In this document: in pieces, positions 1-49,155 of the stretch | Numbering within the stretch: position 1 is the first letter of the stretch | How the letters are laid out: each line of letters opens with the position of its first letter | Source of the DNA: Bacillota bacterium | GTDB lineage: Bacteria > Bacillota > SHA-98 > UBA4971 | Length of the DNA stretch: 49,155 nucleotides | Reading direction: 5' to 3' | Assembly (NCBI GenBank): GCA_040752635.1 | Contig: JBFMGS010000008.1 | Span: 4,700 to 53,854 of the forward strand | Position numbers and translations under genes: made by a program | The notes under the pieces: model-generated | Database searches by the model: none | What the model saw: the letters and a program-made list of their open reading frames with translations, nothing else | What the model was told of the DNA's origin: nothing

Positions 1-147
1 GGCGGCGTGGTCGGCGGGGTGCTCGCTTTGATCGAGATCCTTCTGGTGCTGGCTGACGCCAACGGAAGGAGACTCGGCGATAAGCTTGCAGACACTCAGG
101 TCATAGTGGTTGAAGAGCCCCAACCTTCGAGTAAGCAGCAGGGGTGA
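1..147 (+). CDS. 3' end of an RDD-family membrane protein (partial, runs off the left edge)
   Basis: Frame 1 translated by hand: GGVVGGVLALIEILLVLADANGRRLGDKLADTQVIVVEEPQPSSKQQG* (TGA 145-147). A hydrophobic stretch followed by GRRLGDKLADTQV is the typical RDD C-terminal motif. Confidence 0.7.
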   Translation, partial: GGVVGGVLALIEILLVLADANGRRLGDKLADTQVIVVEEPQPSSKQQG

Positions 148-197
148 TGGGCCGGGAGCCATGGCCCGGTCGCCGCGGGGTTGGTATACAAGGTTGT

Positions 198-241
198 AGG
201 GTTGCCGCCGTTTTCGGAACGGAAACGCAGGTGGCAACCCT
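198..241. terminator. Long stem-loop between convergent genes
   Basis: AGGGTTGCCGCC (198-209) pairs with GGTGGCAACCCT (230-241) with one G-U, and an inner GTTTTCG/CGGAAAC helix. There is no clear U-tract, so the function is inferred from position only. Confidence 0.4.
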
Positions 242-476
242 GGCCGCTTTAATCCCCGGGATTCTGGCTTAATACCCGCGGCTTGTTTACCTGATGCCCG
301 CAGGTTACCATGTCTCCAAGGCTCATGGCTCTCTGCGCTACCGACTATAGATAGCCAACCTCAAAGTTGAACGAGCATCATGCTGCCTTGCCGTGTGCTC
401 GCTGGCCGCGATTCCCTTTCTCATGCTTCGAGATTGGGTATCCGTAAGTGCGGAGGGAAGCCCTGGGTGTAGCATT

Positions 477-896
477 TTACTTCCTCCCCGCATTACGCTC
501 ACTCAGACTATCGAGCGTCTTTAGAAACTCCGGGCGGTTTGCAAGCGGATGAATGGAACGTAGCGACACCGTTTCTCCAAAGCGTGCCATGGCATCGCTG
601 GATCTGATAAGATCCTCCCGCGTTCCTCCCTGAGCGCTTTTTCTTTCTATAAGGGCCTTCTTCACCTCACCGATCCGCCGCCCCTCCGCCAACAGGCGCT
701 TGACCTCTTCTAGCGCGTCCACGTCGGCCTGCGAGTACAGGCGCTGGTTGCCCCGGGACCTCGCCGGTACGACGAGCCCCCTCTCGCCGTAATAGCGGAT
801 TTGCCTGTCGGTAAGCCCGGTGAGCTGTCGCACCGCGCCTACAGCGTAAAGAGGCGCGTCGCGCGGGACGTCCACTCTTGCCACCCCCAGCCCCAC
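477..896 (-). CDS. glnR: MerR-family nitrogen regulator, GlnR/TnrA-like
   Basis: PLYAVGAVRQLTGLTDRQIRYYGERGLVVPARSRGNQRLYS closely follows the Bacillus GlnR/TnrA HTH pattern, and a GlnR box lies just upstream. The true start may be the GTG at 875 or 884. Confidence 0.75.
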   Translation of the reverse strand: MGLGVARVDVPRDAPLYAVGAVRQLTGLTDRQIRYYGERGLVVPARSRGNQRLYSQADVDALEEVKRLLAEGRRIGEVKKALIERKSAQGGTREDLIRSSDAMARFGETVSLRSIHPLANRPEFLKTLDSLSERNAGRK

Positions 897-903
897 TGAT
901 CGA

Positions 904-920
904 CGTGAGGTTTCCTCACA
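904..920 (-). promoter_or_regulatory. GlnR/TnrA box
   Basis: Minus strand reads TGTGA-GGAAACC-TCACG, matching TGTNA-N7-TNACA with one mismatch. It lies between the promoter and the glnR-like start. Confidence 0.75.
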
Positions 921-938
921 TGACCGGAACTCAGGCCC

Positions 939-968
939 ATTCTATAGCCGCGCAGGACCGTCTGTCAA
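939..968 (-). promoter_or_regulatory. sigmaA promoter of the glnR-like gene
   Basis: Minus strand: TTGACA (968-963), 18-nt spacer, TAGAAT (944-939). Confidence 0.65.
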
Positions 969-1320
969 GCACCCCCTGCGCGTAGCACCTGCCTTACGGC
1001 ACCCAACGCACGGTTTTCCCTTTTTCACCCCAGCGGCAGCCGAGCCTGGTTCGTGCGAGCTAACCTGGGAGGCTGTAATGCCAGGACATGCCGTACGAAG
1101 GTACGCAGTACCAGATCGACCGCCCGGGCAAACCGAAACCTCTACGCTTTCTCTGCGCAACCGAAGGAAGACAGCTTTCGCTCATGACGGACCACGCCCC
1201 CAGCTAGCAACCAACCGCCCAGCTTCCAGGGCCGTTGCGGACTTGTGGAATGCTATGCATATATTGACAGATGCGTGACTATAATGGTATCAGAATCCAC
1301 ATGAGGGAGGAGACGGCATC

Positions 1321-1479
1321 GTGACTGCGATGCTGAAGCTTCGCGAAAAGGCGGGTATAAGTGCCAAGGAGCTTTCGCTGCGAACCGGAATTCCAGTTGA
1401 AGTCATCATCCGGGCGGAGCTCGGGCTCATCAAGCTCCGCCCGCAGCAGAGAAAGAGAATTGTGAGGGCTCTCCGTTAA
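1321..1479 (+). CDS. Small XRE/Cro-type HTH protein, 52 aa (absent from the ORF track)
   Basis: GAGGGAGG RBS at 1303-1310 and GTG at 1321. Translation MTAMLKLREKAGISAKELSLRTGIPVEVIIRAELGLIKLRPQQRKRIVRALR* fits the XRE pattern LR...GIS..ELA...GI......R.E.G. Confidence 0.75.
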   Translation: MTAMLKLREKAGISAKELSLRTGIPVEVIIRAELGLIKLRPQQRKRIVRALR

Positions 1480-1492
1480 GCGCGAGCCTGGC

Positions 1493-1930
1493 TCATGTCC
1501 CGGGACCCATACCCACGAGGAAGAGGCCGCACACGATGAACACGGCGCCGATTACTTGCGCCCACGTGGCGGTTTCCTGCAAGTACCCTACCGCTACCAG
1601 CAGCGTAAAGAGAGGGGCGGTGGACATCACCAGCGAGACCTGGGCCGCCCCTCCCCATTTCAGGGCAGCATAGTACGCGAGATCCCCGACAAGCGTCGCC
1701 AACACCGCCTCGACCCCTATGAACGCCCAGGCGCGCCCTGACACCGTTTCTATGGCCCGCAGACCCCCGCTTACTAGAAGCCAGCCGGTCACGATCCCGG
1801 ACGCGATCAGGGTTCGCAGGCATAACCCCGCTATAGGATCCACCTTCGCCAGGCCGATCTTACCGAAAACGGGGGCGATGCCCCAGCACAATGCTGCAAA
1901 CAATGACATCAGTAAAGTCCGCATGACCAT
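1493..1930 (-). CDS. EamA/DMT-superfamily transporter (single domain)
   Basis: About 5 hydrophobic helices, with WGIAPVFGKIGL and GDLAYYAALKWG...VSLVMSTAPLFTLL motifs. Confidence 0.85.
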   Translation of the reverse strand: MVMRTLLMSLFAALCWGIAPVFGKIGLAKVDPIAGLCLRTLIASGIVTGWLLVSGGLRAIETVSGRAWAFIGVEAVLATLVGDLAYYAALKWGGAAQVSLVMSTAPLFTLLVAVGYLQETATWAQVIGAVFIVCGLFLVGMGPGT

Positions 1931-2021
1931 CCGTCTCCCAAGGATCTCTTATTCGTGAAGGCCGGGGCATATACATCATACAGGCATAAATGGAGGATGG
2001 AGACCGGAGGAGTGGTGCACG

Positions 2022-3245
2022 ATGAGATTGTACGTCATGGGCCGTAGAAAGGCTGCACTGTTTCTCCTGGTAACCATGGCTCTCGCATCTGCTGCTGCTT
2101 CAATGCTGGTCAGAACCGTCGGAGGGCCTCCCGTAGCACTTGACAGGCTGCTCATAACGCGCCTCAACATGATCTTTTCCGACCGCGCACAGGCAGTCGT
2201 GCAAGGAAACCCCGAACCCCTGGTTTCCCACTATGACCTGGAGTCAACGTATGGTCGCTGGGCGCTAGACCGCGAAGAACGCCGGATCAGGTACGTCCAG
2301 GCGTGGAGCAAGGCGCGACGGGTGCGGTTTATCGACTCCGCGGTTGAGATCCGGGTAGATTCCGCGGAGCTGAAGGGTGACTTTGCACGGCTCAGGTTGA
2401 GGCAGAGCGCGGACTTCGCCTATTTGTACGACGCGGACCCTGCGGCTAGGCCGGACCACTTTGGTATCGGCACACGTCACTTAGTCGAGCTCGTCCGAAA
2501 GGGTGAGACCTGGGTGATAAGACGCGATTGGTACACTGACCCGCTCGACGAGGACTCGATTATCGCCGACGTGAGGCCTGCTTTGGTGCCTGAAGGGGCC
2601 TTTCCCACAATCATCGACCGGAAGTATCCCCAGGAAGACACCCGCCTCCCAACAGGTACAAAGGCGTCGCCAGGCATGCCGAGCAACCCTCTCCAAGCGT
2701 CGCGGTACGACCGGGGGAACGCCGTGGCATACGCCAACGAGTATTGCGGATTGGCCTGGGGCTGCGGCAACAATCGCGAGTATAACTCGAAGTACAAAGA
2801 CTTCACCGGGCTTGGAGGTGATTGCACCAACTTCGTATCCCAGGTGCTGGGGGACACGGCAGGCGGCGGCCTTCTGATGGACTGGACGTGGCGCTACACG
2901 TATAAGGGGATAGGCGCGGGAGCGAGCCGCGCCTGGGCGCAGGCAGGAGCCCTTGCCGGCTACCTCATAGCCAGCGGACGAGCCATAAGAATGGCCCGGG
3001 GCACCTATGCAGATGTTGTGACCCCTTCCGAGAGATATCCTCACGGGGCTATCGGCGCACTCGATTTGGGAGACCTCATAGCTTACGAGGAAAAGGGGCG
3101 CTTGGTACACTTTGCAGTGGTGACGGGCACCGACTCGCACGGGTACGTAGTGGTAAACTCGCATACTGCAGATCGTTACCACGTACCGTGGGACATCGGC
3201 TGGGACCGCACTACAGTGTTCTGGCTACTAAAGATCGTTTACTAG
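2022..3245 (+). CDS. Putative amidase domain (Amidase_6) protein with N-terminal membrane anchor
   Basis: YDRGNAVAYANEY...YNSKYKDF...GGDCTNFVSQVL, HFAVVTG and VNSHTADR motifs; GGAGGAG RBS; hydrophobic N-terminus. Confidence 0.8.
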   Translation: MRLYVMGRRKAALFLLVTMALASAAASMLVRTVGGPPVALDRLLITRLNMIFSDRAQAVVQGNPEPLVSHYDLESTYGRWALDREERRIRYVQAWSKARRVRFIDSAVEIRVDSAELKGDFARLRLRQSADFAYLYDADPAARPDHFGIGTRHLVELVRKGETWVIRRDWYTDPLDEDSIIADVRPALVPEGAFPTIIDRKYPQEDTRLPTGTKASPGMPSNPLQASRYDRGNAVAYANEYCGLAWGCGNNREYNSKYKDFTGLGGDCTNFVSQVLGDTAGGGLLMDWTWRYTYKGIGAGASRAWAQAGALAGYLIASGRAIRMARGTYADVVTPSERYPHGAIGALDLGDLIAYEEKGRLVHFAVVTGTDSHGYVVVNSHTADRYHVPWDIGWDRTTVFWLLKIVY

Positions 3246-4921
3246 GAAATTGAAGACTTGCCATGGAAGAGTTTCCATCCGTCGAACCCCCCGGCAAGGT
3301 GGACTACATCTTCGAATCCTCGCTGCTTCAGGATTTCATAGCCGAGATACGAGCGATATCCGATAGCACAGTAGACTACCGTTTTCTTATGTGGATCCAG
3401 CTCGTCCACGAAATCCCTCAACTGATCTATGGGTATCAACTTGGCTCCTGGGATCTCTCCCGCCTTGCGCTCCCCTGGTGTTCTCACGTCGATGAGTTGG
3501 ACGTCTTCGCGCTTCAGCAGCTCGTCGAGGTCTTCCGGTTCAATTGCGCCCACCTCGCCCCGGAAAACGTTCGCGGCCACAAACCCTGCGATGTTTACGG
3601 GGTCTTTAGCGGATGAGTAAGGCGGCGCGTATGCAAGGTCAAGGTCTTCGAGGTCTTCCACAGTCATCCGGGCGTGCATGGCGGTGGCGATTACGTCTAT
3701 CCTCTTATCAACCCCTGCACCTCCAACTATTTGTGCGCCGAGCACTCTGCCGGTGGACTTATCGACCACGAGTTTAACCGTCATCATGCGGGCACCCGGG
3801 TAATAACCCGCATGGTGCTGGGAATGAGTATATGAAACATAGTGGGGGATGCCTTCCGCGGCGGCCTCCTTTTCAGCAAGCCCGGTTTTTGCAATGGTTA
3901 GATCGCAAACTTTGACAATCATCGTGCCGAGCGACCCCAAGTAGCGCAGGTTGCCGCCCGCGGCATTCGCTCCGGCAACTCGCGCCTGTTTGTTGGCGGG
4001 GCCAGCAAGCGGGACTCGCACGGGCTTTCCGGTGACGATGTGCCTGACCTCGCAGATGTCTCCGGCCGCATATATGTTGGAATCGCTTGTCTGCATCCTT
4101 TCGTTTACGGCAAGCCCGCCCGATGGGCCAATAGAGAGTCCCGCCTGCCTGGCAAGGTCCAGCCTTGGGACCACACCCATGGCGGAGACTGCGAAGTCGC
4201 ATAGGATCGTTCTGCCGCCGGAAAGCCTCACACCGAGCTTGTCGCCGTTTTCTTCGACTTGCTCTACCCTTCGACCTAGCACTACCTCTGCACCCTTTTC
4301 ACGCAGGTGCAACACGAGGGGCTCGGCCATTTCCTTGTCAACCGGCGGAAGCAGGTGGTCCATCATTTCGATGACGCTTACCGATATGTTTCGTTCGAGC
4401 AGGGCTTCTGCGGTCTCGAGGCCGATGAACCCTCCGCCGATAACCGCCGCTGAACCCGGCTTGCGTTCGTCGATAAATTGATGCAGCCTGTCAGCGTCTT
4501 CTACTGAGACAAGAGTGAATACCTTATTGTTATCAATGCCTGGTATCGGGGGACGTGCAGGCTCGCTACCCGTGGCGAGAATAAGCGCATCGTAGCGTTC
4601 GTCCCGAACCTCCCCTGTTTCTAGATTGCGGACGGAGATAGTCTTGCGTGGCCTATTGATGGTAGTAACCTCGTGACGCGTCCGCACATCTATGTTGAAC
4701 CTGGACGCAAGCCGCCCAGGGCTCACGACAAAAAGCTCCTCGCGTCGTGGTATGACGCCGCCTATGTAGTAAGGTAAGCCGCAGTTAGCCCAGGAGACAT
4801 ACGGGGTGCGTTCGAAGATGACTATTTCCGCATCCTCGGACGTCCGGCGTGCTTTGACTGCGGCCCCTGCTCCACCGGCCACCCCTCCTACCACAACAAG
4901 GCGCTTCCCCAACGCTCTCAA
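3242..4921 (-). CDS. CoA-disulfide reductase / NADH oxidase with C-terminal rhodanese domain
   Basis: GGVAGG FAD motif, SWANCGLPYY redox Cys, GGGFIGLE NAD motif, LDLAYAPPY, and a rhodanese domain (IDVRT, VYCAIGYRS). Confidence 0.92.
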   Translation of the reverse strand: MRALGKRLVVVGGVAGGAGAAVKARRTSEDAEIVIFERTPYVSWANCGLPYYIGGVIPRREELFVVSPGRLASRFNIDVRTRHEVTTINRPRKTISVRNLETGEVRDERYDALILATGSEPARPPIPGIDNNKVFTLVSVEDADRLHQFIDERKPGSAAVIGGGFIGLETAEALLERNISVSVIEMMDHLLPPVDKEMAEPLVLHLREKGAEVVLGRRVEQVEENGDKLGVRLSGGRTILCDFAVSAMGVVPRLDLARQAGLSIGPSGGLAVNERMQTSDSNIYAAGDICEVRHIVTGKPVRVPLAGPANKQARVAGANAAGGNLRYLGSLGTMIVKVCDLTIAKTGLAEKEAAAEGIPHYVSYTHSQHHAGYYPGARMMTVKLVVDKSTGRVLGAQIVGGAGVDKRIDVIATAMHARMTVEDLEDLDLAYAPPYSSAKDPVNIAGFVAANVFRGEVGAIEPEDLDELLKREDVQLIDVRTPGERKAGEIPGAKLIPIDQLRDFVDELDPHKKTVVYCAIGYRSYLGYEILKQRGFEDVVHLAGGFDGWKLFHGKSSIS

Positions 4922-5053
4922 CCCCCGTAGACGTCTGCTTCCCTCGCAGGCTCGTTGAGATCACGGACGACGTTACAAGCCGACCTGTTTTCAGGATGTT
5001 TCTACCTTGTCTTAGCCGCAGAATGGAATGCGGCTGCACCCTTGTGGGCTCCA

Positions 5054-5248
5054 TTAGTAGCCCTCGTTAGAGGTACTCGTATCAAGCAGGTCCGCCGTGC
5101 TCACTGTCGCTCCACAAACGGGACATGACACTACTTCTTCCGTAGATGCACTACCAACAGTAACCATGTTTCCACACTGCTTGCATTTAACGCTTTCCTC
5201 TGCATTATCTGCAATTCTTGGGTATTCATCCATATTAGTGTTCTCCAT
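5054..5248 (-). CDS. Small zinc-ribbon protein
   Basis: CKQC and CPVC pairs in a 64-aa ORF; AAGGAG RBS upstream. Confidence 0.6.
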   Translation of the reverse strand: MENTNMDEYPRIADNAEESVKCKQCGNMVTVGSASTEEVVSCPVCGATVSTADLLDTSTSNEGY

Positions 5249-5350
5249 ATTCAGGCTCCTTCCTTCCCGTGTGTTGCCGCAAACGGGTTTGCGATACTTG
5301 TATTATTCCCCTCTGTCGCACGGCTTACAATGGCCTGGCAGCACAGGGTC

Positions 5351-5395
5351 AGAGACGCAGGCGCCTCTCCATGAAGGAGAGGCGCCTGCGTCTCT
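5351..5395. repeat. Perfect 20-bp inverted repeat (5-nt loop)
   Basis: AGAGACGCAGGCGCCTCTCC-atgaa-GGAGAGGCGCCTGCGTCTCT. Confidence 0.9.
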
Positions 5396-5474
5396 TGTCT
5401 TTATGGTTGTTAGGTCTTACCACTTACGGTAGTATGGGCCGGCAAACGCAGACTTTCCCTATCCTAGCAAGCTG

Positions 5475-5804
5475 CTAGCCAACGGGTTGATTGTAGCCCA
5501 CCTGCTCCTGCCCGGCGCCATAGTCGGGCTGAGCCTCCGGCCGGGTGAGGCCTGCCTGGAATCCGGTTTTCACGCCCGCCGCGGCACCCTCAATCAGCGA
5601 CCGCTCGGCCGCCTCGATCATCCTGCGCACCATGTGACCGCCAACTGCGCCGCATTGGGCTGAAGGTAGACTGCCCCAGTAACCTGAATCAATGATGTTG
5701 CTGGGCAGGTTGAGTTCGTTAGCTATCTCATACTTGAATCTATCTAGAGCAGTGAGGGCATTAGGGACAACCGGGCGGTTCCTCCGGCCAGCGCCACGTG
5801 CCAT
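5475..5804 (-). CDS. alpha/beta-type small acid-soluble spore protein, C-terminally extended (109 aa)
   Basis: ALDRFKYEIANEL (GPR-type EIANE site) and GAVGGHMVRRMIEAAE SASP motifs. Confidence 0.9.
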   Translation of the reverse strand: MARGAGRRNRPVVPNALTALDRFKYEIANELNLPSNIIDSGYWGSLPSAQCGAVGGHMVRRMIEAAERSLIEGAAAGVKTGFQAGLTRPEAQPDYGAGQEQVGYNQPVG

Positions 5805-5836
5805 TACTCTTCACCACCCCCCATGTTTTCTATCTA

Positions 5837-5865
5837 TAGTGTTACACCGCTGCTAGAACGTATGC
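5837..5865 (-). promoter_or_regulatory. Forespore (sigmaG/F-like) promoter of SASP-1
   Basis: Minus strand GCATA-N17-AACACTA; 20/29 identical to the element upstream of SASP-3. Confidence 0.6.
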
Positions 5866-5972
5866 TGGGAAATACATGAGAGTCGCCCATTTTGGTGATA
5901 ATAAGTTTTTTTGCTTCTGGACACTTACTGCGGGGAGTTCGTGCAACGTGGCTGCGCCATAAGAGCTCGTAA

Positions 5973-6007
5973 GCAAAAGCCGGGCGCAACGTATAAGCGC
6001 CCAGCTT
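5973..6007 (-). terminator. Intrinsic terminator after SASP-2
   Basis: Minus strand AAGCTGGGCGC-ttatacgtt-GCGCCCGGCTT followed by TTGCTT. Confidence 0.65.
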
Positions 6008-6103
6008 GTCTGGCGACCCACCGTTGTTTGCAGAGCTGAGCCCGGTGATCGCGACTACCTGCGAGCAGCGACGTAACCACGGTAACCGGGTTAACCGACG
6101 GCT

Positions 6104-6397
6104 CTACGGCTCGGGTGACGCCTGGACCTGCGTGCTCACAGGCAGCCCCAGGCCGGACCGGAATCCGGCCACTGCCTCGGCTGCAACCTGTTCGGCGATG
6201 GCTTTTTCGGCGGCTTCGATCATTTTCTTGACCATGCGTCCACCAACGGCACCGCATTCCCTGGACGAAAGATTGCCCCAGTAGCCATGCTGAAAGACCT
6301 CTGCCGGAAGGTTCATTTCTTTTGCAATTTCATATTTGAGGCGATCAAGCGCGCGACTCGCACCCTTCGCGGCAGGCCGATTCTTTTTGGCCGGCAC
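6104..6397 (-). CDS. alpha/beta-type SASP, extended (97 aa)
   Basis: ALDRLKYEIAKEM and CGAVGGRMVKKMIEAAE motifs; AAGGGGG RBS. Confidence 0.9.
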   Translation of the reverse strand: MPAKKNRPAAKGASRALDRLKYEIAKEMNLPAEVFQHGYWGNLSSRECGAVGGRMVKKMIEAAEKAIAEQVAAEAVAGFRSGLGLPVSTQVQASPEP

Positions 6398-6820
6398 TCT
6401 AAGTCCCCCCTTTTGACCTGGTACGTCTATGTTCCCCAGCTCGCCTGGCCGCTATGTAAGGGGCATGCTGGTCAGCATCCTGCAGACCCCCAGCTTGTTC
6501 AAGTCCACACCTAAGTTGGTCGTCATGAGACCGTTGACTTTCTCCAGCAACTAACCAAGACCTCCACAGAATAGTGTGTTTAGATGCCCTTGAACGCGTG
6601 AGGTTTCGTCGAGTCCAAAATACGTCATCCCAGTCGATGGTAAAAACCAGCAGTCTCCGTCACAGATTCGTGGAGCTTTTCACGGGCCTATTGATGGAGC
6701 TTTCTGTCAAACCTCCGATGTATACTTTGTATATGCAGTAAACCTAAGGCAGGCGTCTCATTCTCATACTCTCGGGTTTATATAGCACTTAATTGGATAT
6801 CTTTACATCATACACAGGTA

Positions 6821-7642
6821 TTACGCTATCGTTATGAATTCCGGCCGCCTGTTGCGGAAGACAGCAATGTACCGGAAGCCTACCGCCCTCATGAGGTCAA
6901 CTGCTTGGAGTATCCCGGACCCAAGATCCCTTACACGGTGGGCATCCGACCCCACTGTTATGAGTTCGCCGCCCAACTGGCGGTACAGCCTGAATGTCTC
7001 AAGACCGGGCAGGGTTTCGTGCACCGGGCGTCTGAGGCCGGAGGTGTTGATTTCAAGTGCAATGCCCTTGTCAATGATGACCTTGAGGATGGCCTCGATC
7101 TCGCTAGAGAAGGCCTTAAACGGAAATTGGCCGTGTTTTTCAAAGGCGTAGCGCTTTATAAAATCGAGATGCGCAAGCGCATCAAACAGCCCTGACCTGG
7201 CGGCGCCCAGTACGTTTTCCAGATACCGCCGATACGCCCCTTCCATCCCGTATCTGTCGAAAACCTCCTCGATCACGGACAGACTGTCCACCCAATGAAC
7301 GGAGCCGAGCACGAAATCGAAGTGGCGCCCTGCAAGAAACTCCTCAACCTGCCCCGTGTACCAGGTTTGGTAGTCTGCCTCCACTCCGATTCCAACCTGG
7401 AGGATTCCGTCCCATTTGTCTGCGGCCTGCTGGATCGCTTTCCGATATTCTTCGAACCTCAAGTACCCGAAGGCCTCGTCCCTTGGCTCGAAGTCGGCGT
7501 GGTCGGTAAAGCAGATCTCACTGAGCCCGGCTGCTACGGCAGCTTCACACATACTATCTATCGTGTCCTCAGCGTCAGGGGAAAAGGTCGAATGAATGTG
7601 GCAGTCTACAAGGGGGATGGCGTGGCTCAAACCTTTCTGCAT
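6821..7642 (-). CDS. PHP-family histidinol-phosphatase (HisJ-like)
   Basis: DCHIHS, FTDHAD, GSVH, AHLD, EINTSG and GSDAH metal-binding motifs. Confidence 0.88.
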   Translation of the reverse strand: MQKGLSHAIPLVDCHIHSTFSPDAEDTIDSMCEAAVAAGLSEICFTDHADFEPRDEAFGYLRFEEYRKAIQQAADKWDGILQVGIGVEADYQTWYTGQVEEFLAGRHFDFVLGSVHWVDSLSVIEEVFDRYGMEGAYRRYLENVLGAARSGLFDALAHLDFIKRYAFEKHGQFPFKAFSSEIEAILKVIIDKGIALEINTSGLRRPVHETLPGLETFRLYRQLGGELITVGSDAHRVRDLGSGILQAVDLMRAVGFRYIAVFRNRRPEFITIA

Positions 7643-7860
7643 AGTTGGTAATTGTCACCTCTTTGCCTCTAATAACAGATAACCTCGGTTGGTCCCTCGC
7701 GATCGTTGGCCGCTGGCACAAGTGGAGCGACGCCGGGGAGCCGCGAAGAACTGCTGACGATGACCTGGCTCCAAACCTGTCGTATTGTGAAGTATATATA
7801 CCCAGCTGCAAACGCCCGCTTATTGACCTCTGAAGATGGCATTGGTTTTTGGCTACCAAC

Positions 7861-8379
7861 TTAGTATAGTATCACTCCTAGTACGCCTGCAAGGAGGATG
7901 ATAAGAACAGGATGTATCTTAAGCCTAAACATCCCAAGAAGAACGAGAATTGCTATGATCAGCCCTACCAGGTCAACGAGGGCGGCCTTTGTTAGGGAAA
8001 TAGCCGCGGCAGCTACAAGCGCCGTAACCGCAGGCCGAAGGCCCATAGTGACCGCCTTGACTGCGGGCGCATCCTTGAACCTCAAGAAAAGCGTAGCGAT
8101 AGCAAGTATTACCACAAACGACGGGAATACAACTCCTATCGTGGCCGCCGCAGCGCCGCCTATTCCTGCTATTTTGTAGCCCACATATGTAGCGGAATTG
8201 ACGGCGACCGGGCCCGGGGTCATTTCAGCAATGGCGATTATGTCCACAAACTCCTTCATCGTAAGCCAGCCGTTGACGTTGATGATCTCTCTCTGCATGA
8301 GGGGTATCATCGCATAGCCGCCGCCAAACGTGAACAGGCCGATCTTGGCAAACGTGAAAAACAACGTCAGCACATTCAT
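7861..8379 (-). CDS. Short-chain chromate transporter (CHR) subunit
   Basis: FTFGGGYAMIPL and AEMTPGP motifs. Start placed at ATG 8379 (MNVL, AAGGTGG RBS), not the ORF-track 8496. Confidence 0.88.
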   Translation of the reverse strand: MNVLTLFFTFAKIGLFTFGGGYAMIPLMQREIINVNGWLTMKEFVDIIAIAEMTPGPVAVNSATYVGYKIAGIGGAAAATIGVVFPSFVVILAIATLFLRFKDAPAVKAVTMGLRPAVTALVAAAAISLTKAALVDLVGLIIAILVLLGMFRLKIHPVLIILLAGVLGVILY

Positions 8380-8443
8380 TCTAGGCTCGCCACCTTGTCC
8401 AATATAGACGCCCCGGCTTTGCCGTGGGGACGGAGGTGCAGAA

Positions 8444-9091
8444 TCAATAGTCGTGGCCCGGGGAGAACGTCGGGACCTGATCAGCGTCCTGCACATCGGA
8501 GGCGCGTTCCCCGAGGCCCGAAGGCTGGTCGCACGTGGCTGGTCCCTGCGGCCCTACGACATAGTCTCGCCGGAATAAGAAGTATCCCAGCACTCCGGAC
8601 GCTAAGATGACCGGTATGGGATGGACATCAAGGACAACGACAGCCAGGAACACCATGGCCCCGATAATAAGGCCGCGCAAGTCTATGATGGCAACCCTGC
8701 CGATCTTGTACGCTGCGCCGGCCACAAGGGCTACAACTGCGGGCCTTACCCCCGCGAACGCAGCTTCAGCGATATGGGACTTCCTGATCTGCGTAAAAAA
8801 GACGGCTATTGCAAGGATCACCAGGAAGGATGGCAACGTGGTTCCCACAACCGCCGCAACCGCACCAGGGAACCCGGCTTTTCTGTATCCCACGAATACC
8901 GAGGTGTTCACCGCGATCGGCCCGGGGGCTGTTTGAGCCAGACTAAGCATGTCTATGAACTCTTCACTCGTTGTCCATGCCCTAACATCTACTACTTCCC
9001 TTTGTATCAAAGGAACCATGGCGTAGCCCCCGCCAAATGTGAAAGCGCCAATCCTAAAAAAAACAAAAAACATTTGAAGAAGAAGCCGCAC
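8444..9091 (-). CDS. Short-chain chromate transporter (CHR) subunit
   Basis: FTFGGGYAMVPL and AQTAPGP motifs; tandem pair typical of heterodimeric SCHR. Confidence 0.88.
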   Translation of the reverse strand: MRLLLQMFFVFFRIGAFTFGGGYAMVPLIQREVVDVRAWTTSEEFIDMLSLAQTAPGPIAVNTSVFVGYRKAGFPGAVAAVVGTTLPSFLVILAIAVFFTQIRKSHIAEAAFAGVRPAVVALVAGAAYKIGRVAIIDLRGLIIGAMVFLAVVVLDVHPIPVILASGVLGYFLFRRDYVVGPQGPATCDQPSGLGERASDVQDADQVPTFSPGHDY

Positions 9092-9481
9092 CTTCCTTCA
9101 GTCTCCTCCCATTTCTCTTTTCCTCTCAGGTGCTTACCCGGCTACTCCCCTCTGATTCGCCATGCACGGTTTGCAGTCCTTCCTGTATGCGCGTGTTCCA
9201 GTTACCGGCCGACCGTAGCGTTGCCATGGTTTTCTCCGCTGGCTCGGTTTATCGATTTACCTGGCGCTTGTCTCCCCATGCCGGGTGTTTGCATACACTT
9301 CCATAAGCTTAACACACGACGATTGCCTGGTCACTCCGTTTCCTTCAGGTAGACACCAGCAGCTTAATTTGGTATTTATTAAATAATTTCTAAAATACTA
9401 TGCTATCTGTATAAAGTTATGAGCTATGCAGGTTTGCAAGCACAATGGAACCTCCTGTACAACCCTGCCACACATTCGCTA

Positions 9482-9510
9482 ACATACAGTCTAGCCTCAA
9501 GGTTACACTA
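9482..9510 (+). promoter_or_regulatory. Forespore (sigmaG/F-like) promoter of SASP-3
   Basis: ACATA-N17-TACACTA, matching the SASP-1 element. Confidence 0.6.
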
Positions 9511-9536
9511 GCAGCAGAAACGGAAAGTGAGGTGAA

Positions 9537-9911
9537 GTGAAGATGGCACGCGGACAAAAGAGGAACCGCGCTCTCGTGGTAGAAGCGGGCAATGCTCTTG
9601 ACCGCTGGAAGTATGAGATCGCTAACGAGATTAACTTCCCCACGAACATGATCGTGGGTGGTTACTGGGGCAACATCCCGTCCGCCCAGTGCGGCGCTGT
9701 TGGCGGTCACATGGTGAAGAGGATGATCGAGGCGGCTGAGAGATCGCTCGTCGAGCAGACCGCGGTCAACGTGAGAGCTGGCTTCAGGGCAGGGCTCGGC
9801 ACCAACCTAGGTGCTGGCGCCACTGGCGGCGCATACAACTTGCCCGGCACCCTTCCGGCTCAGAACGTAGGGCAGCAGGCATCCGGGTTTGCAGCCACTA
9901 ACCTTCAGTAG
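9537..9911 (+). CDS. alpha/beta-type SASP, extended (124 aa)
   Basis: ALDRWKYEIANEI and CGAVGGHMVKRMIEAAE motifs; GAGGTGA RBS. The start may be ATG 9543. Confidence 0.9.
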   Translation: MKMARGQKRNRALVVEAGNALDRWKYEIANEINFPTNMIVGGYWGNIPSAQCGAVGGHMVKRMIEAAERSLVEQTAVNVRAGFRAGLGTNLGAGATGGAYNLPGTLPAQNVGQQASGFAATNLQ

Positions 9912-9969
9912 CGACATCCAGCAATAGCTGCCCATGTTCCTGGACAAGGTTCATGGCCGCTTACAACAA

Positions 9970-10012
9970 AGAAGCAGGGAGGAGCGCCTTCGACCCTGCT
10001 TCTAATGTTTTT
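9970..10012. terminator. Probable bidirectional terminator between SASP-3 and the BMC operon
   Basis: AGAAGCAGGG (9970-9979) / CCCTGCTTCT (9994-10003) stem, with AATGTTTTT after and an A-run before. Confidence 0.65.
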
Positions 10013-10288
10013 AAAAGGCTCTGAGTCGGTCGTTAGAAGTCGTAAAGATTAGCGCCGTTCTTTAGAAGTTCGCGGGAAGTCGGCGCCGTTCTTCGCCACA
10101 TGGATCTGTCGGGCGTTGCCGGCACTGCATTTGAAATACGGCACACTTCCAGGACGCGCCGCCCTTGCGGACGGGACACACCACCTTTGCGGGGTGATCC
10201 GTCAGAACCGTGCAAGCCCCGGTATCGTCTCCCGGAGTGGCACCGTCTGCCAGAGCAGCGAACGTTTCTTACATCAACCAAGCACGCC

Positions 10289-11980
10289 CTACTGCCCTTT
10301 AACTATCGCCACGCTGGCGCTGGCGCCGATCCTGGAGGCCCCCGCCTCGATCATTTTGCGGGCGGATTCCAGGTCTCTGATACCTCCGGAGGCCTTCACA
10401 CCCATGTCGGCGCCGACTACTTTTCGCATTAACCTCACATCGTCAACAGTAGCCCCGCCCGGGCCGAAGCCTGTCGAGGTCTTAACGAAGTCAGCACCGG
10501 CAATTTTTGCCAGCAAACATGCCTTCACTTTTTCCTCATCTGTCAAAAGTGCAGTCTCGAGAATTACCTTTACAAGAGCCCTGCCGCGCGCCGCTTCCAC
10601 TACAGCTTCGATGTCCCGCTTAACAAGGTCGTAGTCGCCCGACTTGAGCGCACCGACGTTGATAACCATGTCTACTTCATCAGCCCCGTTGGCTATGGCG
10701 TCCCGGGTTTCTATGGCCTTGGCGGTTGGCGTCGTGGCTCCCAGCGGGAAACCTATCACCGTGCAGACCTTGACCGGCGTGCCTTTGAGAAGGCTGGAAG
10801 CCAGACTCACATGCGTGGGGTTAACACACACTGACGCGAAGCCGTATTGTTTTGCCTCCTCACACAGCTTAACGACTTGGTCCTTCGTAGCATCTGGCTT
10901 GAGAAGCGTGTGATCTATCATGGCCCCCACGTCGCGAGCGACAGCGCCCACGCCGGGCGCAGCGCCGATCCTGGAAGCGCCCGCCTCGACTATCTTGCTT
11001 GTCCCAACGGGGTTCTCCTGGATACACTTTCCGCACCCGGAACACTCACCGAACAATCTCGAACACGCGGAATCGACAGCGTCGGCTCCAGTCCCAGCCG
11101 CGCCGGGACCAAGGGCATCTTGGCCGGCTCTTGCGTTCGTAGCAGGGCTCTGTACCTCGGCCGGTCTCTCCGACACGCCTCTCGGCGCGAACCCCATCAC
11201 GCGGAGGCCACGCTCGATCTCGTGCGCGAGGCTCTCTGCCTCAACCAGGATTATGCCGTATTCACGTAGTTTCTTGAGGTATTCGTCCGCCTGCCTGCGC
11301 AACGAGAAGGCGTGACGCCGTTGCTGGGTCGGTCCCCCGGTAGCTGGAGCGTGTTGCGGGCCGGAAGCCCCAACGAGGCCGGTAGAGTCCGGCAGCACGA
11401 AGTCGGTGGCGGCATACACTCTCTTCCCCTCCAGGACCGCCCCTAAGATCGCCTTCGTAACCGCGTCGTCCCCGGTGAGCAACGCAACTCTGGCCGCGAC
11501 GTGCAAGGGGAGCACCGGGACCACCACTATGTCAGCACATGAAACTGCAATGGCGGCATCGTCATCGCCCAAGAGCGAAACCTGGCCCAGTGCCTCAGTG
11601 ACGGCATTCTCGCCGCCTGTAGCCCTCGCTTCCTTCGAGAGCAGGCACGCAACGGACACGCCCGGACTGCGGAGTTCGCTCGCCTGTCCCAGCGCACTCA
11701 GAAGCGCTGCTCCCCCTTCTGCCACTACCACCAGCACGCGCCCCGCGCACGTTGAGGCAGGCGCCGCGGAAGCAAGCGACACGGAGGCAGACGACACTCT
11801 TGCAACCTTCTCGTCCATCTTGCCTGCGGGTTTGCTCGAAGGCGTGTCTCCAGGGCCGGCGACCCCGAGTCGAGGCGCCGTTTGACCCCCAGGTATTGCG
11901 CCGCGACTCTTCATGTCGGCTATGACTCCGTCGGTGATTCTCTCTATCAATTCGTCAATGTTCATAGGACGCCGCCGCAT
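10289..11980 (-). CDS. deoC: Fusion: encapsulation peptide + flavoprotein-like domain + Cys4 module + deoxyribose-phosphate aldolase
   Basis: The C-terminal ~220 aa are DeoC ([38 protein letters not shown]). The middle resembles BMC-associated flavoproteins (ADIVVVPVL...[12 protein letters not shown]...[10 protein letters not shown]). Start at ATG 11980 or 11965 (AGGTGG RBS) rather than 12085. Confidence 0.85.
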
Positions 11981-12020
11981 CCCGTCCCGTCCACCTGACT
12001 CGAGAACGAGGAGATGAGGC

Positions 12021-12308
12021 CTACCTCCTTTCACCTTGCCGGCTTGCGTGGATGGCATCGACGACCCCGACGATGGCGGAATCAACAGGCGCCTCGTTGT
12101 TGCCCATGGCCTGCCTTGCAGAGTTGCCCTCGCTCACTACGAGGACGATATCCCCCGGGCCGGCATCCTGAGAGTCGATTGCCAGGATCTCCTGGCCGTA
12201 ATCATTACCGTCGAGGTCCAAAGGCTGGACCAGCAGCATCTTGGACCCGACAAAACTCTTATTCTTCTGGGTCGCGACGACCGACCCAACCACCCTGCCG
12301 ATTACCAC
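12021..12308 (-). CDS. BMC-P shell vertex protein (EutN/CcmL) #1
   Basis: [13 protein letters not shown]...[15 protein letters not shown]...GNSAR...[11 protein letters not shown]. Start GTG 12308 (ORF track over-extends to 12419). Confidence 0.92.
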
Positions 12309-12363
12309 AGCCCCACCCCGATCACAAAGCGCATAAGGCGACAGTCTGTTTCCCGTGCATAGT

Positions 12364-12678
12364 CTATTTCCCGTGCACCGCAGCAGGACCCGCCCTATCG
12401 GATGGCTCCACGTGCACATGGTCCACTATTCCAACAATGGCTACATCGACGGGGGCCCCTGCCCTCGGGAGAGGAAAGGATGCTTCCCGGCCTTTCACAG
12501 CGTGTACAATCTCCCCCGCCCCCGCCCCGACGGTGTCAACCGCGATGAGCGGCTTGCCGCAAGGGGTGCCGTCGCGCTTCAGCGGCTCAACCACAAGTAG
12601 CTTCACGCCTTCGAGTTTTTCGTCTTTTCGCGTAGCGACTATTTTGCCCACTACCCTCGCGATAAACAGGGCGCTCAC
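12364..12678 (-). CDS. BMC-P (EutN/CcmL) #2
   Basis: FIARVVGKIVATRKDEKLEG...AVDTVGAGAGE...PVDVAIVGIVD. Confidence 0.92.
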   Translation of the reverse strand: MSALFIARVVGKIVATRKDEKLEGVKLLVVEPLKRDGTPCGKPLIAVDTVGAGAGEIVHAVKGREASFPLPRAGAPVDVAIVGIVDHVHVEPSDRAGPAAVHGK

Positions 12679-12724
12679 CCTCCGATGTCAAGCAAAAGCT
12701 CGCTCGCCACAGTCAAGGAGACGC

Positions 12725-13183
12725 TCACTCGCCTCTTGAGAGGAACCTTCTCTCGATCTCCATTATCTTGTTCACGCGGCGCAGGTGCCTTCCCCCGGCG
12801 AATTCCGTGGCAAGCCACACCTTCACGATCTCCCTGGCCACACCCTTGCCTACCACCCTGTCGCCCAGCGCCAGGACGTTTGCGTCGTTGTGCTCGCGGC
12901 TGTTCCTGGCCGTATATATGTCCTGGCAGGCGGCGCATCTCACCCCGGGCACCTTGTTTGCTGCCATAGCCGACCCGACCCCCGCGCCGTCCACAATGAT
13001 GCCGCGGTCGAAAAGGCCCCTCGCGACAGCTTCGGCCACAAGAAAGGCAAAGTCAGGATAGTCCACCGGGTCCCTGCTGTGCGTGCCGTAATCCACGCAC
13101 TCATAGCCGAGCTCTCCGAGGTAAGCCTTGATATCTTCCTTCAGTTCAAACCCACCATGGTCGCTGCCGATCACTACTTTCAT
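12725..13183 (-). CDS. rpiB: Ribose-5-phosphate isomerase B family protein
   Basis: GSDHGG, DYPD, AANKVPGVR, SREHNDANVLALG and GGRHLRRV motifs. Confidence 0.92.
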   Translation of the reverse strand: MKVVIGSDHGGFELKEDIKAYLGELGYECVDYGTHSRDPVDYPDFAFLVAEAVARGLFDRGIIVDGAGVGSAMAANKVPGVRCAACQDIYTARNSREHNDANVLALGDRVVGKGVAREIVKVWLATEFAGGRHLRRVNKIMEIERRFLSRGE

Positions 13184-14559
13184 CGTCTGCCCCTCCCGGC
13201 AACGATCGTGATTGCCTCACCAACCTGGGAAACGACACCGGAAATACTCGCATGAACCCTCGCCCCGATTCTACCTTCCGGGATGTCGGCAACAAGGTCG
13301 CCCTCCATCACCTCGTCACCCGGGCGAACGCACGGCACGGCCGGGGCGCCAACGTGCTGGAGCAGCGGGATGTCCACTCTATCAGGGATGAAGAGTTCTA
13401 TTCCAGGAGCATGATGCCCTACGTAGGGAGCAATTCCTGCGCGCATTGTCAGCCTCGATGAAGGTACACGCCTTGACCCCCTCATGGGGTGCGCCAGAAT
13501 ATCGCTGTTATGGTAGGGGTTCTTGACATCTTTTCCCGCCATCGACTGCTTGAGAGCCTGGTTCACTCGAACTGGTGCGAGTCCTGCAGGACAGCCGACG
13601 ATTGCACAAACGCCGCACTCTGAGCAAAGCCAGGCGCTGGTGATTACTTCGGGCGGGGCTCCCGGGCCCATGCTCATTGCACGCATGATGAGATGCGGAG
13701 ATATTCTATGGCCCAAGAGGTGCCGGGGGCATGTTTCGGTGCAGCTCATGCACTGGCAACACGCGGCTCTCGCCCGCTTCAAGATGACTTTGACTTCATC
13801 CTCGCGCATCCTGACGAGCAGGTGGTCGGCAGGCAGCACGATGATCCCGGCGGTGAGCTTCGTTATGACGCCTGATGCGTTCGGCGCCAGCTTGCCCATG
13901 GCCGGCCCGCCCATGATGATTCTGTATCGTTCCACCACAGGCCCGCCTGCAATCTCGATGGCAGCCGCAACCGAAGTGCCTATCGGAAACCGCGCGGTCA
14001 GAGGCCTTGCCACTGCCCCGGCCACTGTGACCAATCGAGAGGTCACCGGGCGCCCTTCCACGGCATTTGCGACGTTTGCCAGGGTGGCCACGTTGCTGAC
14101 GACCACTCCTGCTTCTAGCGGCAAACCCCCTTCAGGTACGTACCTCCCGGTCACCTCGTGCACAAGTACGTGCTCATCCCCTATAGGATAAACGTCATCA
14201 AGCTCGAAGACATCGATGCCGTTCTCGCGCGAGACCGTTTCCCTTATGGCCTGTAGCACCTTGTCGTGCTTTCTTTTGATGGCAACGAAGCCGTGCCGCG
14301 CCCCTGTGGCTTTCATGGCGGCTCGGAGGCCTGCAACGACTTTTGCAGGCTCGAGAAGCATTACTGCCTGGTCGGCGGTTAGCAGGGGTTCGCACTCGGC
14401 GCCGTTTGCGATAACAGTATCCACAGCCGTCGAGAGTTTGACATGCGTCGGAAACCCCGCCCCGCCAGAACCCACGACGCCCGCGTTTCGGATGGCCGCA
14501 ATTATGTCCGCTGGTGCCATCGCCGGCATCTTTACACCACCCAGGAAGCTCGCGCTCAA
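13180..14559 (-). CDS. PduS-like (RnfC/NuoF-related) flavin/Fe-S oxidoreductase
   Basis: GAGFPTHVKL, NGAECEPLL, an SLBB region, and two ferredoxin motifs (CCQCMSCTETCP, CSECGVCAIVGCP). Confidence 0.88.
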   Translation of the reverse strand: MSASFLGGVKMPAMAPADIIAAIRNAGVVGSGGAGFPTHVKLSTAVDTVIANGAECEPLLTADQAVMLLEPAKVVAGLRAAMKATGARHGFVAIKRKHDKVLQAIRETVSRENGIDVFELDDVYPIGDEHVLVHEVTGRYVPEGGLPLEAGVVVSNVATLANVANAVEGRPVTSRLVTVAGAVARPLTARFPIGTSVAAAIEIAGGPVVERYRIIMGGPAMGKLAPNASGVITKLTAGIIVLPADHLLVRMREDEVKVILKRARAACCQCMSCTETCPRHLLGHRISPHLIMRAMSMGPGAPPEVITSAWLCSECGVCAIVGCPAGLAPVRVNQALKQSMAGKDVKNPYHNSDILAHPMRGSRRVPSSRLTMRAGIAPYVGHHAPGIELFIPDRVDIPLLQHVGAPAVPCVRPGDEVMEGDLVADIPEGRIGARVHASISGVVSQVGEAITIVAGRGRR

Positions 14560-14563
14560 TGCC

Positions 14564-14857
14564 TCAACCTTTCCGGTAGACTACTCTGCCTTCCATCTCG
14601 ATGGAGTCCACGATCCCCATAATGACCGCATCTACAGGCGTGTTTTGCGTCTTGGACGTCTGGCGCGCGGAGCTTCCGCTCACCACGAGCACTATCTCCC
14701 CTTCGCCCGCGCCCACTGTATCGATGGCTACGAGGGGCTTCCCATCGGGGGACTGGTCCACTAGAGAGATCGGCTGCACGACCTGGAGCTTTGAGCCCAC
14801 CAGCTTGTCATCCTTTCTGGTGCATACCACCGTGCCCACGACCTTGCAGGCAATCAA
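14564..14857 (-). CDS. BMC-P (EutN/CcmL) #3
   Basis: IACKVVGTVVCTRKD...AIDTVGAGEGE...GSSAR...PVDAVIMGIVD; TTG start with GGAGG RBS. Confidence 0.92.
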   Translation of the reverse strand: MIACKVVGTVVCTRKDDKLVGSKLQVVQPISLVDQSPDGKPLVAIDTVGAGEGEIVLVVSGSSARQTSKTQNTPVDAVIMGIVDSIEMEGRVVYRKG

Positions 14858-15182
14858 TGGGATCCCCCTCCTCCCTGAACGATACTGACCGGTAACGCCC
14901 TCCCCTCCCTGAGGTGAGCGGCATCATCACTTGCAACGATAATCTGTTCCTAAAGGTTGAACCGGTTCTTCAGGACACGAACCCTGACACCTTTACGCAT
15001 CGACACAGGATCCTCCCCGAAGCGCGGCAGCGGCACGGCTGGAGCCATGAGTTCCGCGGCCGCGCCGACCTTTCGTCGCCGACTTCTCGCCGGCGCCCTG
15101 GCACCAGGAGCGTCAGCTTTTTCCAACACTTAGCACCCTGCTCTTTCCGAGAAGACATTCGGGGAGGTCGCCCCTCGCGGTA

Positions 15183-15485
15183 TTACCCTTTCTCCTTCTT
15201 CATTTCTGGCAGGGTGATAGGCAGCTTGCCCTCGAGGTCGAAATGCGGCCTCGGGATCACATGCACCGATACGACTTCGCCGATCTTCGCGGCCGCCGCG
15301 GCCCCGGCGTCGCACGCAGACTTGCACGCCGCCACCTCGCCTCTCACCAGGACGGTGACGTAGCCGCCGCCGATCTTCTCCCAGCCCACGAGCCTCACGT
15401 TTGCTGCCTTGACCATAGCGTCCGCAGCCTCTATCATCGCAACGAGTCCCTTGGTCTCAATCATTCCCAGCGCTTCCATGGCCAT
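15183..15485 (-). CDS. BMC-H shell hexamer (PduA/EutM-like)
   Basis: [26 protein letters not shown]...RGEVAACK...HVIPRPH. Confidence 0.95.
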
Positions 15486-15910
15486 TTGGGTTCACCCCCT
15501 TTCGCTACCGCAACTGCGTAACCTAAACGGACTAATACCGTGGCTATCACACTAACCAGGACGTCGCGGTCCGGGTCCGGCCCGAGCCTTGCGACGGCGG
15601 CGCGCGCTATTCTCGCCATAAGCTCATCCAGCGGAATCCCCGTCTGAAGGCGCTCTCGGCAGGGCAAAGCGCCCTCCGTGCGAACTCCGGAATGCACAGT
15701 GGCCCGGCCCGGTGCCGCGGTCGCCGCGCCGTGGGTCGCCACGACCGACCCGGCGTTGTCCCGACCCTGCTTGTTTATCTCCACGAGGTCTATCCCGTGT
15801 TCCGCAGCGTAATCTCTGGCAGCGGGCGTCACGATCGCACCGCGCGGCACCACAATCTCACACCCTGCCGGAAAGTTCCTCAGTTCCGCCTCGGTGATAA
15901 CCGCTCGCAC
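15461..15910 (-). CDS. BMC-associated hypothetical protein with C-terminal encapsulation-like helices
   Basis: N-terminal VITEAELR...[24 protein letters not shown], a low-complexity linker, then [16 protein letters not shown] and [15 protein letters not shown]. Start GTG 15910 with GGAGGT RBS. Confidence 0.7.
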
Positions 15911-15982
15911 CGGAATACCTCCCGCCTCCTGCATGGCAAACCGTGGAGGATCGCCTTCACCGCCGCACCCGCATGACGGTGC

Positions 15983-16531
15983 TCACAGTAACATCCCAAC
16001 AAGCTCCTTTGCGGGCGAAGGAATCACCACGCGCCCGACGAGCAGGCCTTTCGCACCGGCGTCAGCGCTTCCCGCAGCGATGGCCGCCTGCACCGCACCC
16101 ACCTCTCCGGTGAGAGTCACAAAGCACTTGCCGCCCAGCCCGATGGCAAGGCGCAGTTCGATGGCGTCAACCGCCGCAGCCTTCAGGGCGGCGTCCGCGG
16201 CCACGATCGCTGACGCTACCGTGAAGGTCTCGATGACGCCAAGCGCCTTGACCTCTTTTACGTCGGACGTAGCTGTTATCGCCGGAAACACCCCCGGGTG
16301 CACGTTGGGTAGGATAAACTCGTCCACGACAGCGTCCGCCGCTACCGCCAGGCCTGCAGCAACCGAACTCTTCACGGCGCCTACATCCCCTGATACCAGG
16401 GTCGTATACTTCCCGGGGCAGGTGGGGCGCGCAAGAAGAAGCTCAACGTCAGCAGCCTTGACCATGGCGTCGGTTGCTTCTATTCCCCTCGTTATATTAG
16501 CGAACTCCACGAGACCTATCGCTATACCCAC
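15983..16531 (-). CDS. BMC-T single-layer trimer, PduT-like
   Basis: Two BMC domains; RPTCPGKY carries the pore Cys that binds an Fe-S cluster in PduT. Confidence 0.9.
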   Translation of the reverse strand: MGIAIGLVEFANITRGIEATDAMVKAADVELLLARPTCPGKYTTLVSGDVGAVKSSVAAGLAVAADAVVDEFILPNVHPGVFPAITATSDVKEVKALGVIETFTVASAIVAADAALKAAAVDAIELRLAIGLGGKCFVTLTGEVGAVQAAIAAGSADAGAKGLLVGRVVIPSPAKELVGMLL

Positions 16532-16753
16532 GAGGACTGTCCCCCTCGCACCAGTCTAGAACCGCAAGTCCCGAACTCGTATCTGGTCTCAGAGCCGGGC
16601 ACCGTCGTCCTGGCCGTTGAACACGAGGATGATTGCCCCTTGCGCCATTTCTTACCCGCCGCACCCGGAAAGCACACCGCCAGGCCCGGCCTGCATGTAC
16701 GCAGGCTTCAAAACCCACCGTGCCCCGTGCCGCTAGCTGCTACGAGCAGTCGC

Positions 16754-17560
16754 TCATCTACGGGTCCCGGTGCTCCCGACGACCTCCACCAGATCGCCGT
16801 TTCTCAGGAGCGCCGCGTTGGCTTCATCCGTATCCACGTGCATCTCAAGACGAAAGCTCTTGTCCACCCTCACAAGGACTCGCCCGAACACGAGTCCCCG
16901 ATCCCCCGGGACCTCCACCTCGACGCGGTCCTTATCCCGCAGCCCCCATCGGCTGGCTTCCTCAGGCGTCATGTGGATGTGGCGGACCGCAATGATCGCA
17001 CCCTCTTTCAGGCTGACCAGCCCGCGGGGCCCCACGATTGCTATGGGCGCGGACCCGTCGAGGTCCCCGGAATCCCGTACAGGGGGCGAAATGCCGAGCG
17101 TGTACGCATCGGTCCGGCTCACTTCGACCTGCGTCCGGGCGCGTAGGGGCCCGAGCACCCTCACCGAGGGTATGCTCCCCTTGGGGCCTACAAGGGACAC
17201 GACCTCGTTTGCCACAAACTGCCCGGGTTGTGACAGATCGCGCAGCCTGGACAGGCCCATGCGTGCGGCCTCCGCCCCGAACAGCGCGGCGAAATCCTTC
17301 TCGCAGAGGTGCACGTGGCGATTAGAGACCCCGACAGGTATCACGAGCCTCCCCGCCTGGTCCTTGCTGGCGCCTCGTCCGTCGCCCGCGCCTCGCCCAT
17401 CTCGCCCAGCAGCCGCGCTTCCATCAGGCGACAGCGCCGCCGGGCCGGGCGGATCAGGGATCATGACGCCATGTGGATCAGGAACCACGAGGCCGTTTGC
17501 TTCCAGGTCCCTTATGCATCTAGCAATTAGCTCATCGAGCGATCCAGTGCCCATACTCAC
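16754..17560 (-). CDS. pduL: PduL-type phosphotransacylase with N-terminal encapsulation peptide
   Basis: VGVSNRHVHL, VRVLGP...QVEVSRTD, RHIHM and EMHVDTDEANAA motifs; N-terminal SLDELIARCIRDLEA. Confidence 0.93.
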   Translation of the reverse strand: MSMGTGSLDELIARCIRDLEANGLVVPDPHGVMIPDPPGPAALSPDGSAAAGRDGRGAGDGRGASKDQAGRLVIPVGVSNRHVHLCEKDFAALFGAEAARMGLSRLRDLSQPGQFVANEVVSLVGPKGSIPSVRVLGPLRARTQVEVSRTDAYTLGISPPVRDSGDLDGSAPIAIVGPRGLVSLKEGAIIAVRHIHMTPEEASRWGLRDKDRVEVEVPGDRGLVFGRVLVRVDKSFRLEMHVDTDEANAALLRNGDLVEVVGSTGTRR

Positions 17561-17563
17561 CTG

Positions 17564-17842
17564 CTACGGCTTCGGCAGAATTCTGTCAACGTCCGTATGT
17601 GGCCTGGGGATCACATGCACGCTTACAAGCTCGCCAACTCTCGCAGCAGCAGCGGCGCCTGCATCAGTCGCGGCTTTCACCGCTCCGACATCGCCTCGGA
17701 CCATGACGGTCACATAACCGCCACCTATGTACTCCTTACCGATGAGCACCACGTTCGCTGCCTTGACCATCGCATCTGCGGCCTCGATAGCTCCCACAAG
17801 GCCTTTCGTCTCGACCATTCCCAGTGCGTCCTGAACCATCAA
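17564..17842 (-). CDS. BMC-H shell hexamer (EutM/PduA-like)
   Basis: [26 protein letters not shown]...[14 protein letters not shown]...HVIPRPH. Likely start is ATG 17839. Confidence 0.95.
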
Positions 17843-17960
17843 CCCCGCCCCCTAACGTTATCATCAACACCGTCATTCCCGACTGGTCGTGTCACTGCTG
17901 CCGGACTATACCCGCGCTGCCGGAGTATACCTGCTATGCTGCGCTTTATTGAGTTCTGCG

Positions 17961-19700
17961 CTACTTCGTGTCGTCGCCCCGGCTCAGCTCCGAAAGGAAC
18001 CTGTCCACAACAGCCCGTATCTCTTCGTCTGAAACGATCCTCGTTTGACTGCCTCGCAAGCCCGCGCTGCGGTGCTGAGCGGTCCCCGAGCCGCCTCTGC
18101 CGTCCCTCACCGTGGGTTGACCGGACACAAGCTCAGCGTGCTCCTGGGACTGCACAACGCCTTGCCTGCTCTTGGCTCCGGCTGCAGGCGGTATCGTGAC
18201 GGGCCGGTCAACGGCCGCCGCCGGGCCGACGATGGACGGCACAGGCCTGGGCCCGGAAGGTTGAATCGAGGATTGACTCGCCCTCCAGCTTGCTCCGACT
18301 CGGCGACCTTCGATCCCTTCTTCGTATAGCCCGCGGACATCCTCTGACGTCAGGTCATACGCTACACGCTTCACGTTCACAAGGTGCATCGGCCCCACGT
18401 TATCGGCGGTGATGCTGCCGCCCCAGGTGCCGCACCCGAGGGTCAGAGCGGGCTCGAGTCCCGTAGTCGCACCGATAGCGCCCTGGGAAGACGGGGTGTT
18501 GACGAGGATCCGGAACACGGGCTTCTTCAAGGCAAACTCCCTGATAACAGCCTCATTCCGCGAGTGGATGACAAGGCTGTGGCCGATGCCTCCGAATTTC
18601 AGGATCTCGATGCAGCGCTCGCAGGCTGCCTGCCAGTCAGGCTCGACGTAGAATGCCAGGATTGGGCTGAGCTTCTCCTTTGAAAGCGGGTACTGCGGTC
18701 CAACCCCGGCAAGACGCGCGATGAGGACCCGCGTGCCTTCCGGCACCGTGATTCCAGCCAGCCTGGCAATGGTCGCGGCGCTTCTGCCCACTATGGACGG
18801 GTTGATGTTCCCGGCAGGCTGCACCACGACCCTGGCGAGCGCGGCCGCCTCTGCATCGGTCAGGAAATACCCTCCTTGCGCTCTGACTTCTTCGACAACC
18901 TGGTTCTCAATGACTGACTCAGTCACTATCGCCTGTTCTGACGCACAGATCGTGCCGTTGTCAAAAGTTTTGCTTGCGAAGATGTCCGACACAGCCTTCT
19001 TTATGTCAGCCGTACGCTCTATGAACGCCGGGACGTTCCCCGGTCCGACCCCATAAGCAGGCTTGCCTGCGCTGTAGGCCGCCTTCACCATGGCCGACCC
19101 GCCCGTCGCCAAAATGAGCGCGGTCTCAGGATGGTGCATGAGCTCGTCGGTGGCCTGCTTTGTGGGGTGAATAATGCACTGGATAGCTCCCTTCGGAGCC
19201 CCCGCGGCGCACGCAGCGTCGGCCATGACCTGCGCGGCCTGGCAACTGCACTTGCACGCAGCCGGGTGAGGGCTAAATACAATTGGGTTGCGGGCCTTCA
19301 TGCTGATGAGGCTCTTGTATATCACCGTCGATGTCGGATTCGTAGACGGCACGAGCGCAATGATAACCCCCATCGGCTCTGCTATCTCTGCAATCCTGCG
19401 GGACGGGTCGCGCCGTATGATGCCCACGGTCTTGAGGTCGCGGATGGCTTCGTACACCCGCTCCGAGGCGAAGAGGTTCTTCGTGATCTTGTCCTCGTAT
19501 ACGCCAAAGCCGGTTTCGTCGGCGGCCATCTTTGCCAGCGCACGGGCGTTTGCCCGCCCGGCTTCGGCCATGCTCTTCACAATGCGGTCCACCTGCTCTT
19601 GCGTGAGCGAGGCCAGCTTCGCGCGAGAATCCGCAGCGCGCCTCATTGCTTCCCGAGCTTCTTGAATCGACATCAAGTCCGCATCAACAGCCATCCGCAT
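17961..19700 (-). CDS. CoA-acylating aldehyde dehydrogenase with C-terminal encapsulation peptide
   Basis: [39 protein letters not shown] and TLGCG motifs; a long linker, then [16 protein letters not shown]. Confidence 0.93.
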
Positions 19701-19734
19701 TTCCCCTCCCCCAGCGCAACCGGCTCAGGGCAAG

Positions 19735-20703
19735 CTACCCCAGGCCCTGCACACCCAGAAGCTCTTTAGCCGTCGCCTCGTCGGTAACGAGCACGTTCAT
19801 GAACCGTCCCCGAAGCGCCCCTCGTATCCCGGCGACCTTGTGTGAGCCGCCCGCCACCGCGACGGAGAAATCTTTGCGTGCAAACTCCTGAAGGTCAAGC
19901 CCGATCGTCCTTTGATTCAGGGCCTCATCGCAAATGGATCCGTCCTCCGTGAAGAACCGCGAGCACAGGTCTCCAACCGCACCTCTCGTAACCAGCGCCT
20001 CCATCCCGTCGGGCGAGAAGTAACCGGCCTGGACCAGGATAGACGACTTGTCCGGGTGACCGATCGTGAACACCGCAACGTTCGCACTCTCGCCCATCTC
20101 GAGCACCCTGGATAAATTGCGGTCCTTCACGAGAGCTTCTTTGATTTGCCGGCGCTCGACAATGGCCGGCACGGAAAGGAAGTACGGCGTCGCTCCAAAC
20201 GCCTTTGCAAATAGGAGAGCTATTTCGTTTCCGTGGATTAACGCCTCGCCTTTTCCAGACAGCGTTCCTTCAAGCTGGACTACGCTCACGCCAGCCCGCC
20301 TCATCGGGCGTAGCGCCCGCGCGACCTGGAGCATCGTCGTGCCCCCGGTTACCCCGATCGTGTCGTTATCGCGCACGATCTCCCTGAGCAGCCTCGCAGC
20401 CGCCTGCCCCAGGTGCCATGCCAGAGGCCTGCGGCTTGATCGCGGCACCGGGCAAACCACCGCCCGCTTCAGTCCGAATCTCACCTGAAGCTCCCGCGCG
20501 AGCTCTGACTCTTCCCTAAATGGGTCCGACACGGTTACCTGTACGATACCAATCTCCCTTGCTCTCGTCAGCATCCTTGAAATGCGACTGCGCGACAGCC
20601 CGACTCTCTCCGCAATCTCCTGCTGGCCGAGGCCGTACTCGTAGTACATACGAGCAATTTCGACGAGAACCTCTGCATCTTTGTGTGCCATCTCTGTATC
20701 CAT
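19735..20703 (-). CDS. SorC/DeoR(Bacillus)-family sugar-phosphate-sensing regulator #1
   Basis: HTH ARMYYEYGLGQQEIAERVGLSRSRISRML plus sugar-binding domain (GGTTM, AVGDLCSRFF, RTIG, VAGG). Start ATG 20703 or 20691. Confidence 0.9.
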   Translation of the reverse strand: MDTEMAHKDAEVLVEIARMYYEYGLGQQEIAERVGLSRSRISRMLTRAREIGIVQVTVSDPFREESELARELQVRFGLKRAVVCPVPRSSRRPLAWHLGQAAARLLREIVRDNDTIGVTGGTTMLQVARALRPMRRAGVSVVQLEGTLSGKGEALIHGNEIALLFAKAFGATPYFLSVPAIVERRQIKEALVKDRNLSRVLEMGESANVAVFTIGHPDKSSILVQAGYFSPDGMEALVTRGAVGDLCSRFFTEDGSICDEALNQRTIGLDLQEFARKDFSVAVAGGSHKVAGIRGALRGRFMNVLVTDEATAKELLGVQGLG

Positions 20704-20845
20704 GCCCACTCTCCGACCTCGTGCTCGAGGGACTGCAGCGTACCCCCAGGAACTCGACGCCCTGCTATCCTCCGGGGGAACGCGCTCGCTATTGCATGCC
20801 GCTACGGTCAACTTGGGATCCCCAAGTTACCGGGGCCCGGGCTTT

Positions 20846-20995
20846 CCGCTTCAGTCCGAATCTCACCTGAATCTCCCCCGTGAGCTCTGACTCTTCCCTA
20901 AATGGGTCCGACACGGTTACCTGTACGATACCGGTCTCCCTTGCTCTCGTCAGCAACCTCGAAACGCGACTGCGCGACAGCCCGACTCTCTCCGC
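20846..20995 (-). pseudogene. 150-bp duplicate of the HTH region of regulator #1
   Basis: Aligned by hand to 20464-20613: 142/150 identical, no indels; lacks the gene's start and C-terminal domain. Confidence 0.85.
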
Positions 20996-21030
20996 CACTG
21001 GCTTTTCCAACAGTTTTGAGTGGTTCGGTG

Positions 21031-21064
21031 AGCACGTTTGTGCCTGCATAGGCACAAACGTGCT
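21031..21064. promoter_or_regulatory. Tandem palindromic operator (GCAC-N4-GTGC x2) upstream of the BMC operon
   Basis: GCACGTTTGTGC (21032-21043) and GCACAAACGTGC (21052-21063); together they form a perfect 15-bp inverted repeat. Confidence 0.6.
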
Positions 21065-21285
21065 TCCAACAAGTTATTCGCTGCCGGCACAAGAATTCCT
21101 GCAACTCCGGTAAAGACTTCTAGGATTTTCTCTTGCCAAACTCTGGACGTGTTACAAATAGTGGCCTTTTGCGGGCATTGCTCCACACGGCACCGCCAGG
21201 ACACTCAGGATATGTCCCAACACGGCCGTGCAAGAGTTGCAAGGCTTATCAGGAGATCAGGCGTGAATACCGTCCTACTTCGGTC

Positions 21286-22233
21286 TCATGTTAGACGCAT
21301 CATCTCAAGGGCTGCAAGTTCGTCTATGATGAGCGTATTCACATAACCTCCTCTCGCCGCGCCGACTATACCCCTCGCTTTGTGTGCTCCGGCAGCCACG
21401 CCGACAGTATGTTCCTTGTTGCGTAGATCCTCAAGACCGATGCCGATAGTCCGCGCGTCGAGTTCAGGGTCAACGATGTTCCCGTTAATGTCAAAGTACC
21501 TCGAACATATGTCTCCGACTGCCCCACGGGTGACGAGGCTCGCAACCTCCTGTGCCGTGACGTAGCCTGCCTCCACCAGGATAGAACGGGCATCAGGAAA
21601 ACCAACGCTAAAGACAGCTACGTCCGCCCGCTTAGCCAGGTCAATAGTAGACCGTATCCCGGGATCTGCAAGGAACTGCGCGCACAGATCTCTGCTGCGG
21701 GTGACCGCTGGAGCCGGGAGTGAGTACGACTCCGCGTTGTATGCCTGTGCAAACTTCATCAATATGGTGGCAGCGTTCTCGTGGGTGCGGCTCGACCTGG
21801 CATTCCCATTCAACTGCACTACTCTCACCCCGGACAGCCCATTGGGAATCAATCTTCCGGCCACTTCATACATAGTCGTCCCCCAGGAAACAGCTATCAC
21901 GGCCCTGTCGCGGATAATACCGTGAAGATACGAGGCTGCAACCTCGCTGACAGCCCGTTTTGCCTCCTGGTCGTCGTCCTTTGAGTTTGGGACGATTATG
22001 ACTTCCTTGAGTCCGAATATCTGCTTAAGGACCTCAGCCCTCTCTTTACAAGCTTCTTCAGGATCGAACACCTCTATCTTGACAAGGCCTTTTACCCGGG
22101 CTTGCGAGAGGCATCTCGAGACCACCGGCCTTGATACCCCCACCATCCGCGCGATTTCAGCCTGAGTAAGTCCATCTTCGTAATAGAGCCTGGCCACCCT
22201 CGAACAGAGTTCGTCACTGTCCACAATGCTCAT
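21286..22233 (-). CDS. SorC/DeoR(Bacillus)-family regulator #2
   Basis: VARLYYEDGLTQAEIARMVGVSRPVVSR, SWGTTM and AVGDICSRYF motifs. Confidence 0.92.
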   Translation of the reverse strand: MSIVDSDELCSRVARLYYEDGLTQAEIARMVGVSRPVVSRCLSQARVKGLVKIEVFDPEEACKERAEVLKQIFGLKEVIIVPNSKDDDQEAKRAVSEVAASYLHGIIRDRAVIAVSWGTTMYEVAGRLIPNGLSGVRVVQLNGNARSSRTHENAATILMKFAQAYNAESYSLPAPAVTRSRDLCAQFLADPGIRSTIDLAKRADVAVFSVGFPDARSILVEAGYVTAQEVASLVTRGAVGDICSRYFDINGNIVDPELDARTIGIGLEDLRNKEHTVGVAAGAHKARGIVGAARGGYVNTLIIDELAALEMMRLT

Positions 22234-23264
22234 AGCAGGGCCACACCACCCAGCGGCGTCTCAGAATCGGTCCTCGCGTTAACCCGAACCTGGTTCACAC
22301 TGGGCGCCTGGTGTCTTGCCAAATTCATCACGTCTCGGGCGGTGGTCTCGTCCGTTATCAGGACGTCAACATACCCGGCACGAATAGCGCCCAGTATACC
22401 GGCCACTTTCTGTCCACCGCCTGCAACCGTTATTTTGAGGGGAATCGTCGCAAGGTTCGAAAGGGATAGGCCAAGAGTGCGCTTATCAAGGGTAGGGTCG
22501 CAGATCCGCCCGAGGCTGTCAAAGAAACGAGAGCAGATGTCCCCCACCGCACCCCTGATCTGCAGATTCTTCATGTCCTCTGGTGTTAGATAGCCTGCCC
22601 CAACAAGAACGCATGCGGGGTCCACTACACCTACGGTAAAAACAGCAACGTCGGATCCTCTTGCGATCTCCAGGGCCTCTGCAATAGACGGATCCTTGCT
22701 GAACGCCTCGCTGAGAGCCGGGTCTTGAACAATAGCCGGGGCGGGAAACGAAAGCGCCTTAGCTCCCAGCTTGGTGGCAATCATCTGAAGCACCTGCGCC
22801 CCCAGGTACGAGGCTCCTCCTTGGCCAACGCAGCCATTTAGCTGCACCACGCAGACTCCTGGTATTCTAGCAGGTCGGAGCCTTAGGGCTACTTCGAATA
22901 GAGTGGTCCCCCAGGATATGCCTACCTTATGCCCCGGCCGAATCACTTCTGAGAGGTATGACGCGGCCGCTGCACCCAACCGCTCTTTGAGTCTGGCATC
23001 CCCACCACCGTCAATGGCAGGGACGAGGACCAGGTCTTTAAGGCCGAACGCCCGCTGCAGCTCGCTGCCTGCGCCGGAGCCCGCGGTGTTCCCGCTGGCA
23101 AATGATATCTTTACGATACCTCTGCGTTTTGCCTCCGCCAGCATTCGAGACACGGTCGATCTTGATGTCCCTAAAGATACAGCGATTTCCCGTTCAGACA
23201 GATTCTCCTCATAGTACAATCTTGCAGCGCGGACGAGGTCGCGAAGCCGCCCGAGGTCACTCAA
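22230..23264 (-). CDS. SorC/DeoR(Bacillus)-family regulator #3
   Basis: AARLYYEENLSEREIAVSLGTSRSTVSRML, SWGTTL and AVGDICSRFF motifs; stop overlaps the start of #2. Confidence 0.92.
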   Translation of the reverse strand: MSDLGRLRDLVRAARLYYEENLSEREIAVSLGTSRSTVSRMLAEAKRRGIVKISFASGNTAGSGAGSELQRAFGLKDLVLVPAIDGGGDARLKERLGAAAASYLSEVIRPGHKVGISWGTTLFEVALRLRPARIPGVCVVQLNGCVGQGGASYLGAQVLQMIATKLGAKALSFPAPAIVQDPALSEAFSKDPSIAEALEIARGSDVAVFTVGVVDPACVLVGAGYLTPEDMKNLQIRGAVGDICSRFFDSLGRICDPTLDKRTLGLSLSNLATIPLKITVAGGGQKVAGILGAIRAGYVDVLITDETTARDVMNLARHQAPSVNQVRVNARTDSETPLGGVALL

Positions 23265-23321
23265 CGTGCATACACCGCCAACCCTGGAAGTTTACACCTC
23301 ACAGAGCTCCGCCCCAATTGG

Positions 23322-24389
23322 TTAGCTCCGTGATGCAAGCCAGCGCTGTAAGAATACGCCGCCCAGGATGATTATTCCTTTCACGATTCGCTGCGGGAAA
23401 GGATGAACACCGACGAGATTGAGCACATTCGTAATGAGGGTGAGTATTAACACCCCGACTGCCGTGCCCGTCACGCCCCCGCGGCCCCCCGACAGGCTGG
23501 TGCCGCCGATGACTACCGCGGCAATTGCGTCCAATTCGAAGAGCTCCCCTTGCCTGGGTTCACCCTGGTCAATACGGCACGCCATGAGTATCCCCGCAAG
23601 CGCGGCAAACGCGCCGGCGATCACGTACACAAGGATCTTGTGACGGTCGCAGTTGATGCCCGATAACCTCGCAGAGTCTTCGTCCCCTCCCACCGCGTAG
23701 ACCCACCGTCCGAAAACGGTCCTCTTCAGAACAAACGCTGATACAAGAAGGCAGGCGATCCAGATAGCGACAGGGACCGGCAGACGGCCCAAGTTTCCAA
23801 ACCCAAACACCGAAAGGGACTCGCCCAGGCCGAATATGGTCCTCCCTCCGGCCAACATGTAGGCCACGCCTCTGATAGACACCATTGTTGCAAGGGTGGC
23901 AACGAATGCAGGGATCTGAGCCTTTGCGATCAAGAACCCGTTTACCAGGCCGACCACAGCGCCGGACGCAAGTGCCGTTATGACAATAAGCGGATCGGGC
24001 ATCGCCGGCGAAAGAGTGACGACGTAGCCTTTGTAACCACCCCAGTGGAACAGGTAGGCCAGCAAGACCCCGGATACCGCGACAGTAGCACCTACTGAAA
24101 GATCGATGCCTCCGGACAGGATCACGAAAGTCATACCGGTGGCCACAAGCCCGATGTAGCTTGCCTGCCGCAAAAGGTTCGCTATGTTAGTCCACGTCAG
24201 AAACGCCGGTGAGACCTGTGCGCTGACAATAACAAGGAGCAGGAATATCATGTACACACTGTTTCTGCCTAGCGCATCCCGCCAGGCGCCAACCCGTCTC
24301 ACCTTACGCTCAAGATGAAGCCTAGTGGCGACAGGTTGTCCATTTGCTCCCGTCACGCCCATCACGCGACCCTCACCCCCATCGCGCAA
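23322..24389 (-). CDS. Ribose-type (CUT2) ABC permease
   Basis: GGIDLSVG, IPAFVATL, AVGGDEDSARLSGI and ELDAIAAVVIGGTSLSGG motifs. The start is probably near 24363-24366. Confidence 0.92.
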   Translation of the reverse strand: MRDGGEGRVMGVTGANGQPVATRLHLERKVRRVGAWRDALGRNSVYMIFLLLVIVSAQVSPAFLTWTNIANLLRQASYIGLVATGMTFVILSGGIDLSVGATVAVSGVLLAYLFHWGGYKGYVVTLSPAMPDPLIVITALASGAVVGLVNGFLIAKAQIPAFVATLATMVSIRGVAYMLAGGRTIFGLGESLSVFGFGNLGRLPVPVAIWIACLLVSAFVLKRTVFGRWVYAVGGDEDSARLSGINCDRHKILVYVIAGAFAALAGILMACRIDQGEPRQGELFELDAIAAVVIGGTSLSGGRGGVTGTAVGVLILTLITNVLNLVGVHPFPQRIVKGIIILGGVFLQRWLASRS

Positions 24390-25876
24390 GCAAGAACATC
24401 CTCTTGTGTGGTTTCTTTCGGCACGAACTCTCCAGCAATGCTGCCCTTTCGCATAACGATGAGCCTGTCGCTTATCGCCATTATCTCGGAAAGCTCCGAC
24501 GATATCACAAGCAACGCCTTGCCCTGACCTGCTATGGCTCTGATGAGCGCGTGGATCTCCGTTTTAGCACCTACGTCCACGCCGCGCGTCGGCTCATCCA
24601 GGATCAGTACCCTGCACGCCGTTGCAAGCCATTTAGCTAACACTACTTTCTGCTGGTTCCCGCCGCTCAGGTTTTCTACGAGCGTCGAGAGAGAAGCCAC
24701 CTTGATCCTCAATTCATCCACGGACTTCTTTGCTGTCGCGTGGAGAGACCGTGCGTTTACCACTCCGAACTTCGAAAGTTGCTCCCAAATCGTCAGCGTC
24801 GAGTTGTCGGCGACGCTCATGCCAAGCACCAGGCCATGCCTCTTTCTATCTTCGGGAACCAGCCCGATTCCAAGTCTCATTGCATGTCGCGGCGAGGAAG
24901 GTTTCACTTCCTTCCCGTCCAGGATGATTGTCCCCGAATCCGACCTATCCGCTCCGACCAGTGCGTGCGCCAGCTCCGTTCTGCCGGCCCCGACAAGTCC
25001 GAACACGCCTACGATCTCACCTGCTAGTATGTGGAGGCTCACATCAGTCAGGACTCCCCGGCGGGAAAGGTTTCTGACCTCCAGAACAGGTGCCCCGGCG
25101 CTGTGCTCTACTCTACCGTTAGATTCCACCACCTCTCTCCCGGTCATCATGCGGACCAAGTCCGATTGCGTAACATCCGAAACCCTGAACGTTCCGACCA
25201 CCTCCCCGTCTCTAAGGACGGTGACGCGGTCGCCTATCTCGAAGATTTCCTCAAGACGGTGAGAAATGTATATAATTGCCACGCCGTCCCGCTGAAGTCC
25301 TTTCATTATATTGAACAGCTTACCCAGCTCTTCCACTGTCAACACGGCTGACGGCTCATCCAGCACTATCACCTTCGCCCTGAAGGACAGGGCTTTGGCG
25401 ATTGCAATGATCTGTTGCTGCGCAACAGTGAGTTGCTCCACAGGCACAGCCACGTCAACCTCGACACCGAAAGGCTCTATCAGCCTTTCGGCTTCCTGGT
25501 GTTGCCGGCGGGCATTCACGGTTCCAAGAGGAGTCCGGATCTCCCGGCCGAGGAATATGTTCTCCGTGGCTGAAAGGCAGGGATTCAACGCCAGTTCCTG
25601 GTACAGTACTGATATGCCCGCCTTCAGCGCCGCATGGGGATTCGGAAAGATCATCTTTTCCCCATCCAGCAAGATATCGCCTCCGTCCATCCTGTAAGCC
25701 CCGCCGAGGATCTTCATGAGAGTTGACTTGCCTGCGCCGTTCTGTCCCACCAGGCAATGAATCTCGCCCCGTCGCACAGAGAGGGAGACGTCGTGTAGAG
25801 CCCTCACGCCGGGAAACGATTTCGAGACGTGCTCCATGCGCAGTACAAACTCATCTGCCACTATAACCACCACCAC
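24362..25876 (-). CDS. CUT2 ABC ATPase (RbsA/MglA-like, two domains)
   Basis: GQNGAGKST, DEPSA, YISHRLEEI, LSGGNQQK and DEPTRGVDVGAK motifs. Confidence 0.95.
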   Translation of the reverse strand: MVVVIVADEFVLRMEHVSKSFPGVRALHDVSLSVRRGEIHCLVGQNGAGKSTLMKILGGAYRMDGGDILLDGEKMIFPNPHAALKAGISVLYQELALNPCLSATENIFLGREIRTPLGTVNARRQHQEAERLIEPFGVEVDVAVPVEQLTVAQQQIIAIAKALSFRAKVIVLDEPSAVLTVEELGKLFNIMKGLQRDGVAIIYISHRLEEIFEIGDRVTVLRDGEVVGTFRVSDVTQSDLVRMMTGREVVESNGRVEHSAGAPVLEVRNLSRRGVLTDVSLHILAGEIVGVFGLVGAGRTELAHALVGADRSDSGTIILDGKEVKPSSPRHAMRLGIGLVPEDRKRHGLVLGMSVADNSTLTIWEQLSKFGVVNARSLHATAKKSVDELRIKVASLSTLVENLSGGNQQKVVLAKWLATACRVLILDEPTRGVDVGAKTEIHALIRAIAGQGKALLVISSELSEIMAISDRLIVMRKGSIAGEFVPKETTQEDVLACAMGVRVA

Positions 25877-25888
25877 ATAGCGCCATGC

Positions 25889-26938
25889 TTACCGCCTTCG
25901 CGTGGCCCCTTGCATGAGCACCGCCGCGATAATGATCAGGCCTTTGGCAACTTGCTGTGGGTATGGCGGTACTTCCATGAGGTTGAGGATGTTCGAGATA
26001 AGCCCAAGCACCAGCGCGCCTATGACCGTCCCCGCAATGCTGCCCCGCCCGCCGCTCAAAGAGGTACCACCGATGATCGCTGCTGCAATGGCGTCAGCTT
26101 CCATACCGGCACCCTCGCGCGGCTCGGCCGCGCCCATCCGACCGAGCATTAGCACACCCGCAAGAGTTGCCAGCACCCCGCTTATCGTGTATACGATGAT
26201 TCTGACCCGGTCGCTATCTATCCCAGAAAGCCACGAGGCGCGTTCATTGCCTCCAACAGCATATACTTTCTTCCCGAACACGGAGCTCCTCAATACAAAC
26301 ATGCACGCAACTGATACCAGCGCCCAAATCATAACGGGTACCGGCAACACGCCAACCCGACCGGCACCCAACCATTCGACTTCGTGAGTAATACCCGGAA
26401 TCGGAAACCCTGCGGTATAGGTAAAGGCGAGACCTCGAATCGCGACCATTGCGCCAAGCGTGACGACGAACGGAGGCATGCCGGCTTTGGTGACCAGGAC
26501 CCCATTTATAAACCCGAGCAGTGCCCCGACTCCGAGTGTGAGAAGCAGGGTGGGGAGGAAAGGCATGATAGGTGCGAGTTCTCTAGATTGCTCAAAACCG
26601 GCTGTCAACTCAGGCATGAACCTGAAAAAGAAACCATGCTGGAAGGTGGCAAGCAGAACTCCTGCGAAGGCGAAAGTTGCACCGACTGACAGGTCGATCC
26701 CTCCGGTGAGGATCACAAAAGTCATCCCCAGGCTCACAAGGCCCACAAAGCTCGACCTGAGCAGCAGATTCATGATGTTCTCCACGGTGAAGAACCGGGG
26801 CGATATGAGCCCGGAAATGACAACGAGCGCCCCGAATACGATATAAAGCTTGTATGCGGTCCAAAACGCGGCGAGCCGCCCGCCTCGCCAGCCTTTGTAT
26901 TCCAAACCGGAACTCCCGGACACTTCCCTAGACAACAT
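25889..26938 (-). CDS. CUT2 ABC permease
   Basis: GGIDLSVG, MPPFVVTLG, AVGGNERASWLSGI and DAIAAAIIGGTSLSGG motifs. Confidence 0.92.
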   Translation of the reverse strand: MLSREVSGSSGLEYKGWRGGRLAAFWTAYKLYIVFGALVVISGLISPRFFTVENIMNLLLRSSFVGLVSLGMTFVILTGGIDLSVGATFAFAGVLLATFQHGFFFRFMPELTAGFEQSRELAPIMPFLPTLLLTLGVGALLGFINGVLVTKAGMPPFVVTLGAMVAIRGLAFTYTAGFPIPGITHEVEWLGAGRVGVLPVPVMIWALVSVACMFVLRSSVFGKKVYAVGGNERASWLSGIDSDRVRIIVYTISGVLATLAGVLMLGRMGAAEPREGAGMEADAIAAAIIGGTSLSGGRGSIAGTVIGALVLGLISNILNLMEVPPYPQQVAKGLIIIAAVLMQGATRRR

Positions 26939-27009
26939 GATTCCAGCCCCGTTTCCTTAACTGCCGCCTTCTAAGAACAGCCGTCCTCTAAGGTTCGCAC
27001 GCCCCGCCA

Positions 27010-27053
27010 CCCGGGTCCGGGCTCTCTCGTCACCGAGCTCGCCCGGACCCGGG
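27010..27053. promoter_or_regulatory. GC-rich stem-loop just 3' of the solute-binding gene
   Basis: Perfect 13-bp stem CCCGGGTCCGGGC/GCCCGGACCCGGG with no U-tract; position typical of an mRNA-stabilising or partial-termination element in ABC operons. Confidence 0.55.
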
Positions 27054-27114
27054 AATGCAGGCACCGTCTTACCTGTCCCTGCACGGCGGGGTCACGCAAC
27101 TCCCCTGGGCTTTC

Positions 27115-28074
27115 CTAGAAGATACTGTCAGGGTTGTAGTACTTCTCAACATTCTCCTTGGTCACCAGGATGGTACCGGTGATCACCCGCTCCGGGTGGG
27201 CCTTGCCATCGAGGTGATCAACCATCATTTCTACCGCCTTAGTAGCTATCTCATAAGAGTTGTTGATTACCGTTCCGATGAACTGGCCGCCTTTCATTAT
27301 CTCTTCGTATGCCTGCCGCTGGCCGTCAATGCCCACCACGAAGACGTCCTTTCTCCCTGCAGCGCGGAGAGTCTTGAGCGCCCCAAGGCCCATGGCGTCA
27401 TTGTGCGTGTAGACGAGCTTCACGTCCGGGTGGGCGGCGAGGGCTTCCTCCATCCTTGCCATGCCCTCAGCGGTGTTGTAATGTGCAATGTACGGTCCTA
27501 CGATCTTGATACCGGGGTATTTCTTTGAAAGCACGGCGTGCATCCCGCCGCCCCGGCCTTTGCCCGCGGAATCGCCGGGATCTCCCGCGATCTCAACCAC
27601 TTTGCCTTTGCCGTTCAATGTCTTGCCGATGAGTTCGCCGGCGAGCTCCCCGGCTTTCCACTGATCGATTCCCACATATCCCACGTGACCCTCTGCCAAT
27701 TCTCTGTCTGCGCAGATAATGGGAATCTTAGCCGCCAGCGCCTTTTTTACAGCAGAGTCGAGCGCGGTCGGAGTCACAGGGTTCACAATTATCCCATCGA
27801 CTTTCTTTGTGATGAGGTCCTCCATGTCAGCGATCTGTCGCGCTACGATGTTGTCTGCGTTCAACCATATGAGCTTGACGCCAAGACGTTCGGCGGTGTC
27901 AACTGCCCCTTGATAAAGCGCCAGGTAGTAGGGGCAGTTCATTACAACCTGTGAAAACCCGATCGTATATCGATACTGTTTCTGCGCGCCAACTCCCACG
28001 CTGAGCGACACGAGCACGAGCATTACCATAATCCCAGCGAGCACGTGCTTTCCAAAGGACAATCTCCTCAGCAT
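27115..28074 (-). CDS. RbsB-like sugar/polyol-binding protein
   Basis: Signal peptide without lipobox; GIIVNP, IPIICADR, RGGG, HNDAMGLGA and VGIDG motifs. Confidence 0.92.
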   Translation of the reverse strand: MLRRLSFGKHVLAGIMVMLVLVSLSVGVGAQKQYRYTIGFSQVVMNCPYYLALYQGAVDTAERLGVKLIWLNADNIVARQIADMEDLITKKVDGIIVNPVTPTALDSAVKKALAAKIPIICADRELAEGHVGYVGIDQWKAGELAGELIGKTLNGKGKVVEIAGDPGDSAGKGRGGGMHAVLSKKYPGIKIVGPYIAHYNTAEGMARMEEALAAHPDVKLVYTHNDAMGLGALKTLRAAGRKDVFVVGIDGQRQAYEEIMKGGQFIGTVINNSYEIATKAVEMMVDHLDGKAHPERVITGTILVTKENVEKYYNPDSIF

Positions 28075-28250
28075 CTTTGATAACCCCCCCTAAAGAAGAT
28101 CTCTGAAATAGATAGTTGTGCTACAACTGACGCCAGTTCCATCCGCTTGAGTTTCACCGCCATGCGTCATCTGTCCTCCGTCGTCATTTCACCTCCTCGA
28201 GAATGGGACCACCTTGCCCTGGACGCCATGCGAGAAGGCCTCCGTGAGCG

Positions 28251-29813
28251 TCATGCGTCTCGCTCGCCCAGGACCCTGGCGGTCATGGAGTGGAGTATGC
28301 CGCGATTTGCCTCGTAGGTGCGGAGGTACTTTTCGTAGTAGAAGTCATACGTATCCGACGCATCAGGGTTTGGCTCGATCACGTCCTCTACTTCGACCAT
28401 CGAAGATGCCGCCAGGTCAAGTGAGCTATATCTACCCGCGCCGAAAGCTCCGACAATAGCAGAACCGAGCACGGAGGCCTCCCTCACTTTGGTAAGCACG
28501 ATGGGCACTTTGCACACATCTGCATAGATTTGCAGCCACAATTTGCTCTTGGTTGCCCCGCCGCACGCCCTCATCTCTTCAACGGTCACGCCCGCCTGGC
28601 GAAAGGTATCTAAAATCTGTCTGGTCCCAAAAGCACACGCCTCAAAGATCGCGCGGATCAGGTGCCCGCGTCCGTGTTTGAGAGAAAGCCCGGCGACAAC
28701 GCCGCGGGATAGCGGGTCTCTGAGGGGCGTCCTGTTCCCCTGCCAGTGATCGAGGACAACCAGCCCTTCACAGCCAGGCGGCACTTCTGCAGCCTCGCGG
28801 TTCATGATTTCGTACAGATCCCCCGTTGATGCCGTTGGTGCCTGCGAACCTGCTGTACCCAACATGAAGGTGTCACGAAACCAACGCACTATGGAACCGG
28901 AGGAGATCTGTCCGCCCTCAATGAGCCAGAGTTCTTCGAGCATCGCACTCGGGTACGGGCCCCATATCCCGGGATGGTATACCGCCTCCTGTGAATTGGT
29001 CAGATGGACGTTGGACGTTCCGAGGATGACCGAAAGCCTTCCCGGTCGCAAGCCGTCCAGCCCGATCATGCCTATGTGTGCATCTATTCCGCCTTCCGCA
29101 ACGGGAATACCGGACTTGAGACCTAACTCTCCGGCGGCACGCGAAGTCAATTCGCCCGCAAGAGCACCGATAGGGAGGACACTCTTCGGCCACCTGTCGC
29201 GTAGTTCCAGCAGCCCGGCCGCTCCGAGGAACGTTTCGTCAAAGCCGCCGTCAGGCAGGGAGTAATGCCACTTGCAGGTGGCGTTGCACCGCGAGGCAGT
29301 GTACTCCCCTGTAAGCATGAAAATCAGCCAGTCGGTCTGCTCCATCACACGGGCCGCGCTGTCCCATATCCTCGGCTCGTTTTCTTTGACCCACAGCGCC
29401 TTGGCCATCATCCATTCGGGTGACTCCTGTCCGCCCACGTATTTGAGTCGAGGGTGCCTGGTGGCTGTGATCGCCGCGGCCTGACCCGGGTTACGGGAGT
29501 CCATCCACAGGATTGCGCGGCGAAGGGGTCTTCCGTCTTCGTCGGTGAATACAACTGTAGAGGAGGTGCCATCTACCGAGATCCCGGCGATCTGTGCAGG
29601 TTTCACGCCGGAGACCTGCAGGCAGCGTCTCACGGCCGCTAACGCCGCCCTCCACCAATCGTCCGCATCCTGTTCGGCCCACCCGGGCCTATCCTGATAT
29701 ACGGGGTACTCCTCGCTAACGAGAGCTGCAGGGTTACCCTTGTCGTCGAAAAGCCCCGCCCTCAAGCTTTGGGTGCCCGCGTCTATCCCCAGGTAGTAGT
29801 GCTTTCGAGCCAT
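28251..29813 (-). CDS. FGGY-family carbohydrate kinase, ribulokinase-like
   Basis: LGIDAGTQSLR, AILWMDSR, SPEW, TCKWHY, DHWQGNRTP and GGATKS motifs. Confidence 0.9.
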   Translation of the reverse strand: MARKHYYLGIDAGTQSLRAGLFDDKGNPAALVSEEYPVYQDRPGWAEQDADDWWRAALAAVRRCLQVSGVKPAQIAGISVDGTSSTVVFTDEDGRPLRRAILWMDSRNPGQAAAITATRHPRLKYVGGQESPEWMMAKALWVKENEPRIWDSAARVMEQTDWLIFMLTGEYTASRCNATCKWHYSLPDGGFDETFLGAAGLLELRDRWPKSVLPIGALAGELTSRAAGELGLKSGIPVAEGGIDAHIGMIGLDGLRPGRLSVILGTSNVHLTNSQEAVYHPGIWGPYPSAMLEELWLIEGGQISSGSIVRWFRDTFMLGTAGSQAPTASTGDLYEIMNREAAEVPPGCEGLVVLDHWQGNRTPLRDPLSRGVVAGLSLKHGRGHLIRAIFEACAFGTRQILDTFRQAGVTVEEMRACGGATKSKLWLQIYADVCKVPIVLTKVREASVLGSAIVGAFGAGRYSSLDLAASSMVEVEDVIEPNPDASDTYDFYYEKYLRTYEANRGILHSMTARVLGERDA

Positions 29814-30012
29814 AAACGTCCAGCGGCCTCCATAACGACTATCAACGACTTGTTCTCGTCCGGTCCGTCAACGACTGTTCTCATCCAGTCCTAAAGACCT
29901 AGACGACCCGCCTCTACCTGATGTTCCAAAGCGCAGGAGTGCAGGCCCTTGACCCCGGGGCTCAGGAAGCCCGGCGCAAGACAAGCCCTGGCCCCGCTCT
30001 CCTCTCGCAGTG

Positions 30013-31080
30013 CTACGGCTGTTGTGGCAGGAACAACACCTTCCCATGCACCATGTGCCGGTTCCATATCTCGTCAAACGCCTGCGGGACTTGTGAAATA
30101 GGTAATCGATGGGTTATGAACGGTTCAGCCACCAGTTTACCCTGGCCCATGAAGTGGAGGGTCGTCCTCCAATCGTCCTGGTGCGGCACCGTCACATCGC
30201 CGGAGTTCCACGAACCTATCACAGAAATCTCGCGCCGCATCACCCTGTCCACAGCAACCTCTGAAAGATCAAGACCCGCATGGGATATACCGCAGAAGAC
30301 CACCGACCCCAGTTTCGAAGCAATAAGGCAGCCCTGGCGTTGGGTCTGTGGAACTCCCGCGGTTTCGATCACGCGGTTGATCCCCACGCCGCCGGTCATC
30401 TCATCGACAACTTCGATGGGATCCGCTACCCGGGCATTGATACATGCATCGGCTCCCAGACGTCGCGCGATCTCTAGCTTCTCGTCGTAGATGTCTACTG
30501 CCACTACCATGACGGCGCCAGCAATTCTTGCCCACTGAACAGTGAAAAGCCCAATCGGACCCGTTCCTAAAACCGCGACAGTATCCCCAACGGTGACCCC
30601 CGCCTTCCTGATAGAATGAAGGGCGACAGCGGCAGGGTCAGTCGTAGCAGCAGTCTCAAAATCGAGACCCTCGGGAAGCCCGAGAACATTCTCAGCTCGG
30701 GTCTTGACATATTCCGCAAATGCCCCGTCCGTCCTGGAGCCGATATAGTCGTAGTGATCGCAAAGGTTATACTGTCCGCTCTTACAATAAACGCATGAGC
30801 CACATGGGATCAGCGGAATGGCGGTGACGCGCTCCCCGGGTCTTACAGTTTTGACGTCGGGACCTATATCTACAACCTCTCCCGCAAACTCGTGCCCGAT
30901 AGTGATAGGGTACGAATAGGCTCCGGTAGCCATAGCCCGGGACGGATCTGAACCGCATATCCCTGCCGCCGCTACCTTAATGAGCACTTCGTTCTCCCCG
31001 ACTTCCGGGACCGGGACGCGTTCGATACGAATATCACCAGGAGCATACAACCGCGCTGCCAGCATGGTCTTTGGGATCAA
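30013..31080 (-). CDS. Zn-dependent polyol(-phosphate) dehydrogenase (GatD/sorbitol DH-like)
   Basis: GICGSD, GHEFAG, structural-Zn CGSCVYC...C and GTGPIG motifs. Start TTG 31080 with AAGGAGG RBS (ORF track over-extends to 31392). Confidence 0.9.
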   Translation of the reverse strand: MIPKTMLAARLYAPGDIRIERVPVPEVGENEVLIKVAAAGICGSDPSRAMATGAYSYPITIGHEFAGEVVDIGPDVKTVRPGERVTAIPLIPCGSCVYCKSGQYNLCDHYDYIGSRTDGAFAEYVKTRAENVLGLPEGLDFETAATTDPAAVALHSIRKAGVTVGDTVAVLGTGPIGLFTVQWARIAGAVMVVAVDIYDEKLEIARRLGADACINARVADPIEVVDEMTGGVGINRVIETAGVPQTQRQGCLIASKLGSVVFCGISHAGLDLSEVAVDRVMRREISVIGSWNSGDVTVPHQDDWRTTLHFMGQGKLVAEPFITHRLPISQVPQAFDEIWNRHMVHGKVLFLPQQP

Positions 31081-31193
31081 CGTTTCGCCCTCCTTGCTCG
31101 CACGGCGTCTACACGGATGTTCATCACAGGGGCGGCGCACGAGCAATTCGCGGTCACTGTCGGGCCGCGACCAAAAGCCATCCCTTGCGTGTA

Positions 31194-31226
31194 GAACAAA
31201 TGTGCAATACCTATGGACATATGTGC
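31194..31226. promoter_or_regulatory. Tandem palindromic operator next to a TATACT -10
   Basis: GAACAAATGTGC (31194-31205) and GGACATATGTGC (31215-31226), immediately downstream on the minus strand of a TATACT hexamer. Confidence 0.6.
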
Positions 31227-31525
31227 TGAGTATACTATTCTCTGCCGTAGGGGAAAATCCTTCTTCAGTGTCACAAGAATTCTCATGGTAGATCTTGGTG
31301 GCGGACCTACCGATTCTGGGCAGATTGACAGGCGTACTGACGCGGGCCTGGTAGCAGTGGGGTCCTATCTGCGGCTGTCTTGTTCGCTGCACGGCAGCCC
31401 CTGGAAGCCTGACAGGCCAAGGTCGTTGCGGCTTCGCAGTTGCGCGGGTTTCTCATAAGTCTCTTCCGTCCCATCCAGGGCTGTGGAGGTAAGGGTCGGT
31501 GAATCCCGGGGAGAAACAAGAATCC

Positions 31526-32575
31526 TCACATACTGACGATGACTTTCATCCCCCTTCTCTCTGCCACTACGAGAAGGCCCTCCTCAAGCCTATCCAGCGG
31601 CAACACGTGGCTTATGAGGCTTCTGACGTTGATCTGGCCCCTTTCGAGAAGCCTCATCGCAAGGTTGAAATGCCCGTGGTTGAAATCATGGCTGCCCGTG
31701 AGCTCAATCTGCTTGTAGTGAATGACGTTGAGATCCACGTCAAGGCGACCCTCGGGATAAAGACCGGCGAAGATGTTTACGGTCCCACACGGGGCGACGA
31801 CGCCTAGGGCCCAGGCAACCGCTCCGGTTGAACTCGCCGCAACTATAACTTTGTCGGGGCCATTACCTCCTGTCATTTCCCGGACCCGTCTCACCGCTGT
31901 TTCATAGCCTGGGGACTCGCCGGGCTCCAGACAAACTATCCTTTCGATACCGAGTGCACGCGCAACCTCCAGCCTTCCAGCGCTGAGGTCACAGATGGCC
32001 ACCCTCGCACCTCTAACGCGAGCAAGCTGAGCGTGTAGCAGGCCGATGGGGCCTGCGCCAACTACGAGGACATCGTCCCCGACCGAAATCCCGCTTCTCT
32101 CCTGCCCATTTATGCAACACGCAAGCGGCTCTGCAAAGACGGCTTCCTCATACGACATAGAGGGCGGAATAACCCAGAGACTCGTTAGAGGCGCCTTACC
32201 ATATTCCGCGAACCCGCCGACGACGCGCGCACGGTTGTCTCTTACACAGTAATTCGGCAGCCCTCGACGGCAGAATTCGCACTGGTTGCACGAAGCCAGC
32301 CAACATGCTGCCACCCGGGTTCCCGGGCGAATTTGCGACGGCGCCGTTCCTACAACTTCCACTACCTCGCCGACCCACTCATGTCCGGGGAGAAACGGCA
32401 ACTTGGCTTCAGGTATGCGTGCTTGCCCGGTGTATAGCCGAACGTCGCTTGGACAGATCCCGCACGCAGCAACTCGTATGAGAGCCTCCCCGGGGCCCGG
32501 TTTTGGCAACGGCACGCGCTCAACGCGCAACTGGCGCGGACCGTGCAACATTGCAGCCCGCATGTGATCCTTCAT
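31526..32575 (-). CDS. Zn-dependent polyol dehydrogenase (MDR family)
   Basis: CGICPSD, GHEWVG, CNQCEFC...C and GAGPIG motifs. Confidence 0.9.
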   Translation of the reverse strand: MKDHMRAAMLHGPRQLRVERVPLPKPGPGEALIRVAACGICPSDVRLYTGQARIPEAKLPFLPGHEWVGEVVEVVGTAPSQIRPGTRVAACWLASCNQCEFCRRGLPNYCVRDNRARVVGGFAEYGKAPLTSLWVIPPSMSYEEAVFAEPLACCINGQERSGISVGDDVLVVGAGPIGLLHAQLARVRGARVAICDLSAGRLEVARALGIERIVCLEPGESPGYETAVRRVREMTGGNGPDKVIVAASSTGAVAWALGVVAPCGTVNIFAGLYPEGRLDVDLNVIHYKQIELTGSHDFNHGHFNLAMRLLERGQINVRSLISHVLPLDRLEEGLLVVAERRGMKVIVSM

Positions 32576-32865
32576 CTTGCTGTGTCCTCCTTGCCCCCGG
32601 GCCCAGTCAAAGCAGCTTGACCGCGCTACGTATGAAGGGCCTAATATCGTTTGAGGCGACCCCGAACAAGCTCAGGAGCCTCCCAACCGTATATACTATC
32701 ATATAAACGCAGGCCCTAGCTTCTAAGTCGCATGCAAGAACTTGAGGAGCGCTGTACTATTTCGCGAGACGAACAAGTCAACAGGCGGGGTAAGCACCGT
32801 TTTCGTCTATGACCTCAAGCTCCCTATCCAGTCTCGCTTCCATCCACTTTTAACCTATAAGGGAG

Positions 32866-33126
32866 TTGGCGCCCGGTTACCAGGTGGTCAGGGAGATCAT
32901 CAAACAGCGCAAGAGGCTCGGCATGACCCAAGAGGAACTGGCAAGGCGCATGGGGACTAAACAGTCAGTTGTATCTTGCCTGGAATCAGGAAAGTATACC
33001 AGTATTACATTACAGACTCTGGAGCGGATGGCAAAGGTCCTGGGTTGTGCGTTGAAGGTAAACTTGGTGCCGCTGAAAAAAGAGGGCAAAGCCAAGCAAC
33101 ACGGGGACCTTTTGGTTCCTGTATAA
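32866..33126 (+). pseudogene. 5'-truncated XRE (HigA-like antitoxin) relic
   Basis: IIKQRKRLGMTQEELARRMGTKQSVVSCLESG...TLQTLERMAKVLG. The would-be RBS abuts the TTG, and upstream TATAAGGGAGTTG reads YKEL in frame if one G is removed. Confidence 0.6.
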
Positions 33127-33196
33127 GCACAACCGGACACAGCTATCGGAGGTAGATCGTATGTTGCCGTGACGTTCTGCCCGGCGACCCTTGGCG

Positions 33197-33243
33197 ACCC
33201 CTGTTGACTGGCACACCGCGTGCTCCAACAGGGGTTTTTCTTT
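33197..33243 (+). terminator. Intrinsic terminator
   Basis: ACCCCTGTTG/CAACAGGGGT stem with an inner GCAC/GTGC helix, followed by TTTTCTTT. Confidence 0.7.
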
Positions 33244-33297
33244 ACCCTCGCACCGTCATGGAAAACATCAATGTTCTCCCCAGCCAGCTCCGCTAAG

Positions 33298-34239
33298 TTA
33301 CTCGCGCCGTCGCCCGGCCAGAAACTCCTCGACTTCAGGTCGCCTGGGCATGGCCGGTGCTGTACCCACTCTCGTCACAGAAATGGCACCGGCTGCATTG
33401 GCAAACTCAACGGCGTCAAGCAAAGGCCGCCCTTCCGCAAGAGCAACGACCAGTGCGCCGTTAAATGCATCGCCGGCGCCCGTAGTATCCACAGCCTTCA
33501 CCTCGAAGGCAGGTGCGTGATATACGCCGGTGTGGCTTACTACGAGGGCCCCGGTGGCCCCGAGAGTGATCACAACATTGCGGCATCCCCGCGCCAGCAA
33601 ATCTCTAGCCGCCTTTTCGGCGGTTCTGTCATCCACCACAGCCTGGCCGGTGATTGCAGACGCCTCTGTCTCGTTGGGAGTCAGTACGTCGACTTTGGAT
33701 AGTAAATCGTCAGGGACCGGCCTCCCGGGCGCCGGATTCAACACAATGCCCACGTTGTTTGCATGCGCGAATTTGATGGCGTACTCCACAGTATGCATCG
33801 GGATCTCCAGTTGCAGCAACACGTAGTCCGAACCCAGGATCCGATCCCTGGCCTTCTCAACATCGCTCGGCTCGAGCTCGTTGTTGGACCCGGGCGCCAC
33901 CACTATCATGTTTTCGCCCTTCTCCTCGTCAACCATTATCAAGGCGGCGCCGGTACAGACGTTGTCAACTCGCTTGACGAAGTCCACCTGTATACCCTCT
34001 TTAACCAGGTTCTCGTACGCCACATCGCCGAAGTAGTCCCTTCCCAGGGAGACTACCATGCACACTTTGGCGCCCAGCCTTGCGGCAGCGACGGCTTGGT
34101 TGGAGCCCTTCCCGCCGGGGCCCATCCGAAAAGGGCCTCCCATAACAGTCTCTCCTGCTACCGGGAGCCTCGGTGTTCTTGACATGAGGTCCATCATAAA
34201 ACTACCTACAACGGTGATCCTGGGTTCTCTATTCGCCAT
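33298..34239 (-). CDS. rbsK: Ribokinase (PfkB family)
   Basis: VVGSFMMDL, GGKGSNQAVAAARLG, LLQLEIP, NPAP, PNETE and DTTGAGDAF motifs. Start ATG 34239 with GGAGG RBS. Confidence 0.9.
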   Translation of the reverse strand: MANREPRITVVGSFMMDLMSRTPRLPVAGETVMGGPFRMGPGGKGSNQAVAAARLGAKVCMVVSLGRDYFGDVAYENLVKEGIQVDFVKRVDNVCTGAALIMVDEEKGENMIVVAPGSNNELEPSDVEKARDRILGSDYVLLQLEIPMHTVEYAIKFAHANNVGIVLNPAPGRPVPDDLLSKVDVLTPNETEASAITGQAVVDDRTAEKAARDLLARGCRNVVITLGATGALVVSHTGVYHAPAFEVKAVDTTGAGDAFNGALVVALAEGRPLLDAVEFANAAGAISVTRVGTAPAMPRRPEVEEFLAGRRRE

Positions 34240-34318
34240 GGTCCTCCCCCTGCCTCGCCAAAATCGCGTTGCCAGATGTTCCAACGTTGCCGGTGCATCG
34301 TGCACGCCTATCTCCTCA

Positions 34319-35158
34319 TCAGCCCCTCATAGCTCCAAGCGTCAGCCCTCTCACGAGATACCTCTGCAGCAACAAAGCAAGGATTACTACGGGAAGCGAC
34401 GTTAGTACAGATAGAGCGGATATCTCACCCCACATGATCTCGTGTCCACCGACCATACCTGATATGATCACGGGGAGCGTGGTCACTCTCGATCTCGTCA
34501 AGACTAGGGCGAAGAGAAACTCGTTCCAGGAGAATATGAAGCAGAAGAGGCCGGTCACGATGAGAGCGGGTACCGCAAGCGGCAGCGCGATTCTCCAGAA
34601 CACCTGCAGGCGGTTGAAACCATCAACCAGCGCCGCTCCCTCTATGTCGGCAGGAATGTCCTCAAAAAACCCCTTGATGAGCCAGACCGCAAATGGCAGG
34701 TTAAACAGGCAATAGGCAAGCACTAACGCAGGATAGGTGTCGAGCAACCCTGCATACCGCATCAGTATGAATATGGGGATTATGCCGGCTATCGGCGGCG
34801 CCATCCGAATCGAGAGGATCCAGAAGGACAGGTTGTCGCCACCGGTCCTGTACCTGGCGATGCTGTAAGCTGCCAGAGAGCCCAGGACGATCGCCAGCGC
34901 CGCGCTGGATCCCGCCACGACGAGGCTGTCCTTGATACCCTTCGCCCCGCCACGCTCAAGAGCCCTGCTGAAATTATGCCACTCTAGCTGCTTGGGTACA
35001 AACACCGGTGGCGACGTGTAGAACTCCCCGCGCTGCTTAACCGACCCCACGAACATCCAGTACACGGGGAAAAGGTTGAATAAGAGCAGAACTCCTATTG
35101 TGAAGTAAACTAACGCGGCCTGCCACGACTTGCTCGACCGGATCTCCCGCTCTTTCAT
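34319..35158 (-). CDS. CUT1 ABC permease (MalG-like)
   Basis: EAA loop EDIPADIEGAALVDG; FIFSWNEFLFA. Confidence 0.93.
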   Translation of the reverse strand: MKEREIRSSKSWQAALVYFTIGVLLLFNLFPVYWMFVGSVKQRGEFYTSPPVFVPKQLEWHNFSRALERGGAKGIKDSLVVAGSSAALAIVLGSLAAYSIARYRTGGDNLSFWILSIRMAPPIAGIIPIFILMRYAGLLDTYPALVLAYCLFNLPFAVWLIKGFFEDIPADIEGAALVDGFNRLQVFWRIALPLAVPALIVTGLFCFIFSWNEFLFALVLTRSRVTTLPVIISGMVGGHEIMWGEISALSVLTSLPVVILALLLQRYLVRGLTLGAMRG

Positions 35159-35162
35159 AGTC

Positions 35163-36077
35163 TCACGCCCTCCCCACTCTCATCATTTTAACCAGGCGCA
35201 TGCAGATCACGGTCACGATCACGAGCTGAATCACCGCCAGTGCTGTCGCGTACCCCATGCTGAAGTACCTGAAGCCGTTGATATACGTGTAAAGGCTCAC
35301 ACTTTCCGACGCCGATCCAGGGCCTCCTCCCGTGAGCAGGAAGACCAGGTCAAAGATCTTGAAGACGTCCATGACCCGGAACAGCGCCACTATGATTACG
35401 GTAGGTTTCAGGAGGGGAAGCGTCACACGCCGGAACACCTGCCAGGGGGTAGCGCCGTCAACGTTAGCTGCTTCGTAGACACGAGGGGATATCGATTGAA
35501 GCCCTGCGAGCAACACGACGGTAACAAAGGGGGTCCACTGCCACACCTCGGCGGCCAGGATCGAGAAGAGAGCCGTTCGGGTATCCGCAAGCCAGGCAAA
35601 CCCGTTGCCAAGATGAAGAGCACGAATGATGTAGTTCAGCGGGCCGAAGGATTCATGGTATATGACCCGCCACTGAAAGCCGACAACAACCGGAGCAATC
35701 GTGATCGGAATAAGAAACAGCGATGTAACGAGCTTTTTCAGCCTAAATTCTCGGTTCAGCAGAAGCGCCGTCGCAAGACCGAGAACTAGCTGCAGCCCCA
35801 CTCCTCCCACCAGAAGGATAAGAGTGTTCTTCATTGCGTTCCAGAACCGGCCGTCCGCTAAGATATTAGCGTAGTTACCGAACCAAGCGAATTGCGGCGG
35901 CGCCATGGAAACGAGTTCCCACGACGTGAAGCTGGTGATGAAGATGAATAGTAGCGGTCCGATGGCGAGAGCGAGCAGGATACCTACTACAGGTGCAATA
36001 AACAACACGGGTAGCTTCTTGTCGGTCCACAGGCTGAGATCTCGGGCCCTGGCAGGCGCGATACCTCCGGGGTTCAT
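35163..36077 (-). CDS. CUT1 ABC permease (MalF-like)
   Basis: WQWTPF...LAGLQSI...YEAANVDGA motif. Confidence 0.93.
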   Translation of the reverse strand: MNPGGIAPARARDLSLWTDKKLPVLFIAPVVGILLALAIGPLLFIFITSFTSWELVSMAPPQFAWFGNYANILADGRFWNAMKNTLILLVGGVGLQLVLGLATALLLNREFRLKKLVTSLFLIPITIAPVVVGFQWRVIYHESFGPLNYIIRALHLGNGFAWLADTRTALFSILAAEVWQWTPFVTVVLLAGLQSISPRVYEAANVDGATPWQVFRRVTLPLLKPTVIIVALFRVMDVFKIFDLVFLLTGGGPGSASESVSLYTYINGFRYFSMGYATALAVIQLVIVTVICMRLVKMMRVGRA

Positions 36078-36168
36078 TGCTCGGCATCTCCTTTCTGCCG
36101 GTCACTCTGGTGCACTTCGAAGCCATGGGTGGGGCCACCCGGGGACGAGCGGCCCCACCGCTTTGTCG

Positions 36169-37635
36169 TTACTTCCATATGCCCAGTGACTTCCACGTCT
36201 CGACAGCCTTCAAGTATATCTCCTTCTGCTTAGCCGCCCCGAGCTTCTTGGTGATCTGCTCCCATTCCTTCGCTGCAGCATCCAGTGCCGCCTTGGGTGT
36301 CATTTCACCGCTCAGGGCCCGGTTGATATAGAGGTCCAGAACGTCCTGATAGTTTCCCGCCCCGGGGATGTTGATCTCGGGATACGCATTCTCCAGGTTG
36401 ACACCAACAGTCTCCAGGTATTCCTTAGCAGCTTCTTCGCTGCCGAGAAGGCCTGCGAAGGCTTTCGGGCTGGTGAAGTGAGACTTGCGGTATGGGTCAA
36501 GGCCGGTCTCTGACGAGGAGACGTCATGAAGGCTGGTCTCGACGGAAAGGTACCTGGCTACCCAGTAGGCCGCCTCAGGATGCTTCGCTGTCTTCGGCAC
36601 CGCGAGAACCCGCCCTACCGGCATCGGCGCAGACCGGACAATCTTGTCTCCTGCTTTCGTGCCCGGAATCGCGGCAATGCCCGATCGGTTGACGATCTTC
36701 GAAATCCTGGGATCTTGGGCTTTCTTCTGGATATCGGACCACTGGACGACCATCGCTACCTTGCCTTCGAGGTAGGCGTTTTTCAACTCCTCATAGCCAT
36801 ACGCCATCACGTCGGGGGGAGAATACTTCAGGCTCGCCTTAAACAGCTCGAGAGCCTTTACTCCCTTATCAGAATTTATGAGCGGTTTCATGTCCTCATC
36901 AAAGTACACGCCGCCCAGGCTTCCGAACCTGGCAAGCCACCAAGCATATGAAAAGCCACGCGCCGCCAACTCAGCCGAGCCGTAGAAATCCTCCTTCAGC
37001 GTCTCGCCCGCGAGTTTCTCACCCTTCTTGCGGGTAAAGAACTTGGCTATATCCAGAAACTCGTCCCAGGTGTCCGGCGCTTTCAACTCGCGTCCGAACT
37101 GCTTCTTAAAGTTCGCCTTTTCGACCTCATTGCTGAACAAGTCTTTGCGATAATACAGGTTCAAGACGTCCCCGTCATATGGGAGTGCGTATAGTTTACC
37201 GCCATACCTAATGTTCAGCTCGCGTACGCCGGTTGACACGTCGTCAAGCTTAGGATCGTATTTCTTTGCGTAGTCGTCGAGGGGCATGAGGTAACCGAGC
37301 CCAGCAAACTCCCCGAGATATGCCGGGTAGAAAATCACCAAATCGTAGGCTCCGGTCTGAGCCACGAATTCCGTCTTCAGCTTCTCGTAGACGCTGGTGA
37401 AGGGTACGCCTACAACCTGATCAATAATGATCCCGGACTCCTCTTTTATCTTGTCTTTGTACCACTCAAACGGCTTGAGGTTATGGCCTGCATCGCCGAA
37501 GGCCACGATCTTGACTCCCTCAAAGGGTTTGCGGGACTGACCTGTGACAATTCCGCCACCAATCACAAGTGAAATAGCAAGCATCATCGCGGTAACAAGC
37601 ACAAGCCTGCGGGACATCTTCACCACTGTACTCAC
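36169..37635 (-). CDS. CUT1 ABC solute-binding protein
   Basis: Signal peptide without lipobox; LYALPYDGD...YYRKDLF...APDTWDE motif; AGGAGG RBS. A 9-bp stem-loop follows at 36128-36159. Confidence 0.92.
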   Translation of the reverse strand: MSTVVKMSRRLVLVTAMMLAISLVIGGGIVTGQSRKPFEGVKIVAFGDAGHNLKPFEWYKDKIKEESGIIIDQVVGVPFTSVYEKLKTEFVAQTGAYDLVIFYPAYLGEFAGLGYLMPLDDYAKKYDPKLDDVSTGVRELNIRYGGKLYALPYDGDVLNLYYRKDLFSNEVEKANFKKQFGRELKAPDTWDEFLDIAKFFTRKKGEKLAGETLKEDFYGSAELAARGFSYAWWLARFGSLGGVYFDEDMKPLINSDKGVKALELFKASLKYSPPDVMAYGYEELKNAYLEGKVAMVVQWSDIQKKAQDPRISKIVNRSGIAAIPGTKAGDKIVRSAPMPVGRVLAVPKTAKHPEAAYWVARYLSVETSLHDVSSSETGLDPYRKSHFTSPKAFAGLLGSEEAAKEYLETVGVNLENAYPEINIPGAGNYQDVLDLYINRALSGEMTPKAALDAAAKEWEQITKKLGAAKQKEIYLKAVETWKSLGIWK

Positions 37636-37813
37636 CCTCCTAAATGAGAATTTGGATCAGCCGTTCCCATTTGAAACAGACACCTGGTACTCGTACCTTC
37701 GTGCTTGCGTCTATTCCTCCCACCTCCTTATCTGGACCGCCTTGCAGTAGAGATCCACTCCACAGGACAGTACTACGGACAATGGCCACTCACATCACCA
37801 CAGGTACCCCTGC

Positions 37814-38917
37814 CTAATGGAATAGATTGACACCAGTATCCTTATGAAAGAGGTGCACGTGTCGCGGGTTGAACTGGAGGAACACGTTACCCCTGGCTCT
37901 AACATGCGTATCTGGCGATGTTTCAACCCGGATGATACTCTGGCCGACCCGAACCGTAACTACAGCAGTATCGCCCAGACTTTCGAAAAGCATCACCTCG
38001 CCCGGGATTGAATTAGCAGACATCTTTTCCGTTTGGAGGTCGATATACATCGGCCGTATCCCCAGGATCCCCTTTGATCCCGCCAGGTTCGATACCGCCA
38101 CACTAAAAGTCTTGTCCTGCAGTCTCAATGTGAAGCCGTCTCCGATGAGCAAAACGTGCTCCCCTTCGACTTGGACCGCCACGTCCAGAAAGTTCATCGG
38201 CGGCTCACCCACGAAATCTGCTACAAACAAGTTTCTCGGGCGGTTGAACACTTCCATCGGGGTTCCAAGTTGCTGCAACACGCCCAGGTTCATCACAGCT
38301 ATCCTGTCAGCCATGGCCATGGCTTCAATTTGGTCGTGCGTGACGAATATTATCGTGAGGCCCTTCAGGCGATGAAGGCGCTTCAGTTCGCTCCTCAACT
38401 GGCTTCGCTGTTTGGCGTCCAGGTGTGACAGGGGTTCATCCATCAGGTACACGCGGGCAGGCCGCACCATAGCGCGAGCAAAGGATATCCGCTGCTGTTG
38501 GCCTCCGCTCAGGTTCCTGGGAAGGCGGTCCAGGATGCCACCTATATCCAGCATCTCAGCGATTTCTTTGACTTGCCTGTCTACCTCTTGCTGCCTCACC
38601 CCTCTCACCCGCAAGGGGAAAGCGATGTTCTCATAAGCTGTCAGATGCGGGTACAAGGCATAAGCTTCGAACGCCATGGCGATATCTCTCTGTCGCGGCT
38701 CCAGAGCGTTGACCCGACGCCCGTCGATCAAGATGGACCCGAGAGTTATCTTTTCAAGTCCTGCTATCATTCTTAGAGTGGAACTTTTCCCGCATCCTGA
38801 CGGGCCGAGGAGCGCCAGGAATTCGCCTTCCTTGCACTCGAGATTCAGGTCCTTTACTGCTTCGACCTCGCCGTATTTCTTCCAGACGTTCTGCAAGACG
38901 ACAGTTCCCATTAGCAC
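37814..38917 (-). CDS. CUT1 ABC ATPase (MalK/MsmX-like)
   Basis: GPSGCGKSS, LSGGQQQR, DEPLSHLD and VTHDQ motifs; C-terminal OB/TOBE domain. Confidence 0.95.
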   Translation of the reverse strand: MLMGTVVLQNVWKKYGEVEAVKDLNLECKEGEFLALLGPSGCGKSSTLRMIAGLEKITLGSILIDGRRVNALEPRQRDIAMAFEAYALYPHLTAYENIAFPLRVRGVRQQEVDRQVKEIAEMLDIGGILDRLPRNLSGGQQQRISFARAMVRPARVYLMDEPLSHLDAKQRSQLRSELKRLHRLKGLTIIFVTHDQIEAMAMADRIAVMNLGVLQQLGTPMEVFNRPRNLFVADFVGEPPMNFLDVAVQVEGEHVLLIGDGFTLRLQDKTFSVAVSNLAGSKGILGIRPMYIDLQTEKMSANSIPGEVMLFESLGDTAVVTVRVGQSIIRVETSPDTHVRARGNVFLQFNPRHVHLFHKDTGVNLFH

Positions 38918-38983
38918 CTCTCCCTTGTGGCAACCGCTCCAGTTGTACTTGCGTTAAAGCCGAGACCTCGTCACAACCGAAAC

Positions 38984-40078
38984 CTATACGATCCGCTTGC
39001 CGGATGCGGCGTCGAAGATGCGGATCTTGTCCTGGGCAAGCCGGAGCCACACTTCGTCCCCGATCTCTGCACGGAAGTCCTCGCTTACCCTGATTCTCAC
39101 CAGGCTGGCCCCCAATCTTACAGTGAGCACGCTAACTGCGCCCAGTGGCTCGAGAACATAGACCTCTGCCTTCAATGAGTCCGGTGCAGTCGGGCGGAAA
39201 TCCACCGCGATCTGTGTAGGTCGAATCCCAATTCGAACGTCTCTCGGGGTGGCCAGGTTCTGTAAGAGCGGGACAGCATGAGGTGGTACTCGGAGAGAAA
39301 AGGTCTCTGATTCGAAAGAAAGGGAACCGTCAAGCTGTGTAACTCGGCAACTGATCAAATTCATAGGCGGCTCGCCTATGAGGTCCGCAACGAAGTCATT
39401 AGCAGGCTGGTCGTAAATCTCGGCCGGGCTTCCCACCTGTTGGATCGAACCTTTGTCGAGCACAATCACCCGGTCCGCCAGAGCCAGCGCTTCCCTGAAG
39501 TCGTGAGTGACGTAGATCATGGACTTCCCGAGTTCGCCGTGAAGCCTTTTCAGCTCCCCTCTCATCTCGTGTCGCAGCTTTGCGTCCAGGTGAGACAACG
39601 GTTCGTCCATGAGGTATACGTCTGCTTCTTTAGCGAGCGCTCTACCAAAAGATACCCTCTGCTGTTGCCCGCCGCTCAAATGAGCAGGCTTTCGGTCCAA
39701 CAACTGCTCTATCTGCAGTAACTTTGCCACATCTCGCACGCGCGTCTCCACGTCTTCAGAAGGCATACCTACAGCCCTTAGCGGCGAAGCGATGTTCTCA
39801 AAGGCGGATAAGTGTGGGTAAAGCGCGTAATTCTCGAATACCATAGCAACGCGTCTTTGTCGGGGTTCCAGGCCATTAACCTCTCGGCCGTCTATGAGGA
39901 TATGGCCGGATGTGACTCTCTCGAGACCTGCGATCATCTTTAAGGTAGAGGTCTTACCTGCACCAGACGGGCCGAGCAACACCAGGAGCTCCCCGTCTCT
40001 ACATTCGAATGAGACGTCTTTGACCGCCTCAAGCTCCCCGTATTTCTTGCAAACGTTCTGGAGAACGACCTCAGCCAT
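38984..40078 (-). CDS. CUT1 ABC ATPase (second paralog)
   Basis: GPSGAGKTS, LSGGQQQR, DEPLSHLD and VTHD motifs. Start ATG 40078 (MAEVVLQNV). Confidence 0.95.
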   Translation of the reverse strand: MAEVVLQNVCKKYGELEAVKDVSFECRDGELLVLLGPSGAGKTSTLKMIAGLERVTSGHILIDGREVNGLEPRQRRVAMVFENYALYPHLSAFENIASPLRAVGMPSEDVETRVRDVAKLLQIEQLLDRKPAHLSGGQQQRVSFGRALAKEADVYLMDEPLSHLDAKLRHEMRGELKRLHGELGKSMIYVTHDFREALALADRVIVLDKGSIQQVGSPAEIYDQPANDFVADLIGEPPMNLISCRVTQLDGSLSFESETFSLRVPPHAVPLLQNLATPRDVRIGIRPTQIAVDFRPTAPDSLKAEVYVLEPLGAVSVLTVRLGASLVRIRVSEDFRAEIGDEVWLRLAQDKIRIFDAASGKRIV

Positions 40079-40122
40079 CGTCCCAACTCCTATCCAGGCT
40101 GGTTTTCGCGCTACGACCCTTA

Positions 40123-40647
40123 TCACAATGAGATTTTGAATTTGACACCCAACTCTTTCGTAAAGTCATGGAGGTCTATGTCCTCTTCGACAGTCCCTTT
40201 ACGTAGGACAAGAACGAAGTTCATGCTCTCTGCCAGCGGAAACGGAGCCCAGTGCCACACGCCGGCGTCCAGGTTCACCGCAACCGAGCCGTCTAGAATG
40301 AACGCAGCAATCTGCGAAGGATCCGGTAGTTGATCGGGGTTCGCTGGGTCAGATGCAGGAGCGAGAGCGAAGATACAGGCCTTGCCCTCTAAGGGAATGA
40401 AAGTTTCGTCGCTTTTCGAGTGTCTTTCCATGGTGTTGAATTCGAAGGGCCGAAATCTGGTTGCGAGAAAGCCAAGCTCCGCATGTCCGTTGCTGACGTT
40501 GAGGTTTACAACCTGGTCCCAATAATCCAGTACTCCACTGACCGATACCGATGGTTTGGTATTTGGCAGCTCAATGAGCGTGCCAAACGGTTTGAAGTTG
40601 TCCCGGGTGGGACGGAGAACCCTCACGCTAACTTCTCTTACAGTCAC
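40123..40647 (-). CDS. Ureidoglycolate lyase (AllA)-like cupin
   Basis: FKPFG, MERH..SDETFIPL, AF...G..AVNL..GVWH motifs. Confidence 0.75.
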   Translation of the reverse strand: MTVREVSVRVLRPTRDNFKPFGTLIELPNTKPSVSVSGVLDYWDQVVNLNVSNGHAELGFLATRFRPFEFNTMERHSKSDETFIPLEGKACIFALAPASDPANPDQLPDPSQIAAFILDGSVAVNLDAGVWHWAPFPLAESMNFVLVLRKGTVEEDIDLHDFTKELGVKFKISL

Positions 40648-40830
40648 GTTCGCGCGCCTCCAATCTTATGCTTGATTTATCGACCCTTTCTCAGCGCTTG
40701 AGCACTGAAACGGGTGACGCCTTCAGGCAGAGAAGAATGCGTGGCGAACTCACATACTCTGGAGCTGGCTATGATATTTCGCTACACTACGACCTGGTCT
40801 GGATGAACATCCACTCTCCTATGTCAGCAT

Positions 40831-40844
40831 TGCAAACGTGAGCA
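40831..40844. promoter_or_regulatory. Possible LacI-family operator before the cupin/ABC genes
   Basis: TGCAAACGTGAGCA, an imperfect palindrome with central CG, immediately 3' of the lacI-like stop. Confidence 0.4.
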
Positions 40845-41855
40845 TTAGCGTAATTCTCTACATGACTGCCTCACTCTTAACTTCGTTGGTAAAACAACCT
40901 TACGGACTGCCGTCTGATCGCGGTTCTCTATGCGCGAAATCAATAGTTCGGTTGCTATTCGCCCCATGTCCGACATCGGGCGGTCTACCACTGTCAGCGG
41001 CGGAGTAAGGTAAGCTGCCAGCAAGAAATCATCAAACCCAACGAGAGACACCTGGTCTGGAATTCGAACCCCCATGTCACGAAGAGCTTCAAAGATACCC
41101 ATTGTCATCAGGTTGTTGCCGCCGAAGATGGCTGTCGGCGGGGTGGGCAGCGACATCAGGTGCCTCGCCAGTTCATAACCGGATCTCGTTCGGAAGTCGC
41201 CTTCCTTCACGTAATCCGATACCACCTCCACCCCTCTTGCGCGCATGGCTTGCAGATACCCTCTCAAGCGGCCACCACCGGGCGTCATGTTCTCAGGTCC
41301 GTGAATGATCGCTATTCTCGTGTGGCCTAGTTGCAGTAGATAATCAGTGGCCTGAAACGCCCCTCCCTCGTTGTCGATTATCACCGAGTCATACTGGAAC
41401 CCCTCGATGTGGCGGTCTATGAACACGATCGGAAGCCGACTCTCTGATCCTTTCAAGCCCCAGCGTAGCGTTGCCCCGGACTCATCGACTAGAATCATCA
41501 ATAAGCCGTCAACCCTCTGTTGTCGAAGATTCCGGACAACCGCCTTCTCTGTCCTGACATCTTCGTTGGTGTTCCCGAGAATTATGTTGTAACCATACTC
41601 AACACACACCGATTCAACTCCCTTTAACACCTCAGGGAAGAACGGGTTACCGATGTCCGGGATAACAAAGCCTATCGTTTTCGTCTGGCGCATCCTCAGA
41701 CTTTTGGCTATTGTGTCGGGTACATATCCCTGATCCTCAATGACTCGCAGTACCTTCTTGTAGGTCTCCTGCGCCACATTGCCGGTCTTGTTGATCACCC
41801 TGGACACGGTCGCTGTGGAAACTCCTGCAATTCGCGCAATGTCCCGCTGGTTCAA
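40845..41855 (-). CDS. LacI-family transcriptional regulator
   Basis: DIARIAGVSTATVSRVIN, IGFVIPDIGNPFF and SLVGFDD motifs. Start TTG 41855 with GGAGG RBS. Confidence 0.95.
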   Translation of the reverse strand: MNQRDIARIAGVSTATVSRVINKTGNVAQETYKKVLRVIEDQGYVPDTIAKSLRMRQTKTIGFVIPDIGNPFFPEVLKGVESVCVEYGYNIILGNTNEDVRTEKAVVRNLRQQRVDGLLMILVDESGATLRWGLKGSESRLPIVFIDRHIEGFQYDSVIIDNEGGAFQATDYLLQLGHTRIAIIHGPENMTPGGGRLRGYLQAMRARGVEVVSDYVKEGDFRTRSGYELARHLMSLPTPPTAIFGGNNLMTMGIFEALRDMGVRIPDQVSLVGFDDFLLAAYLTPPLTVVDRPMSDMGRIATELLISRIENRDQTAVRKVVLPTKLRVRQSCRELR

Positions 41856-41875
41856 AGGTTGTTTCCTCCATTGCC

Positions 41876-41889
41876 TGTATACGCATACA
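41876..41889. promoter_or_regulatory. LacI/cre-type operator O2
   Basis: TGTATACGCATACA; its reverse complement is 13/14 identical to O1. Confidence 0.65.
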
Positions 41890-42130
41890 ATGTTTTCAGG
41901 TTGAGACACCATCACCCCGGCTACGCGTCTAAGTAGCCAAGCGCCGCTGCACGCACGCCGCATAAGCAAGAGGACGGGAAAGAGAGTCGTGTTTCCTCGC
42001 TGCTAGAGACGGCTATGCCTGCTAAACGTGCCGGTTCGTCGCTAGCCGCATGTCGTAATCATACGGCCCGACGTCATCGTTACTATTTGCAACCACCCAC
42101 GTCTCCCGGATCTGCACCACTCGAAATTCG

Positions 42131-42172
42131 TGTATGCGTTTACATTATAAACCCAGGTTTTCGCACCGTCAA
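42131..42172 (-). promoter_or_regulatory. Strong sigmaA promoter overlapped by LacI/cre-type operator O1
   Basis: Minus strand TTGACG (42172-42167), 17-nt spacer, TATAAT (42149-42144), directly followed by TGTAAACGCATACA (42144-42131). Confidence 0.8.
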
Positions 42173-42873
42173 GTACTAAGTGGTAACCATTCCAGCAAAT
42201 ATATCGTAGACCTGATAACGGTAGCCGGGTGGAGCAGCGGCCGCCATAGCAGAACGTATGTGACTTCGCAAGGGTCCCGCGCTACTCATAGAGTAGCGAG
42301 GTCGAACGCGGTAGTGAACCCAATGCTCGCTAGTTGCGAGTGTAATCGTATGCATTCTGGCCTGGAGATCCGTTTGGAGGCCTGTTGTTGCTCCTGCTGG
42401 GCCGTCTTCAATGATTAGAGCCGGGTCCAGGATATGGAGCTATCGGCAGCAATAGTAGAAGTGCCATCTGTAGGCCCAAGTCCTCTATGGAATTTGGGTG
42501 CGGGTCGTTGCCGGTATCTTATCTAAGAAAAGAATTGTGGAAAAGAAGGAAAACGCAACTGGACGCAGAATAACGCATGTGAACGATAATAAATGATCAC
42601 TCAGCGTGGACTCCATACACGGAGGCAGTTCTATTCGGTTGAGAGATATCCGGGAAGCAAGCGCCAATACATGAAGCGGGGACCGGTTCGCCTTTAGATA
42701 CTCGTCTTTGTGGAGGGGAGGTGATGGCCCGCGGAGATGTGCGCCCTGCTCGGGCAAGGGAACTCTCATGGCAGAGTTGCCCCAGGGTAAGCAGTAGGGA
42801 TGGTTCCGGAGTTCTGGAGAGTGGTGTTTCCGGTACGGGTAGACCTTAAGAAAAAGAAAGAGGAGGGCTCAAG

Positions 42874-44253
42874 ATGAGACGGCGCTGGTATGTTTCTGCT
42901 GGTATGATAGTCCTCGTTGCGGTGCTAGTTGCCCTTTCCCTAAATGGGGCGGCCTTCGCCAGGAGGCAGATCACCATCGCCCATTACATGCTGGACGTCT
43001 ACAACAAACAGCTAGATACGGTTATAGCTCGTTATCAGAAGGCTCACCCTGATGTGGACGTCAAGTACATAACCATTCCCAGCACGGAGTATCACACCTG
43101 GCACTTGACCCAGCTTGCAGGCGGCGATCCGCCTGACATCATGCAGAACAACTGGGGCTCCGAGGACTTTCGCAAGGGTCTTATAGTGTCCCTGGACGAG
43201 TTCATTAACAAAACCAACCCATACACGGGCAAGACATGGAAAGACATGTTTGAGCCGGGTTCGCTGGATGGCTTTGTGAGCACTGACCCCATCACAAGGA
43301 AACTCATCGGCATCCCCGTGAACTGGTCATCCTTTGCGTTCTTCTACAACAAGGACGTGTTCAAGAAGCTGGGCCTTGAGCCGCCGAAGACCTGGGTACA
43401 GTGGTTCGAGATGGCCGAGAAGCTGAAAAGCGCGGGCTATGTTCCGCAAGCCGCCACGTTCACGGGCGGGCCGGAGGTCTGGAGCGTCGGATACATAGAG
43501 GGCACAATGTGGCAGAGCTGGGTGCCGAAGCTCGACGTGCTGCAGCCCAACGGACAGGTTGACTTGAACGAGCTTGTGAGGGCGATCCAGCTTGATCTGA
43601 TCAAGGCTGATGATCCGCAGTTCCAGGCGCCGTATGAGTTCTTGAAGAAATGGTCTCAGTACTGGCAGGCGGGCGCAGTGGGCGCGGCGGATCACGGTCG
43701 TCTCTGGACGACGGGAAAAGCAGCTTTGTTTATGGCCGGTAGCTGGATGCTCCAGTCAATCGAGGAGAACAAGGAGCGCGGCTTCGATTACGGGATCTTC
43801 GTGTTCCCCGATATTACGCGGGAGACCTCGCCGTATGCAACAGGCTCGACCTGCAGGCCGGGGGAGGCGGGCATAACCTGGACCATCCCGACAGCCACTG
43901 TGAAGAGGGGCAATTTAGACCTGGCTATTGACTTCCTTCAGTTCATGACAGCGCCGGAGAACGCCACCGTCCTGGAGAAGGCGTACAATATGCCCCCGAT
44001 CATCAAGGGTGTTGAACCGGCCAACCCAAAGGTCAAGGCGTTCGTAGCGCCCGAAGCCAACCCGAAGATCCAGCTTTCGCTCACGGGTCCGTTCGGCGAC
44101 ATGAAGTTCAAGAACCTGCAGCTTCTTCTCTCGGGCGGTCTCACCATGGATAAGTTCGTGCAGACTTTGGGGCGCGAGATGAAGAGAGCGGCGGAGCAGC
44201 TCGCCCGCGAGAACAACTGGACGTCTCAGAATAACTGGGGTGGGGGTAAGTAA
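42874..44253 (+). CDS. CUT1 ABC solute-binding protein
   Basis: Signal peptide ending AFA with no Cys; GIPVNWSSFAFFYNKDVFKKLGLEPPKTW motif; GAGGAGG RBS. Confidence 0.92.
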   Translation: MRRRWYVSAGMIVLVAVLVALSLNGAAFARRQITIAHYMLDVYNKQLDTVIARYQKAHPDVDVKYITIPSTEYHTWHLTQLAGGDPPDIMQNNWGSEDFRKGLIVSLDEFINKTNPYTGKTWKDMFEPGSLDGFVSTDPITRKLIGIPVNWSSFAFFYNKDVFKKLGLEPPKTWVQWFEMAEKLKSAGYVPQAATFTGGPEVWSVGYIEGTMWQSWVPKLDVLQPNGQVDLNELVRAIQLDLIKADDPQFQAPYEFLKKWSQYWQAGAVGAADHGRLWTTGKAALFMAGSWMLQSIEENKERGFDYGIFVFPDITRETSPYATGSTCRPGEAGITWTIPTATVKRGNLDLAIDFLQFMTAPENATVLEKAYNMPPIIKGVEPANPKVKAFVAPEANPKIQLSLTGPFGDMKFKNLQLLLSGGLTMDKFVQTLGREMKRAAEQLARENNWTSQNNWGGGK

Positions 44254-44545
44254 CTTCTAGCCAACTTCCAGCCAGATGATGTATTAGGGCGCCTTCTAAG
44301 TCAGGGCTGGAAGCGCTTGGCACCTTGGAGTTGCCGGTGATTGCGCTAGGGGCGTTCCGAATCTGGATAGTACCGAGTGCAACACCGGCAACCCCAGCAG
44401 AGTCATATCCCGAAAGTGGCGTGGATTTCTGACTGCCTAGTTAGCGCTGGGCAATGCGGTTGGTCGTACCCTTGGGTGCTGCGGGCCAGCCTGGCAAGGT
44501 GGGAACAGGGTACAGCGGGAGTAACTGTAAGCGGGGGGAGCGGCG

Positions 44546-45460
44546 GTGAAGCGCAGGACAGTTTGGCAGGAAATCGGGCGAAAGAAGTTTGTCTATTTCT
44601 TTCTTGCACCCACTTTCGTGCTGCTGCTGTTGTTTGAATACTATCCTGCCTTCTCCGCCGTTTACCACTCCTTTTTCGACTGGGACGGGTTTTACGTAAA
44701 CCGCTTCGTAGGACTTGCAAACTACAAGGAGATTCTCTTCGACGATTGGGTGCTTCGCATCTCCGTTGTCAACATGCTAAAGTTGATGACCTTCGGGATG
44801 GGCGTGGGGCTGGTCATGCCGATCCTCGTCGCCGAGGTCCTCTTTAGCCTGAGGAGTCTGCGGTGGAAATACATATACAGGGTTCTATTGGTGCTCCCTG
44901 CCCTGATCCCCGGCATCGTGGGAATGCTCTTGTGGGGGTATATCTACGAGCCGACATATGGGCTGGCAAATCAGCTTCTCCGAGCGGTAGGCCTCGGGCG
45001 CCTAGCCAGGGAGTGGCTGGGAGACCCCAGGGTCGCCCTCTACGCCCTGATGTTTATGGGGTTCCCGTGGGTAGGCGGTATAGGCGTGTTGATTTACCTG
45101 GCCGGGCTGCAGAATATCCCGCAAGAGGTTTTTGACTGCTGTAGGCTGGACGGAGCACAGGGACTCGCCCGTTTCTTTAAGGTCGACCTTCCCCTCATCA
45201 TGGGCCAGGTGAAGCTCAACGTGATAATGGGGTTCATCGGCGGGATTCAAGGCTTTGGAGTGCAGTTGATCCTGACGAAAGGCGGCCCGGGGTTTGCTAC
45301 GACGGTTCCGGGGCTTGTTCTGTACGACAATGCTTTCAAATACGGGAGGATGGGCTACGCTTCGGCCATTGGGGTCTGCATGTTTGTGATCATAATGGGG
45401 CTGACGTATGCCAACATGAAGTACTTGAAGTCGGGCATAGAGTATCAAGCTAGAAGTTGA
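44546..45460 (+). CDS. CUT1 ABC permease (MalF-like)
   Basis: YLAGLQNIPQEVFDCCRLDGA EAA loop; GRMGYASAIG. Confidence 0.93.
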   Translation: MKRRTVWQEIGRKKFVYFFLAPTFVLLLLFEYYPAFSAVYHSFFDWDGFYVNRFVGLANYKEILFDDWVLRISVVNMLKLMTFGMGVGLVMPILVAEVLFSLRSLRWKYIYRVLLVLPALIPGIVGMLLWGYIYEPTYGLANQLLRAVGLGRLAREWLGDPRVALYALMFMGFPWVGGIGVLIYLAGLQNIPQEVFDCCRLDGAQGLARFFKVDLPLIMGQVKLNVIMGFIGGIQGFGVQLILTKGGPGFATTVPGLVLYDNAFKYGRMGYASAIGVCMFVIIMGLTYANMKYLKSGIEYQARS

Positions 45461-45600
45461 TCTTTATTCCCCTATTCCCTGACTTTGAGAAGGGGTTGCC
45501 AGTGATTGCGCGGCGCGTTTGAAATTTGGATAGTAAAGTGGTACGGATTTGCGGCCACCAGCTTGGGTCCTGCAACTACGCTTTTGTGGGGTGGGCAATA

Positions 45601-46434
45601 GTGAGTGCCAACCGGGGAAACTCCTGGGTAGAACTATCCAAGCACCTTTTGCTGTGGATCATCGTAGTTCTTACGTTTTACCCGTTCGCCTTCATGTTCA
45701 TCACTTCTCTCAAGACACAAAGCCAGTTTGAGGTGTACTTCTGGCAGGTGGTGCGCCCGTTTCATTGGGAGAACTACGCCTTCGCATGGGCCAAGGTTGC
45801 GCCCTACATCGCGAATAGCATTATCATATGCGTTGCGGCTACGACCCTGATTCTCGTGGTCTCGTCTATGTCCGCATACGTCTTCGCACGGTTCGCGTTT
45901 CCTTTCAAGGAGGCTCTCTTTTACGCGATCTTGGGGATCGTGATGATTCCGGGCACTCTCACGCTGATCACCCGGTTCGTTTTGGTGAAACGCCTGGGCC
46001 TGCTCGATACCAGATGGGTGCTGATCCTGCCGTACGTAGCCGGAGGCCAGGTCTTCTCCATACTCTTTTTGCGCACTTTCTTCGCGTCGATCCCGGAGGA
46101 GCTCTTCGAGGCCGCCAGGCTTGACGGTGCGTCGGAGCTTGCGAGCTGCCTCAGGATCGCCATCCCTCTTTCCATGCCCATCCTAAGTACTGTGGCGATT
46201 CTGAATATCCTGGCACAATGGAATGACCTGATCTGGCCTCTGATAACCATCACCAGCGAACACTTGAAGACCATTCCGGTGGGCATTGCGTATTTTCGTA
46301 CGAGCATCTGGCGGCCGGAAACCGGACAGGTGATGGCCGCTTATATGATTACCTCGCTTCCCCTGGTAGTGCTCTTTTTCGCCAGCATGCGGACGTTTAT
46401 CGAGGGGCTTACGAGCGGGGCGATCAAAGCATAG
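45601..46434 (+). CDS. CUT1 ABC permease (MalG-like)
   Basis: FFASIPEELFEAARLDGA and WNDLIWPL motifs. Start more likely GTG 45601 than TTG 45526. Confidence 0.92.
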   Translation: MSANRGNSWVELSKHLLLWIIVVLTFYPFAFMFITSLKTQSQFEVYFWQVVRPFHWENYAFAWAKVAPYIANSIIICVAATTLILVVSSMSAYVFARFAFPFKEALFYAILGIVMIPGTLTLITRFVLVKRLGLLDTRWVLILPYVAGGQVFSILFLRTFFASIPEELFEAARLDGASELASCLRIAIPLSMPILSTVAILNILAQWNDLIWPLITITSEHLKTIPVGIAYFRTSIWRPETGQVMAAYMITSLPLVVLFFASMRTFIEGLTSGAIKA

Positions 46435-46679
46435 CAGAGGAGTGCGTACGTTTGAGGCCGTGGTCTGTCTTCGGCGGCCCTGCGGCGTAATGACGCGATG
46501 AGGCGTGAAGGGCGCAAAAGGCGTCGGAAAGGCTTAAGGTTCCGCGGCGCGTCAAGCTGGATCACGTAGACATGAGGCGGAATTGTACATGCAAATCTGT
46601 AGGTGCGAAGCAGCGCCAACTCCTTGAGGTTCGAGCCTGGTCATGCGTAGAAGTGCGTGCTGAACAGGAGGTTTTGCAA

Positions 46680-48710
46680 ATGAGGATTGCCAAGGCCCCC
46701 AGGATCTTCAGACTAACACCTCGCATGGCGCTGGGTGTCTTACTGACCACGCTTCTCTTATGGCCTCCAGCCTCGACAGTTGCCCAGGAGGCGCAACCCG
46801 AGAAGGTGGTCTTTTCGGATGACTTCGAATCAGGTGATACCTGGGATTGGTGGACAAACGGCAAGAACGGGAACAAGTCCATTACCACCGCCAACGTCCA
46901 CAGCGGGAAACAGGCGCTCTTGGGGCGCGCCTCGGCTAATCCCAGTCAGCCAGAGGTAGGGCTCGCGTTCATCAAGAACTTCCATTTTACTGAGCAGGAG
47001 TCAGCGCTCGACTTCTGGTTTTATGCAGGCGGGACGGCGAAATACAAGGCAGTAGTCGTGGAAGCTTTCTCAAAGGAGCACAGTGGCTTTCTCTGGGGCC
47101 CTGTTCCCATGGAGGAGGTCCCGATGGGAAAGTGGACGCACGTCTCCATCCTGTTTTCCGAGATATCGCGACAGCTCAAGGGAGACGAGATTTACCGGTT
47201 CGTGATAAAACCGACGATCGTGCCTGATAGCGGCGACGCCGAATTCATAATAGACGATGTCAAGGTGGTGAGCGGGGTGAAGAAGCCGTTGCACGTGGAA
47301 TGGGTGGAGCCGGGCGATCTCGCGGTCGATGTGTCTACGCGCCCGGTGTTGCAGGTTTTCGTGAACAAACCTCTTGATGCATCCGCCGTCAACTCGACCA
47401 CTGTACGCGTGCAAGACTCTACAGGCCGTGATGTGCCTGTGCTGCTGTACTACTCCCTGGGACAACAGGCGGTTCTGATCTCGCCTCATCATGAGCTGGC
47501 GGCACGTTCGAAGTACACGGTGGTGGTCAAGGGCGGGCCGGAGGGGATCATAGATGAAAACGGCACCAGGCTGCCGGCCGACTATACCTGGTCGTTTATC
47601 ACCGGGGAACGCAAGACGGCGCCGAGGCGACCTGTAGCGACGGCAGGAGCGGCAGGAGCCACGGGAGAGGCTGGGGTACCCGGCAAGGGAGCCGAATCGC
47701 TTGATACCAGGGTGCTGGAGGATATAACGTGGATGGCCCGGCATATCATGGGGTTCCAGAACCCGGATGGCGCCATAGTTCTCGGTGGCGGAGGAAACAG
47801 AGGACGAATCATCCCGTACTTTTCCAACCTCGCCGTGCTGGGACTGTTACGCGCCTATGAGCTGACGCATACCCCGGATTTCCTCACGGCGGCTCGATGC
47901 TGGCTTGAGTGGTATGTAAGGCACATGAACGCGGACGGCACCGTATTCGACTACACCGGCCTCTACCCGGACTACAAGCCCACGGGGGACTACGACTCAA
48001 CAGATTCATATGCGGCGACTTTCGTCCTCGCGGCGTGGAGGTACTACCGGGTAACCGGGAACCGCGATTTTCTCATCCAAATGTATCCCTATGTTGTCAA
48101 GGCGTTTGAGGCCATAGACCTGACATATGGGCGGGATGGACTCACCTTTGCGAAGCCTGGATGGCCTGTGAAATACCTGATGGACAACGCCGAAGTCTGG
48201 CTCGGGCTTGCTGCAGCCTGGAGTATCTCTGCGACGTTGGGAGATATCGCCTACGAGAATCTCTTTGCGTTTCTCGCCGATAAGACCATGGACGGCCTGC
48301 GCAACCAGTTCTGGCTGACCGACGAAGGCTATTATGCGATGTCGATCAGCGCTGACGGGACGAGATACACCAAGATGGACACGTGGTACCCCGATGCGCT
48401 TTCCAACATCCTCTTCCTGGCTGTAGCCGGAAGCAGGGACAACTCCCTGGACCGCGATATCTTTGACATGCTTTATGACCGGTTTTATGTGAAGCAGCGC
48501 AAGCCGATGCCATCTGGAATCGTCGATAACCCCCAGTATCTTTGGTGGGCTATGGCCGCCTACCAGGTAGGCAGGGACCAGGCTGCCACACGCCTCATCG
48601 AGGAATTCGCAAAGCGCGAGGGGATGCGCAATAAGGAGACGCTCCCTGTGAGCGCGGGCCATCTCATCCGGGTGCTTGCCTTCCCGCTCGACCGGTCGCT
48701 GTGGTTTTGA
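46680..48710 (+). CDS. Secreted multidomain protein: carbohydrate-binding-like domain + Ig-like domain + (alpha/alpha)6 glycosidase-like domain
   Basis: AGGAGG RBS before ATG 46680; signal peptide to ..STVA; DDFESG...IDDVKV jelly-roll pattern; Big_5-like (ISPHHEL...YTVVV...DYTWSFITG); helical C-terminal domain with DSTDSYAATF and YLMDNAEV. No family assignment is possible by eye. Confidence 0.65.
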   Translation: MRIAKAPRIFRLTPRMALGVLLTTLLLWPPASTVAQEAQPEKVVFSDDFESGDTWDWWTNGKNGNKSITTANVHSGKQALLGRASANPSQPEVGLAFIKNFHFTEQESALDFWFYAGGTAKYKAVVVEAFSKEHSGFLWGPVPMEEVPMGKWTHVSILFSEISRQLKGDEIYRFVIKPTIVPDSGDAEFIIDDVKVVSGVKKPLHVEWVEPGDLAVDVSTRPVLQVFVNKPLDASAVNSTTVRVQDSTGRDVPVLLYYSLGQQAVLISPHHELAARSKYTVVVKGGPEGIIDENGTRLPADYTWSFITGERKTAPRRPVATAGAAGATGEAGVPGKGAESLDTRVLEDITWMARHIMGFQNPDGAIVLGGGGNRGRIIPYFSNLAVLGLLRAYELTHTPDFLTAARCWLEWYVRHMNADGTVFDYTGLYPDYKPTGDYDSTDSYAATFVLAAWRYYRVTGNRDFLIQMYPYVVKAFEAIDLTYGRDGLTFAKPGWPVKYLMDNAEVWLGLAAAWSISATLGDIAYENLFAFLADKTMDGLRNQFWLTDEGYYAMSISADGTRYTKMDTWYPDALSNILFLAVAGSRDNSLDRDIFDMLYDRFYVKQRKPMPSGIVDNPQYLWWAMAAYQVGRDQAATRLIEEFAKREGMRNKETLPVSAGHLIRVLAFPLDRSLWF

Positions 48711-48813
48711 CGACCGAGCATTGCCGCCGGCCGGGAGGCAAGGCTTTGCACCCCGGAGCGGGGACACCCCTTTTCGAGATGGGCGAGATCGGCAGCACCT
48801 GCCTCCTGCAGCT

Positions 48814-48862
48814 CGTAACCTGTGGCCCGCAGACCGTAGCCTGTGGTCTGTAGCCTGTGGGC
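48814..48862. repeat. Degenerate heptamer tandem repeat (7 x YGTRGCC)
   Basis: CGTAACC TGTGGCC CGCAGAC CGTAGCC TGTGGTC TGTAGCC TGTGGGC. Confidence 0.7.
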
Positions 48863-49024
48863 ACGGGGAGGCATGTCCGAGGGCAGGCCTTGTAGCGGAA
48901 CCGGAGAAGAGCATTTCGCCTGCGGGGGAACCCCGAGCGCGAGCACCGACGACCCTGTCCGGAGGTCGCACAGTGAAGAACTGCATGGATTTACGCTTAT
49001 CAACTTAGGAGGAAAAAGAGGCCG

Positions 49025-49155
49025 ATGCTACCGGAACAGAGACGCCGCGACATTCTAGCTCTCGTAAAGCAGCATGGAGCAATCACCGTACTTGAACTGA
49101 AAGAACAACTGAACGTTACCGCAGCTACCATCCGTAAGGATCTGGCGGATCTGGA
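49025..49155 (+). CDS. 5' end of a DeoR/GlpR-family regulator (partial)
   Basis: TTAGGAGG RBS; MLPEQRRRDILALVKQHGAITVLELKEQLNVTAATIRKDLADL, the classic DeoR HTH. Confidence 0.9.
   Translation, partial: MLPEQRRRDILALVKQHGAITVLELKEQLNVTAATIRKDLADL

Follow-up and report, generated by a model that had tools for sequence, protein, structure and literature searches.

Judging from its gene content, the minus-strand region between positions 10289 and 20703 of the window (the whole 49,155-nucleotide stretch analysed) probably encodes a metabolosome of the sugar-phosphate-utilizing (SPU) type, read from high to low coordinates and including a deoxyribose-phosphate route. The locus is an ordinary member of a known bacterial microcompartment (BMC) type, and its signature enzyme is a 563-aa fusion protein ending in a DeoC aldolase (DERA). 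Besides this enzyme, the region encodes a SorC-family regulator, an acetaldehyde dehydrogenase (AldDH), PduL, PduS, an RpiB homologue, a 149-aa hypothetical protein and a shell set of two BMC-H, one PduT-like BMC-T and three BMC-P proteins. An earlier, sequence-only reading had described a complete, co-oriented SPU-type locus in a spore-former. Searches with Pfam and NCBIfam recovered every component that it named, intact and on the minus strand, and alpha/beta SASP genes and Spo0A (378 bits) in the source genome agree with sporulation. This genome is a MAG, 87% complete, and the region is its only BMC locus. The proposed limits were correct for the core but not for the end at 20703, since the conserved module runs on through two further SorC regulators to 23264; with both counted, 15 of 15 genes are intact.

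SPU loci were catalogued in 2014 (PMC4207490) and 2021 (PMC8217296) and partly characterised in 2024 (Dwyer 2024, PMC11585597). That they are far less studied than Pdu or Eut systems, as had been stated, thus holds only in part: an SPU6 DERA is active on deoxyribose-5-phosphate (dR5P), its RPI is inactive on R5P, and the two form a complex (PMC11585597). All of the published defining features that we checked were present (PMC11585597): the DERA carries an N-terminal extension and the AldDH an encapsulation peptide (EP), the BMC-P proteins form a triplet, and Cys is changed to Asp in RpiB; PduS is also common to published SPU BMCs and this locus (PMC4207490, PMC8217296, PMC11585597). As in SPU1, SPU4 and SPU7, the phosphotransacylase (PTAC) has an EP and BMC-T(dp) is absent. 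In contrast to published SPU loci, there is no TPI and no class II aldolase, the DERA extension comprises ~350 aa including a flavoprotein-like domain rather than the ~70 aa described, and three SorC regulators are found where the characterised SPU6 operon has a GntR regulator. The AldDH belongs to the AdhE-like TIGR02518 class and has its EP at the C-terminus, a position published only for SPU6 (PMC11585597). This combination, together with an RpiB that lacks an N-terminal EP, is at odds with the published PTAC-bearing SPU subtypes (PMC11585597). Targeting helices are predicted at the N-termini of DERA and PduL and at the C-termini of AldDH and the 149-aa protein.

The aldolase is not a separate DeoC gene of ~220 aa; it forms the C-terminal third of an uninterrupted 563-aa open reading frame (10289..11980), as seen in the single ORF, alignment A1 and AF2 models. 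The domain order is EP, HFCD-flavoprotein-like domain, CxxCGxC motif, a copy of the last strand of DERA, and DERA itself. The EP is a helix conserved in A1 (residues 8-25; 11906..11959; AF2 pLDDT ~73-90), followed by a disordered linker (residues 29-76). The DERA domain (residues 348-563; 10289..10939) scores 299.6 bits with TIGR00126 against a cut-off of 117.3, and the catalytic Asp and two Lys (D437, K500 and K529) are invariant in A1. It shares 71% identity, its fold (TM 0.94) and its catalytic residues with the housekeeping DERA BH1352 of Bacillus halodurans (PDB 6D33). Housekeeping enzymes of that type lie outside BMC loci and lack the EP, the flavoprotein-like domain, the Cys motif and the duplicated last strand. 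The upstream copy (10961..10996) of the DERA C-terminal segment (10322-10357) lies in a direct repeat (D3) that is 78% identical over 51 nt; it gives weak profile matches to DERA C-termini, and its residues G334, A335, S336 and R337 are invariant in A1.

The alpha/beta domain at residues 82-261 (11198..11737) was classed as HFCD-flavoprotein-like by Foldseek, PF02441 and hhalign, with Foldseek matches to UbiX, PPC decarboxylase and MrsD (E ~1e-6). PF02441 scores above cut-off in homologues of this domain, whereas Pfam gives no match for the domain of this lineage itself, in which the nucleotide-binding motifs are degenerate (AEGG for TGG, PLHVAAR for TxNTAAK). Stand-alone BMC flavoproteins (PF02441) are catalogued in an accessory role for EUT2B, EUT2D and GRM3 loci (Axen 2014, PMC4207490). 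They resemble the extension in having an N-terminal EP and an HFCD-like domain (hhalign 100% probability, E 2e-40); unlike them, the domain studied here is fused to DERA, has degenerate TGG and TxNTAAK motifs, and has its counterpart of their C-terminal 'IVTPLARD' module on the separate 149-aa protein. One stand-alone BMC flavoprotein adjoins PduL and a radical-SAM enzyme. The Cys motif of the fusion (C306-x6-C313-x2-C316-G-x-C319; 11024..11065) is ferredoxin-like, with Asn where the usual fourth Cys precedes Pro. AF2 confidence is low at this motif; C313, C316, G317, C319 and P324 are invariant in A1, and the majority of distant fused homologues have the motif, though some lack it. HFCD proteins assemble as trimers or dodecamers, and joining such a domain and an EP to oligomeric DERA might yield a multivalent scaffold that nucleates the core.

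Flavoprotein–DERA fusions also occur in distant SPU loci, directly after BMC-P genes or inside a TPI-bearing SPU locus, and are therefore not lineage-specific. The TPI-bearing example, on metagenome contig L033 (encoding P0062), shares with our locus the fusion, PduL, PduS, an RpiB whose catalytic position is Asp, three BMC-P, BMC-H and BMC-T. It differs in its EutE/PduP-class AldDH (PRK15398, 662 bits) with an N-terminal EP, in an extended TPI and a class II aldolase, and in gene order.

The remaining enzymes were assigned by profile searches and inspection of their translations. The CoA-acylating AldDH (17961..19700) matches TIGR02518 with 681.6 bits (cut-off 620.1) over residues 6-451 and retains the catalytic-Cys motif; a ~128-aa tail follows, with the amphipathic EP helix at its end. 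An N-terminal extension is impossible because no other start codon lies between the preceding stop and the start of the ORF. PduL (16754..17560; PF06130, 246 bits, residues 75-252; PRK15070, 257 bits against 209) has its EP (SLDELIARCIRDLEANG) and a ~50-aa linker ahead of a domain with the motifs RHVHL and RHIHM. PduS (13180..14559) contains Complex1_51K, SLBB, Fer4_17 and RnfC_N domains, and its stop codon overlaps the RpiB start (ATGA). In the RpiB-family protein (12725..13183; PF02502, 193.6 bits) Asp takes the place of the catalytic Cys, and Ala that of the neighbouring Thr (IIVDGAGVG); alignments with PDB 3HE8 and Escherichia coli 1NN4 show CGTG changed to DGAG and a HND motif that keeps its His. 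An N-terminal EP is absent, the ORF limit leaving no room for one. The Cys to Asp change is reported for all SPU RPIs (PMC11585597). RpiB lacks both catalytic Cys and EP and probably enters the shell bound to DERA, in line with the complex formed by an SPU6 pair.

The shell proteins comprise BMC-H 1 (17564..17842; PF00936, 100.8 bits; 96-98% identity to relatives), BMC-H 2 (15183..15485; PF00936, 103.8 bits; EutM model, 145 bits against 133), BMC-P 1 (14564..14857; PF03319, 110.3 bits), BMC-P 2 (12364..12678; 96.3 bits), BMC-P 3 (12021..12308, starting with GTG at 12308; 92.9 bits) and a single-layer BMC-T (15983..16531) with two PF00936 domains (154 bits). The last is PduT-like, scoring 133 bits, under cut-off, with TIGR02526 (eut_PduT), and carries a Cys in ARPTCPGK; we take CPGK to be the cluster-ligand motif of PduT and this Cys to be a putative ligand. 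The EP-bearing hypothetical protein that had been noted earlier is the 149-aa protein (15461..15910), with its start corrected to the GTG at 15910, which matches 149-aa homologues and is preceded by AGGAGG/GGGAGG as a ribosome-binding site. Its N-terminal 'VITEAELR...' module corresponds to the C-terminal module of the stand-alone BMC flavoproteins (alignment A3; hhalign 97.7% probability, E 2e-12), and a variable linker and conserved, EP-like C-terminal amphipathic helices follow; there is also a weak E3_binding match.

Regulator 1 (19735..20703) has an ATG start at 20703 and a GGAG, both seen in the sequence, and matches PF04198 with 230.9 bits and NF053881 with 339.5 bits, below the cut-off of 420. 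Regulators 2 (21286..22233; 242.5 and 309.8 bits) and 3 (22230..23264; 217.8 and 267 bits) likewise stay under the NF053881 cut-off and overlap by 4 nt. All three are closest to Bacillus DeoR. The DeoR of Bacillus subtilis is induced by dR5P, and sugar phosphates probably govern expression of the locus by way of the three DeoR-like SorC regulators.

The chemistry proposed in the sequence-only reading is the standard SPU model and suits the predicted enzymes, given the 71% identity of DERA to the B. halodurans enzyme, an AldDH above the TIGR02518 cut-off, PduL, and an acetate kinase encoded elsewhere in the genome. In this model, dR5P, arising from deoxynucleosides via nucleoside phosphorylase and phosphopentomutase or from deoxyribose via a kinase, would enter the shell and be cleaved by DERA to glyceraldehyde-3-phosphate, which would exit, and acetaldehyde, which would be kept inside. 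AldDH would convert the acetaldehyde to acetyl-CoA and NADH; PduL would restore CoA and release acetyl-phosphate, from which the cytoplasmic acetate kinase would make ATP. Since the locus has no alcohol dehydrogenase, NAD+ would probably be restored by PduS, with electrons leaving through an Fe-S pore in the PduT-like shell protein. A pyrimidine-nucleoside phosphorylase is present in the genome. No deoB turned up in this MAG of 87% completeness; the gene scores above cut-off in 15 of 18 family genomes.

A pure dR5P model does not account for the neighbouring genes for polyol uptake, oxidation and phosphorylation. A CUT2 importer, two Zn-dehydrogenases and a pentulokinase-like FGGY kinase are co-oriented with, and directly upstream of, the three regulators, and a Zn-ADH and/or FGGY module likewise precedes these regulators in G001, G003 and G009. 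It is possible, if rather unlikely, that the organelle serves mainly the catabolism of imported polyols or pentoses rather than DNA-derived deoxyribose, with the upstream genes delivering a pentulose phosphate; this compound, or a derivative, would then be processed in the shell by DERA and the Asp-type RpiB. Members of the RpiB family whose bases are altered use other sugar phosphates (PMC11585597), and a D-erythrulose-4-phosphate isomerase model is among the weaker NCBIfam matches of our RpiB. However, relatives do not share an orthologous module (identity of the FGGY kinase is 81% in G003 but 22-25% in G001 and G009), L032 and L033 have none adjoining the locus, the DERA match is that of a strict deoC equivalog, and none of the enzymes here turns a pentitol into a 2-deoxy sugar. 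The inactivity of the SPU6 RPI on R5P (PMC11585597) also argues against this alternative.

The genes follow the same order in at least five related assemblies of uncultured Bacillota (G001, G003, G009, UBA6811 and L032). The regulators and BMC genes are the sole conserved unit between relatives; regulator 3 keeps its position in G001, G003 and G009, and regulator 2 is also kept in relatives. The fusion remains full-length in the sister genus (68-72% identity) and in all eight BMC-bearing family genomes, while genomes without the SPU locus have a short DERA, retained in BMC-less relatives at the same site and in some still with an EP. These free-standing enzymes start near a Met that in our ORF precedes the canonical DERA N-terminus (IDHTLLKPD). 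Translation also, or only, from this Met would give a free cytoplasmic DERA beside a separate EP-bearing flavoprotein-like protein of ~350 residues, and the fusion is the only DERA found in this genome. We consider such a pair of products improbable, as no fused homologue read, including those of eight family genomes and of over 15 clusters at 50% identity, has a separating stop, so that the upstream part cannot come off as a separate protein, and the linker and Cys/AGASRIG segment are conserved in frame. Decay or silencing of the locus in this lineage, as repeated loss in relatives (BMC-less ones in two genera keep only the shortened DERA) and a partial gene duplication among the regulators might suggest, is very hard to reconcile with its intact genes, retained catalytic motifs and shell proteins, which, in contrast to the diverging linkers, keep 85-98% identity across genera.

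The duplication is a 150-nt minus-strand copy (20846..20995; repeat family D1), 95% identical to positions 20464-20613 in the 5' coding part of regulator 1. The segment is single-copy in relatives, and the duplicate could be real or an assembly artefact. In the same gap between regulators 2 and 1 lies a perfect 13-bp inverted repeat, GCACGTTTGTGCC-N6-GGCACAAACGTGC (21031..21063). The window has just two exact GCAC-N4-GTGC sites, both within this repeat, which may be an operator or a hairpin.

Pfam and NCBIfam scans recovered, all on the minus strand, the components that the sequence-only reading had listed. Three regulator genes, SorC3 (22230-23264), SorC2 (21286-22233) and SorC1 (19735-20703), precede an acylating acetaldehyde dehydrogenase (AldDH; 17961-19700; TIGR02518, 681.6 bits, cut-off 620.1), BMC-H (17564-17842), PduL (16754-17560), a tandem-domain BMC-T (15983-16531), a hypothetical protein of 149 aa (15461-15910), a second BMC-H (15183-15485), BMC-P (14564-14857), PduS (13180-14559), RpiB (12725-13183), two more BMC-P genes (12364-12678 and 12021-12308) and a long ORF with DeoC at its end (10289-11980; TIGR00126, 299.6 bits versus 117.3). 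All three shell classes, BMC-H, BMC-T and BMC-P, are clustered with the enzymes, with three PF00936 genes (one tandem) and a triplet of PF03319 BMC-P genes in less than 6 kb. The only BMC-T is a single-layer, PduT-like protein of 182 aa. This is the sole BMC locus in the assembly, an 87%-complete MAG of 2.58 Mb in 196 contigs, with the window on contig 8. GC content across the window is high (55-63%), and the nearest named relatives are the uncultured MAGs 'Firmicutes bacterium UBA6811' and 'Bacillota bacterium Yes71-24'. The description of the host as a spore-former gained genomic support from Spo0A (378 bits) and alpha/beta SASPs. Two loci in this genome, on contigs C4 and C37, exceed the Spo0A model cut-off (378 and 259 bits).

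The sugar-phosphate-utilising (SPU) interpretation of the locus is likewise supported. The signature enzyme, unique to this class, is a DeoC-family aldolase (PMC11585597), and here a deoxyribose-phosphate aldolase (DERA) with an N-terminal extension occurs together with an AldDH bearing an encapsulation peptide (EP), the BMC-P triplet and an Asp-type RpiB. Judged by gene content, 10289-23264 is confirmed as a complete SPU-type metabolosome locus, one more member of the class. The presence of PduL and PduS and the absence of BMC-T(dp) agree with the PTAC-bearing subtypes SPU1, SPU4 and SPU7; SPU6 lacks PduS and has BMC-T(dp) (PMC11585597). TPI is prominent in SPU1 and SPU4 (PMC11585597), and no TPI was found among the ORFs scanned in 10289-23264. 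SPU loci were catalogued from 2014 (PMC4207490), over 280 of them, spread across 26 phyla, were known by 2021 (PMC8217296), and their DERA and RPI were characterised in 2024 (PMC11585597); they are among the most widespread microcompartment types, yet just partly characterised. The present locus extends their range to an uncultured, spore-forming, high-GC Bacillota family and leaves the accepted model of organelle function unchanged. Its specialist interest lies in a flavoprotein–DERA fusion with a split partner, in the class of the AldDH and the position of its EP, and in a vestigial EP on the DERA of organelle-less relatives.

Although the locus matches SPU1, SPU4 and SPU7 in the enzymes and shell proteins it encodes, its AldDH departs from theirs. 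The EP of this enzyme is N-terminal in every SPU subtype except SPU6, where it is C-terminal (PMC11585597). In the window the AldDH carries a C-terminal tail of 128 aa ending in an amphipathic helix (EP), and an N-terminal extension is excluded, as the ORF cannot be lengthened upstream and the model match begins at residue 6. The enzyme is of the AdhE-like class, passing TIGR02518 and scoring 246 on PRK15398 (cut-off 403), whereas a distant SPU locus on a metagenome contig (L033) encodes an EutE/PduP-class AldDH with an N-terminal EP. AdhE-like AldDHs whose EP is C-terminal are possible in a PTAC-bearing SPU locus. In RpiB, end-to-end alignments to RpiB structures (3HE8, 1NN4) show DGAG in place of CGTG; the Cys-to-Asp change is reported in all SPU RPIs, and the SPU6 RPI, which bound DERA, had no activity on R5P (PMC11585597). 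Because the ATG of rpiB overlaps the PduS stop codon and the frame cannot extend upstream, RpiB has no EP, and on the simplest reading it would enter the shell by binding DERA. With regard to redox functions, PduS has both Cys clusters and no alcohol dehydrogenase is encoded in the locus. The BMC-T contains CPGK, a candidate counterpart of the Fe-S ligand motif of PduT.

To examine conservation, window proteins were compared by tblastn with stretches of 19-21 kb from relatives. The order SorC3-SorC2-SorC1-AldDH-BMC-H-PduL-BMC-T-hypothetical-BMC-H-BMC-P-PduS-RpiB-BMC-P-BMC-P-DERA is common to the related genomes G001, G003 and G009, in which DERA is followed by a SASP gene, two chromate-transporter genes and a PHP gene. 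The UBA6811 contig, which starts inside SorC2, has the gene order of the window, as does a more distant metagenome contig (L032), but with one SorC regulator. Shell proteins are 85-98% identical between genera, while linkers diverge. The region upstream of SorC3 is variable: G003 has the CUT2 importer and FGGY kinase of the window (~81% identity), whereas G001 and G009 have different Zn-dehydrogenases and a kinase merely 22-25% identical. The conserved module therefore comprises the regulators and the BMC genes, 10289-23264. Two non-coding gaps, 14858-15182 (325 nt; 155-184 nt in relatives) and 16532-16753 (222 nt), are unusually long for an otherwise tightly packed operon. Rfam gave no matches at gathering thresholds anywhere in the window, both gaps included, and a promoter and terminator scan found nothing exceeding shuffled expectation and no convincing candidate in either gap.

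The DeoC ORF is open for 598 codons, and the protein of ~563 aa is likely to start at ATG 11980 or ATG 11965. An alignment of 11 homologues and two AlphaFold models define an amphipathic helix (residues 8-25), a disordered linker (29-76), a confidently modelled alpha/beta domain (82-261; pLDDT 75-95), a second linker (266-305), an invariant C313-x2-C316-G317-x-C319...P324 motif (313-324), a repeat of the DERA C-terminal segment (329-340; 78% identical over 51 nt at the DNA level) and DERA itself (348-563). The DERA domain shares 71% identity with the Bacillus halodurans enzyme (TM 0.94), and its catalytic Asp and two Lys residues are invariant in the alignment. The N-terminal extension with its EP helix is thus ~350 aa long, much longer than the ~70 residues given for a DERA extension in the main text of the 2024 study, which also describes an RPI–DERA chimera (PMC11585597). 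A frame of 537-590 aa, matching over its full length at 68-72%, is present in all eight family genomes with BMC genes so arranged, and the DERA is short in family genomes that lack the SPU locus; the extension is missing from the DERAs of the BMC-less genomes G013 and G017 of genus g2. The one exception with BMC genes, G016 (genus g3), has a short DERA and a divergent fragment on a separate 3.1-kb contig (contig 218, L027), whose BMC-H, BMC-T and PduS are just 44-50% identical to those of the window; this fragment is either another BMC type or contamination (estimated at 4%).

Since a Foldseek search with the whole-fusion model returned DERA hits alone, a second model was made of the N-terminal part. 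Its top 40 hits were UbiX, CoaC (PPC decarboxylase), MrsD and EpiD-type proteins (E 1e-6 to 1e-4), identifying residues 82-261 as an HFCD flavoprotein fold. The window protein has no match to PF02441, whereas the threshold of 22.7 is exceeded by a distant fused homologue (P0012, 24.9) and passed by several stand-alone ones; FMN-binding motifs are degenerate in the domain of the window lineage. Searching 1.84 billion representatives by profile yielded 681 relatives, mostly stand-alone proteins of ~260 aa with an N-terminal EP. Among the best 150, about 15 are 446-516 aa long, and all 15 sequences read terminate in a DERA domain. The extension aligns with the stand-alone BMC flavoprotein family at 100% probability (hhalign, E 2e-40). 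One stand-alone member adjoins PduL and a radical-SAM enzyme, two distant fused DERAs lie directly 3' of BMC-P genes, and another is encoded within the TPI- and class II aldolase-bearing SPU locus L033. The flavoprotein–DERA fusion is not a local invention and occurs in distant SPU loci too. In SPU loci the signature aldolase is frequently joined to a BMC flavoprotein-like module in a four-part fusion, a feature unmentioned in the 2024 main text, in which 'flavo' appears nowhere (PMC11585597). Long DERA frames of ~590-620 aa in the class-level relatives G020 and G021 (L020, 16081-17940, plus strand; L021, 1416-3182, minus strand) were rejected as BMC-related, being fusions of an N-terminal PfkB-type sugar kinase to DERA with no BMC genes nearby.

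The 149-aa hypothetical protein has 10 close homologues only, none with a Pfam domain, and a PDB sequence search gave nothing significant. Its alignment reveals two conserved parts, an N-terminal 'VITEAELR...' module and C-terminal amphipathic helices ('...VLV.VIATVL.RLGYAV'). In stand-alone flavoproteins the module that matches this N-terminal part is C-terminal (hhalign 97.7%, E 2e-12), and therefore the halves of the usual BMC flavoprotein sit on separate proteins here. By these profile matches, the flavodomain would reside on DERA and the 'IVTPLARD' module on the 149-aa protein with its own EP-like tail, and we infer that the latter is an adaptor or scaffold. Stand-alone 'flavoproteins' of this kind are catalogued among the accessory proteins that belong to EUT2B, EUT2D and GRM3 loci (Axen 2014, PMC4207490). 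Perhaps the flavoprotein-like domain and CxxCGxC motif are redox-active (flavin, Fe-S) and wire DERA to a PduS/PduT-like path, recycling NAD+ without an alcohol dehydrogenase, or, with the Asp-type RpiB, allow polyol-derived sugar phosphates to be processed as well as deoxyribose-5-phosphate (dR5P); we regard this proposal as improbable. If true, either reading would explain what the 'flavoprotein' accessory proteins do in several BMC types.

When 39 DERA domains were placed in a maximum-likelihood tree, the short forms from BMC-less relatives nested in the fused clade. Those of g3 have as their sister the fused P0011 (support 99/95), whose contig has a full BMC locus and a g3-type flank, and those of G013 and G017 fall inside the long clade of g1 and g2 (96/87). 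The short DERAs of BMC-less g3 loci (~270 aa; L014, L016 and L028, from G006, G004 and G016) keep the N-terminal EP helix, MELDQLIEKVT.ELMKE..., for example MELDQLIEKVTVELMKEF, followed by a short linker and the catalytic domain, the flavodomain and Cys motif having been deleted. In G013 and G017 the EP is gone too. The g3 helix looks like a vestigial targeting signal after organelle loss. The most economical explanation, tentative because the tree samples non-BMC DERAs thinly, is that the ancestor had an SPU locus at this site which was then lost repeatedly. The BMC-less G017 offered no clean empty insertion site, its upstream flank carrying HutP and aromatic amino-acid genes. The family provides a natural comparison set, with the organelle present, absent, or represented by a leftover EP on DERA, that is usable for studying gain and loss of encapsulation signals and cargo scaffolds.

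No DERA other than the fused gene was found in this 87%-complete genome. Pyrimidine-nucleoside phosphorylase is present in 18 of 18 family genomes, phosphopentomutase exceeds the cut-off in 15 of the 18 (it was not found in the incomplete MAG of the window), and acetate kinase is encoded elsewhere in the genome. For all three SorC regulators the nearest match is Bacillus DeoR, each scoring under its cut-off; Bacillus subtilis DeoR is induced by dR5P. From gene content, the sole DERA, nucleoside phosphorylase, phosphopentomutase, acetate kinase and DeoR-like regulators fit the dR5P model. In the distant SPU locus L031, which encodes the fused DERA P0016, a 5'-nucleotidase (447-2006; Metallophos and 5_nucleotid_C) lies between BMC-P genes, which fits a nucleotide-derived substrate. 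A less probable rival reading, that the organelle mainly serves the breakdown of an imported polyol or pentose, is prompted by the adjoining genes for polyol import, dehydrogenases and a kinase. These genes are what the dR5P model chiefly leaves unexplained, but they show no orthologue conservation among relatives. Two sugar-uptake modules lie upstream. One (23322-32575) combines a CUT2 importer with two Zn-dehydrogenases and a pentulokinase-like kinase of the FGGY family; the other (33298-40126) has, besides a CUT1 importer and a pair of MalK-like ATPases, a ribokinase (TIGR02152, above cut-off). The ribokinase-family enzyme could also phosphorylate deoxyribose.

The regulator region also contains a direct repeat of 150 nt (20464-20613 and 20846-20995; 95% identical), in which a second copy of the 5' segment of SorC1 that encodes the HTH lies 382 nt upstream, giving a spurious ORF of 88 aa (20789-21055). 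Relatives are single-copy, and the partial duplicate may be real or an artefact of MAG assembly. As an operator family, GCAC-N4-GTGC was rejected, since allowing one mismatch gave 36 sites against 28±5 expected, without enrichment. The only two exact copies in the 49-kb window (21032 and 21052) together form one perfect 13-bp inverted repeat with a 6-nt spacer (21031-21063) in the gap between SorC2 and SorC1, a candidate operator or hairpin.

Follow-up and report, generated by a model that had tools for sequence, protein, structure and literature searches.

The aldolase gene and its microcompartment locus

The window analyzed here, a stretch of 49,155 nucleotides from a Bacillota bacterium, carries on its minus strand a gene (10289..11980) for a 563-amino-acid protein that ends in a DeoC (DERA, deoxyribose-5-phosphate aldolase) domain; we refer to it as the DeoC fusion. 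According to the list of open reading frames and the translation, its frame runs without interruption over a longest extent of 10289..12085 to a TAG stop codon (10289-10291), with candidate ATG start codons at 11980 and 11965. Since an AGGTGG site lies 10 nt upstream of the former and since a database entry with 100% identity (P0002) likewise counts 563 amino acids, we place the coding sequence at 10289-11980; residue numbers given below are counted from the ATG at 11965 (P0001, 558 amino acids). A simple scan for terminators and promoters around the gene yielded nothing informative.

Co-oriented with the DeoC fusion are genes encoding an aldehyde dehydrogenase, PduL, two BMC-H proteins, a PduT-like BMC-T protein, three BMC-P proteins, PduS, and RpiB. 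Sugar phosphate utilization (SPU) loci are defined by the combination of DERA, RpiB, an aldehyde dehydrogenase, and shell genes, namely BMC-H, BMC-T, and a BMC-P triplet (PMC8217296, PMC11585597). Here, DERA (PF01791), RpiB (PF02502), the aldehyde dehydrogenase, and the shell genes lie in one orientation at 10289-19700, and the DeoC fusion is the signature enzyme of an SPU-type bacterial microcompartment (BMC). The presence of PduL and PduS, combined with the lack of a double-stacking BMC-T protein, points to the SPU1/4/7 group. The second signature gene (12725..13183, minus strand) encodes an RpiB-family protein (PF02502, 193.6 bits), which in the published SPU6 system complexes with DERA (PMC11585597). 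A PduS/MNdh homolog (13180..14559, minus strand; PF01512, PF13375, PF13534, and PF10531), an NADH-binding flavoprotein with two 4Fe-4S motifs, is a candidate redox partner. The PduT-like shell protein (15983..16531, minus strand) consists of two BMC domains and shows in its translation a pore cysteine within PTCPGK; the meaning of the CPGK motif in such proteins is taken from PMC11275729. Also on the minus strand, a 157-amino-acid hypothetical protein (15461..15934) carries a TPxARD module, which is absent from the DeoC fusion. Comparison of its translation with the C termini of standalone BMC flavoproteins identified this module as their C-terminal end, a region that gives weak matches to PduM, EutQ, and TIGR02536. 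No Fe-ADH was found among the shell genes in a Pfam scan of the locus.

A preliminary description of this DNA had reported a single uninterrupted frame of approximately 560 amino acids, composed of a peptide, a flavoprotein-like domain, a four-cysteine (Cys4) motif, and DeoC. Both the frame and the domain parse proved right, and a fifth part can be added: the protein comprises an amphipathic N-terminal helix, an HFCD/UbiX-fold domain, the Cys4 motif, a short copy of the DeoC C-terminal helix-strand (residues 317-345, repeating the end of the barrel), and an intact DeoC barrel. That the frame results from a false joining of two or three separate genes is so unlikely that we attach practically no weight to it, because the same uninterrupted architecture is found in independent assemblies (L004 and L005, with 63-65% identity, and P0003, with 79%). 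No stop or frame change occurs across the 1.7 kb of the gene, and the same continuous architecture is common to ~95 nonredundant proteins (from NCBI, JGI, ENA, and Logan assemblies) and to many genomes, appearing as a stop-free frame in 8 of the 22 genomes of the same class and in seven Hodarchaeales genomes. By the same token, to present the fusion as the strongest candidate for a new element was an overstatement: this is the common architecture of the SPU signature aldolase, and a "Flav+DERA" fusion had already been named in a 2025 preprint (PMC12747264).

Parts of the fusion protein

The N-terminal helix (residues 3-20; 11906..11959, minus strand) is predicted by AF2 with a pLDDT of about 79-86. 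Its hydrophobic moment is 0.52, versus 0.25 for shuffled sequences, 2% of which reach 0.52, and the pattern xxDxLxxxITxEVxxxL is kept across the family. It is followed by a disordered linker (residues 23-70; 11756..11899, minus strand; pLDDT below 50) that is hypervariable in length and sequence in the alignment. A terminal amphipathic helix joined to a poorly conserved flexible linker is what characterizes encapsulation peptides, and we regard this helix as a putative one; evidence from coexpression for packaging into a shell by such a helix exists only for the archaeal Flav+DERA (PMC12747264).

The next part (residues 72-262; 11180..11752, minus strand) is modeled with a pLDDT above 90, except for a disordered insertion (residues 196-211; 11333-11380, minus strand). 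Because DeoC would dominate the matches of the full-length protein, the N-terminal part was modeled and submitted to a fold search alone. All 50 of the 50 best Foldseek PDB matches were HFCD, UbiX, PPC-decarboxylase, or DmrB flavoproteins (E = 1e-5 to 1e-3), with target-normalized TM-scores of 0.54-0.75. The flavoprotein-like fold proposed earlier is thereby borne out. At the level of sequence, PF02441 did not match the DeoC fusion at E up to 1, no significant Pfam match was obtained for the domain (the gathering threshold not being reached), and just 4 of 30 fused relatives reached PF02441 at E up to 0.01. Standalone relatives of 208-284 amino acids, drawn from a library of 1.8 billion proteins, match the domain at E values down to 4e-9, and these score 30-48 bits on PF02441, passing the Pfam threshold. 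On these sequence comparisons, the domain shares ancestry with the PF02441 flavoproteins associated with microcompartments; the DeoC fusion is not a member of TIGR02536 (E = 0.063; 12.9 bits versus a cutoff of 152.6).

What we take to be the flavin-site motifs of the HFCD/UbiX fold are two loops, one that follows strand 1 and reads G-[ST]-[GS], the other of the P-A-[ST]-A-N-T type. Mapped onto the DeoC fusion through an alignment with 1qzu, the first motif reads AEGG, versus TGG in solved homologs, and the second departs from the PxL(S/T)xNTAAK of those homologs. A82 and E83 stand where the family has T (56/95) and G (74/95), P153 stands where S or T is found in 76 of 95, and H155 stands where 35 of 95 have N. 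The third position of the first motif, a G, is kept in 58 of the 95 fused proteins. Standalone flavo-like versions from SPU loci have degenerate motifs as well, and a good HFCD signature (LTGG, LSLNTAAK) is kept in many family members and in the Asgard proteins. Flavin binding may thus be real for the family, with the clade of the DeoC fusion as an exception; for the DeoC fusion itself, it is doubtful, since both FMN-site motifs are degenerate.

Beyond a second disordered linker (residues 263-298; 11072..11179, minus strand; pLDDT below 50 for residues 265-300; variable in the alignment) lies the ferredoxin-like Cys4 motif, C301-x6-C308-x2-C311-G-x-C314-x3-N318-P319 (11009..11065, minus strand), which was delineated by conservation, profile searches, and spacing tallies. 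The C-x6-C-x2-C-x2-C pattern that had been noted at 11065-11024 is exact and corresponds to C301, C308, C311, and C314. The 95 homologs show no exception at C301, C308, G312, or C314 and keep C311 in at least 90% of cases, between flanking linkers that are hypervariable. The motif aligns with the ferredoxin signature CxxCGxCxxxCP and probably binds one Fe-S cluster. Proline occupies the canonical ferredoxin position in 53 of 94 relatives, and the fourth canonical cysteine is never present, with asparagine in its place in 43 of 94; the upstream cysteine is invariant, at a variable distance of 4-16 (mostly 6-7) residues. The C-x6-C-x2-C spacing recalls the cluster loop of endonuclease III and MutY. 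When searched against the PDB, a profile of the motif retrieved mostly ferredoxin-type 4Fe-4S chains, at marginal E values (0.003-0.6); PF00037 was reached by 2 of 30 relatives and not by the DeoC fusion itself, and the pLDDT of the cysteine segment is just 57-81.

All architectures with the Cys motif have the pre-barrel segment (residues 317-345; 10931..11017, minus strand) immediately behind it, and this segment is present in the Cys-less Asgard forms, too. An hhalign comparison matched it to DeoC columns 530-558 (probability, 89%; E = 2e-6), G329, A330, R332, and G338 are invariant, and in a PDB profile search, the second half of the profile spanning Cys4 and this segment matched the C termini of solved DeoC structures. 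The TIM barrel itself (residues 348-556; 10298..10924, minus strand) is, as previously stated, intact, scoring 299.6 bits on TIGR00126 (cutoff, 117.3) and 66.5 bits on PF01791 (cutoff, 23.8). The catalytic residues D432 (in EVDMVIN), K495 (the Schiff-base lysine, in DFVKTSTGF), and K524 (in GVKASGG) are kept and are invariant in the 95 homologs. A C-terminal tyrosine tail, which reportedly contributes to catalysis in Escherichia coli DERA, is found in 74 of 95 relatives and is absent from the clade of the DeoC fusion. On the basis of the motifs in PMC11585597, D432, K495, and K524 were equated with E. coli D102, K167, and K201. Activity on deoxyribose-5-phosphate has been measured just for a Chloroflexi SPU6 relative, which remains a soluble, active dimer when its 70-residue extension is removed (PMC11585597). 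The DeoC fusion is predicted to be a catalytically ordinary deoxyribose-5-phosphate aldolase.

Module combinations and the role of the extension

Relatives with Cys4 and no flavo domain exist, Bacillota short forms among them, and the Asgard relatives have the flavo domain without the cysteines. Other relatives have the helix only, their SPU loci (L029 and L063) encoding a flavo-like protein in a gene of its own, and the Chloroflexi SPU6 relatives show a different four-cysteine spacing, C-x3-C-x4-C-x3-C. Within one family, one genus (g3) has the long form and another (g2) is without the HFCD-like domain. Since each occurs without the other, the flavo-like domain and Cys4 are separable and do not form one obligatory unit. 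The Asgard fusion was found by order-level sampling of Hodarchaeales and not in the Hodarchaeum genome behind L099, which has plain DeoC genes only. The functional hint that the preliminary description saw for the orphan BMC flavoprotein family is real but modest: through the fusion and through the separate genes in SPU loci, this family is physically linked to aldolase cargo.

The ferredoxin-like spacing is accompanied by PduS in 10 of 10 shell-gene loci (about 7-8 of them independent), versus 0 of 9 loci for the SPU6 spacing, a pattern that would also fit a redox partnership but is confounded by phylogeny, as all nine SPU6 loci are of the Anaerolineae type. That the flavo-like domain goes with PduS, an idea first raised by the literature on SPU6 (no PduS and a short extension), was rejected because Bacillota short forms (L001 and L084-L086) have PduS and no flavo domain. 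Obligatory coupling of Cys4 to PduS was weakened as a candidate both by this confounding and by the Cys-less Asgard Flav+DERA, at a distance of about 2.2 kb from which all four genomes checked encode a PduS homolog with 47-49% identity.

The reading that we favor, with a probability of roughly 0.55, is that the DeoC fusion is an ordinary aldolase whose ~345-residue N-terminal extension is an accessory, modular organizing region (encapsulation, oligomerization, and a structural or redox-sensing cluster) outside the aldol chemistry. That the extension is accessory follows from the SPU6 relative, in which its deletion left an active aldolase. The identity of the protein, its architecture, and the conservation and separability of its modules are observed, and the roles that we infer for the modules are as follows. 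The amphipathic helix would, judging from sequence and precedent, be the encapsulation peptide and thus deliver the enzyme to the interior of the shell. The HFCD-fold domain, with its flavin-site signature largely lost in this clade, might contribute mainly the obligatory trimer-based self-association of its fold family; combined with a dimeric aldolase, such trimers could give rise to a multivalent particle or network that condenses the cargo and displays many encapsulation peptides, in analogy to the tetrahedral dodecamer of CoaBC. A defined CoaBC-like cage is not expected, however, because two long disordered linkers are found in place of the tight CoaBC junction. Cys4 would bind one Fe-S cluster, most likely [4Fe-4S], via the CxxCGxC triad and the upstream cysteine, and this cluster could stabilize the pre-barrel junction or report the redox or oxygen state, rather than being an obligatory wire. 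Under the published pathway model, the aldehyde dehydrogenase and PduL would process acetaldehyde, and PduS-PduT would reoxidize NADH. The earlier proposal that the fusion ties aldol cleavage to a flavin/metal redox module does not hold as stated: given the active dimer that is left without the SPU6 extension (PMC11585597), aldol cleavage is not mechanistically tied to the extension, and the flavin/metal redox module, with its degenerate FMN motifs, is no more than putative.

Electron transfer would give the same modules a different meaning. FMN on the flavoprotein-fold domain and [4Fe-4S] on Cys4, tethered to the most abundant cargo, could relay electrons in the lumen, taking them from PduS/MNdh or passing them to the pore cluster of PduT, and so help regenerate NAD+ for the aldehyde dehydrogenase. 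The locus, with PduS, a CPGK-bearing PduT-like protein, and no Fe-ADH among the shell genes, is consistent with such a relay, as is the 10-of-10 versus 0-of-9 distribution of PduS, were it not for its phylogenetic confounding. Some proteins with the PF02441 fold are dedicated electron carriers (the fold matches include DmrB), standalone BMC relatives weakly match archaeoflavoprotein AfpA and DmrX-type families, and the MNdh paper names the PF02441 proteins of such operons as possible electron acceptors (PMC11275729). Nevertheless, the MNdh-PduT pair needs no further protein to pass electrons in vitro from NADH to an acceptor outside (PMC11275729), Bacillota short forms combine Cys4 and PduS without a flavo domain, Asgard Flav+DERA is Cys-less with PduS close by, and the DeoC fusion has degenerate FMN-site motifs; we consider the relay rather unlikely.

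Those same degenerate motifs, together with Asgard relatives that manage without cysteines, would suit a protein devoid of redox chemistry, in which Cys4 is a structural zinc (or disulfide) knuckle and the flavoprotein-fold domain serves as a spacer or scaffold without a cofactor. A stretch of 14 residues with four cysteines is able to bind zinc, the segment is small and modeled with modest confidence, and the Chloroflexi spacing is unlike that of ferredoxins and partly decayed in L161 and L128. We nonetheless find a zinc knuckle quite unlikely here, for CxxCGxC with an invariant glycine and the canonical proline is a 4Fe-4S signature rather than the CxxC...CxxC of zinc ribbons, the profile matches are ferredoxin-type proteins, and the host, seemingly a spore-former of the anaerobic type, encodes further Fe-S proteins in this locus. 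Even the pre-barrel repeat could be given a regulatory part, as an autoregulatory or strand-swapping element whose pseudo-C-terminus is placed by the cluster segment at the barrel of the same or a neighboring subunit, the state of the cluster gating activity or pairing. Its statistical support, the invariant GA-R-G residues, its position next to the Cys motif in all Cys4 architectures, its persistence in the Cys-less Asgard forms, and the tyrosine tail missing from this clade speak for such an element, which we still hold to be improbable: AF2 does not pack the segment with confidence (pLDDT, 57-81), the SPU6 enzyme is active without its entire extension (PMC11585597), and a tandem DeoC-DeoC ancestor such as P0022 may simply have left the repeat behind.

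SPU compartments are among the most widespread bacterial BMCs and are now known from archaea too, with a biochemistry that is barely explored; NAD+ recycling and cargo assembly are the questions on which the modules of the DeoC fusion bear. The SPU signature aldolase usually has an invariant ferredoxin-like Cys4 and often an HFCD-fold domain, and the published removal of the extension for the sake of a soluble enzyme also took away a likely metal site. It is conceivable, albeit unlikely, that most bacterial SPU signature aldolases contain a redox-active [4Fe-4S] cluster, and long forms a flavin as well, making them a tethered ferredoxin/flavoprotein that wires PduS (MNdh) to the PduT pore across the lumen or gates cargo assembly and activity by redox or oxygen state; if true, this would be a class I aldolase that bears Fe-S and would add a new element to the way in which microcompartments handle electrons. 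The independent occurrence of the modules (both, neither, Cys4 alone, or flavo alone) provides natural variants for testing each of them.

Comparison with known systems

The fold of the flavoprotein-like domain is the Rossmann-like one of the HFCD family (PPC decarboxylase CoaC, EpiD, and MrsD) and of UbiX and DmrB; in contrast to those proteins, the DeoC fusion shows no evidence of flavin, decarboxylase catalytic residues, or oligomerization. HFCD proteins of solved structure form trimers or dodecamers. In CoaBC, in which an N-terminal HFCD-fold domain is likewise fused to a C-terminal dimerizing enzyme, the edges are occupied by dimers and the vertices by HFCD trimers (PMC7794376); the CoaBC junction is tight, whereas that of the DeoC fusion is a long disordered linker. 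Also related are the standalone PF02441 BMC flavoproteins (related to TIGR02536, "eut_hyp"), with a homologous alpha/beta domain and an N-terminal amphipathic helix of their own. These keep FTGG and PVLTxNTAAKxAxGIADT and end in a TPLARD module, whereas in the DeoC fusion the domain, with degenerate signatures, forms part of an aldolase, and TPxARD resides in a separate gene.

With the PF00037 ferredoxin motif (CxxCxxCxxxCP), the Cys4 motif shares the register C308-x2-C311-G-x-C314-x3-x-P319, and its marginal profile matches include PsaC, FwdG, RnfB, and small ferredoxins. The family differs in being without the fourth cysteine, for which the invariant upstream cysteine could complete the ligand set, and the DeoC fusion has a half-motif only and no ferredoxin domain. 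The literature searched yielded no account of either the Cys4 motif or the internal repeat; the fusion of flavoprotein and DERA has already been noted (PMC12747264).

The SPU microcompartment DERA (Dwyer, Sutter, and Kerfeld 2024, PMC11585597; SPU loci, Axen 2014 and Sutter 2021) shares with the DeoC fusion the locus set of DERA, RpiB, aldehyde dehydrogenase, PduL, PduS, BMC-H/T, and three BMC-P proteins, identical catalytic residues, and an extension at the N terminus that opens with an amphipathic helix. In SPU6 DERA, this extension amounts to ~70 residues (a helix and two strands), versus ~345 residues including an HFCD-fold domain here, and the SPU6-type genes examined have a cysteine spacing unlike that of the DeoC fusion; a Cys motif, a flavoprotein-fold domain, and an internal repeat are not mentioned in PMC11585597. 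Another counterpart is the Hodarchaeales Flav+DERA (bioRxiv 2025, PMC12747264), which has the same order of helix, HFCD-fold domain, GAxRI segment, and DeoC; the proteins from seven Hodarchaeales genomes match the profile of the bacterial family end to end, at about 590 bits. They differ from the DeoC fusion in that the position of the motif is devoid of cysteines and the flavin-site signature is far better kept. Finally, while the fusion was called uncommon in bacterial BMCs (PMC12747264), we find it to be frequent among bacterial SPU aldolases.

The aldolase gene and its locus

The aldolase is encoded on the minus strand by an ORF without interruption, which at its longest extent spans 10289..12085 and contains ATG codons at positions 11980 and 11965. 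Both an AGGTGG site, 10 nt upstream of the 11980 ATG, and a 100% identical database entry of 563 aa (P0002) back the coordinates 10289-11980 proposed in the preliminary description; residue numbers used here follow the 558-aa product of the 11965 ATG. The C-terminal 210 residues are unambiguously a deoxyribose-phosphate aldolase (DeoC): TIGR00126 matches residues 348-555 with 299.6 bits (cut-off, 117.3), and the catalytic Asp/Lys/Lys residues (D432, K495 and K524) are invariant among homologs. This is the sole detectable DeoC gene of its genome, which is 87% complete. Residues 1-345, the extension, had no significant match among Pfam and NCBIfam models. At the other end of the protein (window 10289-10300), the aldolase and its close relatives terminate in ...VAIVKGQ, without the C-terminal ...GKGY tail of 74/95 family members; in E. 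coli DERA, catalysis is aided by the Tyr at the end of the chain.

The gene is the last of a co-oriented block that also encodes an aldehyde dehydrogenase (17961-19700, minus strand), PduL, a PduT-like tandem BMC protein with a CPGK pore motif (15983-16531, minus strand), a 157-aa hypothetical protein (15461-15934, minus strand), two copies of BMC-H (one between the aldehyde dehydrogenase and PduL, the second placed after the hypothetical protein), PduS, RpiB and three copies of BMC-P (one before PduS and two after RpiB). Upstream of the block lie three SorC-type regulators, a sugar ABC transporter, an FGGY kinase and a Zn-dehydrogenase. Since DERA, RpiB, aldehyde dehydrogenase and a BMC-P triplet define the sugar phosphate utilisation (SPU) microcompartment (PMC4207490, PMC8217296, PMC11585597), the window aldolase is the SPU signature aldolase. 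The PTCPGK sequence of the tandem-BMC shell protein is the pore-cysteine motif of PduT-type, 4Fe-4S-binding proteins, so that the locus holds a complete PduS-PduT (MNdh/BMC-T-SE) pair. Two further genes deserve mention. In the 579-aa aldehyde dehydrogenase ORF, the Pfam Aldedh match is limited to residues 13-274 (profile positions 29-291 of 461), and the C-terminal half may be either very divergent or carrying something else. Similarly, the Zn-dependent dehydrogenase (30013-31392, minus strand; longest ORF, 459 aa, with a GTG start) matches ADH_N from residue 132 onward only, so that either the start was called too far upstream or the protein is extended at its N-terminus.

Parts of the extension

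An AlphaFold2 monomer model, built from 95 homologs, divides the protein into a helix (residues 3-20; pLDDT, about 79-86), a disordered linker (residues 23-70; below 50), an alpha/beta domain (residues 77-256; above 90) with a floppy insertion at 196-211, a second disordered linker (residues 265-300; below 50), a Cys-motif segment (residues 301-345; 57-81) and the DeoC barrel (residues 348-558; high). The domain parse originally proposed proved accurate. The helix is amphipathic (hydrophobic moment, 0.52 versus 0.25 in shuffles) and matches the family pattern xxDxLxxxITxEVxxxL, properties that would be expected of an encapsulation peptide.

When the N-terminal region was modelled separately, all 50 of the 50 best matches in a PDB fold search were HFCD/UbiX/PPC-decarboxylase/EpiD/DmrB flavoproteins. 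Residues 1-345, used as the query of an exhaustive phmmer search, retrieved aldolases carrying the fusion as well as standalone proteins of 208-284 aa, the latter being PF02441 members (30-48 bits; cut-off, 22.7) with an N-terminal amphipathic helix of their own and a C-terminal TPLARD module weakly resembling PduM, EutQ and TIGR02536. On both grounds, the earlier term "flavoprotein-like domain" is right as a statement of homology. The flavin site itself is poorly kept. When a profile of this domain and the standalone proteins is aligned to human PPC decarboxylase, VGVTGS stands against FTGG and APLDANTLGKVASGICDN against PVLTxNTAAKxAxGIADT, two loops which, following the HFCD literature, we take to line the FMN site. 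Across 95 fused domains, conservation at these positions is only partial (T 56, G 74 and G 58, S/T 76, and N 35), and the clade of the window protein carries minority residues, including AEGG.

The 157-aa hypothetical protein (15461-15934) starts with the module that closes the standalone flavoproteins (LVTPLARDVA..GV), a TPxARD-type module with a weak resemblance to the C-terminus of PduM and the N-terminus of EutQ. In this locus, the standalone flavoprotein thus appears to be divided, one half residing in the aldolase and the other in this gene; L004 and L005, the closest loci, have homologs of the latter. Standalone proteins of ~255 aa also occur in SPU loci (L029, 4753-5517; L063, 4754-5539; L002, 4123-4902). 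These consist of a helix, a degenerate HFCD-like domain and a TPLA(K/R)(D/E) module, with neither Pfam annotation nor Cys motif, and L002 carries fused and standalone versions together.

Translation places the Cys4 motif, C301-x6-C308-x2-C311-x2-C314, exactly where it had first been noted (nt 11065-11024). The linkers on either side cannot be aligned across the 95 sequences compared; within the motif, C301, C308, G312 and C314 show no exception, and C311 is kept in at least 90%. The register follows the ferredoxin signature CxxCGxCxxxCP but departs from it in two respects: no sequence has the fourth ferredoxin cysteine (Asn in 43/94, with the Pro retained in 53/94), and an invariant upstream cysteine is found instead, at a distance of 4-16, mostly 6-7, residues. 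Searched against the PDB, the Cys-segment profile hit mainly 4Fe-4S ferredoxin-type chains (FwdG, PsaC, RnfB and PFOR-delta among them; best E = 0.003, a 4Fe-4S binding protein), with E-values that are marginal, as would be anticipated for about 20 residues; PF00037 was reached by 2 of 30 relatives. We read the motif as a putative site for one cluster, with the C308/C311/C314 triad and C301 as ligands. The C-x6-C-x2-C spacing recalls the cluster loop of endonuclease III/MutY.

Residues 317-345 are a second copy of the helix-strand that ends the barrel (hhalign probability, 89%; E = 2e-6), and the second half of the Cys-segment profile matches the C-termini of solved DeoC structures. In one relative, the 498-aa database protein P0022, a tandem pair of DeoC domains follows the encapsulation helix. 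A relic of tandem duplication, for which P0022 is a possible model, would thus be a simple origin of the repeat.

Distribution and relation to PduS

Among the best 120 clusters, the full-length search returned mostly aldolases of 460-590 aa with 86-100% query coverage. About 160 genomic loci, a sample rather than a full count, were sorted by script into five architectures: (a) helix, HFCD-like domain, ferredoxin-like Cys4, repeat and DeoC (Bacillota, Endomicrobia, Riflebacteria and others); (b) architecture (a) minus the HFCD-like domain (about 308 aa; e.g., P0040 and L084); (c) the Chloroflexi SPU6 type with C-x3-C-x4-C-x3-C, a motif that L161 and L128 have partly lost; (d) helix and linker only (L029, from Paenibacillus alba, and L063), where the locus also encodes a flavo-like protein of ~255 aa as a gene of its own, which in L029 matches the fused-domain HMM with E = 1.7e-23; and (e) the Asgard Hodarchaeales Flav+DERA, which has a good HFCD signature (LLCGG, VPxLSLNTAAK) and, in L166-L171 (genomes G004-G011), no cysteines at the Cys4 position. 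In Hodarchaeales, the family profile is matched over its full length, with about 590 bits, in 7 of 24 genomes. Within the window's own class, the long form occurs in 8 of 22 species genomes; in a sister genus, the match begins only at about position 244-260, so the HFCD-like domain is missing there. Together, the five architectures and this within-class variation indicate that modules were gained and lost independently; the extension is conserved but modular.

In SPU6-type, Anaerolineae-type aldolases (L092, L097, L089, L020 and L095), the C-x3-C-x4-C-x3-C lies just upstream of DeoC (e.g., GCKFSCAEGICVQTC), a spacing unlike that of ferredoxins. In one Hodarchaeales genome, a further DeoC match (G010:C1:1011656-1012411; profile positions 230-480) forms part of an open frame of 1261 aa, suggesting another, much larger DeoC fusion.

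Among loci with shell genes in their 10-kb flanks, ferredoxin-like spacing was accompanied by PduS in 10/10 (about 7-8 independent) and SPU6 spacing in 0/9, all nine representing a single Anaerolineae-type clade. This bacterial pattern agrees with the reported presence of PduS in all SPU subtypes but SPU6 (PMC11585597). However, in 4/4 Asgard genomes checked, the Cys-less Flav+DERA gene lies ~2.2 kb from a same-strand PduS homolog that shares 47-49% identity with the window PduS, showing that Cys4 is not needed everywhere PduS is used.

Possible roles of the extension and comparison with known systems

We favor, with a probability of roughly 55%, a reading in which the helix serves shell targeting, the HFCD-fold domain self-association and the Cys4 motif a single structural or redox-sensing Fe-S cluster. 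The helix would direct the aldolase to the shell. Since the HFCD-fold family is always trimer-based and the aldolase dimeric, the HFCD-fold domain might act mainly as a hub that, once fused, generates a multivalent particle or network. A precedent is CoaBC, in which HFCD trimers occupy the vertices and dimers the edges (PMC7794376). What the locus encodes, and the electron carriers known within the HFCD/PF02441 fold, favor a flavin/Fe-S electron relay with PduS-PduT, but the degenerate flavin site of the window protein, the Cys-less Asgard variants and the short forms make this doubtful.

That same degeneracy would suit a cofactor-free HFCD-like scaffold beside a zinc or purely structural Cys4 knuckle, which we nevertheless consider unlikely given the ferredoxin register. 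The pre-barrel repeat, resembling part of the barrel itself, could be an autoregulatory or strand-swap element, an improbable alternative to a duplication relic. An assembly artefact joining separate genes has next to no probability, with the frame uninterrupted and the same architecture found in other assemblies. The reading of helix, hub and single cluster also sits well with published work on SPU6 DERA, the extension of which measures only ~70 residues (a helix and two low-confidence strands): deleting it left a soluble, active, dimeric enzyme that kept RpiB binding, so the extension is not needed for catalysis (Dwyer et al. 2024, PMC11585597).

The main text of that study makes no mention of cysteines or a flavoprotein domain. 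Work on MNdh, the PduS homolog, has PduS and PduT exporting electrons from NADH and names PF02441 proteins in such operons as possible acceptors, without specific co-occurrence (PMC11275729). A November 2025 preprint describes the Hodarchaeales 'Flav+DERA' fusion with its encapsulation peptide, calling it uncommon in bacterial compartments and assigning no function (PMC12747264). The window protein is a typical member of a large, recognised enzyme family whose flavoprotein fusion was noticed recently, and its billing as the strongest candidate for a new element is overstated. Neither the Cys4 motif nor the internal repeat was found described in the microcompartment literature searched. Set against these known systems, the features undescribed so far are the near-universal ferredoxin-like Cys4, the internal repeat, the flavin-site degeneracy and the mosaic distribution of modules.

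What the first reader, a model, noticed from the sequence alone, without database searches (positions are those of the whole stretch)
13180..19700. No alcohol dehydrogenase or acetate kinase: PduS-PduT may export electrons
Seen: the locus has an NADH-producing AldDH but no Fe-ADH or B12 enzyme. It retains PduS (flavin plus two ferredoxin motifs), PduT with its pore Cys, and the flavoprotein fused to DeoC. Established: canonical metabolosomes recycle NADH with an internal ADH, and PduS is described as a cobalamin reductase that binds PduT. Inference: a flavoprotein/PduS/PduT wire reoxidises lumenal NADH across the shell.
Basis: inference. Interest (0 to 1): 0.6.

Follow-up and report, generated by a model that had tools for sequence, protein, structure and literature searches.

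The report
Known NADH-recycling pair in microcompartment operon
This operon builds a protein organelle that splits deoxyribose phosphate. It has no alcohol dehydrogenase and instead carries the PduS/PduT-type pair that a 2024 paper showed can oxidise NADH and pass the electrons into the shell, so it is an ordinary new example of a known device.

Summary
Window 10289-19700 (minus strand) is one SPU-type (sugar-phosphate-utilising) microcompartment operon. It encodes an acetylating aldehyde dehydrogenase, PduL, two BMC-H, three BMC-P, a PduT-like BMC-T with the pore motif TCPGK, a PduS-like Fe-S flavoprotein, RpiB, and a deoxyribose-phosphate aldolase (DERA) with a long N-terminal extension. The operon has no Fe-ADH, acetate kinase or B12 enzyme.

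Acetate kinase and Fe-ADHs are encoded elsewhere in the genome. None of the alcohol dehydrogenases carries an encapsulation-peptide extension, but the assembly is only 87% complete.

Sutter et al. 2024 (PMC11626177) renamed PduS/PduT homologues MNdh/BMC-T^SE, counted 361 ADH-less loci, listed SPU among the types, and showed NADH oxidation and Fe-S reduction in vitro. Dwyer et al. 2024 say the same for SPU.

This locus meets the sequence criteria. All FMN and Fe-S residues are invariant in seven syntenic, ADH-less relatives. A complex model places the PduS ferredoxin domain on Cys38 of all three PduT copies (score 0.85, best control 0.00).

The "flavoprotein" on DERA is real at fold level (PF02441-like). 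It has lost that family's T-x-N-T motif and is probably lumenal, so a role in the wire is unsupported.

This scan has reached the same reading in at least 35 other genomes.

The parts
17961..19700 (-). Acetylating acetaldehyde dehydrogenase, the NADH producer. It has a ~125-aa C-terminal extension ending in an amphipathic, encapsulation-peptide-like helix (..[18 protein letters not shown]..).
   Evidence: PF00171 and TIGR02518 at 681.6 bits against a cut-off of 620.1. Catalytic Cys in NGTICASEQ. The encapsulation-peptide reading is inferred from sequence alone.
17564..17842 (-). BMC-H shell protein
   Evidence: PF00936, E 4e-29
16754..17560 (-). PduL-type phosphotransacylase with an N-terminal encapsulation-type helix (SLDELIARCIRDLE)
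   Evidence: PF06130, E 2e-73. A regex derived from this operon's PduL and DERA helices matches only those two proteins in the genome.
15983..16531 (-). PduT-like tandem-domain shell trimer (BMC-T^SE type). The pore Cys38 lies in PTCPGKY (codons 16406-16426).
   Evidence: Two PF00936 domains. Matches 3nwg, 3pac and 3n79, with the Cys aligned. TCPGK is invariant in 8 of 8 sequences (the window plus seven relatives), which are 79-90% identical.
15461..15934 (-). Conserved 157-aa protein of no family. Its N-terminal motif is shared with the C-terminus of TIGR02536 proteins. An encapsulation-peptide-like helix follows ([15 protein letters not shown]). It is probably an assembly or scaffold factor, not a redox protein.
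   Evidence: Weak TIGR02536 match to model positions 162-205 and a weak E3_binding match. Present at the same position in 7 relatives. The stand-alone flavoproteins carry the same tail, with weak PduM and EutQ hits there.
15183..15485 (-). BMC-H shell protein
   Evidence: PF00936, E 5e-30
14564..14857 (-). BMC-P vertex protein
   Evidence: PF03319, E 6e-32
13180..14559 (-). PduS/MNdh-type NADH dehydrogenase. FMN/NADH site GSGGAGFPT (within 14440-14478). Fe-S motif 1, CCQCMSCTETCP (within 13723-13764). Fe-S motif 2, CSECGVCAIVGCP (within 13585-13629). The RnfC_N barrel is at the C-terminus. The true start may be the ATG 10 codons downstream.
   Evidence: PF01512, PF10531, PF13534 and PF13375 in the permuted order. 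Alignment to RnfC 7zc6_C. All motif residues are invariant in 8 of 8 sequences (the window plus seven relatives).
12725..13183 (-). RpiB-type isomerase with Asp at the catalytic Cys position (GIIVDGAGVG), as reported for all SPU RpiB
   Evidence: PF02502, E 2e-57. Sequence. Statement in PMC11585597.
12021..12678 (-). Two BMC-P vertex proteins (12364-12678 and about 12021-12305). With 14564-14857 they make up the SPU-typical triplet.
   Evidence: PF03319. Matches to relatives begin at residue 1-2.
10289..11965 (-). DERA, the signature enzyme. It carries an N-terminal encapsulation helix (11900-11965), a degenerate PF02441-fold domain (aa 75-260, 11186-11743), a four-cysteine motif C-x6-C-x2-C-x2-C..NP (within 10946-11071), and the aldolase barrel.
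   Evidence: TIGR00126 at 299.6 bits. AlphaFold2 pLDDT of 85-95 for aa 75-260. Foldseek matches to UbiX, CoaC and EpiD-like proteins, E 1e-6. Alignments.

Best explanation
The operon builds an SPU metabolosome.

Inside the shell, DERA splits deoxyribose 5-phosphate into glyceraldehyde 3-phosphate and acetaldehyde. The aldehyde dehydrogenase converts acetaldehyde, CoA and NAD+ into acetyl-CoA and NADH. PduL recycles CoA and releases acetyl-phosphate, which the cytosolic acetate kinase can use.

NAD+ is regenerated by the PduS homologue (MNdh) rather than by an alcohol dehydrogenase. NADH reduces its FMN. The electrons then pass through its two [4Fe-4S] clusters to the single cluster held by the three Cys38 residues of the PduT-like trimer (BMC-T^SE), and from there to an unidentified cytosolic acceptor.

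Basis of each step:
- Shown here: gene content, motifs, conservation, and a supportive complex model.
- Shown by others on the Clostridium botulinum pair: NADH oxidation, and an EPR signal assigned to the shell protein's reduced Fe-S cluster.
- Inferred: that this copy does the same, the direction of flow in vivo, and the acceptor.
For: - Domain order matches MNdh: PF01512, SLBB, Fer4 dicluster, then a C-terminal RnfC_N.
- The FMN motif and both Cys motifs align to RnfC 7zc6.
- PduT Cys38 in CPGK aligns to solved PduT structures.
- An AldDH is present and no ADH lies in the operon.
- The same 13-gene operon without an ADH occurs in 7 relatives. PduT is 79-90% identical and PduS 62-76% identical, with every cofactor residue invariant.
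- Complex model of PduS 12-459 with three PduT copies: ipSAE 0.85/0.80/0.85 against a best control of 0.00. The tool's calibration counts are 58 of 80 solved complexes and 2 of 110 mismatched pairs reaching the mark, and they hold only roughly here. Partner pLDDT is at least 88. Run agreement was reported only as 'at least 1% of contacts'.
- The interface is PduS 264-276, 322-326 and 357-378 against PduT 38-41 of all three copies. It therefore covers C267, C270 and residues flanking C323. By the usual ferredoxin pattern these, with C273, ligate one cluster, which would sit over the pore.
- The sequence search of the PDB with PduS returned only RnfC chains, so a pass from memory of a solved PduS-PduT complex is unlikely.
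- Published model and in-vitro data: PMC11626177. Stated for SPU in PMC11585597.
- No EP-bearing ADH was found in the genome.
- This is the only BMC locus in the assembly.
Against: - No experiment exists on this protein pair or on any SPU microcompartment's cofactor recycling.
- The in-vivo acceptor is unknown even for the characterised pair. Oxygen was the only acceptor shown in vitro.
- No PF00258 flavodoxin or rubredoxin was found in this assembly.
- pduS and pduT are separated by three genes here, whereas 97% of published pairs are adjacent.
- The assembly is 87% complete, so an encapsulated reductase encoded elsewhere cannot be excluded.
- The complex model does not say which face of the trimer is bound. 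The published modelling was itself split between the two faces.
Confidence: 0.8

Rival explanations
1. The DERA-fused flavoprotein-fold domain and its four-cysteine motif form a working lumenal redox module. It would exchange electrons with PduS/PduT, either as part of the wire or as a redox sensor that gates the aldolase. This would add to the main explanation rather than replace it.
For: - PF02441 fold with high model confidence.
- The four cysteines are present in all 12 close homologues.
- CxxCxxC occurs in 21 of 23 DERA-fused forms but in only 4 of 139 other relatives.
- The motif matches the ferredoxin C-x2-C-x2-C-x3-(C)-P pattern, with Asn at the last Cys position.
- The fused module sits in PduS/PduT-bearing SPU loci, including a distant one, L018. 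The SPU6 DERA, from the subtype without PduS, has only a ~70-aa extension (PMC11585597).
- PMC11626177 suggests that PF02441 proteins in MNdh operons may accept electrons.
Against: - There is no Pfam match to PF02441, even at E<10.
- The T-x-N-T segment is kept in 88 of the 102 stand-alone relatives in which the motif could be located. In this clade it reads P/S-x-H-V/I/L in 10 of 10.
- The domain follows an encapsulation-type helix, so it should be inside, where it is no sink for electrons.
- The aldolase reaction needs no redox chemistry.
- The co-occurrence with PduS is confounded by shared ancestry.
Confidence: 0.1
2. NAD+ is regenerated by a reductase that the operon does not encode. This could be an alcohol dehydrogenase or other NADH-consuming enzyme recruited without a recognisable encapsulation peptide, or one encoded in the unassembled 13% of the genome.
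For: - The genome has Fe-ADH-family genes on C30, C75 and C13, and eight Zn-type dehydrogenases.
- The assembly is 87% complete.
- Some SPU2, SPU4 and SPU6 loci do encode an AlcDH (PMC11585597).
Against: - None of the candidates inspected has an N- or C-terminal extension with an encapsulation-type helix.
- The C30 Fe-ADH sits in an unrelated cluster with AOR, RraA and Ldh_2 genes.
- Seven relatives keep the same ADH-less operon.
- A regex for this operon's PduL/DERA-type helix hits nothing else in the genome. It also misses the AldDH helix, so it is a narrow test.
Confidence: 0.06
3. NAD+/NADH simply exchange with the cytosol through shell pores. PduS/PduT would then have another role, such as cobalamin reduction, cluster repair or oxygen scavenging.
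For: - PMC11626177 itself allows for low-throughput cofactor exchange and for oxygen reduction.
- PduS was first described as a cobalamin reductase.
Against: - No B12-dependent signature enzyme is in the locus, and no EutB was found in the assembly. The diol-dehydratase search also found nothing, but its positive control failed, so it is uninformative.
- The locus has no double-layer BMC-T with a large gated pore.
- The strict conservation of every redox residue next to an AldDH fits NADH oxidation.
Confidence: 0.04

Closest known systems
MNdh / BMC-T^SE cofactor-recycling module (PduS/PduT homologues; Sutter et al. 2024, PNAS, PMC11626177; characterised with the Clostridium botulinum GRM1 pair)
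   Same: - Same four domains in the same permuted order.
- FMN site and two [4Fe-4S] motifs.
- A tandem BMC-T with the CPGK pore cysteine.
- Co-occurrence with AldDH and absence of AlcDH, which makes this locus one of the class of 361 such loci.
- A modelled contact between the ferredoxin domain and the pore.
   Different: - The two genes are three genes apart rather than adjacent.
- The second Fe-S motif has four rather than three residues before the final Cys-Pro.
- The host is an uncultured spore-forming Bacillota member with an SPU locus.
- Nothing here has been tested biochemically.
SPU (sugar-phosphate-utilising) microcompartments (Axen 2014, PMC4207490; Sutter 2021, PMC8217296; Dwyer 2024, PMC11585597)
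   Same: - DERA, plus an RpiB with Asp at the catalytic Cys position.
- AldDH, PTAC, a BMC-P triplet, BMC-T^s and PduS.
- No BMC-T^dp, as in subtypes SPU1, SPU4 and SPU7.
- NAD+ recycling by MNdh is explicitly proposed for SPU.
   Different: - The AldDH extension is C-terminal here. The paper reports N-terminal extensions for all subtypes but SPU6.
- RpiB has no extension here.
- DERA carries ~340 extra residues, made of a PF02441-fold domain plus a Cys4 motif. The paper describes only a helix and two strands.
Salmonella/Citrobacter PduS-PduT of the 1,2-propanediol microcompartment
   Same: Homologous proteins. PduT Cys38 aligns (3n79, 3pac).
   Different: The Pdu system also has the alcohol dehydrogenase PduQ and a B12-dependent diol dehydratase. 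Neither is present here.
RnfC subunit of the Rnf complex (7zc6, 9eri, 8ahx)
   Same: Best solved relative of the PduS-like protein, at E 2e-62. The FMN and Fe-S residues align.
   Different: RnfC has the barrel domain at the N-terminus and sits in a membrane complex. The genome has its own canonical RnfC on contig C3.
Stand-alone BMC-associated PF02441 flavoproteins, related to TIGR02536 eut_hyp, found in EUT2, GRM and other loci
   Same: The DERA N-terminal domain is their homologue. A profile built from it finds 632 cluster representatives. All nine stand-alone ~260-aa proteins sampled pass the PF02441 cut-off.
   Different: Here the domain is fused to DERA. It has lost the T-x-N-T segment and has swapped the PduM-like tail for a Cys4 motif. 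That tail motif appears instead on the separate 157-aa protein.

Membership tests
MNdh (PduS-type metabolosome NADH dehydrogenase) | Four domains in the order PF01512, PF10531, 4Fe-4S dicluster, PF13375, with the RnfC_N barrel circularly permuted to the C-terminus | tested here: met
   Residues 23-164, 177-222, 266-327 and 387-449. The C-terminal 370-448 aligns to RnfC 4-85.
MNdh (PduS-type metabolosome NADH dehydrogenase) | FMN/NADH site and two ferredoxin-type Cys motifs retained | tested here: met
   GSGGAGFPT, CCQCMSCTETCP and CSECGVCAIVGCP align to RnfC. They are invariant in 8 of 8 sequences (the window plus seven relatives).
MNdh (PduS-type metabolosome NADH dehydrogenase) | Occurs in a BMC locus together with an acylating AldDH | tested here: met
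   An AldDH lies 3.4 kb upstream in the same operon.
MNdh (PduS-type metabolosome NADH dehydrogenase) | Gene immediately adjacent to the BMC-T^SE gene (97% of loci; 1.8% two genes away) | tested here: not met
   Three genes lie between them (the 157-aa protein, a BMC-H and a BMC-P). The same order holds in 7 relatives. The genes share a strand and an operon, so this is a statistical trait rather than a functional criterion.
MNdh (PduS-type metabolosome NADH dehydrogenase) | Binds BMC-T^SE so that the Fe-S clusters line up | tested here: met
   This is model support only: ipSAE 0.85 against a best control of 0.00. The interface is PduS 264-276 and 322-326 with PduT 38-41 of all three copies. 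Which face is bound was not determined.
MNdh (PduS-type metabolosome NADH dehydrogenase) | NADH oxidation with reduction of the shell protein's cluster | not testable with these tools
   Needs anaerobic purification, activity assays and EPR, as in PMC11626177.
BMC-T^SE (PduT-type electron-transfer shell trimer) | Single-layer tandem of two PF00936 domains | tested here: met
   182 aa with two BMC domains. Best PDB matches are 3nwg, 3pac and 3n79.
BMC-T^SE (PduT-type electron-transfer shell trimer) | CP(G/S)K Fe-S-binding motif at the pore | tested here: met
   TCPGK at residues 37-41, aligned to PduT ICPGK. Invariant in 8 of 8 sequences (the window plus seven relatives).
SPU microcompartment locus | DeoC-type aldolase (PF01791), RpiB (PF02502), AldDH and shell genes including a BMC-P triplet | tested here: met
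   RpiB has Asp at the catalytic Cys position, as in all SPU RpiB.
Canonical metabolosome with internal alcohol dehydrogenase | A PF00465 (or other) alcohol dehydrogenase in the locus, usually with an encapsulation peptide | tested here: not met
   None in the operon or in 7 syntenic relatives. The genomic ADHs lack extensions.
PF02441 flavoprotein (HFCD/UbiX fold), for the DERA N-terminal domain | Fold | tested here: met
   AlphaFold2 pLDDT of 85-95 for aa 75-260. Foldseek top hits are UbiX, CoaBC, HAL3 and cysteine decarboxylases, at E 1e-6 to 1e-4 and target-normalised TM-score of about 0.6.
PF02441 flavoprotein (HFCD/UbiX fold), for the DERA N-terminal domain | Matches the family profile | tested here: not met
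   No PF02441 hit at E<10. A profile against PDB sequences finds no HFCD protein. Homology is only transitive, through stand-alone BMC flavoproteins.
PF02441 flavoprotein (HFCD/UbiX fold), for the DERA N-terminal domain | Conserved P-x-x-(T/S)-x-N-(T/S)-x-A-K segment. That it is linked to flavin binding in this family is from my own knowledge of the PASANT motif and was not tested. | tested here: not met
   The segment reads [10 protein letters not shown] here, and P/S-x-H-V/I/L in 10 of 10 clade members. It is (T/S)-x-N-(T/S) in 88 of the 102 stand-alone relatives in which the motif could be located.

The most novel reading that the evidence does not exclude
The signature aldolase of this SPU clade carries a lumenal Fe-S site, and possibly a cofactor site, on a remodelled flavoprotein domain. 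This site would communicate with the PduS/PduT electron path. Aldehyde production would then be coupled to the redox state of the lumen: DERA would be throttled when NADH cannot be discharged. That would be a redox-gated signature enzyme, which the microcompartment papers I read do not describe.
Probability: 0.08. Interest if true: 0.6.

Novelty: new member of a known kind. Interest (0 to 1): 0.2.

Why it matters
The locus adds one more natural, ADH-less SPU microcompartment to the set that relies on the MNdh/BMC-T^SE route, with strong conservation and a confident interface model. That is useful as a data point but changes nothing in the field's picture.

Two questions remain open. The first, already open in the literature, is who takes the electrons outside the shell. 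This genome shows no classical flavodoxin or rubredoxin but does have Rnf and many NuoF-like paralogues. The second is what the conserved Cys4 motif on DERA does.

Tried and rejected
- **Direct Pfam and NCBIfam scan of the DERA extension:** nothing found.
- **Profile of the extension against PDB sequences:** no HFCD hit.
- **Supplementary tables of PMC11626177 and PMC11585597:** not held, so per-subtype counts could not be read.
- **Literature search for 'sugar phosphate utilization' with PduS:** no hits until it was reworded.
- **Search for an EP-tagged ADH:** four PF00465 matches and eight PF08240 matches were inspected and none has an extension.
  - The 459-aa frame at 30013-31392 is an over-called start. 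The upstream 110 residues look non-coding, and the likely start is at MLAARLYAPG.
  - The 647-aa frame on C140 is an artefact of a masked gap that joins an ADH to an FGGY kinase.
- **Regex built from this operon's PduL and DERA helices:** it found only those two proteins in the genome. It does not catch the AldDH C-terminal helix, so it is a narrow test.
- **Diol dehydratase search (PF02286):** no hit, but the control genomes did not match either, so that negative is uninformative.
- **Not attempted:**
  - Which face of PduT the model uses. The tool returns no coordinates.
  - A complex test of the DERA extension with PduS or PduT.
  - Expression data.

Full report
**What is there**

The window's minus strand between 10289 and 20811 carries one operon behind a SorC/DeoR-type regulator. 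In order of transcription it encodes:
- an acetylating aldehyde dehydrogenase, 17961-19700 (TIGR02518, 681 bits against a cut-off of 620);
- a BMC-H;
- a PduL phosphotransacylase;
- a 182-aa tandem BMC-T;
- a conserved 157-aa protein without a family;
- a second BMC-H;
- a BMC-P;
- a 459-aa PduS-like protein;
- an RpiB;
- two more BMC-P;
- a 558-aa deoxyribose-phosphate aldolase (TIGR00126).

This is the SPU (sugar-phosphate-utilising) locus type of Axen 2014, Sutter 2021 and Dwyer 2024. It is the only BMC locus in the assembly. The organism is an uncultured spore-forming Bacillota member. SASP genes sit in the window, and the nearest loci come from Bacillota and Clostridia MAGs.

**Checking the observation**

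The PduS-like protein has the Complex1_51K, SLBB, 4Fe-4S dicluster and RnfC_N domains, in that order.
- Its best solved relative is RnfC (7zc6, E 2e-62).
- The alignment shows the circular permutation, with the C-terminal residues 370-448 matching RnfC 4-85.
- The GSGGAGFPT site and both Cys motifs are matched.

The BMC-T is closest to 3nwg, 3pac and 3n79. Its Cys38 in TCPGK aligns with the cluster-binding Cys of PduT.

No Fe-ADH, acetate kinase, EutB or diol dehydratase is in the operon. The window's only dehydrogenases of the alcohol type are two Zn-dependent enzymes at 30013-32575. They sit in a cluster with a sugar kinase and an ABC transporter and have no extensions.

Genome-wide picture:
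- An acetate kinase exists, split over the ends of contigs C86 and C154.
- There are four PF00465 matches, three above the family cut-off, and eight Zn-type dehydrogenases.
- None has an N- or C-terminal extension with a targeting helix.
- The best Fe-ADH lies in an unrelated cluster with an aldehyde:ferredoxin oxidoreductase-like gene.
- The assembly is 87% complete, so absence is not proven.
- EutB was not found. The diol-dehydratase search had no working positive control.

Sutter et al. 2024 (PMC11626177) surveyed PduS homologues and found them in 2,172 BMC loci, many without B12 enzymes. SPU is among the types they list. They counted 361 loci that have AldDH and PduS/PduT but no alcohol dehydrogenase. 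They renamed the pair MNdh and BMC-T^SE, and proposed that NADH is oxidised inside and the electrons leave through the Fe-S pore.

With the Clostridium botulinum pair they showed:
- a stable complex containing FMN and Fe-S;
- NADH oxidation at a kcat of about 20 per second, with oxygen as acceptor;
- an EPR signal assigned to the shell protein's reduced Fe-S cluster after adding NADH;
- a downhill order of redox potentials.

Dwyer et al. 2024 (PMC11585597) report PduS in every SPU subtype but SPU6. The scan's earlier notes reached the same conclusion for at least 35 other genomes.

**Does this locus qualify?**

I tested the defining features.
- Domain order, cofactor residues, the CPGK motif and co-occurrence with AldDH are all met.
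- Adjacency is not met. Three genes separate pduT from pduS, whereas 97% of published pairs are adjacent.
- The same 13-gene order is kept in seven relatives, and none of them has an ADH.
- Across these relatives PduT is 79-90% identical with TCPGK invariant. PduS is 62-76% identical with the FMN motif and all eight motif cysteines invariant.

I modelled PduS residues 12-459 with three copies of PduT, using these alignments. The scores were ipSAE 0.85, 0.80 and 0.85, against 0.00 for the best of three controls.
- The tool's calibration counts are 58 of 80 solved complexes and 2 of 110 mismatched pairs reaching the mark. They hold only roughly here, because my own alignments and a 1+3 stoichiometry were used.
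- Partner pLDDT was at least 88.
- Run agreement was reported only as 'at least 1% of contacts'.
- The confident interface is PduS 264-276, 322-326 and 357-378 against PduT 38-41 of all three copies, plus 103, 133-135 and 158-166.
- The interface therefore covers C267, C270 and residues flanking C323. By the usual ferredoxin pattern these, with C273, ligate one cluster, and the model places them over the three pore cysteines.
- The sequence search of the PDB with PduS returned only RnfC chains, so a pass from memory of a solved PduS-PduT complex is unlikely.
- The model supports binding but does not show it. It does not tell which face of the trimer is used.

**The flavoprotein on DERA**

The aldolase starts at the ATG at 11965 with an amphipathic helix ([14 protein letters not shown]..). 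About 340 residues follow before the barrel. Neither Pfam nor NCBIfam recognises them.
- An AlphaFold2 model built from 12 homologues gives a confident alpha/beta domain for residues 75-260.
- Foldseek places that domain with UbiX, CoaC, HAL3 and the cysteine decarboxylases, which is the PF02441 fold (E about 1e-6, target-normalised TM-score about 0.6).
- A profile of the extension finds 632 cluster representatives. Most of the best 150 are stand-alone proteins of about 260 aa.
- All nine stand-alone proteins I sampled pass the PF02441 cut-off and match TIGR02536, the 'ethanolamine utilisation hypothetical'. Several also carry a PduM-like tail.

Two further points weigh against a working flavoprotein.
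- The family's conserved P-x-x-(T/S)-x-N-(T/S)-x-A-K segment is present in 88 of the 102 stand-alone relatives in which the motif could be located. Here it reads [10 protein letters not shown], and it is changed in all ten members of this clade.
- After the domain comes C-x6-C-x2-C-x2-C followed by ..NP. All four cysteines are present in all 12 close homologues. CxxCxxC occurs in 21 of 23 DERA-fused forms against 4 of 139 other relatives.

This looks like a single-cluster ferredoxin-type site, but nothing here shows that it binds metal. The module follows a targeting helix on the signature enzyme, so it should be lumenal and cannot serve as the outside acceptor. I found no evidence that it touches PduS or PduT and could not run a second complex job. 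I rate its participation in the wire at about one in ten.

PMC11626177 notes that PF02441 proteins occur in MNdh operons and might accept electrons, but that they also occur without MNdh.

**Where the electrons go**

This is unknown here, as it is in the literature. The assembly shows no PF00258 flavodoxin and no rubredoxin. It has a canonical RnfC and seven further NuoF-like paralogues, which fits a ferredoxin-based anaerobe. These are context only, not evidence for a particular acceptor.

**Verdict**

- The flavoprotein link is not supported.
- This is a new member of a known kind.
- The only loose end beyond the literature I could read is the conserved Cys4 and degenerate flavoprotein module on DERA. 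Another follow-up in this scan has already reported it, and I re-derived it independently.

Noticed in passing
window 15461-15934 (-): A 157-aa protein of no family sits directly after pduT and is conserved at that position in 7 relatives (32-51% identity). Its N-terminal motif (..[29 protein letters not shown]) is the C-terminal tail of TIGR02536-type stand-alone BMC flavoproteins, which resembles the PduM C-terminus and the EutQ N-terminus. An encapsulation-peptide-like helix follows ([15 protein letters not shown]). It looks like an assembly adaptor. The tail may have been separated from the flavoprotein domain when that domain fused to DERA.
   Followed up: partly
window 10946-11071 (-), DERA residues 299-340: The four-cysteine motif C-x6-C-x2-C-x2-C..NP is tied to DERA-fused forms of the flavoprotein-like domain (21 of 23, against 4 of 139 others). 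It is followed by [11 protein letters not shown], which nearly repeats the DERA C-terminal segment [11 protein letters not shown]. The SPU papers I could read do not describe it.
   Followed up: partly
window 17964-18068 (-): The AldDH extension with the targeting-type helix is C-terminal here. PMC11585597 reports C-terminal encapsulation peptides only for SPU6 and N-terminal ones for all other SPU subtypes.
   Followed up: no
window 12725-13183 (-): RpiB has Asp at the catalytic Cys position, as in all SPU RpiB. Unlike the SPU6 enzyme described in PMC11585597, it has no N-terminal extension. It may depend on DERA for encapsulation.
   Followed up: no
window 13180-16531 (-): pduT and pduS are separated by three genes, and this order is fixed in 7 relatives. 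In the published survey 97% of pairs are adjacent. In a more distant SPU locus (L018) they are adjacent.
   Followed up: yes
window 3242-4921 (-); L009 18593-20272: A CoA-disulfide-reductase-like flavoenzyme with a rhodanese domain lies a few kb downstream of the operon. It keeps that place in a relative, together with SASP, chromate-transporter and PHP genes. There is no evidence of a link to the microcompartment.
   Followed up: no
L018 10037-12528: A distant SPU locus with the fused DERA also encodes an FBPase_3 and a PF01676 'Metalloenzyme' protein, which may be a phosphopentomutase, directly downstream. This fits a deoxyribose-phosphate feed.
   Followed up: no
genome contigs C3, C92, C24, C1, C17, C141: There are eight Complex1_51K paralogues, including a canonical RnfC. 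No PF00258 flavodoxin or rubredoxin was found in the 87%-complete assembly.
   Followed up: partly
genome contig C140 767-2707: An apparent 647-aa fusion of a Zn-dehydrogenase and an FGGY kinase is an artefact of a masked gap. It is a second polyol-type dehydrogenase and kinase pair.
   Followed up: yes

Follow-up and report, generated by a model that had tools for sequence, protein, structure and literature searches.

The locus described here raises the question of whether a bacterial microcompartment operon and the polyol operon beside it, each preceded by a tandem pair of 12-bp palindromes, are switched by one repressor or by two. Microcompartments of this kind, the sugar-phosphate-utilizing (SPU) type, rank with the most widely distributed organelles of bacteria. 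The window, that is, the whole 49,155-nt stretch of Bacillota DNA that was analyzed, contains both operons wholly on the minus strand (Table 1), so the operator pairs need to be read in the minus direction as well. The original prediction was that a SorC-family tetramer binds both pairs and unites the two operons in one regulon. Our results favor a related but different answer, namely, that the pairs are bipartite operators of DeoR-type (SorC-family) tetramers that would form two paralogous repressor-operator pairs with possible cross-talk. We put the probability of this reading at roughly 60%.

Table 1. Features of the two operons and their control regions, in window coordinates
Feature	Position	Strand	Remarks
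SPU-type microcompartment genes: AldDH, BMC-H, PduL, BMC-T, BMC-H, EutN, RnfC-like, RpiB, EutN, DeoC	10289..19700	-	Pfam; type per PMC8217296
SorC1, DeoR-like repressor, first gene of microcompartment operon	19735..20691	-	Pfam Sugar-bind + HTH
150-nt copy of SorC1 codons ~29-78, recognition helix included	20846..20995	-	Operon leader, between site 1 and sorC1
Site 1, second half-operator	21032..21043	-	GCACAAACGTGC on minus strand; 20 bp from proximal half
Site 1, promoter-proximal half-operator	21052..21063	-	GCACGTTTGTGC on minus strand; exact GCAC-N4-GTGC
-10 GAAT, SorC1/microcompartment operon	21076..21079	-	Matches SigH promoter motif of PMC12456013
-35 AGGA, SorC1/microcompartment operon	21097..21100	-	SigH type; AGGA-N17-GAAT spacing unchanged in 6/8 orthologous promoters
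SorC2, DeoR-like regulator	21286..22233	-	Start overlaps SorC3 stop by 4 nt
SorC3, DeoR-like regulator	22230..23264	-	
FGGY pentulose-type kinase and ribose-type ABC importer (binding protein, permease, ATPase, permease)	23322..29813	-	
ADH1, Zn-dependent polyol-type dehydrogenase, first polyol operon gene	30013..31065	-	ATG at 31065, RBS AAGGAGG
Site 2, second half-operator	31194..31205	-	GCACATTTGTTC on minus strand; 21 bp from proximal half
Site 2, promoter-proximal half-operator	31215..31226	-	GCACATATGTCC on minus strand
-10 GAAT, polyol operon	31237..31240	-	Conserved with AGGA at N17
-35 AGGA, polyol operon	31258..31261	-	N17 spacing kept in 5/5 genomes

Both palindrome pairs lie where they had been predicted, with the predicted spacings. 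Site 1 consists of GCACGTTTGTGC at 21032 and GCACAAACGTGC at 21052, 20 bp from start to start in the window, and site 2 consists of GAACAAATGTGC at 31194 and GGACATATGTGC at 31215, 21 bp from start to start. A lone GCAC-N4-GTGC palindrome is unremarkable in the window (2 exact matches versus 1.16 expected, and 36 matches with one mismatch versus 28 expected); the unusual feature is the pairing of half-sites rather than the single palindrome. The genome-wide scan for the paired motif that had been proposed as a check placed the two pairs at the top of the list. With a matrix trained solely on orthologous sites of other genomes, the two pairs took the first two ranks in the 2.58-Mb assembly, at 33.8 and 31.0 bits, while the third paired match reached 15.6 bits. 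The remaining tandem matches were rejected as further copies, being weak and, wherever they could be placed, within coding sequence; the third-best tandem match by mismatches (C10:33819) falls inside a DksA/TraR-type zinc-finger open reading frame that is conserved across genomes. Around distant SorC homologs from Clostridium, Bacillus, Listeria, and Chloroflexota (78 loci, ~1.3 to 1.37 Mb), no G[CA]AC-N4-GT[GT]C pair at 20 to 21 bp was found except in two close relatives, which suggests that the paired motif is specific to the present lineage.

Each site follows closely on a promoter of the same class. The proximal half of site 1 starts 12 nt past GAAT and that of site 2 starts 10 nt past it. 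The site 1 promoter departs from the common pattern in two related genomes, one with GAAC as its -10 element (G013) and one with an 18-nt spacer (G003). AGGA and GAAT elements separated by 17 to 18 nt characterize the SigH promoters of Sporomusa, B. subtilis, and C. difficile (PMC12456013), and the present genome resembles those of other Bacillota both in these elements and in carrying a sigH ortholog (G000:C31:13386-13979; TIGR02859, 373 bits versus a cut-off of 294.8). AGGA/GAAT spacings show a genome-wide peak of 51 at N17 compared with ~4 at other spacings. By motif, both promoters are SigH-type, with the proviso that the consensus comes from other Bacillota. Use of the motif appears wider here than in B. 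subtilis, since ~50 to 70 SigH-type promoters are predicted, including those of many sugar-transport operons. A search of the minus strand at both sites turned up no sigma-70-like promoter. The original prediction had taken a TATACT next to site 2 as a -10 element, and this was not borne out: TATACT is part of a palindrome, AGTATACT (31230-31237), and is not conserved in the relatives, whereas AGGA (31261-31258) and GAAT (31240-37) are.

Comparison across related genomes shows which parts of the sites are maintained. Site 1 was found upstream of the SorC1-AldDH-microcompartment operon in all 8 genomes that carry SorC1, and site 2 was found upstream of the ADH-kinase-ABC-SorC3-SorC2 operon in all 5 that carry ADH1, SorC2, and SorC3, although these genomes are mutually related and the counts are not independent events. 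The period is fixed at 20 bp in every site 1 genome and at 21 bp in every site 2 genome. The arms of site 1 read GCAC in 31 of 32 instances, G009 having the single mismatch, whereas drift is seen in the N4 and in the 8-bp spacer. Site 2 keeps its peculiarities, namely, the 21-bp period and the arm variants GTCC and GTTC, in three genomes despite wholly changed spacers, and its second half, tGCACATaTGTkC, is the best-conserved half-site of all. Among 18 genomes of the family, the presence and absence of the sites track the SorC genes, and no tandem site occurs in genomes lacking these SorC regulators.

The two operons do not always travel together. G013 and G009 carry the microcompartment genes together with SorC1 and site 1, yet SorC2, SorC3, and ADH1 are missing from both; the same is probably true of G017, in which site 1 and SorC1 stand without the polyol genes and SorC2/3 on a contig of just 3.3 kb. 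All genomes with site 2 also have SorC1 in addition to SorC2 and SorC3. In all four assessable genomes, SorC1 and the microcompartment genes come immediately downstream of the polyol operon. Where that operon is missing, site 1 is preceded by unrelated genes (HutP, a methyltransferase, or genes with no Pfam match), so no alternative "feeder" operon is evident.

The candidate binding proteins are the three SorC paralogs. B. subtilis DeoR is the nearest solved relative of all three (E values of 2e-73 to 6e-56), and the closest structure to SorC1 is DeoR 8r7y (2e-73). The NCBIfam DeoR model NF053881 gives 340 bits for SorC1 and 310 and 268 bits for the other two, all below its cut-off of 420; judged by these scores, SorC1, SorC2, and SorC3 are DeoR-like proteins rather than DeoR equivalogs. 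The DeoR residues that contact bases are R34 and R39 (PMC11229326), and their equivalents are kept in an SR..(I/V)SR helix in all paralogs and orthologs. The leader of the microcompartment operon also holds a partial copy of the SorC1 gene, which in this assembly is a direct repeat of 20464-20613 with 95% identity. In tblastn, it matched SorC1 residues 23 to 75 with 79% identity, and it was not found in the other seven SorC1 genomes.

These observations support the following model. Each 12-bp dyad (G[C/A]ACA-nn-TGT[G/T]C) would take one dimer of DNA-binding domains, and two such dimers, joined via their sugar-binding domains, would sit two helical turns apart. Both operators start 9 to 11 nt past the -10 GAATA of AGGA-N17-GAAT and would therefore span roughly +1 to +35 relative to the predicted transcription start, a position at which tetramer binding would prevent either initiation or escape from the promoter. 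Release of the repressor would be brought about by a phosphorylated sugar produced in the pathway; a possible covalent-lysine effector site, as in DeoR, forms no part of the model. SorC1 would autoregulate the SorC1-AldDH-microcompartment operon via site 1, and SorC2 and/or SorC3, from the end of the polyol operon, would control that operon via site 2. With half-sites so alike, a degree of cross-binding is plausible. This would leave the polyol "feeder" and the microcompartment "core" coordinated yet separable, with no recognizable terminator between them.

The model rests on the sequences, conservation, and genomic uniqueness of the sites and on the promoter class and regulator family; from these we infer binding, the assignment of regulators to sites, the transcription start, the mechanism of repression, and the effector. 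Both sites have the architecture of operators of this type, in that dyad half-sites about two turns apart lie at a SorC-linked promoter and the arms are kept while noncontact positions drift. CggR and DeoR tetramers bind two half-operators (PMC11229326), and by analogy, tetramer binding and sugar-phosphate release are predicted for the candidate operators described here. The SorC-family tetramer site of the original prediction is thus upheld as regards tandem SorC-family operators, given their architecture, promoters, conservation, and match to CggR and DeoR, while the tetramer itself is predicted from that analogy.

A single regulon, in which one SorC-family repressor (most simply SorC1) would act on both operators and one inducer would switch both operons, is conceivable but doubtful. 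The sites share a core half-site and a two-turn architecture, promoter class and operator position are identical at the two operons, and in cross-prediction each site proved to be the other's best match in the genome, a strong result that suits a single shared regulator just as well. Genomes with both operons have them side by side, and SorC1 occurs in every site 2 genome, so that it could bind there. Against this, the two regulators of the polyol operon, which are kept with it in 5/5 genomes, would be left without a target, and site 2 retains its own period and its GTCC/GTTC arms while its spacers have diverged fully. Nor do the genes co-occur as a single regulator would have it: site 1, SorC1, and the microcompartment genes are found without the polyol genes and without SorC2/3, whereas site 2 is always accompanied by all three regulators. 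The mutual cross-prediction speaks for the one-regulon claim, and the independent travel of site 1 without SorC2, SorC3, and ADH1 and the conserved deviations of site 2 speak against it. The likeness of the motifs had also been regarded as direct sequence evidence that the modules are linked, and this could not be established. A similar half-site is found with a fourth SorC paralog, the first gene of an unrelated ABC operon; this indicates that the likeness is partly a family trait. Synteny gives better grounds for thinking that the two operons are functionally linked. Rather unlikely, too, is a two-tier cascade of paralogs gated by SigH. A mixed oligomer of SorC2 and SorC3, which are translationally coupled and always co-occur, would act on the conserved asymmetric half-sites of site 2 (GCACA versus GGACA/GAACA), thereby opening the "feeder" operon for the polyol; the sugar phosphate arising from that operon would then free SorC1 from site 1, which is symmetric, and turn the microcompartment on. 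With both steps gated by the transition-state factor SigH, the organelle would be built only upon entry into nutrient limitation.

Two further explanations dispense with the SorC proteins, and we regard both as very improbable. Site 1 could be mainly an RNA or DNA hairpin, terminator-like or stabilizing, between the operons, with the likeness of site 2 being incidental. It lies ~220 bp past the SorC2 stop, is in this genome a perfect inverted repeat of 15 nt around a 4-nt loop, and folds at -26.4 kcal/mol compared with -6.7 for shuffled sequences. However, such pairing is expected of any two identical dyads, site 1 has no following T-run, and a scan for intrinsic terminators found nothing at site 1 or elsewhere between the operons. 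The perfect repeat is not conserved in the relatives; 4 of 7 have mismatches in the pairs of the central N4, and stability drops to -10 to -18 kcal/mol. The four-base dyad arms remain invariant despite these mismatches, a pattern characteristic of protein contact and not of a stem, and site 2 is unfolded (-5 to -8 kcal/mol) yet has the same half-sites in the same position after its promoter. We therefore rejected the hairpin as the feature under selection. Equally remote is the idea that a regulator of another family binds the sites or that they are conserved for a reason unconnected with the SorC paralogs. The assignment to SorC does rest on colocalization and analogy, but the sites come and go with the SorC genes across the family, the half-site is like the contact sequence of solved DeoR, and the only other regulator nearby is a LacI-type gene (40845-41969) that belongs to a different ABC operon. 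Two cognate repressor-operator pairs remain our preferred reading.

The microcompartment genes correspond closely to known SPU loci (PMC8217296; PMC11585597), as the defining DeoC-type aldolase and RpiB are present along with AldDH, PduL, and shell proteins. The characterized SPU6 locus has a GntR-like regulator, compared with the SorC/DeoR type here. Neither of the two papers describes an operator or a SorC/DeoR regulator for SPU loci, nor a cis-regulatory element or inducer logic for their microcompartments, and the present locus offers a clean, testable candidate pair of operator and promoter for one SPU lineage. The DeoR-like sensor hints at an inducer resembling deoxyribose phosphate, and the adjacent polyol operon is shown to be an optional addition whose control elements are nearly identical. 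For experimenters, this provides defined 35-bp probes and three candidate proteins. The known workings of SorC-family repressors are unchanged by these results, the operator type being known already and the instance being new.

Two B. subtilis systems are the closest parallels. The DeoR operator of dra-nupC-pdp (PDB 8r7y and 7bhy; PMC11229326) is likewise bipartite and tetramer bound, with half-sites about two turns apart, and DeoR shares the short N-terminal HTH and the conserved base-contacting arginines. The half-site cores resemble each other, with TTGAACA in DeoR and aG[C/A]ACA here. Relative to its promoter, which is of the housekeeping type, the DeoR operator occupies -60 to -21, and its right half is irregular, whereas the present sites lie just past the -10 element of a SigH-type promoter and are clean dyads in both halves. 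A DeoC aldolase is part of the regulated pathway in both cases. CggR, which acts at the gapA operator (PDB 8r3g), is only a distant match to SorC1-3 (E ~1e-10 to 1e-12) and differs in its longer winged-helix domain, in its GAC-N7-GTC dyad, and in the position of its operator at +32 to +77. Even so, it has two palindromic half-operators at the 20-bp period of site 1, an operator downstream of the transcription start (as predicted here), and a regulator gene inside the operon that it controls. CggR acts as a dimer of dimers released by a sugar phosphate, and we propose by analogy that the repressors of the present locus would do the same.

The four 12-bp dyads of the original prediction lie exactly at the predicted positions, as direct look-up in the window confirmed, and form two pairs, one before the SorC-family regulator gene sorC1 and the sugar-phosphate-utilising (SPU) microcompartment operon (site 1) and one before a polyol operon that begins with ADH1 (site 2). 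Every gene concerned here is encoded on the minus strand of the window (see table). A single 12-mer of this kind is nothing unusual within the window; it is the pairing that stands out. A position matrix trained on orthologous sites from other genomes only was used to score pairs at 20 to 21 bp over the 2.58-Mb assembly containing the window (G000). This genome-wide scan, which the original prediction had called for, ranked site 2 first (33.8 bits) and site 1 second (31.0 bits) versus 15.6 bits for the third match. The remaining loose tandem matches, where they could be placed, fall within coding regions; the one ranked third by mismatch count sits inside a conserved DksA/TraR-type zinc-finger ORF.

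Genes, operons, and paired sites (window coordinates unless a contig is named; sites are written in the direction of transcription)
Feature	Position	Strand	Content or remark
SPU-type microcompartment operon	19700 down to 10289	minus	AldDH, BMC-H, PduL, BMC-T, BMC-H, EutN, RnfC-like, RpiB, EutN, DeoC-type aldolase
SorC1, SorC-family regulator	19735-20691	minus	precedes microcompartment operon
Site 1	21063 to 21032	minus	GCACGTTTGTGC-N8-GCACAAACGTGC
SorC2, SorC-family regulator	21286-22233	minus	in polyol operon
SorC3, SorC-family regulator	22230-23264	minus	in polyol operon
ADH1, Zn-dependent dehydrogenase	30013-31065	minus	upstream (polyol) operon; true start fixed
Polyol operon, remaining content		minus	FGGY pentulose-type kinase, ribose-type ABC importer, SorC3, SorC2
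Site 2	31226 to 31194	minus	GCACATATGTCC-N9-GCACATTTGTTC
Fourth DeoR-like paralogue	G000:C28:25658-26641 (locus L135, 659-1642)		heads another ribose-type ABC operon

"Polyol module" is a reasonable label for the upstream operon, no particular substrate being implied, because the NCBIfam models nearest to the kinase are those of ribulokinase and pentulose kinases, and ADH1 comes closest to polyol-phosphate and polyol dehydrogenases, although both score below equivalog cut-offs. The sorC3 and sorC2 genes overlap by 4 nt (ATGA, 22230-22233), and the pair co-occurs in 5/5 genomes. It is unusual for an operon to end in two paralogous repressor genes that are translationally coupled, and a mixed oligomer could form.

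Both sites are conserved within the window's family, which comprises 18 genomes. SorC1 orthologues (77 to 86% identical) occur in eight, and all eight have the tandem site directly upstream with a 20-bp period. The four-base arms flanking each dyad center are GCAC/GTGC in 31 of 32 cases, while the central N4 (GTTT, AGAT, GCAT, ATAT, GTGT, AAAT, and others) and the 8-bp spacer vary. Site 2 is present at a 21-bp period in each of the five genomes with ADH1 orthologues (80 to 87%); its promoter-proximal dyad is GCACAnnTGTCC in three and GAACAnATGCTC in two, its second dyad is tGCACATaTGT[T/G]C, and the 9-bp spacers are mutually unrelated. Fixed arms with drifting centers and spacers are the footprint pattern that would be expected from protein contact. 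The tandem site is absent from family genomes lacking these regulators, such as the 98%-complete G019.

Some local peculiarities accompany these sites. Just after site 1, a 150-nt direct repeat (20846-20995 and 20464-20613, minus strand, 95% identical) duplicates the sorC1 stretch for residues ~29 to 78, including the recognition helix; this leader copy, within an 88-codon ORF (20789-21055) without helix 1, is absent from the seven other genomes and could be a true partial duplication or pseudogene fragment, or an artefact of metagenome-bin assembly. In G003, site 1 is intact despite one in-frame TAG reported in the SorC1 orthologue (G003:C5:237995-238939, locus L123), which may mark it as a pseudogene or be a sequencing error. 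The G007 sequence ahead of the ADH1 promoter (locus L081, ~1020-1120) contains short tandem repeats of CCATG/CATGA and CCCTTCTATG units, which the window lacks.

The TATACT originally proposed as a -10 element lies instead within the palindrome AGTATACT, and relatives do not conserve it. What is conserved at both sites, at near-constant spacing, is AGGA(T/A)TT-N14-GAATA, that is, AGGA-N17-GAAT, which matches the SigH promoter motif described for Bacillota (PMC12456013); the exceptions, both at site 1, are a -10 of GAAC in G013 and an 18-nt spacer in G003. Across G000, which has a sigH orthologue above the curated cut-off, AGGAWW...GAATW spacings peak at N17 (51) and N18 (15) versus ~4 elsewhere (reversed-pattern control, 0 to 7), and scans of the minus strand gave no sigma-70-like promoter at either site. 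Since the operators start 9 to 11 nt past GAATA, they are expected to cover about +1 to +35. AGGAWW-N15-GAATW is a large promoter class in G000 (e.g., C5:36242, C11, C17:18292, C58:6105), found ahead of numerous operons for sugar ABC transporters and of GntR/RpiR regulators, and also of hibernation factor, EF-P, Asp23-like, and MreB-like genes, a pattern suggesting that SigH serves metabolism broadly in this lineage.

The original prediction placed both operons in one regulon, and several observations favor a single repressor shared by the two sites. In cross-prediction each site best predicts the other: when the genome is scanned with a matrix of site 1 orthologues, site 2 comes second (26.8 versus 18.4 bits), and the reverse test gives 21.2 versus 17.4 bits. 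Promoter class and operator position are alike, the operons adjoin in all four cases in which both are present and their arrangement can be judged (the window, G011, G005, and G003), and no intrinsic terminator is recognisable in the stretch from the end of sorC2 to the microcompartment promoter (21064-21285). Transcripts of the polyol operon could run on into sorC1 and the microcompartment genes, and site 1 would then have a second role as a roadblock.

A single repressor is nonetheless the less likely reading. In G013 and G009, SorC1, site 1, and the microcompartment genes occur with unrelated genes upstream and no SorC2, SorC3, or ADH1 orthologues, so that site 1 would need only SorC1; G017 seems the same, on a contig of only 3.3 kb. 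The polyol operon, for its part, always has its own two regulators. The deviations of site 2 (21-bp period; GTCC and GTTC arms) persist across genomes whose spacers have fully diverged, suggesting that selection maintains a separate specificity and that decay is not the cause, and the paralogues are consistently distinguished by the residue pair that follows the initial SR of the recognition helix (SR in SorC1, P/S-V in SorC2, S-T/S in SorC3). Finally, at the fourth paralogue a sigma-A-like promoter (TTGACC-N17-TACCAT) precedes the half-site GCACGTATGTTC, and the tandem GCACATATGTGC-N8-GGACGCAGGTGT lies directly upstream of the G011 orthologue, so the core motif is partly a family trait. We therefore favor, with a probability of roughly 0.6, a separate cognate repressor-operator pair for each operon, possibly with cross-talk; a single shared repressor is a less likely but serious alternative.

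Site 1 in this genome is also a perfect 15-nt inverted repeat (fold, -26.4 kcal/mol). A hairpin was rejected as a selected feature because any two dyad copies with identical arms will pair, because in 4/7 relatives the central bases are mismatched and stability is lower, yet the arms are constant, and because site 2 forms no fold and site 1 has neither a T-run nor a terminator call.

The closest structure for SorC1, SorC2, and SorC3 is Bacillus subtilis DeoR (8r7y; E values of 2e-73, 1e-62, and 6e-56, respectively). As the NCBIfam DeoR model matches all three below its cut-off, they are best classed as SorC/DeoR subfamily members and not DeoR equivalogs. DeoR and CggR each bind two half-operators as tetramers (dimers of dimers), CggR at two palindromes with a 20-bp period downstream of the transcription start, and R34 and R39 of DeoR contact TTGAACA (PMC11229326). 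Both arginines are kept in the SR..(I/V)SR helix of SorC1 to SorC3, their orthologues, and the fourth paralogue, and the half-site aG[C/A]ACA resembles that of DeoR; the proposed SorC-family tetramer site is thus well supported by analogy and context. The SPU microcompartment literature compared describes no operator, no SorC/DeoR regulator, and likewise no SigH-type promoter before a microcompartment operon; the regulator of the characterised SPU6 locus is GntR-like. The outcome is a solid, testable regulon prediction rather than a new mechanism: by analogy, the paired sites would belong to the already-known DeoR/CggR-type bipartite operators, and their microcompartment context is modestly new.

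Follow-up and report, generated by a model that had tools for sequence, protein, structure and literature searches.

Does a sugar operon that sits beside a bacterial microcompartment (BMC) operon supply the organelle with its substrate, or are the two only neighbours? This question is raised by the window, that is, the whole stretch of 49,155 nucleotides that was analysed here, in which a seven-gene module for uptake, oxidation and phosphorylation (23322-32575) is adjacent to an SPU-type BMC. In our reading, to which we assign a probability of about one half, the module would be a catabolic front end that feeds a co-regulated DERA/AldDH/PduL organelle with an imported small carbohydrate.

The sugar module and the BMC operon

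Profile searches using Pfam and NCBIfam placed all seven module genes on the minus strand and confirmed the description in the first-pass annotation of two zinc dehydrogenases, an FGGY kinase and a CUT2 importer with two permeases that are adjacent to the BMC and co-oriented with it. The genes are as follows:

31526-32575, minus strand: DH1, an NAD-type zinc MDR dehydrogenase, threonine/sorbitol-dehydrogenase-like (ADH_N and ADH_zinc_N; NCBIfam; PDB)
30013-31080, minus strand: DH2, an NAD-type zinc MDR dehydrogenase with galactitol-1-phosphate 5-dehydrogenase (GatD) as the nearest relative (ADH_N and ADH_zinc_N; NCBIfam; PDB)
28251-29813, minus strand: FGGY carbohydrate kinase, pentulose/ribulokinase-like (FGGY_N and FGGY_C in Pfam; NCBIfam; PDB 3gg4/3l0q)
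27115-28074, minus strand: CUT2 substrate-binding protein, similar to ribose-binding proteins but altered in the pocket (Peripla_BP_4; RbsB model; PDB 2ioy)
25889-26938, minus strand: CUT2 permease A (BPD_transp_2; Pfam, NCBIfam)
24362-25876, minus strand: CUT2 ATPase with two fused ABC domains (Pfam, NCBIfam)
23322-24389, minus strand: CUT2 permease B (BPD_transp_2; Pfam, NCBIfam)

Both dehydrogenases have the domains of zinc-dependent MDR enzymes and retain the catalytic Cys, the GHE zinc ligands (completing the Cys/His/Glu set), the structural Cys4 cluster and the Rossmann motif, which is followed by an NAD-type Asp. The 459-aa open reading frame that reaches 31392 over-extends DH2, for which conservation marks TTG 31080, with an AAGGAGG ribosome-binding site in front of it, as the start. 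The best NCBIfam matches of DH1 all fell below the cut-offs, and its orthologue in the relative G003/L001 (67% identity) occupies the equivalent position. The operator-controlled operon starts with DH2; DH1 lies on the upstream side of the DH2 promoter, which bears the operator, and may therefore have a transcript of its own. Escherichia coli GatD (PDB 4a2c) and DH2 align end to end at 233 bits and share both zinc sites, but DH2 reached 259 bits against the NF007642 equivalog cut-off of 550, thus resembling this family without being a member, and, unlike in the GatD system, a PTS is absent here. The top families of the kinase were the ribulokinase PRK04123 (342 bits, cut-off 428) and the FGGY pentulose kinase TIGR01315 (339 bits, cut-off 408.7); since both scores are below the cut-offs, it was filed only as FGGY, pentulose-kinase-like. 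The CUT2 importer is recognisable by Peripla_BP_4, the BPD_transp_2 permeases and a single ATPase of ~500 aa with two ABC domains; judging by the L001 orthologue, the true start of permease B is probably ~30 nt further in. The relatives of the binding proteins are ribose-, allose- and arabinose-binding. The protein at 27115-28074 scored 170 bits with the RbsB model (cut-off 337), had 2ioy as its top PDB match and is changed at five of the ten contact positions of E. coli RbsB. It is nearer to the aldose (ribose) binders than to those solved relatives that are presumably polyol-bound, which speaks against the polyol substrate that had been suggested initially. All of the substrate-level assignments of the module proteins lie below the curated NCBIfam cut-offs, and an encapsulation-type extension was absent from both dehydrogenases and the FGGY kinase.

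Beyond the regulator genes that follow the module, in the same orientation, lies the second operon:

10289-19700, minus strand: SPU4-like BMC operon (Pfam, ORFs)

Its gene order is AldDH, BMC-H, PduL, BMC-T, a 157-aa protein, BMC-H, BMC-P, a PduS-like protein, RpiB, two BMC-P proteins and a DeoC fusion. The shell is represented by BMC domains at 17564-17842, 15983-16531 and 15183-15485 and EutN domains at 14564-14857 and 12364-12678, and a third BMC-P within 12021-12419 (from the ORF and its orthologues) completes the BMC-P triplet. In keeping with an SPU-type locus, an acylating AldDH (17961-19700) and an RpiB-type isomerase (PF02502, 12725-13183, with RpiB models above their cut-offs) are also encoded. 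The DeoC-type aldolase, the signature enzyme of such loci, matched PF01791 and reached 299 bits with TIGR00126 deoC (cut-off 117); by this score it is a clear DERA equivalog, and the deoC of the BMC operon is the sole one in six of the seven genomes of the family. The published SPU4 loci (Axen 2014, PMC4207490; Sutter 2021, PMC8217296, Supplementary Data 2; Dwyer 2024, PMC11585597) share with the window a Firmicutes host, AldDH, a PduL-type PTAC, DeoC (DERA), RpiB, the BMC-P triplet, two BMC-H, the PduS-associated BMC-T and a flavoprotein-like module, which in the window is fused to DeoC. Unlike them, the window locus has no triosephosphate isomerase (no PF00121 match among the ORFs scanned in 10289-19700), for which reason we call the subtype SPU4-like.

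A common operator and the distribution of the module

The regulators and the two promoter regions are located as follows:

22230-23264, minus strand: SorC1, a SorC/DeoR(Bs)-type regulator that accompanies the module (Pfam, NCBIfam, synteny)
21286-22233, minus strand: SorC2, a SorC/DeoR(Bs)-type regulator that accompanies the module (Pfam, NCBIfam, synteny)
19735-20703, minus strand: SorC3, the constant regulator companion of the BMC (NCBIfam, synteny)
31194-31263, minus strand: DH2 promoter/operator region (motif scan and comparison with relatives)
21032-21102, minus strand: BMC-operon promoter/operator region (motif scan and comparison with relatives)

The three co-oriented regulator genes (19735-23264) lie downstream of the module and are followed by the BMC operon; SorC1 and SorC2 overlap by 4 nt, and SorC3 is the sole SorC regulator at the BMC locus of the module-less genomes. 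All three are paralogues with an N-terminal HTH, a PF04198 sugar-binding domain and recognition helices that are similar in the alignment. A 150-bp copy of the HTH-coding part of SorC3 also indicates recent duplication activity in this region. In Bacillus subtilis, DeoR is a SorC-family repressor of dra-nupC-pdp that is released by deoxyribose-5-P. The window regulators have the same architecture, the Bacillus DeoR model was the top NCBIfam match for each of them, and here too a deoxyribose-phosphate aldolase gene lies within the regulated operon; however, their scores (339.5, 309.8 and 267.5 bits, the highest being that of SorC3) remain under the equivalog cut-off of 420. Also in contrast to B. 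subtilis, there are three paralogues instead of one, and the predicted regulon consists of the BMC and the dehydrogenase/kinase/ABC operon rather than of a nucleoside transporter and a phosphorylase.

A tandem pair of GCACAnnTGTGC palindromes was found upstream of DH2 and of the SorC3-BMC operon. The DH2 promoter has a GAAGGATTTT box (31254-31263) and GAGAATAGTATACT (31229-31242), with the palindromes GCACATATGTCC (31215-31226) and GCACATTTGTTC (31194-31205) at a spacing of 21 bp, and that of the BMC operon has a GCAGGAATTC box (21093-21102) and GCGAATAACT (21072-21081), with GCACGTTTGTGC (21052-21063) and GCACAAACGTGC (21032-21043) at a spacing of 20 bp. When at most one mismatch was allowed, five GCACAnnTGTGC sites occurred in the window, four of which form these two pairs. 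A weight-matrix scan of the entire genome (2.58 Mb) ranked the DH2 pair first (34.2 bits) and the SorC3 pair second (33.3 bits); the third-ranked pair had only 22.4 bits, so there are just two strong pairs, and the shuffled-genome control yielded 0-2 pairs at ≥18 bits. The pairs and their flanking boxes are kept in 9/9 SorC3 promoters and 4/4 DH2 promoters of the relatives, with the respective spacing of 20 and 21 bp fixed. Judging by these motifs, the DH2 operon and the BMC operon are likely co-regulated. The published SPU locus descriptions consulted here do not name in their text an FGGY kinase, an MDR/SDR dehydrogenase or an ABC importer as part of the loci or as co-regulated with them, and FGGY, PF00370 and PF08240 do not occur in the supplement searched; in the window, by contrast, a module of this kind carries the operator of the BMC operon.

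The synteny evidence comes mostly from one bacterial family and one other clade. The whole module and the same BMC are syntenic in G003/L001, where the upstream flank is different, and are partly visible in L028, which is cut by a contig end. Orthologues of DH2 (at least 79% identity) were found only in the BMC-bearing genomes G000, G001, G003, G005 and G009 and in none of the BMC-negative relatives, and DH2 adjoins the BMC wherever the contig permits this to be checked; the G005 assembly has DH2 and the BMC on different contigs. Orthologues of the FGGY kinase (at least 76% identity) are BMC-adjacent wherever the contig is long. In G001 and G009, DH2, SorC1 and SorC2 are retained, the ABC systems and the other dehydrogenases differ and the kinase is of the GlpK family; DH2 is the one catabolic gene retained in the three variants of the module within the family (window, G001 and G009). 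This dependence on the BMC is one-way: the BMC is present and the module missing in the relatives G007, G011 and G015 and at the locus L029, and the sugar module is also absent from an Armatimonadetes SPU locus. Since BMC-bearing relatives sometimes lack DH2, the module is an optional add-on.

Two further arrangements of DeoC-type BMCs carry non-orthologous FGGY, dehydrogenase and CUT2 sets. In L031, L033, L036 and L057, genes for an SDR, an MDR, a 2-hydroxyacid dehydrogenase, an FGGY kinase and a CUT2 system form one operon with DeoC, AldDH, shell genes and PduL, and this second architecture has its module yet neither RpiB nor PduS. The three kinases of the three module sets share 22-26% identity. 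FGGY together with MDR occurred in 4/4 DeoC-BMC loci versus 0/32 BMC loci without DeoC (Fisher p = 1.7e-5, uncorrected for phylogeny). The proposed tie between module and BMC is therefore borne out by synteny, the confinement of DH2 to BMC-bearing genomes, the common operator and these recurrent sets. The role for RpiB that had been attached to it is weakened by the second architecture, by the Asp that replaces the catalytic Cys in the window RpiB and by the inactivity of a published SPU RpiB on ribose-5-P (PMC11585597).

Proposed function and competing explanations

We propose that a five-carbon-sized sugar, rare sugar or sugar alcohol would be taken up by the CUT2 ABC system and converted in the cytosol to a sugar phosphate by one or two NAD-dependent zinc dehydrogenases and the pentulose-type FGGY kinase. 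Oxidation may precede phosphorylation, but the GatD-like character of DH2 makes the reverse order possible, i.e., phosphorylation and then oxidation of the polyol phosphate. The predicted regulon comprises two operons, DH2-kinase-ABC-SorC1-SorC2 and SorC3-AldDH-shell-RpiB-DeoC, and in both of them a conserved promoter-like box is closely followed by the tandem GCACAnnTGTGC operator, which would allow a SorC/DeoR-type repressor to block transcription until a sugar phosphate binds. Flux would run towards the BMC, which the product would enter, and the module would be an optional, exchangeable add-on that joins an extra substrate to the DERA/AldDH/PduL organelle; deoxyribose-5-P from nucleosides would also enter it.

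The operons for ribitol and D-arabitol and the pathways for erythritol, threitol and D-apiose, which were found by binding-protein screens, combine a CUT2 importer, NAD-dependent polyol/aldose dehydrogenases and an FGGY kinase that yields a ketose phosphate. They lead into the pentose-phosphate pathway or to triose phosphates and are not known to be linked to a BMC. The window follows the same importer-dehydrogenase-FGGY logic, but none of its enzymes reaches the NCBIfam equivalog cut-offs of these systems, and the route from pentitol through pentulose to pentulose-5-P that was first put forward is a prediction from family-level similarity. A plain pentitol is probably also not the full answer, since DERA does not act on pentulose-5-P, and there is no known chemistry that turns a normal pentitol or pentulose-5-P into 2-deoxyribose-5-P. 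Of the initial interpretation, the link between module and BMC is supported, whereas the pentitol chemistry is not and the role of RpiB is weakened.

It is conceivable, albeit doubtful, that the module and the BMC are neighbours only. The module would then be a stand-alone pentitol or rare-pentose operon leading through ribulose-5-P or xylulose-5-P to the pentose-phosphate pathway, for which a BMC is unnecessary, and the BMC would be fed by nucleoside-derived deoxyribose-5-P. Pdp (pyrimidine-nucleoside phosphorylase) is present in 7/7 and DeoB (phosphopentomutase) in 6/7 genomes of the family; the canonical feed therefore exists, and the module would extend it and not replace it. The module-less BMCs of the relatives and of the Armatimonadetes locus agree with such an arrangement, and possibly so does another operon of the window:

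33298-41969, minus strand: neighbouring operon for a LacI regulator, a cupin, two ATPases, a CUT1 binding protein, two permeases and a PfkB ribokinase (Pfam)

Its ribokinase exceeds the TIGR02152 cut-off (365 versus 300 bits). In L114, a reordered SPU4 BMC has the entire operon immediately upstream. In G009, the first four genes of the operon (LacI, cupin and two ATPases, with which the fetched stretch ends) are directly downstream of the BMC. From this gene order, it appears to be a second recurrent BMC partner, as recurrent as the module, and may be a rival or a parallel feeder. An origin of the three SorC genes by duplication together with their sites might, in turn, explain why both operons have the operator, a view that the paralogy of the trio, the likeness of the recognition helices and the 150-bp duplicate would suit. 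Such an origin is harder to reconcile with the retention of the DH2 operator pair, at its own fixed spacing, in four genomes, and mere neighbourhood with a DH2 that is never seen without the BMC and with three non-orthologous kinase/dehydrogenase/ABC sets at DeoC-type BMCs (in one case as part of the BMC operon), against none at the 32 other BMC loci.

Rather improbable is a coupling through redox instead of carbon, in which the BMC would handle acetaldehyde/acetyl-CoA safely during redox balancing and the modules would have a redox burden, not an intermediate, as their common denominator. The oxidation of sugar alcohols, which are more reduced than sugars, leaves surplus NADH, and the modules at DeoC-BMCs, which vary in kinase, transporter and dehydrogenases, are nevertheless all rich in NAD-dependent dehydrogenases. 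In one variant, electrons would leave through the PduS-like flavoprotein; the locus has this protein and BMC-T and no iron-type alcohol dehydrogenase, but PduS is missing from the second architecture. In the other, a reductive AldDH would act with DERA condensing acetaldehyde with glyceraldehyde-3-P, a model that is already in the literature, having been proposed for Atribacteria according to the account of Nobu et al. 2016 in PMC6281690. However, condensation to deoxyribose-5-P absorbs just one NADH per acetyl-CoA and leaves a product without an obvious fate, the activity of SPU DERA was demonstrated in the cleavage direction (PMC11585597) and SorC3 is nearest to the deoxyribose-5-P-responsive Bacillus DeoR.

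Autoinducer-2 (lsr-like) uptake and processing, with CUT2 as LsrACDB, FGGY as LsrK, SorC as LsrR and the DeoC/LacD-family enzyme as LsrF, agrees in four protein families and its models do match, but this identity is effectively refuted by the family scores, all of which are below those of the sugar models and far under their own cut-offs (LsrK 218 vs 528, LsrR 142-146 vs 486, LsrA 394 vs 586, LsrC/LsrD 105-139 vs 388-500), as well as by a DeoC that scores as a true DERA equivalog and not as LsrF, by an LsrG-like gene not being seen and by two dehydrogenases that fit nowhere in the lsr pathway.

If the module is indeed a front end of the organelle, then, together with its genome-unique operator, it would provide a testable lead to the natural substrates of this BMC.

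Gene content of the module and of the microcompartment operon

All of the large genes between 10.3 kb and 42 kb of the window lie on the minus strand, and the seven genes that the first-pass annotation had assigned to an uptake, oxidation and phosphorylation module were confirmed using Pfam and NCBIfam. Three regulators of the SorC/DeoR(Bacillus) type are located downstream of the module.

Features of the module and of the adjoining regulators (window coordinates)
31526-32575, minus strand: DH1, zinc MDR dehydrogenase, threonine/sorbitol-dehydrogenase-like
30013-31080, minus strand: DH2, zinc MDR dehydrogenase, nearest to the E. coli galactitol-1-phosphate 5-dehydrogenase (GatD)
28251-29813, minus strand: FGGY kinase
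27115-28074, minus strand: CUT2 binding protein
25889-26938, minus strand: CUT2 permease
24362-25876, minus strand: CUT2 double-domain ATPase
23322-24389, minus strand: second CUT2 permease
22230-23264: SorC1
21286-22233: SorC2
19735-20703: SorC3

Based on the orthologues and an AAGGAGG ribosome-binding site, DH2 starts with the TTG at 31080, and the listed ORF of 459 aa is over-long. In both dehydrogenases, the catalytic Cys, the GHE ligands and the structural Cys4 cluster are intact, and an Asp after the Rossmann fold indicates the use of NAD. No extension resembling an encapsulation peptide was found on DH1, DH2 or the kinase. The family scores bore out "ribulokinase-like", "Zn dehydrogenases" and "CUT2 with two permeases" as descriptions; the labels "polyol" and "pentitol" are not established, as none of the enzyme assignments of the module reached a curated NCBIfam cut-off. 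The best scores of the kinase were for ribulokinase (342 against a cut-off of 428) and for the FGGY pentulose-kinase subfamily (339 against 408.7), and its nearest solved relative was a Yersinia FGGY kinase. Its homologues at about 50-56% identity were stand-alone genes or belonged to a GH172/FucI-like cluster of the D-arabinose type, none of them near a BMC, and these settings support the wording "pentulose-kinase-like" only. DH2 scored 259 bits against GatD, for which the cut-off is 550, and aligned end to end with PDB 4a2c (233 bits). The binding protein was nearest to the ribose-binding proteins; compared with the ten positions that we take to be the contact residues of E. coli RbsB, it kept the Asp/Arg/Arg/Asn/Asp core, while the other five of the ten were changed. 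The lsr (AI-2) system was considered since its four protein families coincide with those of the locus, and it was ruled out by the family scores. Two direct repeats, GAGAACA(A)GTCGTTGA, were observed within the 199 nt that precede the kinase gene (29842-29882, minus strand); this interval measures just 41 nt in the related genome G003, and the repeats are thus not conserved. Between DH1 and the ribokinase gene of the operon upstream, an interval of 722 nt, there is a gene for an 86-aa XRE-type HTH protein (32866-33126, plus strand).

The BMC next to the module is of a known kind, SPU, which ranks with the most widespread microcompartments of bacteria. By sequence, and following the published descriptions, this BMC is SPU4-like, although the triosephosphate isomerase that is usual for the subtype is missing from the locus. 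Its operon reads AldDH, BMC-H, PduL, BMC-T, a 157-aa protein, BMC-H, BMC-P, a PduS-like protein, RpiB, two BMC-P and a long DeoC fusion, whose aldolase domain is a clear deoxyribose-phosphate aldolase (DERA; TIGR00126, 299 bits against a cut-off of 117). This fused DeoC was the sole deoC in six of the seven genomes G000, G001, G003, G005, G007, G009 and G011, so that all deoxyribose-5-P cleavage in these organisms should occur in the organelle. In the literature, the physiological substrate of SPU organelles is only inferred and the role of RpiB was termed enigmatic (PMC11585597). The RpiB of the window (12725-13183) carries Asp where the catalytic Cys is expected (GIIVDGAGVG), which is consistent with the published inactivity of an SPU RpiB; the enzyme assayed by Dwyer et al. 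had no activity on ribose-5-P (PMC11585597). Together with a second architecture, the L031-type loci, in which a comparable module is paired with DeoC and no RpiB is encoded, this speaks against the proposal that the module gives RpiB a role.

A shared operator upstream of both operons

The regions upstream of SorC3 (nine genomes) and of DH2 (four genomes) were aligned, and all of the aligned promoters had one layout, in which a GGAGGATTT-like box is followed about 10 to 12 nt on by a GCGAATA-like box and, about 10 nt past the latter, by two 12-bp palindromes GCACAnnTGTGC. The spacing of the palindromes was exactly 20 bp at every BMC promoter and 21 bp at every DH2 promoter.

Palindrome pairs in the window
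21032-21043 and 21052-21063: BMC promoter
31194-31205 and 31215-31226: DH2 promoter

All 26 sites were combined into a weight matrix, and in a scan of the 2.58 Mb assembly with this matrix, the two pairs of the window scored 34.2 and 33.3 bits and the next pair 22.4 bits; four of the 26 training sites came from the scanned genome, which makes this test slightly circular. Shuffled genomes yielded 0-2 pairs at 18 bits or above. A 13-mer common to both promoters, GAATTCTTGTGMC, had been spotted by eye and, with two mismatches allowed, was not above chance, which is why the conserved palindromes were analysed instead. Simple promoter and terminator scans returned nothing that exceeded the shuffled expectation.

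The recognition helices of SorC1, SorC2 and SorC3 are similar, and SorC3, the constant companion of the BMC, is the closest to the Bacillus DeoR. A two-operon regulon under SorC-type repression is the simplest reading of these data, and we put the probability that the module and the BMC operon are co-regulated at about 0.75. Between the BMC operator and the true start of SorC3, there is a start-less copy of the segment that encodes the SorC3 HTH, which forms a 150-bp direct repeat of 94.7% identity (20846-20995 versus 20464-20613). This copy displaces the operator to about 350 nt upstream, compared to 70-260 nt in the relatives.

Distribution of the module and its alternatives

The synteny of the module with the same BMC held up in related genomes. 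In G003, a Firmicutes MAG whose locus was also compared as L001, the entire array from DH1 to AldDH and the BMC was kept at 66-92% protein identity with a different upstream flank, and in the locus L028 the same array was kept in part, running to the contig end. Within the family, the same BMC was found in G000, G001, G003, G005, G007, G009, G011 and G015, with a fragment in G016, while the kinase orthologue was restricted to G000, G003 and G005. Orthologues of DH2 (at least 79% identity) were restricted to G000, G001, G003, G005 and G009, where they adjoin the BMC wherever the contig permits the check (DH2 and the BMC fall on different contigs in G005), and none was found in the BMC-negative relatives. 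In G007, G011 and the locus L029, the BMC was accompanied by SorC3 alone. The dependence runs in one direction: the BMC can do without the module, but the module cannot do without the BMC. A HutP-family gene was observed on the opposite strand just upstream of the module or BMC in three related genomes (L001 6283-6726, L018 2621-3196 and L029 3985-4356), and was not found at the corresponding position of the window.

In G001 and G009, the interval between DH2 and SorC1 is filled otherwise, with other CUT2 systems, further MDR dehydrogenases and a kinase of the true GlpK family (about 730 bits against a cut-off of 498), to which the G001 cassette adds an SDR and the G009 cassette a TIM barrel of the sugar epimerase type. 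The second architecture was reached via an AldDH at 67% identity. In L031 (5307-20043), a tightly spaced single operon encodes an SDR, an MDR, a 2-hydroxyacid dehydrogenase, three BMC-P, DeoC, AldDH, two BMC-H, PduL, a small protein, an FGGY kinase, an SDR and a CUT2 system, with neither RpiB nor PduS. An AldDH-anchored scan of the species genomes revealed this layout at similar positions in three MAGs (L033, L036 and L057); a second copy of DeoC was observed upstream in L033 and L036. The kinases of the window, of the GlpK-like cassettes and of L031 share a mutual identity of 22-26%, which signifies that DeoC-type BMCs acquired kinase, dehydrogenase and importer sets on at least three occasions. 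In the AldDH-anchored scan, an FGGY kinase and an MDR dehydrogenase within 10 kb were present in all four long DeoC-BMC loci and in none of the 32 long BMC loci without DeoC (Fisher p = 1.7e-5, with the relatedness of the loci ignored). The link is not universal, as one Armatimonadetes SPU locus had no such module; another RpiB match found in this check of other phyla was a non-BMC locus.

It is possible that the module and the BMC are adjacent without a metabolic link and came to have operators in common through the duplication of a regulator, an event of which the copied SorC3 HTH segment is an example; the strict dependence of DH2 on the BMC and the independent recruitments, however, argue against it. 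Redox coupling, modelled on the reductive/condensing proposal for the Atribacteria (Nobu et al. 2016, as cited in PMC6281690), would account for chemically different, dehydrogenase-rich modules on one BMC but leaves the fate of the product unexplained.

The organelle also has other potential feeders. Pyrimidine-nucleoside phosphorylase was present in all seven family genomes and phosphopentomutase in six, being missing only from the 87%-complete G000, so the canonical nucleoside route to deoxyribose-5-P is available. The operon upstream of the module (33298-41969) encodes a LacI regulator, a ureidoglycolate-lyase-like cupin, a twin-ATPase CUT1 ABC system and a ribokinase, which could be a deoxyribokinase. 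Its first four genes (LacI, the cupin and two ATPases) recur in G009 (L023 8655-12399) immediately after DeoC, up to the end of the compared stretch; the whole operon is found in L114, a Clostridia MAG, at 1143-9552, where 87 nt separate it from a reordered SPU4 BMC downstream. It is a second recurrent neighbour of this BMC type. In G007 (L021 8313-12900), the module-less BMC is followed by IclR, an amidohydrolase, a Bmp/PnrA-type (nucleoside-type) binding protein and an ABC ATPase. These neighbours make the BMC look like a hub that can be served by several interchangeable uptake modules. Of the ones encoded in the genome of the window, the dehydrogenase/FGGY/CUT2 module alone has its operator in common with the BMC operon.

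Substrate, route and significance

A CUT2 importer, NAD-dependent dehydrogenases and an FGGY kinase are the standard logic by which a ketose phosphate is made from a polyol or a rare aldose, and it had been proposed that the SPU BMC may process a pentitol or deoxy-polyol, with pentitol to pentulose to pentulose-5-P as the route. Of that interpretation, the tie between the module and the BMC was supported, through synteny and the operator; the pentitol scheme and the role for RpiB were not. Pentulose-5-P is not a DERA substrate, and we know of no route from it to 2-deoxyribose-5-P. The binding proteins also speak against the scheme; those of the variant modules are allose- or arabinose-binding-like or have no solved match, with no common ligand class, next to the ribose-binding-like protein of the window. 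A plain pentitol is therefore an unlikely substrate. We infer that the product of the module passes into the BMC, and the chances that the module delivers carbon there seem about even.

DH2 is the single enzyme that all three family variants of the module retain, stands first behind the operator and is GatD-like, which makes a phosphorylated polyol intermediate common to the three attractive but unproven. More speculatively, and in our view improbably, the SPU4 organelles of Firmicutes may be hubs for imported rare sugars or (deoxy)polyols rather than chiefly recyclers of DNA sugars. Exchangeable dehydrogenase/FGGY/CUT2 cassettes would then channel a variety of substrates to a single phosphorylated intermediate, which may be formed from a polyol phosphate by the conserved GatD-like DH2 and would be split to an aldehyde by the encapsulated DERA, with RpiB as a partner. 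The authors of the sole biochemical study of an SPU organelle allowed that other sugar phosphates may be processed (PMC11585597). The accessible texts and supplementary type descriptions of SPU loci make no mention of FGGY-type kinases, MDR/SDR dehydrogenases, ABC importers or a shared operator, and full-text searches of the accessible literature found no paper that joined FGGY kinases or polyols with BMCs.

An operator that is shared and unique in the genome, combined with the repeated recruitment of non-orthologous operons, opens the question of the SPU substrate to bench experiments, for which one operator, four binding proteins and a small number of enzymes are the material. A further outcome is a small, clean regulon in which the onset of BMC expression can be studied. 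If the organelles are indeed hubs for imported sugars or polyols, the modules would name the natural substrates of SPU, and there would be either a new DERA substrate or a new route to deoxyribose-5-P.
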